Positions 1-64,000 of a DNA stretch of 64,000 nt are shown piece after piece. Position 1 is the first letter of the stretch. Each line of letters starts with the position of its first letter. Below the pieces are notes generated by a model. That model ran no database searches. It saw nothing but the letters and a program-made list of their open reading frames with translations, and had not been told where the DNA came from. The stretch comes from Obrimoposthia wandeli. Its lineage: Eukaryota. The position numbers were made by a program, and so were the translations under genes. The stretch is taken from the NCBI GenBank assembly GCA_977020255.1, contig CDROCS010000506.1:1550001-1614000 (forward strand), given 5' to 3'.

Positions 1-565
1 TCGCTAACCCTAAGGCATCACCAAGGTGAGTACTTTGCCCAGCCATAGCCACTTCCGACTCATTTAACAAACCGAGCCACGCTTGATGATCGGCGGTAAA
101 GGGGGCTTGTAAATAGGCGGCATCACCAAATAAAATGAGCCCTAAACGATCACCACTACGTTGCTGTGAAAATTCAGCCAATACATTTTTTACCGCCGTT
201 AAGCGTGAAATGCTGTCGCTACCCGGAACACTAAAATCTCGACTATCCATCGAGCCAGATAAATCGACCACCACCATCAAATCACGACCAAACTGCGAAC
301 GTATTTGTGGTTCATCCAGCCACATCGGTTTTGCCATCGCAACAACCAACAATAACCACACTAGCGATAATGCGATACGTTGCCATATTTTCGGTTCTAG
401 CTTCACCGCCCCTGTATTAGGCTGTTCTCCAGATAAACTCACGAGTTGACTAAAAAATGGCACTTGCAGCGCTGACTGTTTTATTTTATAGGCCGGTGAA
501 AATCGTTGAATAAACCAAGGTAAGGGCAACAATAAAAATAACCACGGATAACTGAACTCAATCAT
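1..565 (-). CDS. vWA-domain protein (BatA-like), 5' part only; runs off the window start
   Basis: Not in the ORF track. Manual minus-strand translation from ATG at 565 gives MIEFSYPWYFLLLPLPWFIQRFSP..., the MIDAS motif VVVDLSGSM, and GDRLGLILFGDAAY..APFT..MAGQSTHLGDALGL. The start overlaps the stop of the upstream gene. Confidence 0.9.
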   Translation of the reverse strand, partial: MIEFSYPWLFLLLPLPWFIQRFSPAYKIKQSALQVPFFSQLVSLSGEQPNTGAVKLEPKIWQRIALSLVWLLLVVAMAKPMWLDEPQIRSQFGRDLMVVVDLSGSMDSRDFSVPGSDSISRLTAVKNVLAEFSQQRSGDRLGLILFGDAAYLQAPFTADHQAWLGLLNESEVAMAGQSTHLGDALGLA

Positions 566-1190
566 GCTTGTTGCGAACATGCTCACCTCCTCCGACTTCA
601 ATGCTTAGATCACTACCTAGAGCACTACCTAGAGCACTACCGGCCTCACGACCTAATTCGGCACCATCAATATGCAATTTAAGCCAGCGCTGCGTCGATA
701 ATATTAATACCTGATTATGGGCAGCAGACCACTCACTTAGCGATAATGGTAAATACAGCGCTTGTTGCCATAACTCCCCTATCGCTGAATCAAACTCGGT
801 ACTGTCTTGTGTACAACTATCTAAAAAAACTAAAAACGCAGGTCCTTGTAACTGACGTGCCGTTAATGACTGCTTTGGGTATGCTTGCAAACATGCTTGC
901 TGTAATAATTGGTGAATAAATCGTGGTGTATGTGAACAGTCACTTACATCACAAGCCAATAATTTAGACTGTAATTTTTTCCGATAGCGATTACGCCAAT
1001 ATTTCTGCCCTGCTAACAACAAATAGTGGCCAATAAATAACGTCAGAACTAAACCAACCACAAACCAACCCCAAGTTTGAGGTAAAAAACTTATCTGTTC
1101 AGGGGCATTAATTTGTACCATATCGCGTAATAGTAAGTTACCGAATGCATCGCCGACTAAATTTGTATTATCAACATCTGCCATTATCAC
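558..1190 (-). CDS. DUF4381-family membrane protein of the MoxR/Bat operon
   Basis: P..ISFLPQTWGW plus one TM helix; located between DUF58 and the vWA gene. Confidence 0.8.
   Translation of the reverse strand: MIMADVDNTNLVGDAFGNLLLRDMVQINAPEQISFLPQTWGWFVVGLVLTLFIGHYLLLAGQKYWRNRYRKKLQSKLLACDVSDCSHTPRFIHQLLQQACLQAYPKQSLTARQLQGPAFLVFLDSCTQDSTEFDSAIGELWQQALYLPLSLSEWSAAHNQVLILSTQRWLKLHIDGAELGREAGSALGSALGSDLSIEVGGGEHVRNKHD
611..641. repeat. 12-bp tandem repeat (cactacctagag x2.6) encoding GSAL-GSAL-GS at the DUF4381 C-terminus
   Basis: Read directly from the sequence. Confidence 0.85.
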
Positions 1191-2194
1191 TCCTCTCCGC
1201 TATTTTTATTATTCATATGAAAAGCAGACTTAAATTGATTAATCTCACTGCCGTCAGTACCAATATCGATTATCGAAAGCGCAGATAATTGCAGGGCTTG
1301 TTGTAGCAAATCTTGCTTAGCCAAAAAAGCAGCTTGATAGGCATGCTGTAAAGCGTTTTTATTACGTTGTAATTGCTGATTAGAAAGCTGTAATTGATGA
1401 TGACCATCACTGGTGATCAGAGAATCAATATTGATTAAACTCTGTTCAAGGGGATCACTAATATGCACAGCAATAACATCATTATGCTGCTGCAACGCAC
1501 GTAACCGATTTGCGCATTCTTCATCAAAGCCATACCAGTCGCTGATAATGACAAATGTTTTTGACTTTGCTTGCAATGCTTGCAGCGTCGCTAACATATC
1601 GGTTAAACGTATCTTTGGCACATCAACATCCGCAAGGCCGACTTGCAGTTGATGATTAACAGTATGCAATTGCTGAATAAATTGCAGCGCTAATGTATTA
1701 CTGCGCTGTGGTTTAAAATGGAAACTTGTCTGATCATTAAAAATGTAACCGCCGACACGGTCGGCATCAGCAAGTACACGCCATAGACATAGCGCAGCAA
1801 GATTCGCCGCGACAACGGATTTCATCGTCTGCTGTGAACTAAAGAACATGGATTGACGCTGATCGACACACAGCCAAATCTGCCGCTCTTTTTCTTCACT
1901 GTAAGCGCGTACATGTGGTTTACCGGTTCTTAACGTGACTTTCCAATCTAAATTTTTAACATCATCGCCATTATTATAATGACGTAACTCTTCAAAATTT
2001 AATCCTCGTCCGCGTAAGCGTGATTCATGTAGCCCCGAAAAAATACTACAACGTCCCTGCTTGGGAGAAAAACTAAAACCTGCCGTTTGCGCTTTAATTT
2101 TTAATAAATCATTTAAATCAGTGTATATACGCGGATCATCATGCAAAGAACCACCAGGTTTATCCGTTGTTGAAAACCATCTATTCCAAGCCAT
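1187..2194 (-). CDS. DUF58 family protein
   Basis: SRLRGRGLNFEELRHY..GDDVKNLDWKVTLRTGKPHVRAYSEEKER..LCVDQRQSMFF motif; follows the MoxR gene. Confidence 0.92.
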   Translation of the reverse strand: MAWNRWFSTTDKPGGSLHDDPRIYTDLNDLLKIKAQTAGFSFSPKQGRCSIFSGLHESRLRGRGLNFEELRHYNNGDDVKNLDWKVTLRTGKPHVRAYSEEKERQIWLCVDQRQSMFFSSQQTMKSVVAANLAALCLWRVLADADRVGGYIFNDQTSFHFKPQRSNTLALQFIQQLHTVNHQLQVGLADVDVPKIRLTDMLATLQALQAKSKTFVIISDWYGFDEECANRLRALQQHNDVIAVHISDPLEQSLINIDSLITSDGHHQLQLSNQQLQRNKNALQHAYQAAFLAKQDLLQQALQLSALSIIDIGTDGSEINQFKSAFHMNNKNSGEE

Positions 2195-2198
2195 AGCA

Positions 2199-3266
2199 CT
2201 ACCCTATCATCACGTGTTCAAGGATCTCATCAATCACCTGCGCAGTCGTGACACGCTCACTAATGGCCGCATAACTTAATACTAAACGATGCCCTAATAC
2301 CAAATGCACCATCGCGCGTACATCATCCGGGTCGACATAATCACGCCCCGCTAACCATGCATGTGCTCTAGCACCACGATCAAGGGCGATACTGGCTCTC
2401 GGACTTGCGCCAACAGACAACCATTGCGGAAATTGAGCATGGCTATAATCGCCTACCCCTCGTGTTGCCATCACCAAGTTAACCACATAACTTTTTATCA
2501 ATGGTGAAATATGAATCCGAGAAACTTCTTGTTGGGCGACAATAATATGTTCAGGTCGAATCATCAGATTCGGAATTGAAAGACTGTTTTTGATAATATC
2601 TTGAGACTGGGATCCTGCAGGATCCTTTGACTTACGATCTTTTGACTCACTATCTTCAGATAAATCATCACTCGATATACTCATTAACTCTTCTTTACGC
2701 ACCAAGTCAATAATCGCTAGCTCGGATTCAGCATCGGGATAATCGACATTCACTTTCAACATAAAGCGATCCATTTGCGCTTCAGGTAACGGATAAGTAC
2801 CCTCTTGCTCCACTGGATTTTGAGTCGCTAATACCATGAATAAATGTGGCAGTTGACGCGTTTCACCAGCCGATGTGACTGAATTTTCAGCCATCGCTTC
2901 TAACAACGCAGATTGTACTTTTGCTGGTGCTCGGTTAATTTCATCGGCGAGGACTAAATTGTTAAAAATAGGCCCAGGTTGGAATGTAAGGCTATGCTTA
3001 CCTTCAACCTCACGGTAAATTTCAGCGCCTGTTACATCAGACGGTAATAAATCTGGCGTGAACTGCACTCGGCCAAAATCAGCATTCATTGCATCAGCAA
3101 GCGCTTTAATTGAACGCGTTTTAGCGGTACCGGGTAAACCTTCGAGTAGTACATGACCACGGGTTAATAAACCTATCAGCAAGGCTTTGACTACATCGTC
3201 TTGACCGACGACAGATTGATTAACGGTATTAGATAATTGTTTAAATACTTGCTGGGAAAGGCTCAT
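2199..3266 (-). CDS. MoxR-family AAA+ ATPase
   Basis: Walker A GLPGTAKT, VQFTPDLLPSD, Walker B LADEINRAPAKVQSALLEAM, ATQNP.EQEGTYPLPEAQMDRF, ASPRAS. Start trimmed to MSLSQQ (3266). Confidence 0.93.
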   Translation of the reverse strand: MSLSQQVFKQLSNTVNQSVVGQDDVVKALLIGLLTRGHVLLEGLPGTAKTRSIKALADAMNADFGRVQFTPDLLPSDVTGAEIYREVEGKHSLTFQPGPIFNNLVLADEINRAPAKVQSALLEAMAENSVTSAGETRQLPHLFMVLATQNPVEQEGTYPLPEAQMDRFMLKVNVDYPDAESELAIIDLVRKEELMSISSDDLSEDSESKDRKSKDPAGSQSQDIIKNSLSIPNLMIRPEHIIVAQQEVSRIHISPLIKSYVVNLVMATRGVGDYSHAQFPQWLSVGASPRASIALDRGARAHAWLAGRDYVDPDDVRAMVHLVLGHRLVLSYAAISERVTTAQVIDEILEHVMIG

Positions 3267-3380
3267 AACAGTCTCATGTTCTACGCAGAATGATAGACAG
3301 TTATGATATGAGGTTAATGACAGAGGTAACACAGTAATACTACTGATCGTGGGCTGATAATCGGTGAAGACGTATTAAAC

Positions 3381-3407
3381 GGCAATAAGTCAGTTCGACT
3401 TACTGCC
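3381..3407 (-). terminator. Hairpin downstream of the symporter gene, possible terminator
   Basis: ggcaataagtc-agttc-gacttactgcc imperfect stem; only a weak U-tract. Confidence 0.45.
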
Positions 3408-3430
3408 ACTCAATAAAAACGCAATAAAAA

Positions 3431-4999
3431 CTATGCGGTTTGCTCGCTCACGGTTAATTTATCAAAGAATAAGCGCGTTTCTTCAATAACCACATGACGT
3501 AAACCAATCAAACCAATTAAGTTAGGGATCGCCATTAAACCATTAACAATATCAGCCAAGATCCAAATTAGATCCAGATGTAAGAACGCGCCACCAGCAA
3601 CCAATACAATATAACCATACTTGTACGGTTTAATACCCTTTTGGCCAAACAGATATTGCACACAACGTTCGCCATAATAATTCCAACCTAGGATAGTAGT
3701 GAAGGCAAAGAACACCAGCCCTAAGGTAATCACATATTGGCCGATTAACGGTGATAATCCTTGTTCAAACGCTAATGTGGTCATCGCCGCGCCAGAAGTA
3801 TCGCCACTCCATACGCCTGTTAACACTAACGTTAGACCTGTCATGGTACAAATAATGATGGTATCGAAGAAAGTACCCGTCATTGAAATCAAGCCCTGCT
3901 TTACACAAGAATCTGTCTTTGCTGCAGCGGCCGCGATTGGCGCACTGCCTAAGCCAGATTCATTGGAAAACACACCACGCGCCACACCACTTTGAATCGC
4001 CAACATAACTGTCGCCCCTAAGAAACCACCCGTTGCTGCTGTTGGCGTAAAGGCACTACTGATAACAAGAGCAATCGCATCAGGCACAGCGCTAATATTA
4101 AATAACAGCACTAACAATGACGCGAATACATAACCTACCGCCATAAAAGGCACTGTACGCTGGGCAATCGCTGAAATAGAGTTAATCCCCCCCAATGTCA
4201 CCATCGCCACTAATACTGTCAGTACTGCTGCAGATAACCACACTGGCACATTAAACGAGATCTGCACCGCTTCGGTGATCGCATTCACTTGTGGGAAAGT
4301 ACCTATACCAAAACAGGCTACGCCAATACCAAAGAGTGCAAATGCCTTGGCTAAAAATCGATTACCTAAGCCATGTTCAAGGTAATACATAGGGCCACCA
4401 GCCATTTGACCTTTTTCATCGACAACGCGGTACTTCACCGCCAATAAACATTCGGCATATTTAGTCGCCATACCAAAAAAGGCCGCCATCCACATCCAAA
4501 ATAATGCCCCAGGACCACCCATTTTAATCGCAGTGGCAACACCGACAATATTACCGGTACCGATAGTGGCAGACAGCGCGGTGCATAATGCCGCAAAGCT
4601 ACTGATGTCACCTTGCTTATTCTTTTGGAGGCCATCACTTTTATCCCCTGAAAACAGGTATTTTAGTGCTAGGGGTAACTTGGTGATCTGTAGAAAACCT
4701 AAACGCAGTGTCAGATAAATACCGGTACCGACCAAGAGTAATAACAATGGCGGGCCCCAAATAAAATGATCGATACTTTGCAGAATATGTTGCAGGGGTT
4801 GTGATAAAAAATTAACGATGGATTGCAGTAACGAAGACTGTAGTGGTAAATCGGTGATATCTGGTAGTGCAGATGCTGATAGATCTGGTGTAGATAGCTC
4901 TGATGCAGATAGTGTTGGTGCTAATAATGTTGATGTGAATAGTACTGTTAATTGTACTATTGATTGTGCTGTTAATTGTAAGTAGTGCATTAAAATCAT
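3431..4999 (-). CDS. Sodium:alanine/glycine symporter (AGCS family)
   Basis: SFAALCTALSATIGTGNIVGVATAI..GGPGALFWMW, GVARGVFSNESGLGS, FFAFTTILGWNYYGE; lies downstream of a glycine riboswitch. Confidence 0.95.
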   Translation of the reverse strand: MILMHYLQLTAQSIVQLTVLFTSTLLAPTLSASELSTPDLSASALPDITDLPLQSSLLQSIVNFLSQPLQHILQSIDHFIWGPPLLLLLVGTGIYLTLRLGFLQITKLPLALKYLFSGDKSDGLQKNKQGDISSFAALCTALSATIGTGNIVGVATAIKMGGPGALFWMWMAAFFGMATKYAECLLAVKYRVVDEKGQMAGGPMYYLEHGLGNRFLAKAFALFGIGVACFGIGTFPQVNAITEAVQISFNVPVWLSAAVLTVLVAMVTLGGINSISAIAQRTVPFMAVGYVFASLLVLLFNISAVPDAIALVISSAFTPTAATGGFLGATVMLAIQSGVARGVFSNESGLGSAPIAAAAAKTDSCVKQGLISMTGTFFDTIIICTMTGLTLVLTGVWSGDTSGAAMTTLAFEQGLSPLIGQYVITLGLVFFAFTTILGWNYYGERCVQYLFGQKGIKPYKYGYIVLVAGGAFLHLDLIWILADIVNGLMAIPNLIGLIGLRHVVIEETRLFFDKLTVSEQTA

Positions 5000-5121
5000 T
5001 CCTCAAGAATGTGAATCTGAGGAGGATGTTATTATTCAAGATGGGTAAACGAAGCAAAAAAACCACAGCAACAGCCAAGGCAAAAAGCAGACGTGAAAGT
5101 ACGCAAAAAAAATAATCCTAT

Positions 5122-5320
5122 CCTCTGTCCTTTGTACCTGAGAGTTTCAACGACATTGTCGCTTTGCTCCTTCGGCGTCCAATTTAATGGATCTCTCCAG
5201 AGGCTCGTCCAGTAACAGTCCCTACTTTTCCTCGCGGAATAAAGCGCCTGAAAGATTTACTTCTTCGGCGGGCACTTATTTATTGAATCCAAGTGCCACT
5301 CTCCTGCTACCTTCATCCGA
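5122..5320 (-). ncRNA. Tandem (two-aptamer) glycine riboswitch
   Basis: Minus strand reads ..GUAGCAGGAGAG..CCGCCGAAGAAGUAAAUCUUUCAGG..GGACUGUUAC UGGACGAG CCUCUGGAGAG..CGCCGAAGGAGCAA..AAACUCUCAGGUACAAAGGACAGAGG. Both aptamer cores and the GGACGA linker match the known consensus, and it sits upstream of an AGCS symporter as in Vibrio. Confidence 0.96.
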
Positions 5321-5434
5321 ACTTAGTGTGGATATATCACAACATTAAATGCTATGAACGAGTAAATACTAGCACGTAATACTTCAATAAAAATACATAA
5401 TGCAGTGCGAATGATTAACAATTAATCTGTAGAC

Positions 5435-5460
5435 AAAAAAAAGCCCTGAAACTCAGGGCT
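5435..5460 (-). terminator. Rho-independent terminator of clpB
   Basis: agccctga-aac-tcagggct stem with an 8-A tract (U-tract on the minus strand). Confidence 0.8.
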
Positions 5461-5522
5461 CTTTCATCATAATTAATTGGTTAATCAGTTATCGACCGAC
5501 ATTATCGTCGACTAAGGCATGC

Positions 5523-8096
5523 TTATTGGCTAACGCATAACTCATCATCAACAACCGTTATTTTCACTGCTTTGCCCGGGACGATACTACCAGCCAGAAT
5601 CGCATTAGCTAGGCGATTTTCAACCTGTTTTTGCAACACTCGTTTCAGCGGCCTTGCACCAAACAAAGGATCAAATCCAGCCTCGGCTAATTTAGCCAAT
5701 GCACCCGCGGTAATCGATAAGCTATAACCCAATTGTTTTAATCGTGCTTCTAACGATTTTAATTGGATCGCGGCAATTTTCTCGATGTGATTACGCCCCA
5801 ATGGATGGAATACCACGGTATCATCAATACGGTTAATAAATTCAGGACGGAAACTTTGGCCAAGTAATTCTAACAAGGCTGCTTTTATGCCTTCCTGATC
5901 GTGGGTCGCGTATTTTTCCTGAATAATATCTGAGCCTAAATTAGACGTCATAATAATCACGGTATTACGGAAATCAACAGTTCGGCCCTGACCATCCGTT
6001 AAGCGGCCATCATCTAATACCTGTAATAAAATATTAAAGATATCTGGATGGGCTTTTTCAATTTCATCCAGCAAGATCACCGAATACGGTTTACGGCGTA
6101 CGGCTTCGGTCAGGTAACCACCTTCTTCATAACCGACATAACCCGGAGGTGCACCGATTAAACGCGAAACTGAATGTTTCTCCATAAATTCAGACATATC
6201 AATACGGATCATAGCGTGGTCAGAATCAAAGATAAAATCAGCCAAAGCTTTGCATACTTCAGTTTTACCGACACCCGTTGGTCCCATGAATAAGAACGAC
6301 CCCATCGGACGATTTGGATCTGCTAACCCCGCGCGGCTACGACGAATAGCATTAGACACCACACTAATGGCTTCTTCTTGACCAATAACGCGTTGGTGTA
6401 AGTTAGTTTCCATCGCCAATAATTTTTCTTTTTCGCCTTCCAGCATGCGGTTCACTGGGATACCGGTCCAGCGCGATAGAATATCGGCGATCTCGGCTTC
6501 ACCAACCTTATGCTTTAACAAGGTCATGTCTTGCATCTCTGCTTGCGCGGCGAGATCTAATTGTTTTTCTAACATCGGGATCGTACCATATTGCAGTTCC
6601 GACATTTTATTTAAATCACTCGCACGTCGCGCCATATCCAGTTCAACACGGGCTTTATCTAACGCTGATTTAATGTGTTTGGTACCAGATAGTGCTGCTT
6701 TTTCAGTACGCCATATTTCATCTAAATCATTAAACTTATCTTGTTTATCAGCCAATTCATCTGCCAATGTCGACAAGCGTTTAATACTAGCAGCATCATC
6801 TTCTTTTTCTAGCGCCTGCTGCTCAATCTTGAGCTGAATAATACGACGTTCTAACTTATCTAACGCTTCAGGTTTTGAATCCATTTGTAGGCGAATAGAC
6901 GATGCAGCTTCATCAATCAGATCAATGGCTTTATCAGGTAACTGACGGTCAGAAATATAACGGTGTGACAAGGTGGCCGCCGCGACAATCGCCGGATCGG
7001 TAATATCAACATTATGATGTAATTCATAACGCGATTTTAGACCACGTAAGATAGCAATCGTATCTTCAACGCTTGGCTCTTCAATTAATACTTTTTGGAA
7101 ACGACGTTCAAGCGCCGCATCCTTTTCAATATACTTACGGTACTCATCTAACGTCGTCGCGCCCATGCAATGCAATTCGCCGCGTGCTAACGCAGGTTTG
7201 AGCATATTACCGGCATCCATCGCCCCATCACCTTTACCCGCGCCGATCATGGTGTGTAATTCATCAATGAACAAGATAGTTTGGCCTTCAGTCTGCGCCA
7301 ATTCCTTGATCACCGATTTTAATCTTTCTTCAAACTCACCACGGTATTTAGCACCAGCGATTAACGCGCCCATATCTAAAGATAGTACTCGTTTATTTTT
7401 CAGTCCTTCTGGCACTTCACCATTAACAATACGTTGTGCTAACCCTTCAGCAATGGCGGTTTTACCCACACCCGGTTCACCAATTAAAACAGGGTTATTT
7501 TTAGTCCGGCGTTGTAATACTTGAATGGCACGACGAATTTCATCATCACGGCCAATAACGGGATCTAATTTACCCACTTCAGCACGTTCAGTCAGATCTA
7601 ATGTATATTTACTTAATGCTTCACGCTGCTCTTCAGCGCCTTGATTATCCACTTTGTCACCACCGCGGATCACATCAATCGCTTCTTCCACTTGTTTGCG
7701 CGTGCCACCCGATTTACGCAGTAATTCACCTAAACGGCCTTTATCTTCAACCGCTGCCAGTACAAACATCTCGGAAGAAATAAATTTATCTTTACGTTTT
7801 TGGGCAAATTTATCACACAAATTTAAGAGCATATTCAACGCTGACGATAATTGGATGTCGCCTTGTGTACCTTGCACTTGTGGTAAACGCTCTAACTCAT
7901 CGGCTAACTGCCAACGTAATGAATTGGCATCGATGGTTGCGGCAGTGAGCAAGGGACGAATAGAACTGTGATCTTGATTTAATAACGCGGTCATCAAGTG
8001 AATAGGTTCGATAAATTGATTATCTTTACCCAGAGCAAGTGACTGCGCATCAGAAATAGCCATTTGGAATTTAGAAGTGAGTTGATCTAAGCGCAT
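5523..8096 (-). CDS. clpB: ATP-dependent chaperone ClpB
   Basis: [12 protein letters not shown]-domain, two AAA modules (GEPGVGKT; GPTGVGKT), coiled-coil middle domain, 857 aa. Confidence 0.98.
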
Positions 8097-8263
8097 AACG
8101 ATGTCCTATCGATGTAGAGCAAAAACGAATGCAGCAAGGCTGCTATAGTCGCGATGTATAATGATGTAATAAGATTATTTAGTGGCTACAATTATAGTCG
8201 TTTAATTGTCTTGGGGATATGTTCTAAAGCACTAAAAGCCATAGTTATTATCAGGGTGATTAG

Positions 8264-9022
8264 TTATTGTGATTCAAGGTAAATCAAACTTGCCTGGCGA
8301 CCTGTTTGGCTATCTCTTCGGTATGAATAAAATAAATCAGTTTCACGGTATGTACAGTGGTCACCACCGTAAATATCAGCGGTATTAACAGTGAGCGCTT
8401 GTAAACGCTGTCGTGCTAATAAATAGAGATCAGCTAACCATTTATCACCATCGGCAATAAAAGCGCTGCTTGCTTGCGGATCATGCGTAATAAAGGCATC
8501 ACGTACCTCACTACCCACTTGAAAATGTGTCTGGCTAATTGCTGGGCCTAACCACACTAATAAATCTTTCGGCTGTGCTGATAGTATCGCAAGGGTGTTT
8601 TCAATCACGCCATCGAGTAAACCACGCCAACCGGCATGAATAGCGGCTACTTGCGTACCTGCTTTATCGCAAATTAATAGCGGTAAACAGTCAGCAGTCA
8701 TCACTAAACAAATTTGCCCCGTCATCATGGTCACAGACGCATCAGCAGCGGGTAATTGTTCGGCATCATGGGATTGACCCACAAGCTGAACAACATCCGT
8801 GCTGTGCGTTTGATTCAACCAATATGGCTGTTGTGGCAAATTAGCCGTTGTCATTAACAACTGCCGATTTTGCCACACCAACAAGCTATCATCCTGTACA
8901 TGCAGACCTAAATTAAGGCCCGCATAAGGCGGATGACTCACACCACCCAAACGGGTAGTGCTTAGCGCTTTCACATTGTGAGGCGCTGGCCAATTGGGTT
9001 TTATCAGACGAGGCATAATCAA
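8264..9022 (-). CDS. pgeF: Peptidoglycan editing factor / purine nucleoside phosphorylase PgeF (YfiH)
   Basis: LNLG.HV.D, NQTHS, TADCLPLL, AAIHAGWRG, SYRRD..TGRQAS; located between rluD and clpB. Confidence 0.95.
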   Translation of the reverse strand: MIMPRLIKPNWPAPHNVKALSTTRLGGVSHPPYAGLNLGLHVQDDSLLVWQNRQLLMTTANLPQQPYWLNQTHSTDVVQLVGQSHDAEQLPAADASVTMMTGQICLVMTADCLPLLICDKAGTQVAAIHAGWRGLLDGVIENTLAILSAQPKDLLVWLGPAISQTHFQVGSEVRDAFITHDPQASSAFIADGDKWLADLYLLARQRLQALTVNTADIYGGDHCTYRETDLFYSYRRDSQTGRQASLIYLESQ

Positions 9023-9025
9023 TGA

Positions 9026-10006
9026 TTAACTAATGTAATCATCAATCATGTTTAACGCTGTATCTTCACGTAGGATATGAATAAGTGTATTCATATCAGA
9101 CGGACGTTCTGCGCGCCACATCATCATCTCACCCGTTACTGGGTGTTCTAATCTCAACATACGTGCGTGTAGAGCCTGACGGCCAAAACCACGTAGTGCC
9201 AAAATTAGCGTATCAGTTGCATTGCCAGGTGGCTTTGGACGACCAGCATACACAGTATCACCAACGATAGGATGCATAATATGAGTCATGTGTACACGGA
9301 TTTGGTGAGTACGGCCTGATTCAAGACGTAATCTTAATAACGTATGTGCACGGAACTTATCTGCAACACGGTAATGTGTTTTTGCAGGTTTACCTAATGG
9401 ACGAACTGCCATTTGGATACGTTTCGTTGCGTGACGACCGATAGGCTCATCAACAAAACCACCCGCCGTCATAGTTCCTGATACAACCGCTTCGTATTCA
9501 CGTGTGATACGACGAGCTTGTAGTGCAGTAACTAAATGCGTTTGTGCTGGAATTGTTTTCGCAATTACCATCAAACCAGTTGTGTCTTTATCCAGACGGT
9601 GAACAATACCAGCGCGTGGTACGTCAATGATCGCAGGATAATGGAATAATAATGCATTAAGCACTGTACCATCTGGGTTACCAGCACCTGGATGTACAAC
9701 AAAACCAGCAGGTTTGTTGATCACAAGAATATCATCATCTTCATAAACGATATTAAGTGGCAGATCTTGTGGTTCGAAGCGAACTTCTTCTTCCACTTCT
9801 GCGTTTAAGATAATTTTATCGCCGTATTGCATTTTTTCACGTGCTTTAACGACAACTTTACCGTTTAAGTTAACAAATCCTGCAAGAATCCATTCTTTCA
9901 GACGTGAACGAGAATAATCTTGGAACATCTCGGCTAAAACTTGGTCTAAACGTTGACCGACTTGGTGTTCTGCAACAACGGCAGAAAGTTCTATATGTTG
10001 GCTCAT
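9026..10006 (-). CDS. rluD: 23S rRNA pseudouridine synthase RluD
   Basis: S4 domain RLDQVLAEMFQDYSRSRL, GIVHRLDKDTTG, GRTHQIRVHM. Confidence 0.97.
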   Translation of the reverse strand: MSQHIELSAVVAEHQVGQRLDQVLAEMFQDYSRSRLKEWILAGFVNLNGKVVVKAREKMQYGDKIILNAEVEEEVRFEPQDLPLNIVYEDDDILVINKPAGFVVHPGAGNPDGTVLNALLFHYPAIIDVPRAGIVHRLDKDTTGLMVIAKTIPAQTHLVTALQARRITREYEAVVSGTMTAGGFVDEPIGRHATKRIQMAVRPLGKPAKTHYRVADKFRAHTLLRLRLESGRTHQIRVHMTHIMHPIVGDTVYAGRPKPPGNATDTLILALRGFGRQALHARMLRLEHPVTGEMMMWRAERPSDMNTLIHILREDTALNMIDDYIS

Positions 10007-10143
10007 AGGTAGCAGGGACCCTCTTCGGTCCTAATTTTCAGTATAATTACAGGATTCAGGCTATTTTAGCCTTTTATTTTGCTGTAGCATATTAGCTACA
10101 TAACTATTTTTCGCATTAAGCCATTTGGAATAAATCCAACCTA

Positions 10144-10881
10144 ATGAAAAAATCAATAAAATTAGCAATAAGTTTATCGCTCGCGCTGGTTGTAGCAACC
10201 GGCTGTTCTTCAAAATCAGAGCCTAACGTGCCAGATAAACCAGCCATTGAGCTATATAGCATCGCCCAACAATCGTTACAAGCGGGTAATTTTGTATCCG
10301 CAATTGAAACGCTTGAAGCGCTTGATACGCGTTATCCATTTGGCCCGCACACGGTGCAAGTACAGCTAGACTTGATTTATGCTTACTACAAGAATAGTGA
10401 CACTGCACAGGCATTGGCCAATATAGATCGCTTTATTCGCTTAAATCCAAGCCATAAAGACATTGATTATGTCTACTATATGCGTGGACTTACCAATATG
10501 GGCGCGGATTATAACCTATTTCATGCCCTATTTAATATAGATCGTTCAGATCGAGACCCAAGTTATGCAAATGCGGCCTTCAATGACTTCTCTCGCTTAA
10601 TCAAACGCTACCCAGAAAGTGAGTATGTGGCTGATGCGCAGAAGCGTGCGATTGCCATTAAAAGTCGTCTCGCGCGCTATGAATTATCTGCCGCAGAATA
10701 TTACATGAAACGTAAGGCGTATATCGCTGCGATCCAACGTGCACAACACATTATCGATAACTTTGCCGACACAGAATCACGTACTGCCGCGTTAAAAGTA
10801 ATGATTAAAGCCTACGATATTTTAGAACAGCCTACGCTAAAAGCCAATGCTGAAAAGATTTTAGCGGCCAATGCAGGGTAA
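10144..10881 (+). CDS. bamD: Outer membrane protein assembly lipoprotein BamD
   Basis: Lipobox ATGC, TPR motifs, YPFGPH..Q.QLDLIYAYYK, RF.RLNPSH..IDYVYYMRGL; divergent from rluD. Confidence 0.96.
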   Translation: MKKSIKLAISLSLALVVATGCSSKSEPNVPDKPAIELYSIAQQSLQAGNFVSAIETLEALDTRYPFGPHTVQVQLDLIYAYYKNSDTAQALANIDRFIRLNPSHKDIDYVYYMRGLTNMGADYNLFHALFNIDRSDRDPSYANAAFNDFSRLIKRYPESEYVADAQKRAIAIKSRLARYELSAAEYYMKRKAYIAAIQRAQHIIDNFADTESRTAALKVMIKAYDILEQPTLKANAEKILAANAG

Positions 10882-10930
10882 TTCCTAACGCATTTTGCTG
10901 ATGATAATAAAGTCTAAAATTAAAATATAA

Positions 10931-10964
10931 AAAAACGGCGTCTATGCAAATAGACGCCGTTTTT
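10931..10964. terminator. Bidirectional terminator between bamD and hemE
   Basis: aaaaacggcgtcta-tgcaaa-tagacgccgttttt. Confidence 0.88.
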
Positions 10965-11035
10965 GTTTTGATTTACGCATAAAACATACCACTAAAGCAT
11001 TAACTTTTATGGTATGTGACTAAAGCACGTAATCT

Positions 11036-12100
11036 TTATTTATGGTATTGCTTACTGAATTCACCAACTGCTTCGATGAATACACCCGCTTTTTCAGGTT
11101 CAACATCTAAATGGATACCGTGACCTAAGTTCATCACGTGACCATTGCCTTCACCAAAACCAGCTAAAATCGTGCTTACTTCTTCACGAATACGTTCTGG
11201 TGATGCATAAAGCATTGAAGGATCCATATTACCTTGAAGTGCAACTTTATCGCCAACACGTGCTTTTGCTTCAGCAATATCAATTGTCCAATCAAGACCA
11301 ATCGCGTCACAACCTGTTGCTGCGATCTGCTCGATCCATTGACCACCATTTTTAGTGAACAAAGTAACTGGTACTTTACGACCATCTGCAAAACGCGTTA
11401 AGCCATCAACAATTTTGTGCATGTACTGCAGTGAGAAATCTTTGTAATCACGTGGTGATAATACGCCACCCCAAGTATCAAATACCATCACAGATTGTGC
11501 ACCAGCAGCAATTTGCGCATTCAGGTAAGTGATAACAGAATCAGCTAGTTTATCTAATAATAAATGTAACGTTTGCGGTTCAGCAAAGCCCATTTTTTTA
11601 ATTTTAGTAAACGTTTTTGTACCACTGCCTTCAACCATGTAAGTTGCCAGTGTCCAAGGGCTACCAGAAAAACCAATTAATGGCACTGCGCCATCAAGAT
11701 TTTTACGGATAGTACGCACTGCATTCATTACATATTGCAGTTCACCTTCTGGATCTGGGTGACCAATTTTATCAACATCCGCTTTACACGTGATCGGACG
11801 TTCAAATTTAGGACCTTCACCTTCTGAAAAGTACAGACCTAAACCCATCGCATCAGGAATCGTTAAGATATCTGAAAACAGAATAGCCGCATCAAGTGGA
11901 AAACGGCGTAATGGTTGTAGCGTTACTTCGCAAGCAAGTTCAGCGTTCTTACACAGCGACATAAAGTCACCCGCTTCAGCGCGCGTTGCTTTATATTCTG
12001 GTAAATAACGGCCTGCTTGGCGCATCATCCATACTGGTGTTTGGTCTACCGATTCTTTGGCTAACGCACGTAAATAACGATCATTCTTTAACTCGCTCAT
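11036..12100 (-). CDS. hemE: Uroporphyrinogen decarboxylase
   Basis: [48 protein letters not shown]. Confidence 0.98.
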
Positions 12101-12616
12101 ATCCTTTCCTGAATTGCGGCTCTAATATGGCGTGATTGTAACATTATTCAACAATTGACAAAATATTTGACGCCATTTTCATGACTAATTTACAAACAAG
12201 TTGATCCTAACAGGGCATTCATCGCCAAAATACCCGATCACACCGTCTTGTTCAGGCCTAAACGAAGAAAAAAACAACAAATTTGCAACGCAGCTCCGAC
12301 GTCACTAGCAAACAAGTTTAACTACATTCAATAGTGGTAATTAGTTTGCACAATTAACGCTAAGTTAATCAGAGACATCAATCACAATTATTTAACAAGC
12401 TTACTGAACAAAACCAAAAATCAGTCATAACAAATACTTATGTGCTATCATTAGTGCTACAAAAGTTTTAAACTAGTAATCACGCTTTAGTAGATATATC
12501 TGTTACTGCAGCGCTAATTAATCAGGTTTGACCAGATAAAATAGTGTTGACGTATTACGGTAAAAAATTTAGTAATAGGACACCTTAGTTTTTTAAGGGT
12601 ACATGGAGTAAGTCAT

Positions 12617-13105
12617 ATGTTAACCAAATTAGAACAAGCGCAACAAGCTTGGGGCGGTACGCACAACGCCATTGATCATTGGCTCGAAGAGCGACAAGAA
12701 TTGATTGTCGATTATTGTAAACTCGAAGGCTTACCCCCGTTTAAAAAAACAGCCGCATTGCCCAGCCAAGATGAACTACAAGCCTTCTGCCAAATTTTAA
12801 TCGATTATCTATCGACAGGTCATTTCGAAGTTTACGATCAAATCGTTTCTCAATGTGCGGAAAATAGCGCTAAGAGCCTATCCCTTGCTCAGAAAATCCA
12901 GCCGAAAATCATATTAACAACTGAAGCATTAGTTGAATTTAATGATAAATACGCCGATGGAAAACAAGACGATGACGCCTTAATCAAATCTTTAGATAAT
13001 GACATGTCAAAAGTGGGCGAGTTATTAGAACAGCGTTTTGAATTAGAAGACCAACTGTTATATGTACTTGCAACCTATCATCGCGAAGTCGTAGACGCTG
13101 AATAA
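12617..13105 (+). CDS. rsd: Sigma-70 regulator Rsd (Rsd/AlgQ family)
   Basis: ID.WLEERQELIVDYC, FCQILIDYLSTGHFEVY, LEQRFELEDQL. Confidence 0.95.
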   Translation: MLTKLEQAQQAWGGTHNAIDHWLEERQELIVDYCKLEGLPPFKKTAALPSQDELQAFCQILIDYLSTGHFEVYDQIVSQCAENSAKSLSLAQKIQPKIILTTEALVEFNDKYADGKQDDDALIKSLDNDMSKVGELLEQRFELEDQLLYVLATYHREVVDAE

Positions 13106-13247
13106 TCGTTGCGAATAGATAGACTAACAAATAATGGAGTCATGCTTGGCAAGCTATAGCATTACATCATCAGGAATGACGTCTGCAATAACACTGTGCA
13201 CGTAATAATATAGTTCATGTAATAAATAATAGAATACCAGCCAATAA

Positions 13248-13283
13248 AAAACCCATTCACATGCTTACATATGAATGGGTTTT
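13248..13283. terminator. Bidirectional terminator between rsd and fkpA
   Basis: aaaacccattca...tgaatgggtttt. Confidence 0.75.
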
Positions 13284-13348
13284 GTCTTTTTAATCGAATA
13301 AAAACACAATAACTGAATTACTCAGCTACTGTATTTTAATACGTTAAA

Positions 13349-14092
13349 TTATTTTTCTTGACCAGCAATTTCAAGTAATTCAACTTCAAATACTAATGTT
13401 GAATTTGGTGGGATGTCTGCACCCGCACCTTGTGCGCCGTAACCTAATTCAGATGGGATGTATAATTTATACTTACTGCCCACATTCATTAGTGCAACAC
13501 CTTCAGTCCAACCAGGAATAACACGGTTAAGTGCAAATGTAGCTGGTTCGCCACGTTCAACAGAACTATCAAATACCTTGCCATCTAACAGTGAACCAGT
13601 GTAATGCACAGTTACTGTATCGCTTGGCTTAGCTAGATCACCAGTACCAGCTGTTAGTACTTCATATTGAAGACCAGAGTCTGTTGTAGTGATACCTTCT
13701 TTCTTGCCATTTTCAGCAAAGAAATTAACTGCATCAGCTTGTGCTTTTTCGCTTTCTACACGTGCCGCTTCAGTTGATAGCGTATTCATTTTTTCGTCAT
13801 ATGCTTTTAATACAGCTTGTAATTCTTCATCAGACAATTGCGTTGTCTCGTTTAACGCATCAGTGATACCTTGAACGATGATTGTTTTATCTAATGGCGC
13901 ACCTAGCTCTTCTTGACGCTTAAGTGGTGCAACCAAGTTGCGTGCAACGATTGAACCGATTGCATAAGCCGCTTGTTGATCTTCGCTGTATGCCTTAATG
14001 TCTGTTGCTTTATCTGCTTGTGCTTCTTGACCACATGCTGCTAACAGAGATACCGCTGAAGCGAGTACAGTTATTTTAAAAAATTTTTTCAT
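13349..14092 (-). CDS. fkpA: FKBP-type peptidyl-prolyl isomerase FkpA
   Basis: AYAIG N-domain, [50 protein letters not shown]; lipobox-like LAAC. Confidence 0.95.
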
Positions 14093-14311
14093 CGAAATAC
14101 CTAATTAAATAATACAGTGAAATGTCACAACTACGTTCTTAGTTATACATAGCTAAACTACTTCTAAGTTACTTATTCCTAACCGACTAGTTATCATAAC
14201 TATTTGATGCTTCCATACAAGATATTAACAACTATAAATGCAAAAAATGATAAATCACTCTACTTTACTTAGTTTTACATCTTATCTAGGCTAGTATTTC
14301 AGCTCAAATAA

Positions 14312-14338
14312 ATCGACATTACATGTTAAACTTAGTTC
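14312..14338 (-). promoter_or_regulatory. Possible sigma-E promoter for fkpA
   Basis: GAACTA-N16-TCGAT on the minus strand about 220 bp upstream of fkpA. fkpA is an RpoE target in enterics. The -10 match is imperfect. Confidence 0.35.
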
Positions 14339-14366
14339 ATAAAATTAATCCATCGCGGAAAAAAAC

Positions 14367-14588
14367 ATGGAAATTCAGCAATTAGAAGAGCGTGTTGAAA
14401 ACTTAGAAATGAAACTTAGTTTTCAAGATGACACCATCGAGCAATTAAATAACGCTATTATTGATCAACAAAAAATACTTGAAGATCAGAAAGTACAGCT
14501 GACGTTTTTAATCAGTCGTATCAAAACAATGCAAGTGGGTAGTGGTCTAGCAAGTGAAGCAGACGAGACACCACCACCGCATTATTAA
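14367..14588 (+). CDS. slyX: SlyX family protein
   Basis: LEMKLSFQDDTIEQLN...ETPPPHY. Confidence 0.95.
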   Translation: MEIQQLEERVENLEMKLSFQDDTIEQLNNAIIDQQKILEDQKVQLTFLISRIKTMQVGSGLASEADETPPPHY

Positions 14589-14611
14589 TCCGGCCAGCGG
14601 CCAAATAAAAT

Positions 14612-14652
14612 AAAAAATGGCGCTGCTTTATGTTTAAAGTAACGCCATTTTT
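14612..14652. terminator. Bidirectional terminator after slyX
   Basis: aaaaatggcgctgcttta-tgtt-taaagtaacgccattttt. Confidence 0.75.
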
Positions 14653-14665
14653 ATTGAGTATCTAA

Positions 14666-15232
14666 TTACAATGCAAAGTTTACGAATGGGAAACAAGGTA
14701 GAAAACCATTTTCAGCACAGTTGATTAAACCGACCTGAACACCTTTGATTTCAGATGTCATATTGAAGAAACCAACCTGCACGTGTGAGTCATTCGACAG
14801 ATTTGCTAACCCCACATCAACCATGGTGTAACCCTCTGAATAGTTCACCGCGCTAATATTTGCGCCTTTCACATTATTCGTTACGTTAATAAAACCGAGA
14901 TTGGCACCAGTATCATTACCGTTATGCCAGTTTAACAAACCAAATGATGCACCGGTAAATTCACCGTGCACACGGTTTGCACCCAGTAATCCCCAATTAA
15001 CCCCCGTCACATCTGTCGCTTCGGATAAACCTAAAAGCGCAAAATCTACGCCAGTAACACTGACTGCGGCACTATGAAAAACAGTTAAACGAACACCATT
15101 TACTTCATTTGCTGTAGGCGCACTAAAACCATTTATTGATGAAAACATGACAGGTGTACTGTCTGCCATTGCTGTTGACGACACTATCGCCAAGCCCAAT
15201 CCGGCACAAACGTTAACTATATTTTTATTCAT
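14666..15232 (-). CDS. VC2662-family exported repeat protein (probable outer-membrane/surface protein)
   Basis: Signal peptide AMA|DST, repeated G.N.G.(L/F)N units, GVQVGLINCAENGFLPCFPFVNF C-terminus. Confidence 0.8.
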   Translation of the reverse strand: MNKNIVNVCAGLGLAIVSSTAMADSTPVMFSSINGFSAPTANEVNGVRLTVFHSAAVSVTGVDFALLGLSEATDVTGVNWGLLGANRVHGEFTGASFGLLNWHNGNDTGANLGFINVTNNVKGANISAVNYSEGYTMVDVGLANLSNDSHVQVGFFNMTSEIKGVQVGLINCAENGFLPCFPFVNFAL

Positions 15233-15490
15233 AATAAGTCCCTTTTTACATCATTAAAAATTAAGACATTGTTATTCTTATCAATAAACGCTTAACACAC
15301 GTCGAATAAGTCCAATTTAATTTCAATATAGTCCATAGACATAGTCTACAAATATAGTACATAAACAGGGTATTACACCTAAATATATAATAATAACTGA
15401 CATCAAAAGCATTAATCAGACAGTAGGCAAGAAGACAGTAAATGCCGGATAGCTGAGCGCTACTTTAGATATAATTCTGGAACGTCTACA

Positions 15491-15542
15491 GAATAATTTA
15501 GGAATAATTTAGGAATAATTTAGGAATAATTTAGGAATAATT
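15491..15542. repeat. Perfect 11-bp intergenic tandem repeat (gaataatttag x4 plus a partial copy)
   Basis: Read directly from the sequence. Confidence 0.95.
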
Positions 15543-15594
15543 CAAATATAAAATGAATATGATCAAACAGGGTTAAATCATCGGTTAGATAGCC

Positions 15595-15628
15595 AAAAAA
15601 ATGCCAGTCACTGTGACTGGCATTTTTT
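15595..15628 (-). terminator. Terminator of slyD
   Basis: aaaaaaatgccagtcac-t-gtgactggcatttttt. Confidence 0.85.
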
Positions 15629-15659
15629 AATTAAATCGATAACAGAGCATCACTAATGA

Positions 15660-16268
15660 TTAGTGACCGCCGCAGCAACCGTCTTTTTTCTCTTCTTTTG
15701 ATTCGTTAGAACCACAACAGCCAGTCTCTTCTTTTGCGTCGTCAGAACCACAACAGCCACCTTCGTGATCATGGTCGTGTCCGTGGTCATGACCACAGCC
15801 TTCAGCGCCATGGATGTGACCATGTTCTAATTCTTCTTCAGTCGCTTCACGCATGCCAATAACTTCACCATTGAATTGCAGTGTACGACCTGCAAATGGG
15901 TGGTTTGCATCAACAACAATAATGTCGTCTTCAACAGCTGTTACGATAACAGTACGGTGACCCGCATCGGTGTCAGCACTGAATGCCATACCAGGTTCAA
16001 CGCCTTCAACGCCTTCGAATAACTCAGCAGGTACTTCTTGTACTAGCTCAGGATCGTAGATGCCGTAACCTTGTTCAGGTTCAACTTTAACGTCAAAATC
16101 GTCACCAACTTTAAGACCTTCAAGCTCAGCTTCAAGACCAGGAACAAGGTAACCAGAACCCATTAAGAATTCTAGTGGTGATGAATCACGCGTATCATCG
16201 ATAAGTTCACCTTTATCATCTGTTACTGCGAAGTGTAGTACTACAACTGAGTTTGCTTCAATAAACAT
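15660..16268 (-). CDS. slyD: FKBP-type PPIase SlyD with His/Cys-rich metal-binding tail
   Basis: PLEFLMGSGYLVPGLEAEL, VDANHPFAGRTL.F, REATEEELEHGHIH, C-terminal His/Cys tail. Confidence 0.96.
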   Translation of the reverse strand: MFIEANSVVVLHFAVTDDKGELIDDTRDSSPLEFLMGSGYLVPGLEAELEGLKVGDDFDVKVEPEQGYGIYDPELVQEVPAELFEGVEGVEPGMAFSADTDAGHRTVIVTAVEDDIIVVDANHPFAGRTLQFNGEVIGMREATEEELEHGHIHGAEGCGHDHGHDHDHEGGCCGSDDAKEETGCCGSNESKEEKKDGCCGGH

Positions 16269-16323
16269 ATTTATTCTCTATTTCTAAATTAACTATTACA
16301 GTTATCTTTAAGCAAGGTCATTA

Positions 16324-16530
16324 TTAGTCTTGCTTAAAGACCCCTATCATTTGTTCGAAATCGCGGGTGGCGGTATTCACCTCTCCTTCTGCTTGCGCTT
16401 GAGTATAGCCACAACTAACACATTCAATTGTTTCTACCCCATTCACTTGAAATAGCTGGATCACATCTATTTCATTGCACGTCGGGCACTTAGCGCCGGC
16501 GACAAAGCGTCTTTTCTTCCGTTCAACCAC
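16324..16530 (-). CDS. yheV: YheV-family putative zinc-ribbon protein
   Basis: RRFVAGAKCPTC..ECVSCGY; upstream of slyD as in enterics. Confidence 0.9.
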   Translation of the reverse strand: MVERKKRRFVAGAKCPTCNEIDVIQLFQVNGVETIECVSCGYTQAQAEGEVNTATRDFEQMIGVFKQD

Positions 16531-16742
16531 TGCAACCTCCTAGTCTTTTCACGAGCTTAAAACGGCTTAATAATCCGCTTTAATAAACTGATATTAGGTT
16601 TATTAGCATCGTTTGACTAAGCCATTCGCATCGTTTAACTGAGAGTGTACTTTATTCTTAGTACAAATTTCAAAGTTTAACATTTTAAAATGGGCGTAAA
16701 TCCGCTAAAATCGCCGCAATTATAGTTACTAATAGCCCTCAT

Positions 16743-18656
16743 ATGATCATAGCTAGCGATATTGAACTTCTGCGTGGCGGCAAGCCGCTTATTACGAATA
16801 CCAGTGCCAAAATCAACCCAGGTCAAAAGGTTGGTTTAGTTGGTAAGAACGGCTGTGGTAAATCCAGTCTATTTGCCCTGATCCGCCATGAAATTAGTTT
16901 GGATAACGGTAGCCTAACCTATCCAACGGGTTGGCAAGTATCGAGTGTGAAACAGGAAACCCCTGCTCTCGATCGCAGCGCCCATGATTACGTATTAGAT
17001 GGTGATATTGAATTCCGTCAATTAGAAGCGGATCTTGCACAAGCTGAAGCGGTAGATAACGGCAACAAGATTGCTGAGATCCACGGCAAGCTCGATGCGA
17101 TTGGTGCTTATGGCATTAACGCGCGCTGTTCTGAACTGTTATCAGGTTTAGGTTTTAGCGAAGACAAACAACAATTACCGGTACAGAGTTTCTCGGGTGG
17201 TTGGCGTATGCGTTTAAACTTAGCGCAGGCACTGTTATGCCGTTCTGACCTATTACTACTAGATGAACCAACCAACCACTTGGATTTGGATGCGGTTATC
17301 TGGTTAGAGAAATGGTTAAAACAGTATGACGGCACCTTAATGCTGATCTCGCATGATCGCGATTTCCTCGATGCTATTATTACTAAGATCATTCACGTTG
17401 AAGACCGAAAGCTCAACGAATACACAGGTGATTACACCTCATTCGAAAAACAGCGTGCTGAAAAACTTTCTCAACAACAGTCTATGTTTGAAAAGCAACA
17501 GCGTGAAGTTGCCCACATGCAAAGTTATATTGACCGTTTCCGTTATAAAGCATCAAAAGCCAAACAAGCGCAAAGTCGTATTAAAGCGATGGAACGTATG
17601 GAACTTATTTCTGCGGCCAATGCTGATTCGCAATTTAGCTTTCGTTTCTTAGAACCTGATGCGCTGCCAATGCCGTTGTTAACAATGGAAAATGTATGTG
17701 CAGGTTATGGCGACACCCTGATTCTTGATAACATTAAGTTGAATCTAGTCCCAGGCAGCCGTATTGGTTTATTGGGTCGTAACGGCGCAGGTAAATCAAC
17801 ATTAATTAAGTTGTTGTCTGCTGAAATGATGCCACTAAAAGGCAAATTAGAAGTGAATCCGAATTCAAAAGTCGGTTACTTTGCCCAGCACCAATTAGAA
17901 TTTTTACGTTTGGACGAAACGCCATTACAACATATGGTACGTCTTGCGCCCGATAAAACAGAATTAGAACTGCGTAAATTCTTAGGCGGTTTTGGTTTCA
18001 TCGGCGAGAAAGCATTAGATATCGTGCGTCCATTCTCCGGTGGTGAAAAAGCACGTTTGGTATTAGCCCTGATCGTATGGCAAAAACCGAATCTGTTACT
18101 GCTTGATGAACCAACCAACCACTTGGATTTGGAAATGCGTCACGCGCTGTCAGTTGCCCTACAAGGCTTCGAAGGCGCTATGATTGTCGTATCCCATGAT
18201 CGTCACTTATTACGCTCTACGACTGATGAGCTGTACTTGGTACACGATAAGAAGGTATTACCGTTTGACGGCGACTTAGATGATTACCATAACTGGTTAT
18301 CAGAACAGCAAAAAGTTGAGAAACAAGCTACGCAAGTAGTTAATACCGGCGTCAACAGTGCGCAAGGTAAGAAAGATCAAAAACGTAAAGCTGCGGAATT
18401 ACGTAAAGTTACGCAACCAATACGCAAGCACATTGAAAAGCTCGACAAGCAACTTGAAACGTTAGGTGACAAGTTAACAGCCGTTGAAACTCAACTCAGT
18501 GAAGCCAGCATTTATGAAGAGCAAAACAAAGCCAAGCTAAAAACCGCATTAAGCGATCAAGCGAAGTTTGTTGTAGCGATTGAAGAAGCTGAAACCACAT
18601 GGATGGAATTAAACGAACAGCTTGAAGAAATGATTGAAGAAAGCGAACAAGCTTAA
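16743..18656 (+). CDS. yheS: ABC-F family ATPase (YheS-like)
   Basis: Two ABC cassettes (GKNGCGKS/FSGGWRMR; GRNGAGKS/FSGGEKAR), no TM segments, C-terminal coiled coil. Confidence 0.93.
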   Translation: MIIASDIELLRGGKPLITNTSAKINPGQKVGLVGKNGCGKSSLFALIRHEISLDNGSLTYPTGWQVSSVKQETPALDRSAHDYVLDGDIEFRQLEADLAQAEAVDNGNKIAEIHGKLDAIGAYGINARCSELLSGLGFSEDKQQLPVQSFSGGWRMRLNLAQALLCRSDLLLLDEPTNHLDLDAVIWLEKWLKQYDGTLMLISHDRDFLDAIITKIIHVEDRKLNEYTGDYTSFEKQRAEKLSQQQSMFEKQQREVAHMQSYIDRFRYKASKAKQAQSRIKAMERMELISAANADSQFSFRFLEPDALPMPLLTMENVCAGYGDTLILDNIKLNLVPGSRIGLLGRNGAGKSTLIKLLSAEMMPLKGKLEVNPNSKVGYFAQHQLEFLRLDETPLQHMVRLAPDKTELELRKFLGGFGFIGEKALDIVRPFSGGEKARLVLALIVWQKPNLLLLDEPTNHLDLEMRHALSVALQGFEGAMIVVSHDRHLLRSTTDELYLVHDKKVLPFDGDLDDYHNWLSEQQKVEKQATQVVNTGVNSAQGKKDQKRKAAELRKVTQPIRKHIEKLDKQLETLGDKLTAVETQLSEASIYEEQNKAKLKTALSDQAKFVVAIEEAETTWMELNEQLEEMIEESEQA

Positions 18657-18696
18657 TAATAAACTTAAGTGTGATAGTAAACTTAAGGTTGACAAT

Positions 18697-18731
18697 AAAT
18701 AGGGGCTGAACTTATATCAGCCTCTATTTTT
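18697..18731. terminator. Terminator after yheS
   Basis: aaataggggctga-acttata-tcagcctctatttt. Confidence 0.75.
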
Positions 18732-18747
18732 AATAAAATAGACTTTA

Positions 18748-19107
18748 TCAGAACAAGCTTTTCCACTGTTCTGTATCAACGAACCAGCGTTCCTCATAAA
18801 TTTTTTCACCTTCAAATTGGAACAACACAGATAGCTGCGAGGCTGTCACTTTATCGGCTTTCCATTCCACAATGGATACAACTTCATTGCCAGTTTCAAT
18901 CTGACGGAGCGCGGTAATTTCAAACCCTGGAGGTAACAAACCACCCAGATTATTTAACGCCTTTCGAAACGTCCGCCGTCCTCTTAGAATATCTTCCTGC
19001 CCCGGCATTACAAATGTCATATCATCCGTGTAATCGGTGATTAAGGCATCGAAATCACCTTTACCTACAGCTTCCCAACCACGCTGTACTATATTCGATA
19101 AATTCAT
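18748..19107 (-). CDS. NTF2/SnoaL-like fold protein
   Basis: 119 aa; ..WEAVGKGDFDAL...YTDDM.F..P, C-terminal beta strands FQFEGEKIYEERWFVD. Confidence 0.8.
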   Translation of the reverse strand: MNLSNIVQRGWEAVGKGDFDALITDYTDDMTFVMPGQEDILRGRRTFRKALNNLGGLLPPGFEITALRQIETGNEVVSIVEWKADKVTASQLSVLFQFEGEKIYEERWFVDTEQWKSLF

Positions 19108-19316
19108 TATGACGACCTTCTATAGGGTTTACATCATTTAACTATAGAGGGATTTTTATTACTCGGCACTAGCCATAATGGGATAAAAGTGTGATCTAAA
19201 GCTACTTAATCTTTCAGCTCATACAAATTTAAATTGAAGGTCTTAACCAGTTACTAGATCAACAAGTTAAAAGTGTTAAAGTAATAAATACACTCGCAAC
19301 AGAGACCATAGAATAT

Positions 19317-20726
19317 ATGCCGAAGCCATTTTATCGTTTTAGAAAAATTGATAATTTATTTGGAAAGAATAAAGAGTTAGAACGTCAGTCGATATACTTT
19401 GCAGCCCCTGAACAACTTAATGATCCAATTGAAGGATTGAAAGATATTTACTGGGAAGGTGATGAGGTCGTTTGGCGAAATCTATTTCGGAACTACTTGT
19501 TATGCCTCACCTCAACCTCTATTAATTATTTAAATTTTAATGAGGATGAAAGCATTAAAGAAATGATAAATCCATTTCTCACCGTAGAACGTCTATCTGA
19601 TGATTTAAGACCTATTTTCGAAACAATTTCAGATGATTTTTTTTGCAAAGAGCAAGTTCATTCTTTTATTTCAAAAATAGCTAAGTACAGAAAAAATGTT
19701 AGCGATTTAGAACTTAACCTATATTTCAAATCTATCCATCTATTAGCCTTATCTTGTATTTTTGAACGACTTGTAAGTGCTAACTTTGCTCCTCAAAATA
19801 TTATTGGGAAACAAAATTTTGAGATACTTAAGAAGCTTAAAATTCCGTTGTTGGATGAATTAATAAAAATACAAAAAAATAGTGGTGAAACAGAAGTCCA
19901 AGAATACTTAAATACTTACAATCATCGGGATTCACAAAAAAACTTAATGGTTGGCTACAGCAATAAAAAAATGCTAACGAATAAAAAACTTTTAATCATA
20001 AATTTTGCTTCCGTTTACATCAAAAAATTAGAAACATTAATGTATCCAAATTGGTATACCGCATGTTTTATGACTGAATGTAACAATTCTTCAGTGTGGG
20101 GGAATTACGGTGATAATCACAAAGGTGTTTGTTTAATATTTTCACCTAAAAATGAAATAGAAAAGTTAAGTCTACCATTAAATAACGCAATCAAAGGGTT
20201 CAGTGCAAGTAAAGGTAAAGTTAAAGAAAATAGAGGCATACAAGATTTTATTTTTGAACCTATCTCATATTTAGGTAAACCGAAACCTGTAAATTTTTTT
20301 GAATCCCTAGGGCAAGTACAAATGAATGACTTATTTTCAAATTGGTTTATAGGTAAGGATGGACAGAAGAGTCTATTGATGCCAAGTCATTCTGCCGAAT
20401 GGAGAAAATCACACTGGAAAGCCTTCCACGAAGCCATAACGCTGAAAACTAAAGACTGGAAATATGAAAATGAATCTAGACTCATCATTAATGATATGAA
20501 TGGTAGTTATAGCAATCACGACCGAGTTCTAAAGTATGAATTCTTATCTTTAAAAGGAATTATTTTTGGAATAAAAACCACCGAAGAGGATAAGCATCGA
20601 GTAATTAAAGTGATACAAGAAAAGATACATGAGCATAATCATAATGATTTTAAATTTTATCAAGCTCAATATTGTCGAGAAAGAGGTGATATTCAGCGCT
20701 ACGAATTAAATTATTTAGACCTATAA
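19317..20726 (+). CDS. DUF2971-domain protein (predicted ADP-ribosyltransferase-like fold)
   Basis: FYRFR, YFA.P.QLNDP.EG, ACF......VWGNYGDNHKGVCL.F, K.KDWKYENE.R, LKGIIFG; AT-rich gene. Confidence 0.82.
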   Translation: MPKPFYRFRKIDNLFGKNKELERQSIYFAAPEQLNDPIEGLKDIYWEGDEVVWRNLFRNYLLCLTSTSINYLNFNEDESIKEMINPFLTVERLSDDLRPIFETISDDFFCKEQVHSFISKIAKYRKNVSDLELNLYFKSIHLLALSCIFERLVSANFAPQNIIGKQNFEILKKLKIPLLDELIKIQKNSGETEVQEYLNTYNHRDSQKNLMVGYSNKKMLTNKKLLIINFASVYIKKLETLMYPNWYTACFMTECNNSSVWGNYGDNHKGVCLIFSPKNEIEKLSLPLNNAIKGFSASKGKVKENRGIQDFIFEPISYLGKPKPVNFFESLGQVQMNDLFSNWFIGKDGQKSLLMPSHSAEWRKSHWKAFHEAITLKTKDWKYENESRLIINDMNGSYSNHDRVLKYEFLSLKGIIFGIKTTEEDKHRVIKVIQEKIHEHNHNDFKFYQAQYCRERGDIQRYELNYLDL

Positions 20727-20817
20727 ATTAAAGTAAACACGTTTAAAATATTCCATTGCCTTAAACAACAAAGATTAGTACGTAAATAAAACAATGGATT
20801 AGAATTAGTTAGCGCAC

Positions 20818-22167
20818 CTACAACTGCGCTAACCAGCCTTTACTGTAACCTTGATATTGTTTGGTCTGCAGTAGCAGTAAATTGTCTTTCGCTTGGGCTT
20901 TCTTATCTTGCTCTATTTGACTAACAGCTAATAAAAATCGCCATTTATCGGTTTTTAACAACGTCTTTTCATCCGTAGTTTTAACATCCGTATCTTGTAA
21001 TAAATCAACATACGCTAATTCAGCTTCAGACCAACGCGCTTCTAAATACAATAACTGCGCTTGCTGTTGTTCGTGTTTGGCTAATTTAATGCCAGCACGT
21101 TCAGCTTGCGCTAAAACATCCAGTGCTTTACTGCGTTCACGCGCCATTAACCACGCATCACTCAGGCCTTTAAAATAAGCTAAATCGAGTGATAATAACT
21201 TTTTATCAGCGCCTTCAATATACACATCAGCCGCTAATCTCGGTTGTTGCTGTTGAAGATATAACGACGCTAATACCCGATAACCTTGGGCGGTAAGCAG
21301 ACCTTGATTACGGGTGATCGCCAATGTCGATAACGCGGCTTTATTCTGCTCTAAACTAAGATAGCTATACGCTAAACGTTCCCAATAATCTTTTGATTGA
21401 GGGAAATCGACTACCGCTATTTGCAGGTGCTTATTAAGCTGTTGGGTGTGTTCTAAACGCTGTAATAACGCTAATAATAATTGCAGGTAAGATTCTTTTT
21501 TCGGTGCTAACTTATAGGCACGTTTTGACGGGGCTAAAGCAGCTGTTAGCTTATCTTGTAAATAATAACCTTGCGCTAATAATGCCGCATTACTGGCTTC
21601 TTTATCCTTGCTGATTTTGTAAGTTTCACGCTGCTTGTCATCAAGCTTGTCCACCAGCAAAAACCAAGCATTAAGATGTTGAGTTACTAATGCCCATGAC
21701 TTTTTATTTGTATCTGGGGTTTTATTAGCGTTTGCAGGGGAAGATAACGATGCGGCTAGCTGTGCTGCTAATTGTTGGAATGTCAGTTGCTGTTCAAGTG
21801 CTAACGGTAAACTTAATAGCTGAGTGACGACTTGGTAGCTTTCCTTGTAATCTTGTTTAGCTAACAACACTTGCAGGTGTAAATTGCTCGCCAGTAATTG
21901 GCGTTCCGTTGAGTGTGTCAGTTGCTGTTGATAAAATTCAGCAATACTCTTGGTTAAAACTTCATTCGTTTCAGCCTTCGTTTTATTTTGCTTATCGTCC
22001 TGTGCAGACATTTTCGCAAACGCTGTCGTTAAGGTGATATAACGGCTATAAACAGAGGCTGGTACTTGCTGCGCTTGCGCCAATGGCATCGACAACAGTA
22101 TGACCAGTGACAGCAATATTACTTGCAACACAGATCCAGACAACAGCGATGAACTCCCCTGCTTCAT
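20818..22167 (-). CDS. TPR-repeat periplasmic protein (TtpD-like) of the TonB operon
   Basis: Signal peptide (PLAQA), helical TPR repeats, last gene of the ttp-exbBD-tonB operon. Start trimmed to MKQGSS (22167), directly after the tonB stop. Confidence 0.8.
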   Translation of the reverse strand: MKQGSSSLLSGSVLQVILLSLVILLSMPLAQAQQVPASVYSRYITLTTAFAKMSAQDDKQNKTKAETNEVLTKSIAEFYQQQLTHSTERQLLASNLHLQVLLAKQDYKESYQVVTQLLSLPLALEQQLTFQQLAAQLAASLSSPANANKTPDTNKKSWALVTQHLNAWFLLVDKLDDKQRETYKISKDKEASNAALLAQGYYLQDKLTAALAPSKRAYKLAPKKESYLQLLLALLQRLEHTQQLNKHLQIAVVDFPQSKDYWERLAYSYLSLEQNKAALSTLAITRNQGLLTAQGYRVLASLYLQQQQPRLAADVYIEGADKKLLSLDLAYFKGLSDAWLMARERSKALDVLAQAERAGIKLAKHEQQQAQLLYLEARWSEAELAYVDLLQDTDVKTTDEKTLLKTDKWRFLLAVSQIEQDKKAQAKDNLLLLQTKQYQGYSKGWLAQL

Positions 22168-22168
22168 A

Positions 22169-22873
22169 CTAATTAAGTTCAAAGACCATTCTCCATTTTC
22201 TCCATACTTCTGTACCTGCAGGGGCTTTTTCAAACTGCCAGCGGCGCACTGATTTACGCGACACTTTACCGAAATAACCACGAGGGCTTTCTTCGATTAT
22301 TTTAATTTCTTCGCTGCGCCCTTCATCATTAATTAAGACATGTAACAACACATAACCTTCAATTTTCAGACGTTTGGCTTTGTACGGATATTGCGGGTTA
22401 GTTTTACGTAATACTTTAGCAAAGCCAATTTCAGGCTCGCCAACCACAGCTTGTTCAACATTAGCGACTGCAACAGGTATCACATCAACTTGTGGTTGAA
22501 TATGGCTGGTCACATCGACGAGTTGCGGCGATACATCAAAAGTCGGTACCGATAATGCAGGCAAAGTAATACTGCTGTTTAAATTAATATTCGGTGTATC
22601 AAAACTTGGTTGCACCGCTTGTGGCAGTGTCGCCATTTCTTGCTGTGGTTTTGGTTCGGGGATAACCTCTAGCTCAGGGCTAATTTCCTGTTCTTCAACA
22701 CTTGAATCGGTAAATTGGCGAAAGTCGATCGAAATAGGATCTTGTACAGGGGGTTTATTGCTGCCAACCGTTAACGAATAAATTAATCCCGCTAAACTGA
22801 TGTTCACAACAACTGCTAGCCCGAACGCCAGCAGCCAATGACCTCTACTGCCTCGCTGTTGCGACTGCAACAT
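22169..22873 (-). CDS. tonB: Energy transducer TonB
   Basis: N-terminal TM anchor, Pro-rich linker, C-domain PQYPYKAKRLKIEGYVLL...RWQFEK. Confidence 0.92.
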   Translation of the reverse strand: MLQSQQRGSRGHWLLAFGLAVVVNISLAGLIYSLTVGSNKPPVQDPISIDFRQFTDSSVEEQEISPELEVIPEPKPQQEMATLPQAVQPSFDTPNINLNSSITLPALSVPTFDVSPQLVDVTSHIQPQVDVIPVAVANVEQAVVGEPEIGFAKVLRKTNPQYPYKAKRLKIEGYVLLHVLINDEGRSEEIKIIEESPRGYFGKVSRKSVRRWQFEKAPAGTEVWRKWRMVFELN

Positions 22874-23246
22874 TGTCCACCCCAGCTAATCTGACTTGAT
22901 CTAGTACTTCAATTAAACGACCGGTATCAACACTGCGATCAGCATTCAACATCACCGAGGTATGATCGCCACCACTTAATGTTTTCACTCGGCTACGTAA
23001 TTTACGAATATCAACCGGCTCACCTTCGATCCACACACCATTTTCTGCATCAATAGACACCACTAAACTCACAGCGCCTTGCATATCATTGGTCGCGCCA
23101 TCGGGACGTTTAACATCAATCGCATTCATCTTGTTAAACGATGCGGTAACTAAAAAGAAGATAAGTAAAATAAACACCATATCAATCATAGGTGTTAAAT
23201 CGACAGTGAGCGCGTCACTGTTATTTCGACTAAATCGAGTTCTCAT
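22845..23246 (-). CDS. exbD: Biopolymer transporter ExbD
   Basis: VDLTPMIDMVFILLIFFLVTASF, LNADRSV..G.LIEVLD. Confidence 0.95.
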   Translation of the reverse strand: MRTRFSRNNSDALTVDLTPMIDMVFILLIFFLVTASFNKMNAIDVKRPDGATNDMQGAVSLVVSIDAENGVWIEGEPVDIRKLRSRVKTLSGGDHTSVMLNADRSVDTGRLIEVLDQVRLAGVDNVAVATARQ

Positions 23247-23753
23247 TTAAATCCCTTTCACTACTAATTTTTGCGCCAAGTCCAAGGTCAATAAGTTCGC
23301 TCGTTTGTTCAAACTATGACAAAAAAACAACCCCGACAAACCCGTCACTAATCCCGCTAAGGTGGTTAATAATGCTTGAGCAATGCCACTGCTAAATAAT
23401 TCTGAAACCCCAAGGCTATCAGACAACACCGAGAAATTATCAATCATGCCATCCACCGTACCAAGCAAGCCTAATAACGGTAATACCCCAGTTAAGGTTT
23501 TAATAAAAATAAGGTTACGCGTGAGCTGACTTTTTAATTCAGAAATAAAACCATCACGCACCGCCACAGCTAATAAATGTGATTGGTCTTGCCACTGTGC
23601 CCATTCTGCTTGGTAATGCTTAGAGAGTACGGGATATTGCAAAATATACTGTAAATAACAACGGGCGATCGTCCACCACATGACTACCGACAACAGCATA
23701 ATGACCCAGAAGATCAACGATGCATCATGAAGAAATCCAATAAACGCCGACAT
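23247..23753 (-). CDS. exbB: MotA/TolQ/ExbB proton channel (short ExbB)
   Basis: LPLLGLLGTVDGMI..F, GIAQALLTTLAGL. Confidence 0.9.
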   Translation of the reverse strand: MSAFIGFLHDASLIFWVIMLLSVVMWWTIARCYLQYILQYPVLSKHYQAEWAQWQDQSHLLAVAVRDGFISELKSQLTRNLIFIKTLTGVLPLLGLLGTVDGMIDNFSVLSDSLGVSELFSSGIAQALLTTLAGLVTGLSGLFFCHSLNKRANLLTLDLAQKLVVKGI

Positions 23754-23755
23754 AA

Positions 23756-25186
23756 TTATGAATTACCAGCTGTTTGTCGGTGATGAGTAACAACCTGTGC
23801 AGTCAGCGATTCATTAACACATAGATTTAGACGTTGTTGACGCTGCGCCAATAACCCTGCACTTTGATGTTCAATCACATGAACAATACTGTCACTTTTA
23901 CTGGTAAGTAAACTGTGTAATAACATTAATGGCACAGCTGCAATCAAACCAAATTTAGTGGTTAACAAGGCTTGAGAAATACCGCTGGATAATACCTGAG
24001 GGTCGCTATTGCCATAAGCCGTGATAGCTTGGAAGGTTTCAATCATCCCCGCTACTGTGCCTAACAGCCCTAATAACGGGGCAATCGTTGCCAATACAGC
24101 TAACGATCCTAAGCCTTTACGACATTCTGGTAATTCAGCCAAAATAGCTTCATCAAGAAAACGCGCTAATTCATCTGCGTTGCTGTTCTCGTGGCGGTCA
24201 GCAACACCAATAATACGACCGAGTGAATTATCAGTTAGTTTATCTAAATTCTGCTTTTGCGTTTTAATTTTCTTGGCTTCACGAGATAGCACCCATAAAC
24301 GGAATAAACCGATAACCATGCCTATCACACCCACTGCGACAATAATGAAGCCGATAATGCCGGCATCAGAAAATATCTGCCACCACACGCGTTCTTCTGT
24401 CGCGCGTTGCAGTAAACCGCCAGAGGAAGGGTCTATTAAGGTACTAACAAAACCATCTTGTACTTGCGAGAATCCAGCAATTCGCGCGCTGATATCAGCC
24501 GAGTTTGACGGTAATAATTGATAGCTTTCACTCGCGGGTTGATATAGTAATGGTCCTTGCGCGGTAAAGGCTGTAAACCCAGCAATTTGGGTCACGGCTA
24601 ATGTTTCTTTACTGCCATCTGCCATCGTGACAGGTGTATCTGTGGTCGTGATTTTACTGCTTGCTACCATTTGCTCGGTAAACAGTAGCCATAAATTTTT
24701 AATCGCCGCTAAATCAGGTTCATAATTGGCTTCGCTATAAGGTGACAACTGAGTTGAACGACCTGATAGTGTTGCGCTCAATGGGCTCTTATTTAATTGT
24801 CCACGTAGGTCTTGGCTAGCACCACGAAATTCACTGAATACTTTATCCAAATCTGACTTTTCACTATTGGCGAGTTTACGCTTCGCTAAGATCAGCTTGT
24901 TGTTACCCGCAATCGCATCTTGCAGGTGCGTCATTTTTTGTTGTAAGGCTTGATTACGTTGCGCTTGCTTGGCTAAGTTGGCTTTTTGTGTTGTCAGGTT
25001 CGCTTTAAAACGCGTTAATGCCGCGTTATCTATTTGCGTTTCTGCGACATTACTTTGTTTAACTTGTTTTAACAGTTCATCTAATGGCGTTGCGTAAACG
25101 TCTAACATCAGTAAAGTAAAAACAAGAAAAATATAAGCGCTAAAACGCAGCGAGAAAGTCGTTAATGCTGTAAGAAGTTTAGTCAT
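23756..25186 (-). CDS. Large MotA/TolQ/ExbB protein with periplasmic N-domain (TtpC-like)
   Basis: Signal peptide, coiled coil, DPSSG.LL, APLLGLLGTVAGMIETFQAIT..G.SDPQVLSSGISQALLTT. Confidence 0.88.
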   Translation of the reverse strand: MTKLLTALTTFSLRFSAYIFLVFTLLMLDVYATPLDELLKQVKQSNVAETQIDNAALTRFKANLTTQKANLAKQAQRNQALQQKMTHLQDAIAGNNKLILAKRKLANSEKSDLDKVFSEFRGASQDLRGQLNKSPLSATLSGRSTQLSPYSEANYEPDLAAIKNLWLLFTEQMVASSKITTTDTPVTMADGSKETLAVTQIAGFTAFTAQGPLLYQPASESYQLLPSNSADISARIAGFSQVQDGFVSTLIDPSSGGLLQRATEERVWWQIFSDAGIIGFIIVAVGVIGMVIGLFRLWVLSREAKKIKTQKQNLDKLTDNSLGRIIGVADRHENSNADELARFLDEAILAELPECRKGLGSLAVLATIAPLLGLLGTVAGMIETFQAITAYGNSDPQVLSSGISQALLTTKFGLIAAVPLMLLHSLLTSKSDSIVHVIEHQSAGLLAQRQQRLNLCVNESLTAQVVTHHRQTAGNS

Positions 25187-25983
25187 TATAGTGCCTCCTG
25201 CGGTTGCGTTTCTGAACCAGTATTAATCGATGCTTCTAGCAAGGGTAAAGCTAGTAAAGTCGGTACAGTTTTATTATCTGCCACGGCATAAGCCTGTTTC
25301 ACTTTTGGTAACCACGAATCAGGTAGTATTAACCAAGTACGAGTACTGTTATCCCAATACCCTGCGGTATGCTGATCGGGCGTTAAATAATATAAGGCAA
25401 CGCGGCCAACACGAATCAGTTGCACAGCTCTGTCGGTATCACTTAACGGTAATTGCGCTTGCCATGTTTCGATGGTATCGCCATATTCTGTTTCAATTTG
25501 ATACGCTTCTAAAATGCGGCGGTATTTATCGGCAATGCTGATATTAGGGTTGTCTAATAAGCGATTGAGTTCAGCCAAACGTAATTGACGTTCTTGCCAT
25601 AAGAATGGAATATCTTGCTCAACAAACAGGCTGAGTACTTGTACCATTTGCTGCATTAATGGCGTTAACTCCATCCGTGTTTCACGTACGCTCGCCATGT
25701 TATCTTCTAAACTGGTTAATAACTTCTGCTGTTGCGAAACTTGTTTTTCGAGTTGATTGGTATAAGCCGTGAGCACTGCATTTTCACGTAATAAACTGCG
25801 ATATTCAGCCACGGTTTCACTGGTTTTTTCATCTAATTCAGCAATATTATTTTGCGTGCGCTGTGCTTGTGCCTGTGATTGTTGCTTGCTGTTGATAATA
25901 TTATCAAGATCGCTGGTTGCTTGAACTGGCATCATTAATGCCCCTGCGACTAACCCGATTGACCAAATTGCTGAATAGTTCAT
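25186..25983 (-). CDS. DUF3450-family periplasmic protein (TtpB-like)
   Basis: Signal peptide, coiled coil, DIPFL..ERQ.RL, KYRRILEAYQIE..YG, RVGRVALYY. Confidence 0.88.
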   Translation of the reverse strand: MNYSAIWSIGLVAGALMMPVQATSDLDNIINSKQQSQAQAQRTQNNIAELDEKTSETVAEYRSLLRENAVLTAYTNQLEKQVSQQQKLLTSLEDNMASVRETRMELTPLMQQMVQVLSLFVEQDIPFLWQERQLRLAELNRLLDNPNISIADKYRRILEAYQIETEYGDTIETWQAQLPLSDTDRAVQLIRVGRVALYYLTPDQHTAGYWDNSTRTWLILPDSWLPKVKQAYAVADNKTVPTLLALPLLEASINTGSETQPQEAL

Positions 25984-26069
25984 GTTATTCCACTGTTTAT
26001 GCTGTGATAATTAAATCTGATGATCAAGTACGATGTGCTGGGTTAATGAATATACACGCCATTAACCTA

Positions 26070-26088
26070 AATGAGAATCATTATATTT
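26070..26088. promoter_or_regulatory. Fur box upstream of the ttp/tonB operon
   Basis: AATGAGAAT-C-ATTATATTT versus AATGATAAT-N-ATTATCATT (15/18), 87 bp upstream of the first gene. Confidence 0.75.
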
Positions 26089-26171
26089 AAGCTAATTGTA
26101 TTTAGCAATCCAATCGCAAATATATGTTAATATTACACGCATCACTAGTAACCACACTGCAGAGCGCAATT

Positions 26172-26399
26172 ATGATCATTCCCTATAAGCAATTAGATAA
26201 AGATACACTAAATACCCTTATAGAACACTTCGTGTTACGAGAAGGTACTGATTATGGCACCCTTGAGATGTCGATGTCAGAAAAAGTCTGCCAGGTAACC
26301 AAACAACTTGAAACGGGTGATGTGGTCATCGTTTACTCTGAATTACATGACAGTGTGAACATTTTACCAAAGAGCGAAGTTCTTAAAAACCCACAGTAA
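26172..26399 (+). CDS. yheU: YheU family protein
   Basis: MIIPYKQL..DTL.TLIEHFVLREGTDYG, GDVVIVYSELHDSVNI; start trimmed to 26172. Confidence 0.93.
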   Translation: MIIPYKQLDKDTLNTLIEHFVLREGTDYGTLEMSMSEKVCQVTKQLETGDVVIVYSELHDSVNILPKSEVLKNPQ

Positions 26400-26485
26400 T
26401 TGTGTGAATTTTATACTTGATCTCCGTTCATTTAACTCGTATAACATAGCACTCATCCCTTAAATTCAACTAGTTGGTCGATACA

Positions 26486-27355
26486 ATGTCAGCAAAAAAT
26501 CCTATTATTGCAGTGACAGGTTCATCAGGCGCCGGTACTTCTACCACTAGCTTGGCCTTTGCACACATGTTCCAGCAAGAAAACATCAAAGCCTCTTTTA
26601 TTGGCGGCGACAGTTTTCATCGCTATACCCGTCCTGAAATGGATGTAGCGATCCGTAAAGCCCGTGAGCAAGGTCGACATATCAGTTATTTTGGCCCTGA
26701 AGCCAATGATTTTGAATTACTGGAAAATTTCTTTCAAGGCTATGGTCGTGATGGCACGGGTAAATACCGTCGCTACCTGCATACCTTTGATGAAGCGGTG
26801 CCGTATAATTTAATGCCGGGTACCTTTACCCCTTGGCAAGACATAGATACTGGCACAGATATCTTATTCTACGAAGGTCTACACGGCGGTGTCGCAACCA
26901 AAGATCATGACGTAGCAAAACATGTTGATCTACTGATCGGCATGGTGCCTATTGTTAACTTGGAGTGGATCCAAAAATTAGTCCGTGACACTGAAGACCG
27001 TGGGCACTCTCGTGAAGCAGTCACTGACTCTATCGTCCGTTCGATGGATGACTACATTAATTTCATTACGCCGCAGTTTTCACGCACACACATTAACTTT
27101 CAACGTGTACCTTTGGTAGATACTTCGAATCCATTTAGTGCGACGACGATCCCAACACTGGACGAAAGTTTGGTGGTGATCCGTTTCCAAAGCGTGAAAA
27201 ATGTCGACTTCCCATATTTACTGACCATGATCGATGGTTCGTTCATTTCCGGTATTAATACCCTCGTTGTTCCAGGCGGTAAAATGGCACTGGCGATGGA
27301 GCTTATCTGCGCTCCTCTGATCCGTCAGTTATTAGTCGAAGGTAAGATTAGCTAA
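26486..27355 (+). CDS. prkB: Phosphoribulokinase-family protein (PrkB)
   Basis: IAVTGSSGAGTST, GDSFHRY.R, FYEGLHGG, EWIQK..RD...RGHSREAV; follows yheU. Confidence 0.94.
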   Translation: MSAKNPIIAVTGSSGAGTSTTSLAFAHMFQQENIKASFIGGDSFHRYTRPEMDVAIRKAREQGRHISYFGPEANDFELLENFFQGYGRDGTGKYRRYLHTFDEAVPYNLMPGTFTPWQDIDTGTDILFYEGLHGGVATKDHDVAKHVDLLIGMVPIVNLEWIQKLVRDTEDRGHSREAVTDSIVRSMDDYINFITPQFSRTHINFQRVPLVDTSNPFSATTIPTLDESLVVIRFQSVKNVDFPYLLTMIDGSFISGINTLVVPGGKMALAMELICAPLIRQLLVEGKIS

Positions 27356-27377
27356 TATAGAAAATAGAATAAAAAAC

Positions 27378-27416
27378 AAAAAAGGGGGGATGCTGTTATA
27401 CAGCATCCCCCCTTTT
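27378..27416. terminator. Bidirectional terminator between prkB and lysO
   Basis: aaaaggggggatgctg-ttata-cagcatccccccttt. Confidence 0.88.
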
Positions 27417-27449
27417 CGTTATTCGCGATTTAAAGTTAATAGCCGATCA

Positions 27450-28349
27450 TCAAAGCGCTAAGAACAAACTAATAAATAACGGTGACGCCAGGCTTAATAT
27501 AAAGCCACTAACAATGGCCAACGGCACATAACCATTACCACCAGACTTTTGGATCATCGGCAGCGTAAAGTCCATTGCCGTCGCACCAGCATAACCAATC
27601 GCGGTTGATGGGTGTAAACGGATCAAAGATGGAATAATTAAGATAGCCACCAGCTCGCGACCTAAATCAATAATAAACGCCGCGCCACCAAATACCGGTG
27701 ATAAACCATCGGTAATCAAGATCCCAGACAACGAATACCAACCAAAACCAGATGCCAGCGCCAAACCATTACTTAACGGTATATCCAATAATAAAGCCGC
27801 TATCAAGCCGCCAACCCAAGAACTAATCATCACCACAATGGCGATCTTAATGCCCCAGCTATTGAGTAATATTTCTCGTAATTTCATGCCACTATTACGC
27901 AATTGGCAACCAATTAACAATAATAACAATACCAAAGCACCTTCGGTGATGGCATCAATATCAATCAGTTCTTCCGATACAAACAAGCCGACAATAAAAC
28001 CTGCTGCAATCACAAAGATTAACTGCACCGATTCTAAAATAAGGTGCCACTTACTCAATGTCTCGCCATCACCTTCTACCGTTTTTGATAAGCGTTTATC
28101 GAGCCCCCACAAAGCCAATAGATTGGCAGCAGATACACAGGCCAACACAGTAAAACTGTATAAACCTATGTTCTGGATATTTTGCGCAAAATTATCCAAA
28201 TGCGACAAACTAATGCCCATCAAGAATAAGATCACGTAGACCATTTTACTGGTGGATGCGTTGACCCAATGAATATGTTTCTGCTGCGTTAACGCAACAA
28301 AATAGCCCAATACCAAGGGCACGATGACAATCAAAAATCCAGAATACAT
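27450..28349 (-). CDS. lysO: Lysine exporter LysO (YbjE) family
   Basis: ASGFGWYSLSGILI, DLGREL, GATAMDFTLP; multi-TM. Confidence 0.9.
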   Translation of the reverse strand: MYSGFLIVIVPLVLGYFVALTQQKHIHWVNASTSKMVYVILFLMGISLSHLDNFAQNIQNIGLYSFTVLACVSAANLLALWGLDKRLSKTVEGDGETLSKWHLILESVQLIFVIAAGFIVGLFVSEELIDIDAITEGALVLLLLLIGCQLRNSGMKLREILLNSWGIKIAIVVMISSWVGGLIAALLLDIPLSNGLALASGFGWYSLSGILITDGLSPVFGGAAFIIDLGRELVAILIIPSLIRLHPSTAIGYAGATAMDFTLPMIQKSGGNGYVPLAIVSGFILSLASPLFISLFLAL

Positions 28350-28392
28350 CTAACGTCAGTCCATGTTTATTAATGGCCACAATTAAGCAGCA

Positions 28393-28442
28393 GTTATTAA
28401 TCGATAGTTATTAATTGATAGTGATTAATTGAAAGTTATTAA
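28393..28442. repeat. Degenerate 14-bp tandem repeat (gttattaattgata x3.5)
   Basis: gttattaatcgata/gttattaattgata/gtgattaattgaaa/gttattaa. Confidence 0.8.
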
Positions 28443-28467
28443 GCAATCGCAATTAGGCGACAACTAT

Positions 28468-29433
28468 TTACCCAACAACACTCACCGCGTTTAGCGATTC
28501 ACGAAGCGCTGCAAACTGTGTACTGTCATTAATCAACAAACACACTCGCTCACCTTGCTGCTGACGTGTTTGCGCTTGGCTAACAAAATCAGTACTTAAA
28601 ATCGGATAGCGTTCGGCATCACGACGGCATAATTCAATAAATTCAGCCATGTTGTCATGACCCTCTTCCACATATAAGATCACATCTGCTTGTTGCATCA
28701 AACGCAGTGCTCTTAAACGTAATAGATCGGTTTCATCAGGTAGCTGAATTAAATAAATATCACCGGTAATATCGCCCTGCGGCGTCGCTAATTGCAGATC
28801 AAATTCTTGCTGTAATTGCACTTTATCAGTGGCAAGTGATACCGCTTTAGAGCTGAAAAAACGTTCCCAAAAACGGCGGCGTTCAGTCACGCTACTAAAT
28901 TGTTGTTTGACGCGATCACGTTGTTCACCAGAGAATGCACCAAGTAACCCCAGCGTTTCTGGTAATAAAGCTTCGAGTTTTTCACGTAAATAACGGATTA
29001 ATACCGGCGCAGTACCGCCACTAGAGATCGCAATTTGTAACGGAGAACGGTCGATAATAGAAGGCGTGATAAATTCACATAATTCTTGCTGATCAGCCAC
29101 GTTAACTAATAAGTTACGTTCGCAGCAATCTTGCCATACTTGCTTATTCAACGCGGTGTTATCAGTTGTCACCCACACCATTACATAACTATCCGCAGCA
29201 TCGTCAAGGTAATGGCTATGGTAACCATCGATGATCACCGTAATTTTGGCACCGTCACTATTACGCTCATGATCACGATAGCGTTGCAGGGTATCATTTA
29301 AACGCGGTGATAAAACCGTGACCTTGGCGCCAGCACTCAATAGCAAGTCAACTTTTCGACTCGCGACTTCTCCGCCACCGACGACCAGTACGTTTTTATC
29401 ATTCACATCCATAAAAATTGGCAAATACTGCAT
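28468..29433 (-). CDS. Precorrin-2 dehydrogenase/sirohydrochlorin ferrochelatase (CysG N-terminal module) with a degenerate methyltransferase remnant
   Basis: MQYLPIF, VLVVGGGEVASRK, LVNVAD..ELCEFITPSIIDRSPLQIAISSGGTAPVL, RRRFWE. The C-terminal part lacks GxGPGD. Start trimmed to 29433. Confidence 0.88.
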   Translation of the reverse strand: MQYLPIFMDVNDKNVLVVGGGEVASRKVDLLLSAGAKVTVLSPRLNDTLQRYRDHERNSDGAKITVIIDGYHSHYLDDAADSYVMVWVTTDNTALNKQVWQDCCERNLLVNVADQQELCEFITPSIIDRSPLQIAISSGGTAPVLIRYLREKLEALLPETLGLLGAFSGEQRDRVKQQFSSVTERRRFWERFFSSKAVSLATDKVQLQQEFDLQLATPQGDITGDIYLIQLPDETDLLRLRALRLMQQADVILYVEEGHDNMAEFIELCRRDAERYPILSTDFVSQAQTRQQQGERVCLLINDSTQFAALRESLNAVSVVG

Positions 29434-29629
29434 GTTACATCCATTTAAAAGTGCATAAACAGTGGTTAGTATACGGCGCAACCTGCTGATAGTCATCAAC
29501 ATCACGACTATAGAAAATAATTAATTTAGTGGCACAGAAAATGCTTACATTACAGATTGAGTGAAATAGTAGTAATAATGTCTCGCGTCAGACAATTTTT
29601 TGACTCCGGTCATCAGGAGAAGGTTTATC

Positions 29630-30217
29630 ATGCACGAACTTAAACAATATATTCAAAATTACAAACAGATAAACATTGCCACTACGTGGTTACTGCTTGC
29701 TGCGGCATTGGTATTGCTATTACCAACGACGGCACTGTCAGTATCAGGCTTGGAACAATGGGTAACTCAATACCGTGGTTATATTTCGATTATCGTCATA
29801 TCTGCGATTGCTTACTTTGTTGCCTTATTTCTCGTTCAAGCCGGGCAATCAGTGCTCGATAAAAAATCAGATAACGAGACCATGGATAAGATAAACAAGA
29901 TGGTCAAGGTGATGAATTCTTCTGAACAAGCTGTGGTACGTGAATTTATTTTCCAAAAGAAAGACATCATTTCCCTACCATTAGAAATGGCGGCAGTAGC
30001 AAATTTAGTCGAAAGTTGTATTTTAGTACCAGCATTAAACAGCCAAGAAATTATCGGTACTGGTAGCAAAATTAAGCTGTGTATCAATATCAAAGCACGG
30101 CCGTTACTGGATCATAAAGCCCTTGGTTTCCCAGAAGGCAAAATGACAGAGCTACAAGCAAAAGCATTAAAATCAGCACGACCAGCATTTGCCAAAGAGT
30201 TTTACGTTCGTCATTAA
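29630..30217 (+). CDS. Superinfection exclusion B (SieB)-family membrane protein
   Basis: Two N-terminal TM helices, then MNSSEQAVVREF.......LP......L...IL pattern and C-terminal RP.F; start at MHELKQ. Confidence 0.65.
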   Translation: MHELKQYIQNYKQINIATTWLLLAAALVLLLPTTALSVSGLEQWVTQYRGYISIIVISAIAYFVALFLVQAGQSVLDKKSDNETMDKINKMVKVMNSSEQAVVREFIFQKKDIISLPLEMAAVANLVESCILVPALNSQEIIGTGSKIKLCINIKARPLLDHKALGFPEGKMTELQAKALKSARPAFAKEFYVRH

Positions 30218-30525
30218 ACCGAGCGCCAATAAATAAATAAATCGAAAGGTAACAAGTTGACCTGACGCAAGGCCAGCAACGTACACGAAAGCTATTCCCT
30301 AATTTATACCCAAGCCATACCCTAATCTACAGTTTAAATGACGCTATAAAATACACGGCAAAGTACATAATCGATGGAACTTTGCCGTGATAGTGACTGT
30401 GAATGATAATTATCCCGTCTTTTTACAATTCTCTATTCAGATTGCCGCCATAAACGCGTAAACTAACTAAATAATTCTATTTGACGTTCATCGCTAAATA
30501 AGTGCTGAATAGTAAGAGGTAATCC

Positions 30526-31134
30526 GTGTCTATTAAATTTATCGCATCTTCAAAACTACCAACACCTTTTGGTACTTTCACCATGCACGGCTTCGAAGAC
30601 TCAGAAACAGGTAAAGAGCATGTAGCACTAACCTATGGTGAGTTAACGGGCGATGCAGTCATTCTAGGACGTATCCATTCAGAATGTTTAACCGGTGATG
30701 CACTGTTTAGTTTACGTTGTGATTGTGGTTTTCAACTAGAAACAGCAATGAAAAATATCACTGAAGCAGGCGCAGGTTTTATCCTTTATCTGCGTCAAGA
30801 AGGCCGTGGTATTGGTCTGTTAAACAAGATCCGTGCGTATAATTTACAAGATGCCGGTGCCAATACAGTCGAAGCCAACGAACAGTTAGGCTTTGCTGCG
30901 GATTTACGTAATTATGCAATGTGTAAGCCGATGCTTGCTCATCTTGGTGTTAACAAAGTGAAGTTAATGACCAATAACCCGAAAAAATTAGCGGCGATGG
31001 AAGAATACGGCGTGAATGTTGTGGCACGTGAGCCATTACAAGTGGGTAAGAATATGCACAATGAACATTATCTGAAAACCAAAGCCGACAAGCTTGGTCA
31101 TATGATGACAGAAAAGCATTTCAAAGAAGATTAA
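30526..31134 (+). CDS. ribA: GTP cyclohydrolase II
   Basis: [53 protein letters not shown]. Confidence 0.97.
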
Positions 31135-31173
31135 TAAGCGCTGCTGTTATTAATAACAGCTACCGCTATAAAC

Positions 31174-31202
31174 AATAACAGCAGCCATTGGCTGCTGTTA
31201 TT
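31174..31202. terminator. Hairpin between convergent ribA and mgsA
   Basis: aataacagcagcc-att-ggctgctgttatt. Confidence 0.75.
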
Positions 31203-31273
31203 CGTTTTACACCATCATGCCAAGTAACCTATTTGCTACCCACCATCACGTCTATTATTTCTAAATCATCACG

Positions 31274-31738
31274 TTAAAGCTCGCTTGTGCGCTCAGCTAG
31301 GTAACCTTCATAATCTGGAATTTCATGCTCGTATTTACTGCTAGTATGGATCGAGTCGATAATAAAATCTGCGGTTGCGGGATTAGTTGCTACCGGTATA
31401 TTCCACACTGCGGCTAAACGTAATAATGCTTTTACATCGGGATCATGTGGTACCGCGTTCATAGGGTCCCAGAAGAAGATCATCATATCAATCTCGCCTT
31501 CTGCAATCAGCGCACCAAGCTGTTGATCGCCGCCCATTGGACCACTAAACAATGCTTTAACTGGCAGTCCAACATGTTTAGTTAATAACGTCGCTGTGGT
31601 GCCGGTACCGAATAGGTGATGTTTTTGTAAGATCTCTGCACGTGCTTTAGACCAAGCGATTAAATCGGCTTTCATGTGATCATGGGCTACAAGCGCGATA
31701 CGTTTGTTAGCTGCCATGCAACGGGTAATTTTTTGCAT
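31274..31738 (-). CDS. mgsA: Methylglyoxal synthase
   Basis: [43 protein letters not shown]. Confidence 0.97.
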
Positions 31739-31822
31739 CAGTGACCTACTGTTAATTTAAAAACATTAAAGATAATGAGGCTGATGATACTACTAAATAA
31801 GCGGAGATACACGGATGAGAGT

Positions 31823-31858
31823 CCCAGTTCAGACTCTCGAACGAGTACCTGAACTGGG
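31823..31858. other. Long stem-loop between the put operon and mgsA (terminator or RNA-stability element)
   Basis: cccagttcag-actc-tcgaac-gagt-ac-ctgaactggg; no U-tract on the minus strand. Confidence 0.55.
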
Positions 31859-31931
31859 CTATTGCTATTACTGTATTGATATTACTGCATGGCTATTACC
31901 ATATGAATAACGGGATTAATAACAACCGTCA

Positions 31932-32669
31932 TTAATGATCGCCACCACCAAGCTCTAGCAAGGTCGCATTGCCACCAACAGCAGTAATATTAATCGTACG
32001 TGTACGCTCGGTAATAAAGCGCAGGATAAAGTGAGTATCCGTTACGTATGCTAATGCACTACCGCTGACTTCAGCCACCAGTTGCGCCAATAAACCATCA
32101 CGTGTTGATAACGTGCGGTTAATCGTCTGCGCTGTTTTCTCATCACCAGTAAAAGCAACACCTGCCACTTTTGGTGATGCAATCAATGCAGTAAGCTCTG
32201 TTTCTTCAGCGCCTTGCACTACAAGGTCAGAAATCCCTGCTGTGTGTAGCGTATTAAGTAATACAAACTGCAATGCTTGCTGTGCTTGTGGCAGTGCCAA
32301 TACCAAGGTATTACCTGCTAACAAGGCTGCACTGATATGACCAACAATGGCATTAATCGTGCTGCTTTGCTCTGCGTCTGTCGCTGCAACAACAAATAAA
32401 CCACGTCCTGCACTGTAAAGTTCGTTCACTTCACCTGTTGGCCCTGGCATTAATTTTTCATCGCCGATGAGCGTGATAGCTTGGTGTTTTTGGTATTTTG
32501 CCATTTCACCGGCAAGTTTACCCAGCGCCGCTTCTTGGCTGATAATGTCGACCCATTTGCCAATCAACTCAGCACGTGCGATCACACCAAGATCATTCCA
32601 ACTTGCCCATGCACACAGACCCGTTTCAATCAGCTGCTGCGTCTGCACTTCTTTATTTTTTACAACCAT
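31932..32669 (-). CDS. Stand-alone ALDH-like domain equivalent to the PutA C-terminal domain (PutC-like)
   Basis: MPGPTGEVNEL...RG, ALLAGN, GVAFTG, ends FITERTRTINITAVGGNATLL like long PutAs; no catalytic ETGG/QRCS segment. Confidence 0.85.
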   Translation of the reverse strand: MVVKNKEVQTQQLIETGLCAWASWNDLGVIARAELIGKWVDIISQEAALGKLAGEMAKYQKHQAITLIGDEKLMPGPTGEVNELYSAGRGLFVVAATDAEQSSTINAIVGHISAALLAGNTLVLALPQAQQALQFVLLNTLHTAGISDLVVQGAEETELTALIASPKVAGVAFTGDEKTAQTINRTLSTRDGLLAQLVAEVSGSALAYVTDTHFILRFITERTRTINITAVGGNATLLELGGGDH

Positions 32670-32702
32670 GGTTTAAAACTCCTTAATTTACAATGACGCA
32701 GC

Positions 32703-35700
32703 TTAAGCGCTAACAACTTGCTTAGTGAAACGATAGAGGTAATGTGGACCACCCGCTTTTGGACCCGTACCTGATAAACCTTGACCACCGAATGGTTGCA
32801 CACCAACAACAGCACCAACTTGGTCGCGGTTGATGTAGCAGTTACCCACTCTTATTTGGCGTTCGATATCAGTGTAACTACGTTCATTACGGCTGTGGAT
32901 ACCCATGGTTAAACCAAAACCAGTAGCATTAATTTCGCTAATCACCTTGTTTAACTCAGCGGCTTTATAACGCACGATATGTAAAATAGGACCGAACTGT
33001 TCATTTTCTAATTGGTCAATGCTATTAATTTCAAATGCAATTGGGGCAATGAAGTCACCAAAATTACATTCCTCACTCAACGTTACTTCACCAACGACTT
33101 TGCTGGTTGCACGCATTATATCAATGTGCGCTTGCAGCTTTTTCTTCGCCAATAAATCAATCACCGGACCTACGTCGGTATGATGCTGTTGTGGCAGACC
33201 CACGTGTAATTCTTGCATCGCACCTTGGATCAAGGTGGTAATACGGTCAGCAATATCTTCTTGCACAAACAATACGCGTAATGCTGAACAACGTTGTCCC
33301 GCTGATGCAAATGCCGAGCGCATGACATCACGAACCACTTGTTCTGGCAGTGCTGTACTGTCAACGATCATGGTGTTTTGACCACCGGTTTCAGCAATCA
33401 ACGTAGCCACGTTAGTATTACGTTTAGCCAATGAACGGTTAATCACTTGCGCTGTTTCTGTTGAACCAGTAAACACCACACCAGCAATACGTTCGTCAGA
33501 TGTCAGCAATGAACCAACCGTCGCACCGCTACCAGGCAGTAGATGTATCGCTTCTTTAGGGAAACCAGCTTCTAACATCAGTTCCATGGTACGCGCTGCA
33601 ATCAAGCTAGTTTGCTCTGCAGGTTTCGCAATCACGGTATTACCCGCCACTAATGCTGCTGCAACTTGACCAAGGAAAATCGCTAATGGGAAGTTCCAAG
33701 GACTAATACAAACAAAGACACCTTGTCCCTGACGTGTAACTTGCTGAGCAATACCATCAAAACGTACTTGGTTTTTAGCTACCGAGAAGTTTTCAGTGGC
33801 TTGCATTGCATAGTAACGGCAGAAATCAACCGCTTCACGCACTTCATCTAAGCTATCGTGAATCGTTTTACCGGCTTCTTTATGGCATAACGCCACTAAT
33901 TCAGCTAAATTTTCTTCTAATAAATCAGCAACTTTATTTAAGCATTCCGCGCGCTGCGCCACAGGTACTGCAGACCATGTAGGGAAGTAATCAGCTGCTG
34001 TATCAAGTGCCGTAGTTACTTCTGCAGGGGTCGACCACAATACTTGACCAACGTGAATACGGCGATCGTAAGGGGCGCTAACAGGCTTCGCATTTTCTAA
34101 TTCAGTGGTGATCACTTGACCATTAACCACTGGCGCTGCTTGCCACGTTTTTTGCATCTGTAAAGTCAGTTCATTATTAAACGGCGTGATCTCACTGATA
34201 ATATCAACATTGATGTTGCATGAGTTTTTACGTCCAGCAAAAATTTTCGTTGGTAATGGGATCAAACTATTATGGAACGTTGGGCGACTTTCTAAGGTAT
34301 CAACCGGATGTTCTGTTAATTCCGTAATCGGACAATCAGCATCAACCAAACGGTGTACGAACGAGCTGTTTGCACCATTCTCTAATAGACGGCGAACCAA
34401 GTATGGTAATAAGTCTTTGTGACTACCGACTGGCGCATAGATACGCACATCAACAGCATACATTTCTAATGCGTGGTTATAGAGCGCATCACCCATGCCA
34501 TGTAGACGTTGGAACTCATAATCTTTATGCGCAGCCATGGTCGCAATGGCAGATACCGTGTGGGCATTATGGCTCGCAAACTGTGGATAGATACAACCAC
34601 GGATTTGATCGCTTAATAAGAAACGTGCACAGGCTAAATAGGCAACATCGGTCGCTTCTTTACGGGTATAAACCGGGTAAGCATCATAGCCATTTTGCTG
34701 TGATAATTTAAGTTCGGTATCCCAATAAGCACCTTTCACTAAGCGTAATGGGATCACATCGCCCTGCTCTTTGGCTAATGCCGCAAGCCAGATTAACGTT
34801 GGTAGCGCACGCTTAGAATAAGCTTGAACTACGATACCGAATTTACCCCAACCTTGCAGTTTCGGGTTACGGTACAGTTTTTCAAATAAAGCTAATGATA
34901 ATTCTAAACGATCAGCTTCTTCCGCATCAATGGTGATACCGACATCTAAATCACGTGCACGTAATAATAACTCTAATACAGTGTCGTGCATTTCCGTCAT
35001 CACACGCGCTTCGTTAGCAACTTCATAACGAGGGTGTAGAGCCGATAATTTAATTGATACCGTTGGCGCAGGCGTTTTATCGTTGGCATATTTGTTTTTA
35101 CCAACCGCTTCAACCGCTTTGATGTAATCATTAAAATATTTTTTTGCATCCGCACTCGTTAATGCAGATTCACCTAACATATCAAATGAGTAGGTAAAGC
35201 CTTTGTCACGTTGTGGACGGCCATTTTTTTGTGCTTCAGCAATGTCACGACCCAATACAAATTGGTGTCCCATGATCTTCATGGCTTGGTTCATTGCTTG
35301 ACGAATAATAGGTTCTGATACTTTATTAACTAAACGGCTAATGGTATTACCCGCTGATTTAGTATCTTTACGATCCATGCTGACAACTTTACCAGTCAGT
35401 AATAATCCCCATGTCGACGCATTTACAAAGGTTGAATCAGAATTTTTTAAATGTGATTTCCAATCTGCTACGCTTAATTTATCGCGAATTAATGCATCCG
35501 CAGTTGCAGCATCAGGAATACGCATCAAGGCTTCGGCAAGACACATCAACAAGATACCTTCTTTAGTATCTAAGCTGTATTCCAATAACAAGGCATCAAT
35601 CATTTGAATGGCTTGTTTATCAGCGCGCACGCGTTCAATTAACACAGTTGCATTGCTGGTGATCTGAGATTTCTCTTCTGCAGATGGGCGGGCCATTGGT

Positions 35701-35819
35701 AGCAATTCTGCTAACCATTTTGACTCATCAACCATATATAAAGGAGATATTAACTGCCAAAGTTCATCCATAGGACGATCTATAAACGACGGTGAAAGTG
35801 CATCTAACGCTTTAAACAT
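32703..35819 (-). CDS. putA: Bifunctional proline dehydrogenase / P5C dehydrogenase PutA
   Basis: EGILLMCLAEALMRIPD, SFDMLGE, DAEEADRL, RLVKGAYWD, YLVRRLLENGAN, ISPWNFPLAIF, ETGG, GQRCSALR. Confidence 0.97.
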   Translation of the reverse strand: MFKALDALSPSFIDRPMDELWQLISPLYMVDESKWLAELLPMARPSAEEKSQITSNATVLIERVRADKQAIQMIDALLLEYSLDTKEGILLMCLAEALMRIPDAATADALIRDKLSVADWKSHLKNSDSTFVNASTWGLLLTGKVVSMDRKDTKSAGNTISRLVNKVSEPIIRQAMNQAMKIMGHQFVLGRDIAEAQKNGRPQRDKGFTYSFDMLGESALTSADAKKYFNDYIKAVEAVGKNKYANDKTPAPTVSIKLSALHPRYEVANEARVMTEMHDTVLELLLRARDLDVGITIDAEEADRLELSLALFEKLYRNPKLQGWGKFGIVVQAYSKRALPTLIWLAALAKEQGDVIPLRLVKGAYWDTELKLSQQNGYDAYPVYTRKEATDVAYLACARFLLSDQIRGCIYPQFASHNAHTVSAIATMAAHKDYEFQRLHGMGDALYNHALEMYAVDVRIYAPVGSHKDLLPYLVRRLLENGANSSFVHRLVDADCPITELTEHPVDTLESRPTFHNSLIPLPTKIFAGRKNSCNINVDIISEITPFNNELTLQMQKTWQAAPVVNGQVITTELENAKPVSAPYDRRIHVGQVLWSTPAEVTTALDTAADYFPTWSAVPVAQRAECLNKVADLLEENLAELVALCHKEAGKTIHDSLDEVREAVDFCRYYAMQATENFSVAKNQVRFDGIAQQVTRQGQGVFVCISPWNFPLAIFLGQVAAALVAGNTVIAKPAEQTSLIAARTMELMLEAGFPKEAIHLLPGSGATVGSLLTSDERIAGVVFTGSTETAQVINRSLAKRNTNVATLIAETGGQNTMIVDSTALPEQVVRDVMRSAFASAGQRCSALRVLFVQEDIADRITTLIQGAMQELHVGLPQQHHTDVGPVIDLLAKKKLQAHIDIMRATSKVVGEVTLSEECNFGDFIAPIAFEINSIDQLENEQFGPILHIVRYKAAELNKVISEINATGFGLTMGIHSRNERSYTDIERQIRVGNCYINRDQVGAVVGVQPFGGQGLSGTGPKAGGPHYLYRFTKQVVSA

Positions 35820-36004
35820 ACCAAGGGCCTCTTAACTTACGAAATTTAATGCTGCCGGAGTGTTACATTAAAGATACGAAAATAATATGGGTTGGTTAGC
35901 AGATTTAGAAAGAAAATGTGATTTATATAAAATAATTAGTACTTCAGTGCAGTTTAAGCCGTTATTTAACCCTGCTAACCGCATAAAAAGCAATAAAGTA
36001 GTAA

Positions 36005-36487
36005 TTATGGTAAGCGTTGTAAGGATAGAAGGTGGCGGCTAACAAGACAAGCCGTGATCACTAATAGTATTTTTACCGCCCAATACGGGGCAAAATAAAT
36101 GGCTAATAACATCGCCAACCACATGCTCGATAATGAACTCAGTAATTGCTTTTTGCTGATGCCTTTACGCAATAAATAATTCGTTAAATAAGGACCAAGA
36201 TAACGGTGGTTAAACAGCCATAATTGTAGCTTGCGCGACGACCGGCTAAAACAAGCTGCCGCTAATAATAAAAATGGCACTGTCGGTAACAGGGGTAAAA
36301 AAATACCAAGCACACCTAAAGTAACAGCAAGACAACCAGCTAAAAGTAACAGGGCGCGCCACGGTTGCGAGACTAAATAATTTTCAGCCACGATCGGCTT
36401 ATCAACGTTCTGCTCACCAATAAGCGATTCATCTACCACGTCCGTCGGTTGTTTTGCATTCTGCTTGGCTGTCGATTTAGTCATCAT
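36005..36487 (-). CDS. ybaN: YbaN (DUF454) family inner membrane protein
   Basis: LGVLGIFLPLLPTVPFLLLAAACFSRSS..L..WL..H...GPY. Confidence 0.92.
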   Translation of the reverse strand: MMTKSTAKQNAKQPTDVVDESLIGEQNVDKPIVAENYLVSQPWRALLLLAGCLAVTLGVLGIFLPLLPTVPFLLLAAACFSRSSRKLQLWLFNHRYLGPYLTNYLLRKGISKKQLLSSLSSMWLAMLLAIYFAPYWAVKILLVITACLVSRHLLSLQRLP

Positions 36488-36565
36488 CGTATTCCGTCAC
36501 TGTTTATCTAAAATGTGCATACCTCACCATAACCCAGCAATGCCAGATCATAAAGCCGCACATAA

Positions 36566-37180
36566 TCATTTTAATAATAAAAATGCCGGAAAGTGGATTT
36601 TTTTAACCACGATATACCAACGTACAGCGACGATAAGTATCATGCACGTCAGCGCCGCCAAAGTCGTATCAACAGCTAAATTCACCAACAAGATATACAA
36701 GCAGCAGCCTAAAATAATCGGCGTCGCGTACAGCTCTGTATTATTAAATAAGGTTTGCCGATGGGCGAGAATATCCCGTAATACCCCACCAAAGATAGCA
36801 GTGACTAACCCCATAGATATCGCGACATAAGCAGCATAACCACCGCTGTATAATTGCTGGGTGACAAGCACGGAAAATAGCGATACACCGATAGTATCAA
36901 ACATAATAATAAACTTATTGAGGCGGTTTTTACGGATATGGGTAATAGTAAAAAAACCAATAATAGCACTGAGCAATGCGGTCCAGAAATAACTCGGGTC
37001 GCGGATCCAAAAAATAGTCTCCGCCGATAAAATAAGATCCCTCAAGGTGCCACCACCTAACGCCGTGATCCAGCCTAGCATCATAATACTGACAATATCT
37101 TTACCGCGATTAGACTCTACTAATACACCACTAAGCGCGAACGCGACAATGCATATCATTTCTAGGCTATAGACCAACAT
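36566..37180 (-). CDS. Trimeric intracellular cation channel family (UPF0126) protein
   Basis: FALSG, TALGGGTLRDL, D.IGVSLF, TAIFGGVLRDIL, ELYATP; RBS ggag before ATG 37180. Confidence 0.9.
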   Translation of the reverse strand: MLVYSLEMICIVAFALSGVLVESNRGKDIVSIMMLGWITALGGGTLRDLILSAETIFWIRDPSYFWTALLSAIIGFFTITHIRKNRLNKFIIMFDTIGVSLFSVLVTQQLYSGGYAAYVAISMGLVTAIFGGVLRDILAHRQTLFNNTELYATPIILGCCLYILLVNLAVDTTLAALTCMILIVAVRWYIVVKKIHFPAFLLLK

Positions 37181-37329
37181 CTGCAACTCCTTGTCGCACT
37201 AGCTTCATTTATTAATAAAACAATTAAGCTCGCAGTCTACCCAGTGATTTAAGTAACTGGCAACTGTTTTCATTTCATGAAAGGTGATGTTCGCCCTACT
37301 CGTCACAATATCCAGTGCCCAGAAACAAC

Positions 37330-37352
37330 AAAACCCCAGCAAGCTGAGGTTT
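37330..37352 (-). terminator. Terminator of the Cache-domain gene
   Basis: aaacctcagc-tt-gctggggttttgttgttt on the minus strand. Confidence 0.75.
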
Positions 37353-37390
37353 GTACATCGAATAAGACTCGATAAACGAATGCCTTATAA

Positions 37391-37969
37391 CTAGTGAGAA
37401 GTCATCATATTGAGAATAGAAGCATCAACATCGAGGATATAAACACCTTCTCCATAGACCCAACCCCAAGGTTTAAAGTATTGGCTATAAGAGATTTTCT
37501 TTTGTTCCGTGCCGTCTGCATTGAAGTGATAAAAATACTGAGAATACCCTTCATTTTGACGATGTACCGCTTCGTTATACAATAACTGATATAACTTAAC
37601 GCCATTAATATCACGGTCTTCTTTGACATTTTTATTTAGCATCGTCGCATTATTCACTGATTCTAAAAGTAAATAATCGTCGTTAAATACAAAAATATAA
37701 TTTTCATTTACTTGGTTAATCTGATGAATTTCGTTGATCGCTTGTTGCTGTGCTTGAGCCAGACTCAAGTCACCATCAAGATAACGTTGATAATAACCGT
37801 TGATGAGAGTCGCGATAAAATTAATGCGGGGTTCCAATGCACATCGACGTTGATCGATTACATTATTACGGACATATAAAAAATAACTCGTGCTTAACCC
37901 TACAAAGAGTAACGAGAAGCCTACCGCTATCAATAGCAGCTTTTTTTCTAGTGATATTGCTTTTGACAT
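37391..37969 (-). CDS. Stand-alone single Cache (sCache_2-like) sensor-domain protein
   Basis: One N-terminal TM; G.L...QAQQQA, YIFVF, D.NG.KLY, GY..Y.Y, KKISYSQYFKPWGWVYGEGVYI.D; stops right after the domain. Confidence 0.8.
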   Translation of the reverse strand: MSKAISLEKKLLLIAVGFSLLFVGLSTSYFLYVRNNVIDQRRCALEPRINFIATLINGYYQRYLDGDLSLAQAQQQAINEIHQINQVNENYIFVFNDDYLLLESVNNATMLNKNVKEDRDINGVKLYQLLYNEAVHRQNEGYSQYFYHFNADGTEQKKISYSQYFKPWGWVYGEGVYILDVDASILNMMTSH

Positions 37970-38175
37970 TAATTAACTTAATGAACATTCACATCCTTAT
38001 TAGTTCAACCTTCTGTTGCTAATGGACGAGCGATCATACAGGACAACAATACAAATCGAAACCGCAAAAATACGAATGGTCATACCTGCCACAAAATCAT
38101 CACTTATCAGCTAATTATGCTAATAAACACGCGTGATATTTAAGATAAATTACTTATTATTACAGTTTAACCAAG

Positions 38176-38231
38176 CTGTCATTAAAACGTCATAAAAATG
38201 CATAAAAGTTGTCACATAAAAACCATAATAT
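38176..38231 (+). promoter_or_regulatory. Pho (PhoB) box array with -10 element for the ABC/phosphatase operon
   Basis: Heptads at 11-bp spacing: CTGTCAT(38176), ACGTCAT(38187), ATGCATA(38198, degenerate), TTGTCAC(38209). TAATAT starts at 38226, 10 nt after the last heptad. Confidence 0.8.
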
Positions 38232-38271
38232 GCACAGCGTACTTACTCACCTGTCTAGGAAGATAGAGATA

Positions 38272-39321
38272 ATGAAAACATTACTAACCAGTACTACATT
38301 AATCGCAAGTTTGATGACTACAGTTGTAAATGCCAATGATGATCTTGATTCAGTGATTAGCGCAGCAAAAAAAGAAGGCGCTGTATACAGTGTCGGCATG
38401 CCAGATAGCTGGGCAAATTGGAAAGGAACTTGGGCAGATTTGGGCGAGGTTTATGGCTTAAAACACCAAGATACAGACATGAGTTCGGCGCAAGAAATTG
38501 CTAAATTCTCTGCCGAAAAAACCAATGCAACAGCAGATATTGGTGACGTAGGTTTTGCGTTCGCGCGTGTTGCAGTAAAAAAAGGCGTGACACAAGCTTA
38601 CAAACCAACAACTTGGGATAGCATTCCAGATTGGGCTAAAGATAAAGACGGTCACTGGGCACTTGCTTACACAGGTACCATCTCGTTTATTTCAAATAAT
38701 AATTTAGTTAAAAACCCACCAACATCATGGGACGACATTCTCAAAGGTGATTATCGTGTCACTGTAGGTGATGTTGGTATCGCATCACAAGCGAACAACG
38801 CCGTGTTAGCAGCAGCATTTGCAATGGGTGGCAGCGAAAAAAATATCAAACCAGCAGTCGAATTCTTCTCTAAGCTTGCCAAACAAGGTCGTTTATCACT
38901 TAATGATCCAGGCCTAGCTAACCTTGAAAAAGGCGAAGTAGAAGTGGCTATTCTTTGGGACTTTAATGCCCTGAATTATCGCGATCAAATAGACCGCAGC
39001 CGTTTCACCGTATCAATTCCACAAGATGGTTCAGTGATATCTGGTTACACCACTATTATCAACAAATATGCTCAGAATCCTAACGCGGCAAAACTGGCGC
39101 GCGAATATATTTTCAGTGATAAAGGCCAGATTAATTTAGCGCAAGGTTATGCACGTCCAATCCGTGACAACGTAACACTACCAGCTGAAATCCAAGCGCA
39201 ATTATTACCAAATGAACAATACAGCAATGTGCATTCGGTTACCGATTTTAAAGCCTGGGAAAAAACAGCACGTAAACTGCCACGCCAATGGCAAGAAAAT
39301 GTACTTCTACATATCCAGTAA
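38272..39321 (+). CDS. ABC substrate-binding protein (PotD/AfuA-like fold), probable phosphonate/phosphoester substrate
   Basis: Signal peptide, GMPDSWANW, DTDMSSAQEIAKF, ADIGDVG, DKDGHWALAYTGTI, WDFNAL; start trimmed to MKTLL. Confidence 0.88.
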   Translation: MKTLLTSTTLIASLMTTVVNANDDLDSVISAAKKEGAVYSVGMPDSWANWKGTWADLGEVYGLKHQDTDMSSAQEIAKFSAEKTNATADIGDVGFAFARVAVKKGVTQAYKPTTWDSIPDWAKDKDGHWALAYTGTISFISNNNLVKNPPTSWDDILKGDYRVTVGDVGIASQANNAVLAAAFAMGGSEKNIKPAVEFFSKLAKQGRLSLNDPGLANLEKGEVEVAILWDFNALNYRDQIDRSRFTVSIPQDGSVISGYTTIINKYAQNPNAAKLAREYIFSDKGQINLAQGYARPIRDNVTLPAEIQAQLLPNEQYSNVHSVTDFKAWEKTARKLPRQWQENVLLHIQ

Positions 39322-39380
39322 AAACGAACTCTTTGATATTAACTAAAAGTACTTTTTCACATCAACTAAAAGAGCAGCTA

Positions 39381-40283
39381 ATGAACAATAAAGTCATTCT
39401 TGTTGTTCTCGATGGTCTTAATCATCAAGTAGCCCATGATTGCATGGGTTACTTGAATGCATTAATAGAGCAAGATCGAGCAACACTTTATCCGGTTATC
39501 AGTGAATTACCATCAATGTCTCGCCCACTGTATGAATGTTTATTAACAGGGGTTACGCCTGCACAAAGCGGCATAGTGAATAATAATATTGTTCGTCTGT
39601 CACACCACAGCAGTGTATTTAGTTTAGCGAAGCAAGCATCGTTAACCACCGCAGCAGCAGCTTATCACTGGATGAGTGAGTTATATAACATCGCCCCTTA
39701 CAATGCAGTGCGCGATCGCTTTACTGACGATCCAAGCCTAAATATTCAGCATGGTTGTTTCTATCATATGGACCACTACCCTGATGAAATGGTGTTTCTA
39801 GATGCTGAAAATCTGCGTCAACAACACAACCCTGATTTTTTACTTATTCACCCGATGAACATCGATGATGCTGGCCATAAATTTGGTTTAGATTCGAGCC
39901 AATATCGTAATACCGCGCGCGGTGCCGATATCATCTTATCTAACTATGTTGATGTTTGGTTAGACGCCGGATACCAGATCCTTATCACCAGTGATCATGG
40001 CATGAACAATGACAGATCCCACGGCGGTATATTACCTGAAGAACGTGCAGTGCCTTTGTTTGTTATCGGTGACGGTTTTAGCCACCAGCCTACAGTGATG
40101 AAGCAAACCGAGTTATGTGGCAACGTTTGCCAATTATTGGGATTGGTTGATCATGGTAAATCTTATAATTCAGCGCTATTAAACCAGCAACCTGAACTTA
40201 TTCGCCAACAGCCCTGCAACACCAGCATCAAAACCAGCACCAACACTAATAACCAAGCAGAAAAGAGCGTAAATAGTCTATGA
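39381..40283 (+). CDS. Alkaline-phosphatase-superfamily (NPP/phosphodiesterase-like) enzyme, cytoplasmic
   Basis: VILVVLDGL, ELPSMSRPLY (Ser nucleophile position), HPMNIDDAGH, ITSDHGM, SHGG; no signal peptide; start trimmed to 39381. Confidence 0.88.
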   Translation: MNNKVILVVLDGLNHQVAHDCMGYLNALIEQDRATLYPVISELPSMSRPLYECLLTGVTPAQSGIVNNNIVRLSHHSSVFSLAKQASLTTAAAAYHWMSELYNIAPYNAVRDRFTDDPSLNIQHGCFYHMDHYPDEMVFLDAENLRQQHNPDFLLIHPMNIDDAGHKFGLDSSQYRNTARGADIILSNYVDVWLDAGYQILITSDHGMNNDRSHGGILPEERAVPLFVIGDGFSHQPTVMKQTELCGNVCQLLGLVDHGKSYNSALLNQQPELIRQQPCNTSIKTSTNTNNQAEKSVNSL

Positions 40284-41173
40284 ACACTATTTCAGTTCCC
40301 GCAGTGGAAACCTCAAACACCAAGTCAACTCGCAAACTGTTGCGATTAACTAAATTTAAACCGGCATTAATCTTGTTGCCGTTTGCACTGCTGTTTTTTA
40401 TGTTTCAGATTGCCCCGATGTTGTGGGTATTGTTCAACAGTTTCATTTATGAAGATGAATTTAGCTTAGAAAATTATCAAGAGATTTTTGATTCTGCTTT
40501 TATTCTCCAAGGCTTTACCAATAGCTTATGGTTAGCGGTCACCTCAAGCCTCGTCGCTATTATCATTGCAGCATTATTTGTGTCTTCATTACGCCGTTTT
40601 GATTCTCGCGTTCGCGACTTAATCGTCGCATTTACCAACATGACAGCCAACTTTAGCGGTGTGCCACTGGCGTTTGCCTTTATTATCATTCTTGGTTTTA
40701 ACGGCGCATTAACGTTATTACTGAAGAAATACGGCATTATTGATGATTTTAATTTGTATGGTCAGTGGGGATTACTGGCTATTTATATCTATTTTCAAGT
40801 GCCACTAGCGACCTTACTACTCTACCCCGCATTCGATGCTCTTAGTGATGATTGGCAAGCTGCATCATCCTTGTTGGGTGCTAAAAATTGGCAGTTCTGG
40901 CGTTACATCGGTCTACCGGTATTATCTCCAGCCTTGCTTGGTACCTTTATCATTTTAATTGCCAATGCAATGGGTGCTTATGCCAGTATCTACGCGTTAA
41001 CATCGGGCAACTACAATGTGATTACCGTACGTATTGCGAGTCTGGTATCCGGCGATATCTTCCTGGAACCGAACCTAGCAGCCGCTATTTCAGTATTACT
41101 TATTTTATTACTGGCGTTCATCACGCTGATCAACCAACTACTTATTAGTCGGAGCTACCATGCCAAACGCTAA
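40280..41173 (+). CDS. ABC transporter permease
   Basis: Multi-TM; NFSGVPLAFAF; EAA-like WQAASSLLGA. Confidence 0.9.
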   Translation: MNTISVPAVETSNTKSTRKLLRLTKFKPALILLPFALLFFMFQIAPMLWVLFNSFIYEDEFSLENYQEIFDSAFILQGFTNSLWLAVTSSLVAIIIAALFVSSLRRFDSRVRDLIVAFTNMTANFSGVPLAFAFIIILGFNGALTLLLKKYGIIDDFNLYGQWGLLAIYIYFQVPLATLLLYPAFDALSDDWQAASSLLGAKNWQFWRYIGLPVLSPALLGTFIILIANAMGAYASIYALTSGNYNVITVRIASLVSGDIFLEPNLAAAISVLLILLLAFITLINQLLISRSYHAKR

Positions 41174-41948
41174 TTCTTCGCTCTACCATAAAGCCATTGT
41201 TTATAGCACGATAGCGGTATTGGTCATCCCGATCCTCGCGACGTTTTTATATTCAATTTCATCGAGCTGGGGCGCAACCATCTTACCAAGTGGCTTTACA
41301 TTTGATTGGTATAGCCAGTTATGGCAAGACCCGCGCTTTATAGCTGCATTTGGTCGCTCACTGCTTGTTTGTATTAGTGCATTATTATTAAGTGCTCTGT
41401 TGATCATTCCAGCCATTTTTGTGGTGTTTTATTATTTCCCTAAATTAAATGGCTTGATGAATATCCTGATCTTATTACCCTTTGCGGTACCGCCAGTGGT
41501 GTCGTCTGTGGGTTTACTGCAAATATACGCAGACAGCTCAATACAAATTGTTGGTACGCCGTGGATCTTAATCGGTACTTATTTCACGATTGCCCTGCCG
41601 TTCATGTACCGCGCCATTGCCAATAGTTTTGAAGCCATTAATTTAGCCGATCTGATGGATGCAGCGCACTTACTGGGGGCGAGTACCGCACAAGCCTTCT
41701 TCCTGATTATTTTACCCAACTTGAAGAAAGGATTACTGGCATCGCTGTTTTTATCTTTCTCGTTCTTATTGGGTGAATTTGTATTTTCGAACATTTTGGT
41801 GGGGACTCGTTATGAAACCCTGCAAATCTATTTATATAACATGCGTCAAACCAGTGGTCATTTCACATCAGCATTAGTCATGACTTATTTCGCCTTTATT
41901 TTCCTTTTCACTTGGTTGGCCAGCCGTATTAGCCGAGGAGCTCAATAA
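41160..41948 (+). CDS. ABC transporter permease
   Basis: LLPFAVPPVV, LMDAAHLLGAS, SFSFLLGEF. Confidence 0.9.
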   Translation: MPNANSSLYHKAIVYSTIAVLVIPILATFLYSISSSWGATILPSGFTFDWYSQLWQDPRFIAAFGRSLLVCISALLLSALLIIPAIFVVFYYFPKLNGLMNILILLPFAVPPVVSSVGLLQIYADSSIQIVGTPWILIGTYFTIALPFMYRAIANSFEAINLADLMDAAHLLGASTAQAFFLIILPNLKKGLLASLFLSFSFLLGEFVFSNILVGTRYETLQIYLYNMRQTSGHFTSALVMTYFAFIFLFTWLASRISRGAQ

Positions 41949-42964
41949 TGAGTTTTGTTACTGTAAAAAATCTACAAAAAAGCTTTGGTAGCAATACCGT
42001 ATTTTCTGACATTAATTTCAGTATCGCACAAGGTGAATTTGTTACCTTACTCGGCCCAAGTGGCTGTGGTAAATCAACCTTGTTACGTAGCCTAGCCGGA
42101 CTTAATAGTGTCGACAAAGGTGAAATATGGGTTGGAGAGCAAAACATTACCGACTTAGCACCGCAAAAAAGAGACATCGGTATGGTATTTCAATCATATG
42201 CTTTATTTCCTAATATGACCGTGGCGAATAACATCGCTTTCGGGCTTAAAATGAAAAAACTGCATAAAGATGAAATAGCGAAACAAGTGGCTCGGGTAAT
42301 TGAATTAGTCGAATTAAAAGGTAAAGAAAACCAGCATCCACACCAATTATCAGGTGGACAAAGACAACGTGTCGCCTTGGCGCGCGCCTTAGTCGTACAG
42401 CCAAATATCTTATTACTTGATGAACCACTGTCAGCGTTGGATGCACGTATTCGTAAGCATTTACGCCAACAAATTTGTGATATTCAAAAAGAACTTAACC
42501 TGACGACAGTATTTGTAACCCATGATCAAGAAGAGGCGATGACCATGTCTGACCGTATCTTTTTGATGAATGAAGGCTCGATTGTGCAACAAGGCAGTGC
42601 CGAGCAAATCTATACCCAGCCCCACAATGAATTTGTGGCAGGATTCATGGGTAATTATAATTTATTATCAGCGCAACAAGCGCAAGATGTACTTGGGGTG
42701 AGCATTAAAAATAAATTAGCTATCCGTCCTGAATCCATTTATGTTCGTGAATCAGGCCGTGATTATGGTTCGCATATTTCTCCCCCAACTCGAGGCATCA
42801 TTAAAAGCCATCAATTATTGGGCAATGTGATCCGTTACCAGGTCGATGTAAAAGGCTGTGATATTACCGTCGATTTATTAAATCGCTCATCAGAACGGTT
42901 ATTCGCAACGGGTACTCCGCTAGAACTATTGTTTAACCTAAACGAATTACAACAGGTCAGTTAA
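41948..42964 (+). CDS. ABC transporter ATP-binding protein (PotA-like, TOBE domain)
   Basis: GPSGCGKST, LSGGQRQRVALARA, LLLDEPLSALD. Confidence 0.95.
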   Translation: MSFVTVKNLQKSFGSNTVFSDINFSIAQGEFVTLLGPSGCGKSTLLRSLAGLNSVDKGEIWVGEQNITDLAPQKRDIGMVFQSYALFPNMTVANNIAFGLKMKKLHKDEIAKQVARVIELVELKGKENQHPHQLSGGQRQRVALARALVVQPNILLLDEPLSALDARIRKHLRQQICDIQKELNLTTVFVTHDQEEAMTMSDRIFLMNEGSIVQQGSAEQIYTQPHNEFVAGFMGNYNLLSAQQAQDVLGVSIKNKLAIRPESIYVRESGRDYGSHISPPTRGIIKSHQLLGNVIRYQVDVKGCDITVDLLNRSSERLFATGTPLELLFNLNELQQVS

Positions 42965-42975
42965 GAGAGCATAAC

Positions 42976-43638
42976 ATGAGCCAACCACTGTATATTTTTG
43001 ATCTAGACGAAACCTTGATTGCGGCTGATAGTGCTATGTTATGGCATCAGTTTTTAGTCGAGAAAAGTATTATCACCGACAGTAATTTTTTAGCCGAAGA
43101 TAAACGCTTAATGAGTCTGTATTCTGCCGGTAAATTAGATATGCCAGAATACCTTAATTTTGCCATGGCGCCGCTTGCACATTTGACGAAACAGCAAGTT
43201 GATAGCTTGGTTGATGAATGTGTCGAAAAATATATTATGCCAACGGTATTTCCGCAAGCACTGCAATTATTAGCGCAACTAAAGCAAGACAACATCACCA
43301 CGGTATTAATCTCGGCGACGGTCAGTTTTATTGTAAAAAAAGTAGCGGTAAAACTGGGTATTGAACATGCCATGGGCATTGATATGCAGGTAGCTGATGG
43401 CTGTTATACGGCAAATATTCTGGGTGTTGCTAGTTACCGTGAAGGTAAAGTCATTCGTTTACAGTCTTGGTTAGCTGAACAAACCGAAGTTTATAACGAC
43501 AGCTATTTTTATACCGACTCGATTAACGACCTGCCGTTATGCTTATTTAGCCAATATCCGCATGTTGTTAACCCTTGTCCGCAATTAGCTCAGCATGCAC
43601 AGACTCAAAACTGGCCGCAATTATCGTGGCGTCTGTAA
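42976..43638 (+). CDS. HAD-IB (SerB-like) phosphatase
   Basis: IFDLDETLI, LISAT, GKV, FYTDSINDLPL, VNP. Confidence 0.92.
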   Translation: MSQPLYIFDLDETLIAADSAMLWHQFLVEKSIITDSNFLAEDKRLMSLYSAGKLDMPEYLNFAMAPLAHLTKQQVDSLVDECVEKYIMPTVFPQALQLLAQLKQDNITTVLISATVSFIVKKVAVKLGIEHAMGIDMQVADGCYTANILGVASYREGKVIRLQSWLAEQTEVYNDSYFYTDSINDLPLCLFSQYPHVVNPCPQLAQHAQTQNWPQLSWRL

Positions 43639-43691
43639 GTCGTTAAATAGATGTCTGAATGAATAGTTAAATAAATAGAATCTGATGACAC

Positions 43692-43727
43692 AAAAAAGCC
43701 TGACAGTCGTTCACTGTCAGGCTTTTT
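43692..43727. terminator. Bidirectional terminator between the HAD and desaturase genes
   Basis: aaaaaagcctgacagt-cgttc-actgtcaggcttttt. Confidence 0.88.
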
Positions 43728-43767
43728 ATTTATATAAAATTGTATTATTTCAGCTTAGCTTAGGCGA

Positions 43768-44925
43768 TTAAAATCGTGGATACAACGCCGCTTTCTTACC
43801 TGTCACTTTACCCACTGGGAATGAGAAATAAATCACTCGTTGTACAACTGAAGCATACTGGCTAAAGAAACTACCGGTGTTATAAGCAATGCCATATTTA
43901 GCCGCGATAACTTGCACTTCTTTCGACATTTCAACATAACGGTGTGCAGGCACTTCTGGGAATAAATGATGCTCAACCTGACAGCTTAAATGACCCGTTA
44001 AAATATGGAACCATTTAGGACCAGTTAAATTAGCAGAGCCTAAAATTTGACGATAATACCAATGCCCACGAGATTCATTTTCACATTCTTTTTCGGTAAA
44101 GGTATACACTTCTGTTGGAAAGTGACCACAGAAAATAATCGTTGAAGTCCAAAAGTTACGCAATAAATTAGCCGCTAAATTACCCAGCAATACCATCACA
44201 AAAAACGGGCCAGCTAAGAGTGGGAAGATTACGTAATCTTTGAGAATTTGACGCGTTGATTTGCTATAAAATACTTTCTTTAATTGCTCAACATCAACGT
44301 GTGATCCTCGACCCTCTTTTTTCTTACCAAAGAATACCCGTTCACCAGCCATTTCATGGAATGCGATACCCCATTGAAATAAAGTACTGAGCACAAGATA
44401 AGTAACGAACTGCCATGAATTACGCAAGCGCCAAGAGAAATCATCACTTAGACGTAATAAACCATAACCAAAATCGCGATCCTTACCGACAATATTTGTG
44501 TAAGTATGGTGTTCGTAATTATGCACGCGCTTCCATGATTCCGAACTACAGGCGTTATCCCATTCAAACGTTTGCGAGTTCAGCGTTGGATCGTTCATCC
44601 AATCATATTGACCGTGCAAAACGTTATGACCAATTTCCATGTTATCTAAGATCTTCGATGCGCTTAATAGCAGCACGCCCACACCCCAGAAATACAGAGA
44701 AAGAAAACCCAGTACAAGACAAATTCGCCCAGATATTTCTAACGTACGCTGTAGACGTACAATCTTTTTAATATAACGTTCATCGGCAGTTCCCACTTGA
44801 TTCATGGCTTTGGCTTTTACGCCATCGAGATCTATCGCCAGTTGTTCTAATTGCTCTTCATTTAACTTTTGACCAAATTTTTTATCTAACTCTTTATCTA
44901 ATTCTTTATTTAACTTTGCCATCAT
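43768..44925 (-). CDS. Membrane acyl-CoA/fatty acid desaturase (DesB/DesA3-like)
   Basis: His boxes HNVLH, HNYEHH, QVEHHLFP; MEIGHN..HGQYDWM motif. Confidence 0.92.
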   Translation of the reverse strand: MMAKLNKELDKELDKKFGQKLNEEQLEQLAIDLDGVKAKAMNQVGTADERYIKKIVRLQRTLEISGRICLVLGFLSLYFWGVGVLLLSASKILDNMEIGHNVLHGQYDWMNDPTLNSQTFEWDNACSSESWKRVHNYEHHTYTNIVGKDRDFGYGLLRLSDDFSWRLRNSWQFVTYLVLSTLFQWGIAFHEMAGERVFFGKKKEGRGSHVDVEQLKKVFYSKSTRQILKDYVIFPLLAGPFFVMVLLGNLAANLLRNFWTSTIIFCGHFPTEVYTFTEKECENESRGHWYYRQILGSANLTGPKWFHILTGHLSCQVEHHLFPEVPAHRYVEMSKEVQVIAAKYGIAYNTGSFFSQYASVVQRVIYFSFPVGKVTGKKAALYPRF

Positions 44926-44932
44926 CTTATCC

Positions 44933-46057
44933 CTATAAATTAATCACGACATCAGTCACTGGAACACTAATACAGGCTTGGATATCTTCTTCACCGGTAT
45001 CTGAATATGTTTTTGTTTGGCTGTTATAAACCACACCACTTACTTTCTTACATTTACACTCTTGGCAAATTCCCATGCGGCAGCCATATTTAGCTGGGAC
45101 CACATTATCCTCGGCAAGCATTAACAGTGTTTTCTGATTGTCTTCATCAACAACTATGTCTTTATTGGTTATAGCGAACGACACATTACGCACAACATTC
45201 AGATCGACATTACGAAAACTTGCTAAGCCAAACTGCTCAAGATGCAATGATTCTTCAGGTAGTCCCATGTCCAATAATAATTCTCGCGTACTATCCATCA
45301 TGCTATTTGGGCCACAAATATAGGCTTCACTACGTTGTAAATCGCTCGTCACTGCATTGATATGCGCTGCTGAACAATGACCATCACGCTCACTTTTTAA
45401 TAATTTTAAAGTGAAATTATTATGATCTAGCTCTAATGCAACCAAGCTCTCGTTCAAAGCATGTTGATTAGCGCGGGCAAAATACAATAATGTAAAATTA
45501 ATCGTCGGGTTATTAGCAACATGCGATAACAGCAAACTATGAAAAGGCGTAATACCACTGCCACCAGCAATAAATATCACCTCTTTATTTGAGGCCCTGT
45601 TGGATAAAGATCTTGATGGCGCACTCAACACAAAATCACCTTTCGCAGGTGAAACACCTAACATTTCGCCTTTCTTAATAGCACTTGATAACCAGGGTGT
45701 CACACGGCCTTCAAATTGCTTTTTAATGGTTAAGGTGATGGTTTTATCTTGCTGTAATTGCGCTAGCGAAGATGAAATAGTAAAAGGACGTTTAATGTAG
45801 CTACCATTCTTTTTTACTTGCAGCTCAATATATTGTCCTGGCTGAAAAGAAAAATGCTGTTCATTCACTTTTCCTGAAATCGCTAGTGTTAATGAATACA
45901 TATCATTATTTTCAGTTTTCATTTTCACGACTGTCGCAGCAAACATCTCCCCCATAAGTACGGAGATCGGTTTAGTCGAAAATGGGGCAAAGTAAGCCTT
46001 AAACGTATCGTTATTAAATAACGTCAGTGATAATTTATTGGTTAAAACATTAAGCAT
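44933..46057 (-). CDS. Ferredoxin reductase-like flavoprotein with C-terminal 2Fe-2S domain (desaturase electron donor)
   Basis: FQPGQY, RPFTISS, IAGGSGITPF, YICGP, CRMGICQECKC...C. Confidence 0.92.
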   Translation of the reverse strand: MLNVLTNKLSLTLFNNDTFKAYFAPFSTKPISVLMGEMFAATVVKMKTENNDMYSLTLAISGKVNEQHFSFQPGQYIELQVKKNGSYIKRPFTISSSLAQLQQDKTITLTIKKQFEGRVTPWLSSAIKKGEMLGVSPAKGDFVLSAPSRSLSNRASNKEVIFIAGGSGITPFHSLLLSHVANNPTINFTLLYFARANQHALNESLVALELDHNNFTLKLLKSERDGHCSAAHINAVTSDLQRSEAYICGPNSMMDSTRELLLDMGLPEESLHLEQFGLASFRNVDLNVVRNVSFAITNKDIVVDEDNQKTLLMLAEDNVVPAKYGCRMGICQECKCKKVSGVVYNSQTKTYSDTGEEDIQACISVPVTDVVINL

Positions 46058-46084
46058 ATAGCGGTCTCCCTAAAAGTTGAAGTG

Positions 46085-46102
46085 AGCTTACACGCGTACT
46101 CT
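46085..46102. promoter_or_regulatory. FabR/DesT-like operator (proximal)
   Basis: AGCTTACACGCGTACTCT, 15/18 to the palindrome AGCGTACACGTGTACGCT; 28 bp upstream of the reductase start. Confidence 0.7.
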
Positions 46103-46212
46103 AGAATGATCCATCAGTATTTACACTTAAATATTAAACTTACACTAATTTAAATTAGCACGCACATACAACGAGTTATATGTACAATTAAAAACAAACA
46201 CCAAGGACAGTA

Positions 46213-46230
46213 AGTGAACAAGTGTTCTCC
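46213..46230. promoter_or_regulatory. FabR/DesT-like operator (distal)
   Basis: AGTGAACAAGTGTTCTCC, 14/18 to AGCGAACACGTGTTCGCT. Confidence 0.55.
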
Positions 46231-46467
46231 ATAAAAATTAAACATCTAATTTCAGTGAGTTATTTATTACTAACAACTCAAAAATAGATACTCAGATATG
46301 AACATAAGATCCAGTATCAACATATGCGAGTCATTTACAGGTTATAGCCAAAGCATTAATTTAACTGAGCAGCTACATCAATAAATCTAATACTGACGTG
46401 CTGGATACTGTCATGTTATTCAGGTATTGTGGCGCGCTCATTAATATTGCTAGAAACGATAAAAACC

Positions 46468-46821
46468 ATGTTGAAAATACTGACTACCATGCCACCTAAT
46501 TTATTACTGCTACTAGCGATTATCTTTGAGGTGATCGCAACATCCTTATTACCAAAAACTCAGCAATTCAGTCAGCCGTTAATAAGTGCGATTGTATTAA
46601 TTTGCTATGCGTTGGCATTTTTCTTACTGTCGATCACCATCAAATCAGTGCCTATTGGCGTCGCATATGCAATCTGGTGTGGGGCGGGTATCGTACTTGT
46701 CACTATGATTAGCTGGTTGTGGTATGGCCAACAGCTCGACTGGGTTGCCATTGTAGGGATAAGTTTGATTTTACTCGGCAGTGTCATTATTAATGTTTTC
46801 TCAACAACTATTAGTCATTAA
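46468..46821 (+). CDS. SMR-family (EmrE/QacE-like) transporter
   Basis: LAIIFEVIAT (conserved Glu), GVAYAIWCGAG, four TM helices. Confidence 0.92.
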   Translation: MLKILTTMPPNLLLLLAIIFEVIATSLLPKTQQFSQPLISAIVLICYALAFFLLSITIKSVPIGVAYAIWCGAGIVLVTMISWLWYGQQLDWVAIVGISLILLGSVIINVFSTTISH

Positions 46822-46868
46822 CAAACTAAAACTAGTCATTAATAAACTAAGACTAGCCATTAATAAAT
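46812..46868. repeat. 21-bp tandem duplication of the SMR gene 3' end (x2.7)
   Basis: tagtcattaacaaactaaaac/tagtcattaataaactaagac/tagccattaataaat. Confidence 0.8.
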
Positions 46869-46882
46869 AGTTATATCAACGG

Positions 46883-46916
46883 GTTTCATCATACTGTCAT
46901 AAAAATACACTACCTT
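46883..46916 (+). promoter_or_regulatory. Pho (PhoB) box with -10 element upstream of the LysR gene
   Basis: GTTTCAT-cata-CTGTCAT (5/7 and 7/7, 11-bp spacing); TACCTT starts 10 nt downstream; ATG at 46942. Confidence 0.68.
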
Positions 46917-46941
46917 AGCCATTTTATGGTTAAGGTTATGT

Positions 46942-47835
46942 ATGCTTCCACCACAACGTTCATTATTAGCTTTCGAAGCTGTATCTCGACTCGGCTCAAT
47001 AGGCGCGGCATCACGTGAACTTCACGTTACGCAAGCAGCGGTAAGCCAACAGCTAAAAAATCTTGAACAGTTCCTTAATTGTACTTTGTTTATTCGTAAT
47101 CAACGTGGCGTGACATTAACCCAAGCCGCGCAACAATACTTACCCGTGGTATCCGGATCACTACAACACCTTAAATTACAAACTCAAATATTATTTGGCC
47201 AACAACAGTCTGATGTCTTGCGCATTAAAGTGAATACGTCACTTTGCCATAATTGGTTGATTCCAAAATTAGCTGATTTCACCAATAAATTTGCCTTTAT
47301 TAAATTAGATCTGACGTTAGTGGATTGGCCATCTCGACAACCCTGCAGTGATGCCGATGTTGAAATCACCAATGGCTTTATCGACAGCGAAGGTACTCAA
47401 GCAACCCCCTTATGCCAAGAGCAATGGGTAATGGTGTGCAGCCCAGCATTCAAACAACGACACTGTGATGCCCTCGAAAAAAATGATATTTCGCAGCTGC
47501 CAGCCATTCAAGTAAAAGGTTATGAAGAAAGCTGGATGCAATGGTTATGTCATCATGATATCGCGCCTGTCTCACCTAATATTCAACTCGAAATAAGTAA
47601 TTCACTACATGGTTTAGAAGCCGTAAAACAAGGTATTGGCTTAATGCTAGTGCGTTCGCTAGTAGCCGAAAAAGCGCTGGTCTCTGGCGAACTTGTGCTA
47701 GCGATGGCAGGCAGCATGCCCTCTGATTCAAGCCATTACATCATTACTGCCAATAAGCGCAGCGCCAAAGTAAATTTCTTTTGCGATTGGCTCGACCAAC
47801 AAGAACGCAGGCAACAATATGACCTAGCCATATAG
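46942..47835 (+). CDS. LysR-family transcriptional regulator (GcvA-like)
   Basis: LPPQRSLLAFEAVSRLGSI..ASRELHVTQAAVSQQLK.LE HTH; substrate-binding domain. Confidence 0.95.
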   Translation: MLPPQRSLLAFEAVSRLGSIGAASRELHVTQAAVSQQLKNLEQFLNCTLFIRNQRGVTLTQAAQQYLPVVSGSLQHLKLQTQILFGQQQSDVLRIKVNTSLCHNWLIPKLADFTNKFAFIKLDLTLVDWPSRQPCSDADVEITNGFIDSEGTQATPLCQEQWVMVCSPAFKQRHCDALEKNDISQLPAIQVKGYEESWMQWLCHHDIAPVSPNIQLEISNSLHGLEAVKQGIGLMLVRSLVAEKALVSGELVLAMAGSMPSDSSHYIITANKRSAKVNFFCDWLDQQERRQQYDLAI

Positions 47836-48027
47836 CCTAACCATATAACCTAAAAAATAGCCTAAAAAAGAGAGTCATGACGCGAACCCCGTCATTTTTT
47901 CTAATGTGTAATCGTCATAGCCATCACTTTTTCTTATGCCTGACGATGGAAAATATGATGATGACACAAACAAATTTGTCACAGTGCCACTCTATGATGC
48001 AGCCATACAGTTAAGGACAAACTAAGC

Positions 48028-48912
48028 ATGAAGATTAATTCACACATTATGTCGGAAAAACTAAAGGTACTATTATTTATAGCGCCTTTATTGATCCCCC
48101 TATTAGCTTTTTGGATCGTACCATTCGGTTGGAGCATCTACATCAGCTTTACCGACTGGGATTATATTTCCCCAGAATATAGCTACGTTGGTTTTGAAAA
48201 CTACCAATACATGATTGAAGACAGCTACTTTACTGAAGCGCTTTACAATACCTTCGTATTTTCACTGGGCGTTGTGATTCCAACGGTAATACTAGGATTG
48301 GGCTTTGCCTTATTACTGCATAAAAACTTTCGTGGCAGCCAACTTTATCGCGCCGTTATATTTTCACCTTGGATCACCCCTACTGTTGCAGTATCAATCG
48401 TTTGGTCATGGGTGTTTGAAACCAAATCTGGTTTAGTTAATTTGTTGTTAGCTAAAATAGGTATAGCACCAGTCGCTTGGTTAGAAAGCGGTGATACAGC
48501 GATGACAGTGGTTATTATTGTGACCGTTTGGCAAGCCGTTGGTTGGACTATGTTGTTCTTCATTAGCGCGCTAAACAAGATCCCGACATCGTTATATGAA
48601 GCGTCACTGATTGATGGCTGCAGTCCATTAACGCGTTTCATAAAAATCACTTTACCGCTGATTTCACCAACCACATTTTTCCTTATTATTGTCAACATGA
48701 TCAATTCGGTACAAGCCTTTGATCAATTCCAAATATTAACGCAAGGCGGCCCAAGCGGTAGCACCCGAACATTATTATATTTGTTCTATCAGCAAGCATT
48801 TGAGCAATACGATATGGGCCCTGCGGCAGCAACATCACTCATCATCTTAGTTATCACCGGCGTATTAACATTGATTAATACCGAGATGGGTAAACGCTGG
48901 ATATATTATTAA
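48028..48912 (+). CDS. CUT1 carbohydrate/glycerophosphodiester ABC permease (UgpA-like)
   Basis: YVGFENY, SPWITPTVAVSIVW, LYEASLIDG, ITLPLISPT, TQGGP. Confidence 0.92.
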   Translation: MKINSHIMSEKLKVLLFIAPLLIPLLAFWIVPFGWSIYISFTDWDYISPEYSYVGFENYQYMIEDSYFTEALYNTFVFSLGVVIPTVILGLGFALLLHKNFRGSQLYRAVIFSPWITPTVAVSIVWSWVFETKSGLVNLLLAKIGIAPVAWLESGDTAMTVVIIVTVWQAVGWTMLFFISALNKIPTSLYEASLIDGCSPLTRFIKITLPLISPTTFFLIIVNMINSVQAFDQFQILTQGGPSGSTRTLLYLFYQQAFEQYDMGPAAATSLIILVITGVLTLINTEMGKRWIYY

Positions 48913-48923
48913 GGAATACACTG

Positions 48924-49862
48924 ATGAGCACTCAATCTATTGATTTACCTTTGGTTAATTTCCAAAGCAGCGAACCAAAAAATACAGCAAACAAGAAAAT
49001 GGCAAAACCAGCAACACCGATTAATACATTAATAAAATCATTCGCTAGTTTGGTCGCGAAACACGGGTTTTTAAGCGCGTCGGGTTTGATTATGGTGTTC
49101 CCGTTTGTATGGATGATATCCGGGTCAATGAAAACCAATGACGAGATATTTAGTAATCCACTGAATATCTTGCCAGAAACATTTCATTGGCAAACATTTG
49201 TAGACACATTTGAAAGTGCGCCATTTGGTTTGTACATCATGAACAGTTTCACGGTGGCATTTTTCACGACACTGATCGTCATGATTAACTCAGCAATGTT
49301 TGCTTATGCAATCACTCAATTTAAGTTTAAGTCACAAACTGCGCTGTATTTCGTGGTAATGGCTTGTTACATGTTACCCGGCGCGGTGACCTATATTCCG
49401 TCTTATATTACCTTAGCGAACTTAGGTTTATTAGACAGCCACACAGGTTTGATCATTTCCAATGCAGCCAGTGTATTCGGGGTGTTTTACCTACGCCAAG
49501 TATTTTTAAAAGTGCATCCGTCACTGATTGAAGCTGCGCGAATTGATGGAGCCGGAGAAGTTAAAATTCTTTGGGCAATCGTGTTACCACAGTGCAAAGC
49601 AGCGTTAGCTACCTTGTTCTTGATTACCTTTATTACTAACTACAACAGTTATATGTGGCCAAGCCTACTTATCACCACTCAAGATCTTAATTTGATTGCG
49701 ACGGGGATCAGGCAGTTCTTTATTGCCGAAGGTAACTACGGTTTGAACTGGTCACAGATTATGGCAGCAAGCACAATTGCAGTAATGCCACTGTTGATTC
49801 TATTCATTATTTGTCAAAAAACAATTTTGTCCGGCATTGCCGATAACGGCGTAAAAGAGTAA
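48924..49862 (+). CDS. CUT1 ABC permease (UgpE-like)
   Basis: PFVWMISGSMK, MLPGAVTYIPSY, LIEAARIDGA, NSYMWP. Confidence 0.92.
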   Translation: MSTQSIDLPLVNFQSSEPKNTANKKMAKPATPINTLIKSFASLVAKHGFLSASGLIMVFPFVWMISGSMKTNDEIFSNPLNILPETFHWQTFVDTFESAPFGLYIMNSFTVAFFTTLIVMINSAMFAYAITQFKFKSQTALYFVVMACYMLPGAVTYIPSYITLANLGLLDSHTGLIISNAASVFGVFYLRQVFLKVHPSLIEAARIDGAGEVKILWAIVLPQCKAALATLFLITFITNYNSYMWPSLLITTQDLNLIATGIRQFFIAEGNYGLNWSQIMAASTIAVMPLLILFIICQKTILSGIADNGVKE

Positions 49863-49868
49863 ATAAAT

Positions 49869-51149
49869 ATGAAACTGAAAACATTAGCAATTGTATGTTC
49901 TAGCTACGCAGCGGGCGCATTAGCGTTTGCAGGTAGCGCAATGGCGACAACCGAAGTGGACTTTTGGTATTCTGGTGGCTCAAAGCAGCAGCAGTTAATG
50001 ACCTCTCTGGTATCTGAATTTAACAGTAGCCAACAAGACTATGTGATTAAAAGTGCCTTACAAGGTAATTACGATGAAACCTATCAGAAACTTCAAGCGG
50101 GTTTAGCATCAAAGACAGCGCCTGAATTTGTACTGCTTTATTCTAGCCAAGCAAAAATGATGGTAGCGCGTAATCTGACGCGTGATCTTCGCCCTTACAT
50201 GGACGACAGCTTTAACTATGCTGATTTCCTTGATGCATTCCGCGATCAGGTAACTGCAGATAATGGCGAGGTTTACGGACTTCCAGCATATGGCACCACG
50301 CAAATATTCTATTACAACAAGCAAGTATTAGCAGACCATGGTTTCACTGCCAAAGACTTAAGCACATGGCAAGGCGTAGCAAAAGTATCTGCTGCGGTAA
50401 CCAAAAAAGATGCCAAAGGCAACACGACATTTTATGGTTGGGAACCAATGTGGGGTGAAGAAAACTTAATTGATGCGGCTTATTCTAATGGCGGAAAAAT
50501 CATTAGTGATGACGGTAAAACCATTTTAATTAACTCTCCAGAGTGGATAACCGTTTGGAACAGCTTCCGTAAATGGATCCACGAAGATGAAACGATGCGT
50601 ATTCATCACGGTGGTCAAGGCTGGGAATACTGGTACAAGACGATTGATGATGTAGTGAAAGATCGTGCACTGGGTTATACCGGTTCATCAGGCGATCAAG
50701 GTGATCTTGATTTCACTAAACTTGGCGCAACAACGCAACCAGGTTGGGGTAACAACCCTGCAGCACCACAAGCTGGCGCAGTAAGTTTTGTTATGCCAAA
50801 AGGTACGGATGATAACGCTGCACAAGGTGCGTTTGAATTCATGAAGTTTTATACCTCGGCTGAAAATACTGCGCGTTGGTCTATGACTACAGGTTATATC
50901 CCAGTGCGTAAAAGTGTAAAAGATGTGCCTGCATACCAAGCTTACACAGCGAAAAACCCGCAAGCATTGATACCACTTCTGCAAGCAACTACGGCAAGTC
51001 AGGACTTCTTTGACCCGACTAAAGGCAAGATCACCGATGCACTTTCTATTGCTGCGGATCAGATCTTAATTGAAAATATTCCAGCTGAAAAAGCCCTTAA
51101 GCAAGCGGCTAAACGTGCACAGCGCGCACTAGACCGTGCTAATCGCTAA
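49869..51149 (+). CDS. ABC substrate-binding protein (UgpB-like)
   Basis: Signal peptide AMA|TT, EVDFWY, QGNYDE, T.IFYYNK, F..FYTS.EN.A.WS..TGYIPV. Confidence 0.88.
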   Translation: MKLKTLAIVCSSYAAGALAFAGSAMATTEVDFWYSGGSKQQQLMTSLVSEFNSSQQDYVIKSALQGNYDETYQKLQAGLASKTAPEFVLLYSSQAKMMVARNLTRDLRPYMDDSFNYADFLDAFRDQVTADNGEVYGLPAYGTTQIFYYNKQVLADHGFTAKDLSTWQGVAKVSAAVTKKDAKGNTTFYGWEPMWGEENLIDAAYSNGGKIISDDGKTILINSPEWITVWNSFRKWIHEDETMRIHHGGQGWEYWYKTIDDVVKDRALGYTGSSGDQGDLDFTKLGATTQPGWGNNPAAPQAGAVSFVMPKGTDDNAAQGAFEFMKFYTSAENTARWSMTTGYIPVRKSVKDVPAYQAYTAKNPQALIPLLQATTASQDFFDPTKGKITDALSIAADQILIENIPAEKALKQAAKRAQRALDRANR

Positions 51150-51214
51150 ACTTATCTATGTCTCGATATGAAACATAAGTATGAAATATAGATAAAGAAA
51201 AATAAGACGAATAA

Positions 51215-51245
51215 TTGGTGATGGGTGTTCAGCATTCATCACCAA
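51215..51245 (+). other. Stem-loop after the SBP gene (probable mRNA-stabilising or attenuating hairpin)
   Basis: ttggtgatg...catcaccaa; intra-operonic, with no U-tract. Confidence 0.55.
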
Positions 51246-51272
51246 CATAACTAATAACAACAAGGATTAACC

Positions 51273-52796
51273 ATGTTGAATTTTACCGGTGAATTGGTCT
51301 TTGGCCATCGCGTTTTGAATTTTAATGTTAGCGCTAATATTAAAACCCTTACCCTAACTGGCACCACAGTTAAAAAAGGCTTTTTATATGCTTACCTGTA
51401 TGACAGTGAGCAGCAATTACGCGCCAATTTATTATTTCAAAAAACCGATAAAACACTAATCTTAACGCCTGAATCTGCTTCACTTGGCGGTATCGCAGGA
51501 AACCTCCCTGCTGGTGATTGGCAATTACACCTATATAACCTTGAAGGTGAAAATCGCACACCCAAGGCGATGCATTATGCTATTGATATTGATATTGATT
51601 TAAATGAGCAGCTTGAAACTGAATACAGCACCAACACACAATTACTCGAAACTCCGACTCAAGCCTGCTTGCTTACCAATCCAGGTTCACCATTAGATCA
51701 CAGCATTCATTTTGATTATCACCACAGTAAAAATAATAATGCAGCTTGGTATCGCGGTGATTTACACGCTCACACCTTATTATCCGATGGTCACAATACC
51801 CTTGCTGCAGCGGCGCAAATAGCCGAGCAACAAGCGCTCGATTTCTTTTTTATTACCGAACACAATATTTGCCACCCTGCATTGCCCGTTACCGACAAAA
51901 CATTAATTTTACCTGCAATTGAAGTCACCACAGACCAAGGACATTTTAATGTTCACGGCCCTCGCCGTATGCTCAACATGTTCAATGCCGCTTATTCAAG
52001 TGCTGCACTGATTGAACAAGGTCTTGGTTTAGTTGCCAACGATGAAGGCAATATCAGTATTAACCACCCAATGATGAAACCATGGCATTGGCATTATCAA
52101 AATATTCAATTAGATAAAGTAAATACCTTGGAAATTTGTTGTGATCCAACATGGCCTACCTCACCGAAAGCCACTGAAGGCGCATTAACTCTACTCACGC
52201 AGCTATGGAATTGTGGTCATCGTATCGCAGGCGTTGGCGGCAGTGATTCGCATTTAGCACCCCATGAACGTAACGCTAATGCAACGGAACCGTCCATTTA
52301 TGGCGATCCAAGTACTTTTGTGCATGCCGATACACTGTCGGGTAATGGTATTTTACAAGGCTTACGTCAAGGACATGTTTATCTAGAACGTCAATGTGGT
52401 TTGGATTTTCAAATTAATAATGGCACGGTATTACCGGGTCAAGATGTAGGTAACAAGGTTATCGATTATCGCCTAGCAGTCACAGATAAACGCACTGCAT
52501 ATTATGCCGAATGTATCGCCGATGGCGAAGTGATAAGCCGTATAAAACTAACCGATGAAGACTCTCATTTCCAAGTTGATATGAGCAACTATGCCTGGCT
52601 ACGTATTGATATTCGTCGCGGTACTTTTCTTAATAACAGTTATGACAATAGTGCTGATAACAGTAATGACAACGACCCTGCTGAATTTGAAGGGCTAATA
52701 AACCCAATTTATAACGCGACCAAAACTATCTTTAGCCACCCTCTGGTAAATACTTGGGGCGAATTAATGGAAGAGACAAATACCCATGGAAATTAA
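51273..52796 (+). CDS. CehA/McbA-family PHP-domain metallohydrolase
   Basis: WYRGDLHAHT..SDG, ITEHN, IEVTT..GHFN, NHP, GGSDSH; no signal peptide. Confidence 0.85.
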   Translation: MLNFTGELVFGHRVLNFNVSANIKTLTLTGTTVKKGFLYAYLYDSEQQLRANLLFQKTDKTLILTPESASLGGIAGNLPAGDWQLHLYNLEGENRTPKAMHYAIDIDIDLNEQLETEYSTNTQLLETPTQACLLTNPGSPLDHSIHFDYHHSKNNNAAWYRGDLHAHTLLSDGHNTLAAAAQIAEQQALDFFFITEHNICHPALPVTDKTLILPAIEVTTDQGHFNVHGPRRMLNMFNAAYSSAALIEQGLGLVANDEGNISINHPMMKPWHWHYQNIQLDKVNTLEICCDPTWPTSPKATEGALTLLTQLWNCGHRIAGVGGSDSHLAPHERNANATEPSIYGDPSTFVHADTLSGNGILQGLRQGHVYLERQCGLDFQINNGTVLPGQDVGNKVIDYRLAVTDKRTAYYAECIADGEVISRIKLTDEDSHFQVDMSNYAWLRIDIRRGTFLNNSYDNSADNSNDNDPAEFEGLINPIYNATKTIFSHPLVNTWGELMEETNTHGN

Positions 52797-53538
52797 AGGA
52801 TTACTATTCGACAAAGATGGCACCTTGCTCGAGTTTCATCAGATGTGGCTACAAGTAGCCAAAGGCGCAGCTGCTGATACCCTTAACGCTTACCCACCTG
52901 AAAGTAGCTGCGATGATGATAAAACCAACGTAGATATTACAGCTTTGTTGGCTGCCATTGGTGTGCACGGTGACTATGTTGATAATCATGGATTGCTGGC
53001 TTCCAACCCTGTCGAGGACACGGCTGAGGCTTGGTATCAATTACTGCAATTAAGCAGTGATAAAAGCCAATTCAGCCAGACAGTGAAAAAGCTATTCAAC
53101 AAACAGGTTGAAGATAACCCAGCCTTGATCCAAGCCTTACCCGAGGTTAAAGACAAATTAATAGATCTAAAAGCCCAAGGCTTCAAATTGGGTATTGCCA
53201 CTGCGGACAGTAAAGACGCCACTCTCTATAGTTTAATACAGACGCAATTACACGATTTATTCGACTTTGTTGGTTATTCCGATGGCGATATTGCGCCGAA
53301 ACCAGCCCCGGCATTATTGAATGCTTTTTGCCAAGTCTGCGATCTAGTACCAGAGCAAGTGATCATGTTTGGCGATACCGTTTCTGATATGAAATTTGGC
53401 CGTAATGCAGGCGCTAGCACCATCGGCGTTTTAACTGGCACAGCAACCGAAGACGAATTAAAGCCTTATGCAGATATTGTCCTGTATTCAGTTGCTGACT
53501 TTAATACTGATTTGTTGATGACAATTAATCAGCGCTAA
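52786..53538 (+). CDS. HAD-IA family phosphatase
   Basis: LFDKDGTL, GIATAD, KPAP, MFGDTVSD; start overlaps the PHP gene stop. Confidence 0.92.
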   Translation: MEIKGLLFDKDGTLLEFHQMWLQVAKGAAADTLNAYPPESSCDDDKTNVDITALLAAIGVHGDYVDNHGLLASNPVEDTAEAWYQLLQLSSDKSQFSQTVKKLFNKQVEDNPALIQALPEVKDKLIDLKAQGFKLGIATADSKDATLYSLIQTQLHDLFDFVGYSDGDIAPKPAPALLNAFCQVCDLVPEQVIMFGDTVSDMKFGRNAGASTIGVLTGTATEDELKPYADIVLYSVADFNTDLLMTINQR

Positions 53539-53590
53539 TAGCGGCTAATCATTATCACGAATAATTACCACAAATAATACGGAAATCATA

Positions 53591-54730
53591 ATGGCTGAAG
53601 TAATATTACGTCAGGTAGAAAAAGTTTATCCAAATGGATTTAAAGCTGTTCACGGTATCGACCTTACGATCCATGAAGGTGAGTTTATGGTCTTTGTTGG
53701 TCCATCGGGCTGTGCAAAATCGACCACATTACGCATGATCGCGGGATTAGAAGACATCAGTGATGGCCAGATCATGATCGGTAATAAGTGCGTTAATAAT
53801 TTACCGCCTAAAGATCGCGGTATCTCCATGGTTTTTCAAAACTATGCCCTATACCCGCACATGTCGGTATATGAAAATATGGCGTTTGGTTTAAAGCAGC
53901 AAAAAATCAATAAACGCGAAATAGAACGTCGTATTAGTGATGCGGCTGAGACATTAGAAATCACCCACTTATTAGCAAGTAAGCCCGGTGAAATGTCAGG
54001 TGGTCAACGCCAACGAGTTGCGTTAGGCCGAGCGATGGTACGCAAACCCGATGTATTTTTATTTGATGAACCCTTATCTAACTTAGATGCTAAATTACGT
54101 GTATCTACCCGTATCAGTATTGCCCAATTACATCATGATTTAAAAGCCGAAGGCCAAAATGCGACGATGATTTATGTCACCCATGATCAAGTTGAAGCGA
54201 TGACACTCGGTGATCGTATTTGCGTACTTGATCAAGGTAAAATCATGCAAGTGGATACACCGATGAACTTGTATCATTCACCGGCAAATAAATTTGTTGC
54301 AGGCTTTATTGGCTCTCCGGCAATGAACTTACTGCGCGCAACGGTAAGCCAAGAAAATGATGCCACTTACATCCAATTAGATAATGGTGCTAAATTTTTA
54401 TTACCAAGCGATAAAGCGGAAAAAGTGACGGGAAAAATCGGTCAACAAGTTTGGTTTGGATTACGCCCTGAGCACATATCTCTCGTTGCGCCATCGACAG
54501 AAGCGGCGACAGCCCAAGAACAAAATATTGAACTCACTTACATCAAAGTAGTGGAGTCGATGGGTAATGAAATGTATCTCTATTGCGCATTAGGACAAGA
54601 GCAGATCATTGCGCGTTGTCATTTTGATCCAAAGATTAATATTCAGCATAGTGAAAGTCATTATATGCATTTTGATATGTCACATTGCCATTTGTTTGAT
54701 ATTGATACCGAACTGGCACTCGTTAATTAA
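53591..54730 (+). CDS. CUT1 ABC ATP-binding protein (UgpC/MalK-like)
   Basis: GPSGCAKST, MVFQNYALYPHM, MSGGQRQRVALGRA, FDEPLSNLDAKLR, TOBE domain. Confidence 0.95.
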   Translation: MAEVILRQVEKVYPNGFKAVHGIDLTIHEGEFMVFVGPSGCAKSTTLRMIAGLEDISDGQIMIGNKCVNNLPPKDRGISMVFQNYALYPHMSVYENMAFGLKQQKINKREIERRISDAAETLEITHLLASKPGEMSGGQRQRVALGRAMVRKPDVFLFDEPLSNLDAKLRVSTRISIAQLHHDLKAEGQNATMIYVTHDQVEAMTLGDRICVLDQGKIMQVDTPMNLYHSPANKFVAGFIGSPAMNLLRATVSQENDATYIQLDNGAKFLLPSDKAEKVTGKIGQQVWFGLRPEHISLVAPSTEAATAQEQNIELTYIKVVESMGNEMYLYCALGQEQIIARCHFDPKINIQHSESHYMHFDMSHCHLFDIDTELALVN

Positions 54731-54754
54731 TACATAACTCATAACATACCAGCT

Positions 54755-54793
54755 AAAAAAAAGAGCAATACGGCTGCCGTATTGCTCTTTTTT
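54755..54793. terminator. Bidirectional terminator between the ABC ATPase and tauD
   Basis: aaaaaaaagagcaatacgg-ctg-ccgtattgctctttttt. Confidence 0.9.
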
Positions 54794-54870
54794 ATTGGGT
54801 AAACTTTTAGCTATTCAGCTTGGATTTACACGACTGATTTACAAAGGATTTATATACTATATTTAATCAA

Positions 54871-55683
54871 TTAAACAACAGTCACACGATGTAATTTACG
54901 TGGGCTATCGGCATAATCAATTACTGCATAATGTTGCGTACTGCGGTTATCCCAAATAGCTAATGAATTGGCCTGCCACTTAAAACGCACTTGATACTCG
55001 GGTTGTCTAGCCATGGCAAACAGCTTTGCGAGTAAAGCATTACTGTCCTCGCGATCCATACCAATAATATAACGGGTGAATTGCTCGTTAATAAATAATA
55101 TCTCTTCCCCGGTGTCAGGATGGCGCGTAATAACCGGATGCGATACCGGTGGATTTTTTGCTGATACCGCGATGACATCTTTCTGCCAATCTTCAGTGAT
55201 CTCGCTACTTTCAATACCATCAAAAGCAAATAATGCATGCATCGCTGATAACTGACGTAGTAGTATTTTATCTTGTTCTGGTAATGCGTTAAATACAGCG
55301 GTCATCGAGCACCACAGGGTATCACCGCCACATTGAGGCACATGTTGGGCATGCAACACCGAGGCAATAGAAGGTTGCTGACGCCAGGTTAAATCTGTAT
55401 GCCAAAAACTTTCTAACGGTGGCTTGCCCTTAACCGTTTCAATAATACTGACTTGCGGTGCTTGTTCGACATGCGGAAAAAAAGGATGTGTCGGTTCCAA
55501 TTCACCAAAACGCGCAGCAATTTTTAAATGTTGCTGCGGTGAAAATGCTTGGTCACGTAAAAAAATAACCTGATGGGTAAACCAAGCTTTATAAACGGCT
55601 GCAAATGTCGTGTCATCGCAATTGACCAGATCCACATCGTGGATCAAGGCGCCTATATGCGGAGTAAGCAGCTCAATGCGCAT
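54871..55683 (-). CDS. tauD: TauD/TfdA-family Fe(II)/2-oxoglutarate dioxygenase
   Basis: L.PHIGA.I..VDL, WHTD.TW, GGDTLW, HPVI.RHPDTG, WDNRSTQHYA, LHRVT. Confidence 0.9.
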   Translation of the reverse strand: MRIELLTPHIGALIHDVDLVNCDDTTFAAVYKAWFTHQVIFLRDQAFSPQQHLKIAARFGELEPTHPFFPHVEQAPQVSIIETVKGKPPLESFWHTDLTWRQQPSIASVLHAQHVPQCGGDTLWCSMTAVFNALPEQDKILLRQLSAMHALFAFDGIESSEITEDWQKDVIAVSAKNPPVSHPVITRHPDTGEEILFINEQFTRYIIGMDREDSNALLAKLFAMARQPEYQVRFKWQANSLAIWDNRSTQHYAVIDYADSPRKLHRVTVV

Positions 55684-55688
55684 GCCGG

Positions 55689-56858
55689 TTACTCTTCAAT
55701 CGAGGACGTCTGAGTTTCAACATCCGCATCCATTGCAATACGGTTTAAGTCCGTCACAATTTGCTGCTCGACTACATCATCAGTTAAGTCACCAGTTAAA
55801 ACGTCAGTCTCAGCTAAAGCACCTTTAACTTTTTCTGTTAAGCTAATAATAAGCTTAGCCTGTTCATCATTAAGCTCTTTTTGTTGGTGCAATTGATGAC
55901 GTAGGGCATTATCAAAATACGTAATTTGTTCTATATACGTTAGGCTCGAAATATCTTTTGAAAATAACTTAAAGGCCACCGTCGCAATCGCGTCACGATA
56001 ACGTAAGGCAATTTTTTCACTTTCCGAACGATCGACACTATTGATCCAATGAACTTCCGTTGTCACATTAATAGCGCGACGTAAATCGTCTTCAACTTTG
56101 ACAATGATGGCATCAAGAATATGCTGCTCGCGTGGCGCTAATTCAATTGCATCTTTTAATTGCAGAATACGTTGTTGGATTTGAGCATATGTTTCTGGGA
56201 TCAACTCTTGATCCAGCTTTTTCATTTTCTTAACCAACGGCGTATAGGAGTTACTTTTTACAATTTTAATTTCAAGCTGTAACAAACGAGCTTGTATCTT
56301 CGCGCTACTTTGCTCATAACCGTCTGTTGACTCATCATCTTCAATATCTTCAATTAAGTCCGCAGTACTTTCATGAATATCATCTAATTCATTCTGCCAT
56401 TGGCCATGAACGTGGGGAGATAAGTATTCCATGTCCGCGAGTTGTTGAGTTAAAAATACAGACACTAATGTTTTGATACGCACAGCGTTATCTAACGCTT
56501 CTTGCGCTTCTTCAATTTTATCAGTTACTTTACTTTCTGAAGGACCGCCAAAAAAGCCTTGATCGTTAGGATCAAATTTAGCCACTAATGTGCGCATTGA
56601 ACGCACAGCAGAATTAATCTTTTTCCAACTATCCGGAGCAAAAAAAACGTAATCTTCATCTTTACCCGCGTCATATTGTTGTTCAACATGCTCAGCTAAG
56701 GCTTTTACTTTTTGTATTGCCAGTGCCGCTTCATCCATGACTTCGACAGCATTGCTATTATCAACGCTACCTTGCGTTGATTCAGATGACGCACAACCTG
56801 ACAATCCTGCAGCCGATATAATCATCGCTGCACACAGGGTTTTCTTCATGTTGTTCAT
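55689..56858 (-). CDS. Hypothetical alpha-helical lipoprotein
   Basis: 389-aa ORF, lipobox LSGC, coiled-coil character; no recognised domain. Confidence 0.75.
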   Translation of the reverse strand: MNNMKKTLCAAMIISAAGLSGCASSESTQGSVDNSNAVEVMDEAALAIQKVKALAEHVEQQYDAGKDEDYVFFAPDSWKKINSAVRSMRTLVAKFDPNDQGFFGGPSESKVTDKIEEAQEALDNAVRIKTLVSVFLTQQLADMEYLSPHVHGQWQNELDDIHESTADLIEDIEDDESTDGYEQSSAKIQARLLQLEIKIVKSNSYTPLVKKMKKLDQELIPETYAQIQQRILQLKDAIELAPREQHILDAIIVKVEDDLRRAINVTTEVHWINSVDRSESEKIALRYRDAIATVAFKLFSKDISSLTYIEQITYFDNALRHQLHQQKELNDEQAKLIISLTEKVKGALAETDVLTGDLTDDVVEQQIVTDLNRIAMDADVETQTSSIEE

Positions 56859-57032
56859 CCTATCTTTGCAATATAAAAATATGGATATTACCTAACACAT
56901 AGCAAGGTCACAATACAAAAACATGAAATCCGCGTGAATAACACATTTATAAGCACGAAACCCTACCTTAAGGGTAATCCTCTCGGAGTAAATAGACTTA
57001 CTTACCCTATATCATCATTCTATCTATGTTAC

Positions 57033-57050
57033 CGCTTACATACGCTTACA
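57033..57050. promoter_or_regulatory. Direct repeat cgcttaca-N2-cgcttaca (10-bp period), candidate OmpR-family regulator site
   Basis: Reverse strand GTAAG-N5-GTAAG resembles the CpxR GTAAA-N5-GTAAA box; 77 bp upstream of dgkA. Confidence 0.45.
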
Positions 57051-57126
57051 GTTTATAGCGATATATCGCACGATTATGCTGTCTCAACCAAGTAGATATT
57101 CAAATTAATATAAAGGCGATGAGCGA

Positions 57127-57516
57127 ATGAATCAAAGTGATATAACAGGCAACACTGGTAAACCTGGATTAACAGGGTTAACTCGTATTATTAAAGCCAC
57201 TCAATATTCGTTTCAAGGCCTACGCGCTGCATTTAAATACGAGTCAGCTATCAGACAAGAGTTATTACTGTTAATTATTTTCGTACCAATCGCCCTGCTA
57301 TTGGACATCACTAATGTCGAGAAAATACTATTGGTCGCCTCATTGGTGCTGGTACTCATTATCGAACTCGTTAACTCGGCCATAGAAACCGTTGTCGATC
57401 GTATCGGTACTGAACACCATGAATTAAGTGGCCGCGCGAAAGATATTGGCTCTGCCGCGGTGTTTGTTAGTTTATGCTTAAGTGCATTTGTTTGGTTCAT
57501 GATAGTGGTGCTATAA
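57127..57516 (+). CDS. dgkA: Diacylglycerol kinase
   Basis: A.QYSFQGLRAAFKYESAIRQE, ELVNSAIE.VVDRIG.EHHELSGRAKDIGSAAV. Confidence 0.97.
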   Translation: MNQSDITGNTGKPGLTGLTRIIKATQYSFQGLRAAFKYESAIRQELLLLIIFVPIALLLDITNVEKILLVASLVLVLIIELVNSAIETVVDRIGTEHHELSGRAKDIGSAAVFVSLCLSAFVWFMIVVL

Positions 57517-57518
57517 CG

Positions 57519-59132
57519 ATGAAAAATTTCCGTATTAATATCAGTATGACTAAATTTATCTTGCTGTATTCATTATATTTTGGCTTTGTACTCAATATCC
57601 CGATAATCTCTCGCTTAATGGATATCACCGCCGATAGTAATCTGGGTCTATTTGTCTATTCTGTACCGCTATTGCTGACCTGCGCCTTCGTGGTCATTTT
57701 TTCGTTATTTGCATTGCCTTATTTTGCTAAGCCGTTTTTTATACTCGTTGTTATATCTTCCGCCGCCGCTTGTTATGCGACCTTAAAATACGGGGTATTA
57801 TTTGACTACAGCATGATTGAAAATGTGATTGAAACTAATTCCGGTGAAGTGATTTCCTATGTCAATTTAAGCTCCATGCTTTATCTGTTCTTTGCCGGTA
57901 TTGTACCTGCGATATTAATTGCCTTAGTTCGATTTAATACTCAAGAACCATTACTGACACGTATTTTAAAAAGGATCGTATTAGTTGTTGTCGCTATCGT
58001 GATAAGCCTGCTAATTACCGTTTGTTTTTATAAAGACTATGCTTCTGTCGGCCGTAATAATTCTTATCTCAACAAAATGATAGTACCTGCGCATATATTT
58101 AACACCTTCAAATATCTAAAAAATGAAGTCTTTACTGAAAAGCTGACTTACAAACCCCAAGGTGAAGATGCAGTGTTATCTACAGCGACAAATAACAAGC
58201 CAACCTTAATGGTGCTCATTGTCGGTGAAACGGCACGTTCAATGAACATTGGTTATAACGGTTATGCACGTAATACCAATCCTTATACCCAAGATATGGG
58301 TATTATTTCATTCCAAGATGTCTCGTCTTGCGGCACTGCAACTGCACATTCATTACCTTGCATGTTTTCAAATTTAAACCGTAGCAACTACAACAAAAGC
58401 AGGGCAAACAGCCAAGATGATGTACTCGATGTATTAAAACATGCCAACGTTGACGTACTTTGGAAAGACGATGATGGTGGCGATAAATCAGTCGCGAAAG
58501 GCGTTAAGCTGATTAATGTCGACATACATCAAAAGACAGACCTTTGTAATGACGAGAGTTGTTATGACGAAGTAATGCTAAATACATTTGATGATGAGGT
58601 CGCGAGTATGGAAGGTAATAAATTAATCGCCATGCATTTAATCGGTAGTCACGGGCCAACTTATTTTAAGCGCTATCCATCCCAACGAGAATTGTTCACA
58701 CCTTCATGCAATCAAAGTGATATTGAAAATTGCACTGACGAAGAAATCGTTAACGTCTATGACAATACCATTGCTTACACAGATTATGTGATTGCAGAAA
58801 CCATTAAGAAATTGCAGGGTTATGCCAAGGATTACAACGTGGCATTAATGTATATGTCTGATCATGGTGAATCATTAGGTGAAAAAGGTTTATATCTACA
58901 CGGTACACCTTATGCATTTGCCCCAAAAGAACAAACTCAGATACCTTTATTCATGTGGTTACCACAGCAATACGCTGATGCAAAAGGCATTGATAAAGGC
59001 TGTTTAATGGCTAAAGCCAAACAGGGTACTTTCTCACATGATAATTTATTCCATACTTTACTAGGACTGTATGGTGTTGAGAGTAACGTGATTAACCCGC
59101 GTTTGGATATTACCGCGACCTGTCGTTTGTAA
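57519..59132 (+). CDS. eptA: Lipid A phosphoethanolamine transferase
   Basis: N-terminal TM domain, DYASVGRN, VGETAR, SCGTATA.SLPCMFS, HLIGSHGP.YF.RYP, YDNTI.YTD, SDHGESLGE.G.YLHG; start trimmed to 57519. Confidence 0.95.
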   Translation: MKNFRINISMTKFILLYSLYFGFVLNIPIISRLMDITADSNLGLFVYSVPLLLTCAFVVIFSLFALPYFAKPFFILVVISSAAACYATLKYGVLFDYSMIENVIETNSGEVISYVNLSSMLYLFFAGIVPAILIALVRFNTQEPLLTRILKRIVLVVVAIVISLLITVCFYKDYASVGRNNSYLNKMIVPAHIFNTFKYLKNEVFTEKLTYKPQGEDAVLSTATNNKPTLMVLIVGETARSMNIGYNGYARNTNPYTQDMGIISFQDVSSCGTATAHSLPCMFSNLNRSNYNKSRANSQDDVLDVLKHANVDVLWKDDDGGDKSVAKGVKLINVDIHQKTDLCNDESCYDEVMLNTFDDEVASMEGNKLIAMHLIGSHGPTYFKRYPSQRELFTPSCNQSDIENCTDEEIVNVYDNTIAYTDYVIAETIKKLQGYAKDYNVALMYMSDHGESLGEKGLYLHGTPYAFAPKEQTQIPLFMWLPQQYADAKGIDKGCLMAKAKQGTFSHDNLFHTLLGLYGVESNVINPRLDITATCRL

Positions 59133-59135
59133 ATA

Positions 59136-59174
59136 AAAAGCCCCGATAATTGGTTATCCTATTATCGGGGCTTT
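59136..59174. terminator. Bidirectional terminator between eptA and the protease gene
   Basis: aaaagccccgataat...attatcggggcttt. Confidence 0.85.
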
Positions 59175-59216
59175 CACATTATAGACTTCTCACATAATAT
59201 AAATGTCGCTACAAAG

Positions 59217-60848
59217 TTAAATAAAGCGTCTTCTTACCAAGATTAACAAACCTAACGAAAGCAAATAGACCCAATTAATCGCCCCTCCACTACCGCTTGA
59301 GTTTCTTTCTACTGCATTACCATCGGGTCTAACAGATTGACCATCAACTGACCCGTCGGGTTTAACAAATTGACCATCAACTAAGTGGGTTAAATTACTG
59401 ATGATAACGCGATCATTTCCACGATTAGCTACTCTATCTTTCTTATATTCAAGTACGATCGTATTACTATTCCGCGGTAAATTAACGCCCACTGATGTCG
59501 ATTCTATTCCACTGAATCGACTATCAAAACTACCATTTACATACATGTTAAAATAATCAAAATCTTCTTCCGTTGATACATCAATGTCGAAATATAAACT
59601 GCCAGCGGCTAAATCAGTAATGGTTATTTGTGCAAATTCATTGTCATTTAATAACGGACTTTGTAATGTATTGTTATTGCCAATCCATGAATTAGACGAT
59701 GAATAGACGTTGGTATTAGCAATCCTCACAGCGTTACTGACACTTACAGGTGCCACCTCAGATCCAATATAGGATAAGGCAACGACAACACTACTGATTT
59801 GTGGATGGTCCGTGGAAAGATTGACTGACACCTTCTCAAAATCTAATGCCCCTACAGTATAACGAATCGTGACTACGCAACTTTCATTAGTTGTAATCTC
59901 AGCACAACTGTTCGCAGTAATCACACCACTAGACCCAGTTATCGTCGCGCCAGATGTATGGATCGTTTGTCCTGTGGTATTACTGATAGAAAATGAATGT
60001 GTATATAACCCTGCAGTCTTAGCACCTACAAACTCCAATTGACGGAAGCTCAACCCTTTTGTCTTTCCTGCTATCCAGTCGGAAAAATGGCTAACGTTAG
60101 CATAAACACCATAATTACCAGCCTCAGCACAGCCCTCCCCCCAGCTAACAATACCCAATTGCTCAAAGCCATCAGCATTTGCAACCACTATCGGCCCACC
60201 ACTATCACCTTGGCAAGAATCATAGCCGCCACTCACAAAACCAGCACAAAATGCATTATCTTCATTGCGAATAATACTAGGGCATAAGCTTTGTTCAACT
60301 AAAGGAACAATGACTTGATATAGTTCACTTTTAAAGAGGTAATCATCTCGCCCCTGAGCTTGATCACCCCAGCCCATAACCGTTAATGATTCACCTGCAG
60401 AGAGATTGTTACGTAAATACTGATCAGCCAAATTAATCGCGGTATAATTGACATTATTCTCAAGTTCTAAAATCGCAATATCATTACCACTAGCAACACC
60501 AGAGTAACCTTCATGCACGTAAACTTCTTTAACGCTATACCTATGCTGTGCAGCATCTGTTTGCACTAAATCAGAAATACCAACAACAGCATCCAAATCT
60601 TGTCCTTCTTTACCCTCAACACAATGCGCTGCTGTTAATATATAGCGCTCGCCTATAAAGCTCGCACCACAAAATTGACCATTATTTATCTCTCGGTTTT
60701 TAGACACTAAAGCGACCATAAATGGCCAACTGTCGCTATCACTTTTTGTACCGTTAATGATCCTTTGACTCACCTCCTCTGACGCATGAAGTTGACTCAG
60801 CGAGAGTGGAGCTAAAAACAAAAATGAAAGTATTCTCTTAAAATGCAT
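59217..60848 (-). CDS. Secreted trypsin-family serine protease with GlyGly-CTERM anchor (VesB-like)
   Basis: Signal peptide, activation site R|IING, LTAAHC, NDIAIL, DSCQGDSGGP (Asp at S1), C-terminal SGSGGAINWVYLLSLGLLILVRRR. Confidence 0.93.
   Translation of the reverse strand: MHFKRILSFLFLAPLSLSQLHASEEVSQRIINGTKSDSDSWPFMVALVSKNREINNGQFCGASFIGERYILTAAHCVEGKEGQDLDAVVGISDLVQTDAAQHRYSVKEVYVHEGYSGVASGNDIAILELENNVNYTAINLADQYLRNNLSAGESLTVMGWGDQAQGRDDYLFKSELYQVIVPLVEQSLCPSIIRNEDNAFCAGFVSGGYDSCQGDSGGPIVVANADGFEQLGIVSWGEGCAEAGNYGVYANVSHFSDWIAGKTKGLSFRQLEFVGAKTAGLYTHSFSISNTTGQTIHTSGATITGSSGVITANSCAEITTNESCVVTIRYTVGALDFEKVSVNLSTDHPQISSVVVALSYIGSEVAPVSVSNAVRIANTNVYSSSNSWIGNNNTLQSPLLNDNEFAQITITDLAAGSLYFDIDVSTEEDFDYFNMYVNGSFDSRFSGIESTSVGVNLPRNSNTIVLEYKKDRVANRGNDRVIISNLTHLVDGQFVKPDGSVDGQSVRPDGNAVERNSSGSGGAINWVYLLSLGLLILVRRRFI
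59320..59382. repeat. 33-bp tandem duplication in the protease C-terminal linker (VDGQFVKPDGS/VDGQSVRPDGN)
   Basis: Two 30-nt copies at 59320 and 59353, read directly. Confidence 0.85.
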
Positions 60849-60911
60849 AACCTAATCCTTGGCCAAACGGTTTTTGATTGATTTGATGTGTAATATATTC
60901 CACCAATCATA

Positions 60912-60930
60912 CATGAGAATAATTATCATT
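60912..60930. promoter_or_regulatory. Fur box upstream of the protease gene
   Basis: CATGAGAAT-A-ATTATCATT versus AATGATAAT-N-ATTATCATT (16/18), 64 bp upstream of the start. Confidence 0.78.
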
Positions 60931-61186
60931 ACACCTACCAAGAGGTATAAATATATTTATGTATTATTATTCAAGCCATTAATAAAAAAGAAAAAAGCCA
61001 CATATTTACTCAGTAGATACCTCTAACATTAATTAAGTCAGTATGAATAAACCAGCCAGTACATCCATACACACCCTGACAAAACATGACAAAAGTCCAG
61101 CTCGGTTAACTTGCTTAAGATTCGGTATTATCTATAATCCCCGACCATAAAATACTATATACATAAATATAATTAACAGGTATCTC

Positions 61187-61765
61187 ATGAAATCGATTAC
61201 TACATTAAGTACTTTAGCCGCGCTTCTATTAGCGACAAACGTTCAAGCAAACCAAGATGTTTCTGGTTTCTACCTTGGTGGTGGTGTCGGTTCGACGAAT
61301 GTTGAATTAGAACAAGGTTCAATTTCAAGATCGCTTTCAACTGATGGCTCAACGCTGAAATTAATCGGTGGTTATCAATTCAATCGTATCGTCGCGATTG
61401 AAGCGCAATATACTTCATATGGTAAAGTAGACCCTTCTTCTCAAAACTACTCGGAACCTAAAGCAATATCTTTAGCGGCAAATCTTGGTTATACATTTGA
61501 AAATGGTTTACGCCCATTTGCTGTGGTTGGTCTATCTTCACTCGACCTCAATGAAAATATTAAAACGCCATATTATGATGAAACGACTACAGCCTTTCGT
61601 TTTGGTGCAGGTCTAGAATACACACCAGCGGCATTATCAGGTGTAAGTTTCCGTGCTGGTTATGAAGGTGATGCTTTTACTATTGAGGCTCCAGCTGTGT
61701 CAGGTGTGTCAGATGTAAATGTACTCATTGGTTCTGTATATGTAGCTGCATCTTACAAATTCTAA
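61187..61765 (+). CDS. Porin-family / OmpA-like 8-stranded outer membrane beta-barrel protein
   Basis: Signal peptide VQA, GFYLGGGVG, GYQFNRIVAIEAQY, terminal YKF. Confidence 0.88.
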   Translation: MKSITTLSTLAALLLATNVQANQDVSGFYLGGGVGSTNVELEQGSISRSLSTDGSTLKLIGGYQFNRIVAIEAQYTSYGKVDPSSQNYSEPKAISLAANLGYTFENGLRPFAVVGLSSLDLNENIKTPYYDETTTAFRFGAGLEYTPAALSGVSFRAGYEGDAFTIEAPAVSGVSDVNVLIGSVYVAASYKF

Positions 61766-61779
61766 TATTGTAAATGCAT

Positions 61780-61814
61780 AGAGTGGGACTAATATTGCAT
61801 TAGTTCCATTCTCT
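61780..61814. terminator. Hairpin between the convergent OMP and HxlR genes
   Basis: agagtgggactaat-attgc-attagttccattctct. Confidence 0.6.
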
Positions 61815-61891
61815 AATCGAAAAGAAAAGTCCTTCCAAGTTAGTCCATATAACCTATATGTAACTCCCATACTAATAGCAATTCTTACAAC

Positions 61892-62236
61892 CTAGATATG
61901 CGCAGCATCAATTTCATTCTGCAATGCTTCTAACTGCCCCAAAATACCAAGAAATTTTTCACCAAACTCGGTCACGTGATATTCCACTCGAGGCGGTAAT
62001 TCGTTATAAACCGTTTTATCTAAAATACCAAATTCAACATTACGTTTTAAACACTGATTGAGCACTTTAGTCGTCAGCCCTGCTACATTCCGCACCATTT
62101 CACCGGGTCTATTCACGTCATTAGCCAGTAATTGATAGACAGTCAACGACCATTTACAGCCATAAATACTTTCAACCATTCTTGCGCTATTTTCAGGTGC
62201 TGCTTTTCTTACAAATATTTTTTCTTTGTTATTCAT
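61892..62236 (-). CDS. HxlR-family winged-helix regulator
   Basis: GCKWSL..Y.L....NRPGE, LTTKVLNQ.LK, K.VY.ELPPRVEY.VTEFG. Confidence 0.92.
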   Translation of the reverse strand: MNNKEKIFVRKAAPENSARMVESIYGCKWSLTVYQLLANDVNRPGEMVRNVAGLTTKVLNQCLKRNVEFGILDKTVYNELPPRVEYHVTEFGEKFLGILGQLEALQNEIDAAHI

Positions 62237-62243
62237 AAAGATG

Positions 62244-62275
62244 TACCAATAAGTACCTGGGTTACCAATAAGTAC
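62244..62275. promoter_or_regulatory. Duplicated 13-bp operator-like site (taccaataagtac x2, 19-bp period) between the HxlR and SDR genes
   Basis: Exact direct repeat at 62244 and 62263, each with (G/T)TAC-N6-GTAC symmetry. Confidence 0.6.
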
Positions 62276-62338
62276 TTACTATTTAATGAGTTAATTAGCG
62301 TCTAAGATTACCACATACCAAAACTTAGGAGAAAGAAA

Positions 62339-63106
62339 ATGACATTTACACAATCAGGAATTGCACTCATCATTGGTGGCTCAAGTGGCATGGGCTTTGA
62401 AACAGCAAAACAGCTTGTAGAAAACAAAGTACCCGTGGTTATTATTGGTAATAATCAAAAAAAATTAGATAACGCAGTTGCCCAGTTAAATGAAATTGGT
62501 GAGGCTTCAGGTATTCAATTAAACTTATATGATAAAGACAGCGTGGCTAAATTTATTACTGATATTGCCGTGCAAGAACATAATATTAGCTATCTTGTTA
62601 ACTCCGCTGGCTATTTTAATCCTAAGCCTTTTATCGAACATACAGAACAAGACTACGACCTGTATCATGAATTAAATAAAGCGACTTTTTTGCTCACGCA
62701 AGCCGTAACAAAACGCATGATCAACAATGGTGGTGGTAATGTTGTTAACATTGGTTCTATGTGGGGAAAACAAGCGATTAAAGCCACACCGTCTTCAGCT
62801 TATTCAATGGCGAAAGCAGGTCTACATGCTTTAACGAAAAATATGGCGATGGAATTGGCAGAACACAATATTAGAGTAAACGCGGTATCGCCTGCGGTGG
62901 TCAAAACACCAATATATGAAACATTCATCAGCCCAGCAGACATGGAAGCAACATTAGCCAGCTTTAACGATTTCCACCCTATCGGTCGGGTCGGTACACC
63001 GGAAGACATAGCGAACAGTATTTGCTTCTTACTTTCCGATCAATCAAGTTGGGTAACAGGTGCTATTTGGGATGTAGACGGTGGCGTGATCGCGGGTCGA
63101 AATTAA
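62339..63106 (+). CDS. SDR-family NAD(P)-dependent oxidoreductase
   Basis: [44 protein letters not shown]. Confidence 0.95.
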
Positions 63107-63254
63107 TAATAAAGAGTCGGTTGACTGTAAATGCTGAGTTATGTTCAGTATTTTAACAGCAACACTTAAGTTCTCATGAAGGGGTTTCAGTATGTTGTTA
63201 CCCCGTCATAATTTCGCTAATATACCTAAAGCCTATTATCTTTAAGTATTAGCG

Positions 63255-63848
63255 ATGACGTCATCAATGAATCTAGAATTATTTTCTCGAGAACCGCAAC
63301 AACAACTCTTACCCTATGATGGCGAAGCTTGGCTGTATCCCAATTTTTTTACTGATCTAGATTTAGCTGAACTTAACTCCAGTATTCAATGGCAAGAACA
63401 GCAACTTTTTATGTACGATCAATGGGTAATACCAAAACGATTAGTCTGTCTGTATACCAATAAAAAACACAGTTATAACAACATGACCCATCCAATCTTA
63501 GATTGGCCAACATCACTGTTGCAGCTAGCTAATAAAATAACAGCGGTACATGGTGAAGAATTTAATGCTGTGTTATGTAACTTATACCGTAATGGTAGTG
63601 ATTATGTGGGTTGGCATAGTGATGATGAAAATAACATGGATCAGAGCTGTATCGCCTCCGTTAGTGTTGGCGCTACACGCAGTTTCAAATTTCGCCACAA
63701 AACCACAAAAGAGCAAGTTTCAGTGGAACTAGAACAAGGAGATTTACTGCTAATGCGTTATTGCCAACAGCATTGGCATCACGCCTTACCCAAGCGACTT
63801 AAAGTTGATACATCTCGTATTAATTTGACGTTTCGGCGTATTATTTGA
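63255..63848 (+). CDS. AlkB-like Fe(II)/2OG dioxygenase
   Basis: FNAVLCNLYRNGSD.VGWHSDDE, SVSVGATRSF.F, L..GDLL.M, W.H.LPK, RINLTFR. Confidence 0.93.
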   Translation: MTSSMNLELFSREPQQQLLPYDGEAWLYPNFFTDLDLAELNSSIQWQEQQLFMYDQWVIPKRLVCLYTNKKHSYNNMTHPILDWPTSLLQLANKITAVHGEEFNAVLCNLYRNGSDYVGWHSDDENNMDQSCIASVSVGATRSFKFRHKTTKEQVSVELEQGDLLLMRYCQQHWHHALPKRLKVDTSRINLTFRRII

Positions 63849-64000
63849 GTTTTATAATATTTACTGATTATTTTAAATTTTCATCAAACGAGGTTCGTTC
63901 AACGGTCATCTACGTTAACTTTAATGAGATAGCTTTGTGCATGTTAAAGTATCGGATATAGGCGAAGAAATTAACCTAAGGGTGATAACTGAGTTTCTAG

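Follow-up and report, generated by a model that had tools for sequence, protein, structure and literature searches.

A conserved UgpB-clade importer operon with PHP and HAD hydrolases and Pho-box promoters: a probable organophosphate-scavenging system of a Moritella-like bacterium

Growth in plant tissue, in the gut and in phosphate-poor seas is shaped by the scavenging of organic phosphorus. To our knowledge, few routes by which such compounds are imported and cleaved are understood, namely, Ugp with UgpQ, the systems for phosphonates, and GpxB, which was described recently. In ugpBAECQ, described in E. coli and, for UgpB, in Phaeobacter and M. tuberculosis, Pho-regulated uptake of glycerol-3-phosphate and glycerophosphodiesters is followed by cytoplasmic hydrolysis by UgpQ (GDPD). 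In the acc operon of Agrobacterium, ABC import of the sugar phosphodiester agrocinopine is followed by the action of AccF, which is a phosphodiesterase, and then of the phosphatase AccG. The CehA/McbA carbaryl hydrolases break down a carbamate pesticide and reside in catabolic, transposon-like clusters. Finally, the PHP diesterases Sb-PDE and No-PDE of Sphingomonadaceae and the cyclic phosphate dihydrolase Elen0235 possess a nine-residue trinuclear metal site (PMC11656708).

We analyzed a 64,000-nt window, that is, one whole stretch of DNA, from a 3.78-Mb contig. It contains a seven-gene cluster, the host of which is a Moritella-like bacterium, together with an associated efflux gene:

46429-46821, plus strand: SMR-family efflux protein, Qac/EmrE-like (Pfam Multi_Drug_Res, 1.2e-25), associated neighbour
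46942-47835, plus strand: LysR-type regulator, GcvA-like subfamily (HTH_1 and LysR_substrate domains)
48028-48912, plus strand: ABC permease, UgpA/MalF-like, CUT1 (BPD_transp_1; UgpA model 171 bits, below the cut-off of 335)
48924-49862, plus strand: ABC permease, UgpE/MalG-like, CUT1 (BPD_transp_1; UgpE model 164 bits, below the cut-off of 297)
49869-51149, plus strand: periplasmic binding protein (SBP), UgpB clade of CUT1 (SBP_bac_8)
51273-52796, plus strand: PHP metallohydrolase, CehA/McbA family, 507 aa, cytoplasmic (NF038032)
52786-53538, plus strand: HAD-IA phosphatase (HAD_2/Hydrolase; HAD_2, 2.8e-24)
53591-54730, plus strand: ABC ATPase, UgpC/MalK type (ABC_tran, OB_MalK, TOBE_2)

All seven genes that a prior sequence-only reading had proposed are present as described, and the best family matches agree with its assignment of UgpA/UgpE-like permeases, a UgpB-like SBP and a UgpC-like ATPase, the last of which exceeds the cut-off of the UgpC subfamily model (457 against 432 bits). 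The absence of a glycosidase and of GDPD/UgpQ, which it had also asserted, holds in a domain search of the seven genes. That reading knew of no characterized pathway with the PHP and HAD pair, and we likewise found no paper that describes the cluster or the pathway.

A scan of species-representative genomes recovered at least 460 stretches with relatives of the cluster, which is also present in vibrios, plant soft-rot bacteria, halophilic bacilli and gut clostridia. Of the gammaproteobacterial loci, 41 of 48 keep the order permease-permease-SBP-PHP-HAD, as do 30 of 32 from Firmicutes. The LysR gene lies directly 5' of the permeases in 37 of the 48 gammaproteobacterial loci but in none of the 32 from Firmicutes, in which regulators of the DeoR/GlpR-like or RpiR (SIS-domain) families stand in for LysR. 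These two families usually sense phosphorylated sugars or polyols; both a kinase and a PTS are absent from the Firmicute versions of the cluster. Several observations count against a role in organophosphate use: the HAD gene is missing from five gammaproteobacterial loci, the PHP gene occurs without the transporter in seven, and no feature in Firmicutes ties the cluster to phosphate starvation.

The cluster had been portrayed as a Ugp-like system with UgpQ replaced by the two hydrolases, a description that proved misleading. The same contig carries a separate GDPD gene some 600 kb from the cluster, as well as a genuine ugpBAEC operon that has a Pho box of its own, and no UgpQ gene lies in or beside the cluster operon. 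The genuine UgpB scores 382-384 bits against the UgpB model, compared with 91.7 bits for the cluster SBP. The cluster is therefore a distinct paralogous system rather than a Ugp operon in which UgpQ was swapped. It resembles ugpBAECQ in its CUT1 ABC architecture, UgpC-type ATPase, UgpB-clade SBP, predicted PhoB-type promoter and placement of hydrolysis after transport. It differs in gene order (permeases-SBP-enzymes-ATPase), in encoding PHP and HAD enzymes instead of GDPD, and in the insertion of a dedicated LysR gene.

The SBP carries a signal peptide ending near residue 26, as read by eye, and its AlphaFold2 (AF2) model is of high confidence (pLDDT 91.5), with residues 1-24 disordered. Against the UgpB equivalog model NF008211, its 91.7 bits fall far below the cut-off of 411. 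Nevertheless, a profile of the SBP family matched 9LFF (8e-43), M. tuberculosis UgpB (7e-34), a T. thermophilus dinucleotide binder (2e-33) and E. coli UgpB (1e-32) ahead of a trehalose/maltose binder (3e-25), and the top Foldseek matches of the model were 7C0V, 6R1B and 9LFF. By fold alone, sugar binders (TM 0.76-0.79) come nearly equal to the UgpB-type proteins, which counts against an organophosphate ligand. In Phaeobacter UgpB, phosphate is contacted by Tyr64, Ser143, Ser266 and Tyr342 and the glycerol hydroxyls by Glu88 and Arg393, with Trp188 and Trp191 forming a clamp (PMC12718374). In a sequence alignment, Tyr64, Ser143 and Tyr342 correspond to Y68, T143 and Y343 of the cluster SBP, all invariant in its family, and the fourth phosphate contact, Ser266, to A267, which we count against organophosphate uptake. 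Arg393 is replaced by T389 (Leu, Met, Lys or Phe in relatives), at a position scored as variable and non-basic across the family, and Glu88 by Y91 (Asp, Asn or Thr in relatives); the tryptophan clamp aligns ambiguously. Moreover, the family contains an extra invariant aromatic block, GGQGWEYWYKTxDD, that is absent from UgpB. Judged by alignment, then, the SBP is a member of the UgpB clade that appears to keep three of the four phosphate contacts and to lack the glycerol-binding arginine.

The PHP protein gave no match in a Pfam search but scored 154.3 bits against NF038032 (cut-off 80) over residues 159-480, a match shared with the CehA/McbA carbaryl hydrolases. It consists of an N-terminal beta-sandwich, a PHP barrel and a C-terminal beta-sandwich. 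The ligand motifs that had been noted from the sequence (HxH, TEH, GH, NHP and DxH) are indeed present, as H165-x-H167, T195-E196-H197, G223-H224, N264-H265-P266 and D325-x-H327, and these, along with D172 and E217, are invariant in 27 homologues. The nine expected trinuclear ligands are thus all in place across the 27 sequences (H165, H167, D172, H197, E217, H224, H265, D325 and H327), with spacing that matches Sb-PDE, No-PDE and Elen0235, and each has its counterpart among the alpha, beta and gamma metal ligands of Sb-PDE and No-PDE (PMC11656708). Foldseek matched the AF2 model (pLDDT 91.8) at probability 1.00 to 3E38 (the nearest, 6e-10), RNase AM, TM0559, PsfC and BAD_1165, in agreement with a PHP barrel fold; 3E38, also the nearest solved fold to Sb-PDE, is the sole solved structure in the Sb-PDE similarity network (PMC11656708). 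Beyond the first PHP motif, however, there is no detectable sequence similarity between the cluster PHP and Sb-PDE, No-PDE or Elen0235, which also lack its two added beta-sandwich domains. Among the PHP relatives found are RNase AM, PolX exonuclease domains and a pAp phosphatase. Every relative that a profile search recovered from the PDB is a phosphoesterase, suggesting that the PHP enzyme cleaves phosphoesters. This chemistry is not certain because CehA and McbA, the namesakes of NF038032, hydrolyze a carbamate ester rather than a phosphoester. Unlike CehA/McbA, the cluster PHP is encoded beside a phosphatase and a UgpB-clade importer, under predicted Pho control, and its location in a conserved transporter operon implies a natural, not xenobiotic, substrate. 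Like Sb-PDE, No-PDE and Elen0235, it would act at a middle step, ahead of a phosphatase, in a phosphorus-scavenging route.

The HAD-IA phosphatase gene does overlap the PHP gene, as claimed, by 11 nt, and the two are translationally coupled; in Photobacterium ganghwense, they are fused in a single 770-aa ORF. All four HAD motifs (DxDGT, S/T, K and GDxxxD) are intact, comprising D9, D11, G12, T13, T139, K172, G196, D197 and D201, which are invariant in 26 orthologues. Weak matches were to pyrimidine nucleotidases.

The regulatory elements identified around the LysR gene are these:

46812-46867, plus strand: 21-bp tandem repeat, 2.7 copies (Tandem Repeats Finder, score 91)
46883-46900, plus strand: Pho box GTTTCAT-cata-CTGTCAT, heptads at 46883-46889 and 46894-46900, 12 of 14 consensus positions
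46911-46916, plus strand: -10 hexamer TACCTT, 10 nt (46901-46910) past the last heptad
47877-47895, plus strand: terminator-like hairpin and T run 3' of the LysR gene (consensus scan; a pattern match only)
47928-47958, plus strand: putative LysR binding element TTTTTCTTATG-N-ATGGAAAATATGA, about 30 bp, conserved
47976-47998, plus strand: operon promoter with a single Pho-type heptad, TTGTCAC, then 10 nt and the -10 TATGAT

The regulator has the N-terminal HTH_1 (PF00126, 8.6e-20) and substrate-binding (PF03466, 2.3e-23) domains of the LysR type, and its closest model is GcvA, so the earlier GcvA-like assignment is borne out, albeit with a score (198 bits) under the cut-off of 288. Its promoter, with the two-heptad Pho box and the -10 exactly 10 nt downstream that had been reported, has no -35 and follows the PhoB design, in which at least two CTGTCAT direct repeats with a 4-bp spacer take the place of the -35 and the -10 lies 10 bp further on. 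Sites within two mismatches of CTGTCAT-N4-CTGTCAT occur three times in the window, compared with 0.37 expected from shuffles; one is the LysR Pho box and another belongs to a neighbouring operon at 38176, which, like the genuine ugpB promoter, shares this design. Conservation of the Pho box upstream of orthologous LysR genes, proposed as a check by the sequence-only reading, extends to at least 8 genera: matches of at least 11 of 14 positions were found in 14 of 16 representative promoters and in none of 90 control upstream regions. The arrays, observed in Moritella, Psychromonas, Photobacterium, Vibrio, Endozoicomonas, Hafnia, Acerihabitans, Zobellella and an Aeromonadaceae MAG, consist of 2-4 heptads in 11-bp phase followed, at the same 10-nt distance, by a -10 of the form TAC(C/T)TT or TAnnTT, within diverged flanks. 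Chance does not explain the Pho box, and the promoter arrays lend strong support to PhoB control of the LysR gene, although the Moritella box has only two heptads and its TACCTT -10 is weak. The units of the 21-bp tandem repeat each begin with the heptad-like word TAGTCAT; this repeat was not found in the orthologous spacer of Moritella dasanensis.

Farther downstream, the approximately 30-bp element, aligned by eye across the LysR-permease spacers of 12 genera, contains a clear ATGG-N4-CCAT dyad in its Vibrio version and is a putative LysR site. A promoter pattern of [CT]TGTCA[CT]-N9-11-TAnnn[TA], located 45-85 nt before the permease start, is present at 40 of 43 distinct gammaproteobacterial loci, compared with 41 of 3304 control windows (1.2%); in Photobacterium profundum, the element lies 136 nt before the permease start. 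This heptad is a lone half-site rather than the usual PhoB dimer site, which counts against PhoB binding. In loci without LysR (Dickeya, Marinomonas), Pho-type heptad arrays immediately precede the permease gene. The proposal of a PhoB-to-LysR cascade is supported as regards PhoB control of the LysR gene, whereas a simple two-step order seems less fitting: given that the operon promoter has a conserved Pho-type heptad of its own, the wiring looks more like PhoB and LysR acting together on that promoter.

We consider it probable that the cluster mediates phosphate-starvation-induced, substrate-gated import of an organophosphate and intracellular release of phosphate, separately from the organism's own Ugp system. 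The organophosphate theme, already put forward from the sequence, draws on the complete trinuclear PHP site, the intact HAD, the PHP-HAD fusion, the UgpB-clade SBP with its phosphate contacts and the phosphosugar-type regulators of Firmicutes. Under phosphate limitation, PhoB would turn on the LysR-gene promoter; LysR, whose co-inducer is presumably the substrate or an intermediate, would then activate the operon promoter, probably together with PhoB on the single promoter-proximal heptad. The SBP would capture a phosphate-bearing compound other than plain glycerol-3-phosphate, most likely a phosphodiester, which the CUT1 transporter would move into the cytoplasm, where the PHP enzyme would cut one phosphoester bond and the HAD-IA enzyme would hydrolyze the resulting monoester to free phosphate. 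The acc operon follows the same logic, in which the whole diester enters, the diester is cut and the monoester is dephosphorylated, under a dedicated regulator and phosphate limitation, but its protein families differ throughout (oligopeptide-type ABC, GDPD-type diesterase and inositol-monophosphatase-type phosphatase).

Could the imported compound instead be neutral or non-phosphorylated, such as a sugar, glycoside or ester, with the PHP acting as a carboxyl or carbamate esterase or an amidase like CehA/McbA and the HAD being unrelated or a downstream step? The naming of NF038032 after carbaryl hydrolases, the preference of most CUT1 SBPs for neutral sugars, together with the fold match to sugar binders, the two beta-sandwich domains, a type often seen in carbohydrate-active enzymes, and the mannose-6-phosphate isomerase and FGGY kinase genes found 3' of the cluster, each in single Clostridia loci, all point this way. 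We nonetheless judge it unlikely in view of the conserved Pho boxes at two promoters, the complete trinuclear phosphoesterase site, the conserved HAD, fused in one species, the SBP profile that is far closer to UgpB-type proteins (8e-43) than to sugar binders (3e-25), and the conserved phosphate-contact residues. A second Ugp for glycerol-3-phosphate and ordinary glycerophosphodiesters, with the PHP as a non-homologous replacement of UgpQ, would account for the best matches of all four transporter parts to Ugp models, for SBP structural neighbours that include M. tuberculosis UgpB with glycerophosphocholine and E. coli UgpB, and for Pho regulation as in ugp. This, too, seems improbable against the genuine ugpBAEC (UgpB 382 versus 92 bits) and GDPD genes, the substitutions at the Arg393 and Glu88 positions, the aromatic block not found in UgpB, and the dedicated LysR, DeoR or RpiR regulators, which imply a specific inducer.

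Scavenging of nucleic acid fragments, whereby the SBP would take up a dinucleotide, the PHP would act as a nano-nuclease or phosphodiesterase and the HAD as a nucleotidase, is in our view very unlikely. Its appeal lies in the structure that ranks first against the SBP model, a T. thermophilus binder of uridylyl-3'-5'-phosphoguanosine, in the nuclease and pAp phosphatase relatives of the PHP and in the weak nucleotidase matches of the HAD, but the dinucleotide-binder match is no better than that to UgpB binding glycerophosphocholine or glycerol-3-phosphate, genes for nucleoside catabolism or transport do not recur next to the cluster, and recurrent cation-efflux neighbours would be left unexplained. 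The SMR gene, for which the best NCBIfam matches are Qac/EmrE-type SMR models, all under cut-off, is found in 14 gammaproteobacterial loci at 75-177 nt 5' of LysR and in the same orientation; in 2 Bacillaceae loci, SMR homologues are located just 3' of HAD, and SMR or MATE pump genes accompany the cluster in three separate lineages.

A speculative reading, which we hold to be doubtful, is that the cluster might be an undescribed, widespread route for phosphodiesters with a small organic cation as the leaving group, in which the HAD would free phosphate and the SMR or MATE pump would expel the cation. Choline-phosphate esters, for example, glycerophosphocholine or phosphocholine, would be our leading guess. 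The UgpB-clade SBP would have exchanged its glycerol-binding residues for the aromatic block, recognizing phosphate plus a cationic head, and the route would be carried by marine Vibrionaceae and Moritellaceae, soft-rot Pectobacteriaceae, halophilic Bacillaceae and gut Lachnospiraceae. If true, the PHP would be the first diesterase of its family to act on a natural nutrient.

Returning to the organophosphate import that we favour, the cluster pairs PHP and HAD, enzyme families not known to have been linked earlier in a nutrient pathway. Once solved, its substrate would provide a new entry into the organophosphate cycle, a natural function for the large set of proteins annotated as CehA/McbA family metallohydrolases, and a clean case of a global (PhoB) and a local (LysR) signal meeting at one operon.

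Seven co-directional genes make up the cluster region in the window, and the families assigned to them in the sequence-only reading, which had described a Pho-boxed LysR gene followed by a Ugp-like importer with PHP and HAD hydrolases, were backed by Pfam and NCBIfam; the observation as a whole was confirmed.

Genes of the cluster, all on the same strand, with family assignments from Pfam and NCBIfam
46942-47835, LysR-type regulator, GcvA-like, under the cut-off of the GcvA model
48028-48912 and 48924-49862, two CUT1-type permeases, top matches to Ugp models, far under cut-off
49869-51149, periplasmic substrate-binding protein (SBP), top match to a Ugp model, 92 bits against a cut-off of 411
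51273-52796, 507-aa PHP protein, NCBIfam CehA/McbA metallohydrolase domain model, 154 bits against a cut-off of 80
52786-53538, HAD hydrolase, overlapping the PHP gene by 11 nt
53591-54730, MalK/UgpC-type ATPase, over the UgpC subfamily cut-off

The PHP protein had zero matches in the Pfam scan, and neither glycosidase nor GDPD domains were detected in the seven genes with Pfam or NCBIfam. Its closest homologues are Moritella PHP proteins (89-95% identity), and the organism is therefore a Moritella relative; the contig (C506, 3.78 Mb) is itself Moritella-like. The assembly (G000; 1.35 Gb, 6912 contigs), in which many differing bacterial ugpB and GDPD copies lie on various contigs, is pooled or metagenome-like, comprising many organisms, so that a genome-wide Pho-box census of the “own genome” is not usable.

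The proposal that UgpQ is replaced by the PHP and HAD enzymes was not upheld, because the same contig encodes a true ugpBAEC operon (G000:C506:57069-61400; 2073-6379 in locus L093) and a separate GDPD gene (C506:968843-969529). In this operon, UgpB scores 382 bits, UgpE and UgpC exceed their cut-offs, ugpQ is not adjacent, and a four-heptad Pho box precedes the genes, with TAGAAT 10 nt downstream. The cluster therefore encodes a paralogous importer that has different hydrolases of its own.

We mapped the genes of the cluster in 80 loci with relatives of the PHP protein. A transporter adjoins the PHP gene in 41 of 48 gammaproteobacterial and 30 of 32 Firmicute loci, and a HAD gene in 36 and 29, respectively, with LysR present in 37 of the gammaproteobacterial loci and 0 of the 32 from Firmicutes. 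The cluster is an old, widespread unit. The Firmicute loci come from Bacillaceae (Oceanobacillus, Pontibacillus, Virgibacillus, Lentibacillus) and Clostridia (Roseburia hominis, Mediterraneibacter and Ruminococcus included), and their SBPs are 41-52% identical to that of Moritella. The Firmicute regulators are DeoR/GlpR-like in 17 loci and RpiR with a SIS domain in 5-6, families that typically respond to phosphorylated sugars or polyols; given that the cluster carries no kinase or PTS, any phosphorylated effector would need to be imported as such. In Photobacterium ganghwense, PHP and HAD are joined in one 770-aa ORF. We also considered recurrent extra catabolic genes as a clue to the substrate, but these were too sporadic, being single-locus neighbours only (mannose-6-phosphate isomerase, FGGY kinase and, in Dickeya, an AppA-like acid phosphatase). 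Separately, Cedecea and Enterobacter (loci L039, L041-L044, L052) encode a solitary PHP homologue, 44-45% identical, with neither transporter nor HAD; it sits between a malI-malX-malY-like unit (comprising LacI regulator, maltose/glucose PTS IICB and PatB-type C-S lyase), which it directly follows, and a dipeptide permease.

The Pho box before LysR consists of GTTTCAT (46883-46889), cata and CTGTCAT (46894-46900), followed after ten bases by TACCTT (46911-46916), with the ATG at 46942. A lone 12/14 match of this kind is weak evidence. The 64-kb window contains three such sites versus 0.37 expected, and one of the two further sites (38176) heads a neighbouring phosphatase-transporter operon with four phased heptads. 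The third, at 3317-3334 (-), overlaps the start of ORF 2199-3332, 98 nt past the stop of the preceding co-directional ORF (3431-4999), and may be a chance match.

The decisive evidence for the predicted Pho box is comparative. Among 16 representatives at the genus or species level, the best 18-mer upstream of the orthologous LysR gene matched at least 11 of 14 positions in 14 and at least 10 in all 16, versus 0 and 2, respectively, of 90 control regions upstream of other genes in the same loci. The aligned promoters share one design, with heptads phased at 11 bp, exactly ten bases and TAnnTT, within diverged flanking sequence; two heptads are present in Moritella, Psychromonas and an Aeromonadaceae MAG, and four in Photobacterium, Vibrio, Endozoicomonas, Hafnia, Acerihabitans and Zobellella. 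The genuine ugpB on the same contig serves as an in-genome positive control (ATGTCAC, CCGTAAC, GTAGAGC, CTGTCAT, ten bases, TAGAAT). Because the orthologous promoters keep the design and genuine ugpB has the matching layout, the predicted PhoB control of the LysR promoter is well supported, and the regulatory inference drawn from the window alone gains strong support from the comparison of orthologous promoters with the 90 controls. A 21-bp tandem repeat (46812-46867; 2.7 copies, unit TAGTCATTAATAAACTAAAAC) extends from the stop codon of the upstream SMR gene toward the Pho box; each unit opens with the Pho-heptad-like TAGTCAT, then TAAT, the opening words of the Vibrio Pho box, and the repeat was not found in the Moritella dasanensis spacer.

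A terminator-like hairpin (47877-47895) follows the LysR gene, and then comes a 192-nt spacer in which alignment across genera revealed two conserved elements. One is a box of about 30 bp (47928-47958), a putative LysR-type binding site, whose Vibrio version forms a clean ATGG-N4-CCAT dyad of the type expected at such sites. The other is a single heptad, [CT]TGTCA[CT], with a -10 nine to eleven bases further on (ten, save for one or two loci); in the window these are TTGTCAC (47976-47982) and TATGAT (47993-47998). This heptad and -10 are present in 40 of 43 distinct gammaproteobacterial loci versus 1.2% of control windows, and lie 45-85 nt before the permease start except in Photobacterium profundum (L008), where the distance is 136 nt. 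For the window's operon promoter, a full two-heptad Pho box was rejected, as the proximal heptad alone matches and the upstream position scores 2/7. In loci without LysR (Dickeya, Marinomonas), more phased heptads lie ahead of the proximal one. In Dickeya (Dickeya chrysanthemi, L001 5368-6651; also L038), the cluster, devoid of LysR, HAD and ATPase, forms a divergent pair with an AppA-family phytase/histidine acid phosphatase gene, with phased Pho-type heptads in the common spacer.

The operon promoter thus resembles a PhoB promoter with the distal half taken over by a putative LysR site, suggesting joint control, that is, a response to phosphate starvation and an inducer together. Of the PhoB-to-LysR cascade proposed in the sequence-only reading, the predicted PhoB action at the LysR promoter is well supported, but with a Pho-type heptad at the operon promoter as well, joint control appears more likely than a plain cascade.

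A profile built from 31 SBP orthologues was closest to phosphate-ester-binding proteins: UgpB of Phaeobacter (8e-43) and M. tuberculosis (glycerophosphocholine; 7e-34), the T. thermophilus dinucleotide binder (2e-33) and E. coli UgpB (1e-32), versus 3e-25 for the nearest sugar binder. A fold search placed the same proteins on top, with sugar binders nearly equal. We then aligned the SBP family and three genuine UgpB sequences of that assembly, using the published Phaeobacter UgpB contacts as the reference (PMC12718374). In this alignment, the phosphate contacts Tyr64, Ser143 and Tyr342 correspond to invariant Y68, T143 and Y343, and Ser266 to alanine (A267). Of the residues binding the glycerol hydroxyls, Arg393 aligns with variable, non-basic residues (T389 in this SBP) and Glu88 with Tyr (D, N or T in relatives). 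Furthermore, UgpB lacks the invariant aromatic block GGQGWEYWYKTxDD (residues 248-260) of the SBP family. From the sequence alignment, we read this SBP as a predicted phosphate-recognising protein whose second sub-site would suit a non-glycerol group.

Nine residues of the PHP enzyme (H165, H167, D172, H197, E217, H224, H265, D325, H327) are invariant among 27 homologues, down to 27% identity. Each has its counterpart, at equal local spacing, among the alpha, beta and gamma metal ligands of the PHP diesterase No-PDE (PMC11656708). The confident AlphaFold model (pLDDT 91.8) comprises an N-terminal beta-sandwich (about 1-110), the PHP barrel and a C-terminal beta-sandwich (about 376-480). Foldseek ranked 3E38 best, followed by RNase AM, TM0559, PsfC and BAD_1165; no structure other than 3E38 has been solved within the Sb-PDE similarity network, and Sb-PDE itself was described as just the second PHP enzyme with known diester cleavage (PMC11656708). 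A sequence search against solved structures matched only the first motif of TM0559, and a profile search of PDB retrieved exclusively PHP phosphoesterases, all distant, with no characterised close relative; look-alikes in the ESM Atlas were just more unnamed CehA/McbA or PHP clusters. By eye, the protein lacks a signal peptide and would therefore act in the cytoplasm. In the HAD protein, all four catalytic motifs are invariant, and the top family matches are generic HAD-IA phosphatases. A division of labour, with PHP predicted to perform the diester step and HAD the monoester step, is plausible. An uncontrolled PHP-HAD complex prediction gave a score of 0.00, which counts neither way.

Genes for cation efflux are repeated neighbours of the cluster in three lineages. 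In 14 gammaproteobacterial loci, a Qac/EmrE-like SMR gene (46429-46821 in the window) immediately precedes LysR on the same strand; in two Bacillaceae loci, SMR homologues come after HAD; and in seven Clostridia loci, a MATE transporter is encoded on the same strand 0-92 nt upstream of the first permease. The three differing arrangements argue against chance, and this gene context suggests that a small organic cation may be a by-product, the basis for a speculative choline-ester reading of the substrate.

The neighbouring operon (38176-43638) opens with a Pho box (CTGTCAT, ACGTCAT, ATGCATA, TTGTCAC, then a -10) and encodes an SBP_bac_6 SBP, an enzyme of the type I phosphodiesterase/nucleotide pyrophosphatase family, two permeases, an ATPase and a PF12710 HAD, so that the window contains two distinct Pho-type organophosphate clusters with 3 kb between them. 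Between them, at 43768-46057 (-), lies a pair consisting of a fatty-acid desaturase and a ferredoxin-reductase-type flavoprotein with FAD/NAD-binding and 2Fe-2S domains. On the far side, the minus strand (54871-56858) carries a TauD-family dioxygenase gene that converges with the ATPase gene and scores 279 bits with the taurine dioxygenase model, narrowly short of the cut-off of 313. After it comes a gene for a 389-aa protein that matched no NCBIfam model at E <= 1e-20; no link between these genes and the cluster is evident.

Taken together, organophosphate import and hydrolysis is the best explanation of the cluster, and one we hold to be somewhat probable. No description of this module was found in the searchable literature. 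It is known in kind, as Pho-regulated import followed by intracellular organophosphate cleavage, with an enzyme pair and a regulatory layout not previously described, and, being so widely distributed, it merits experimental study.
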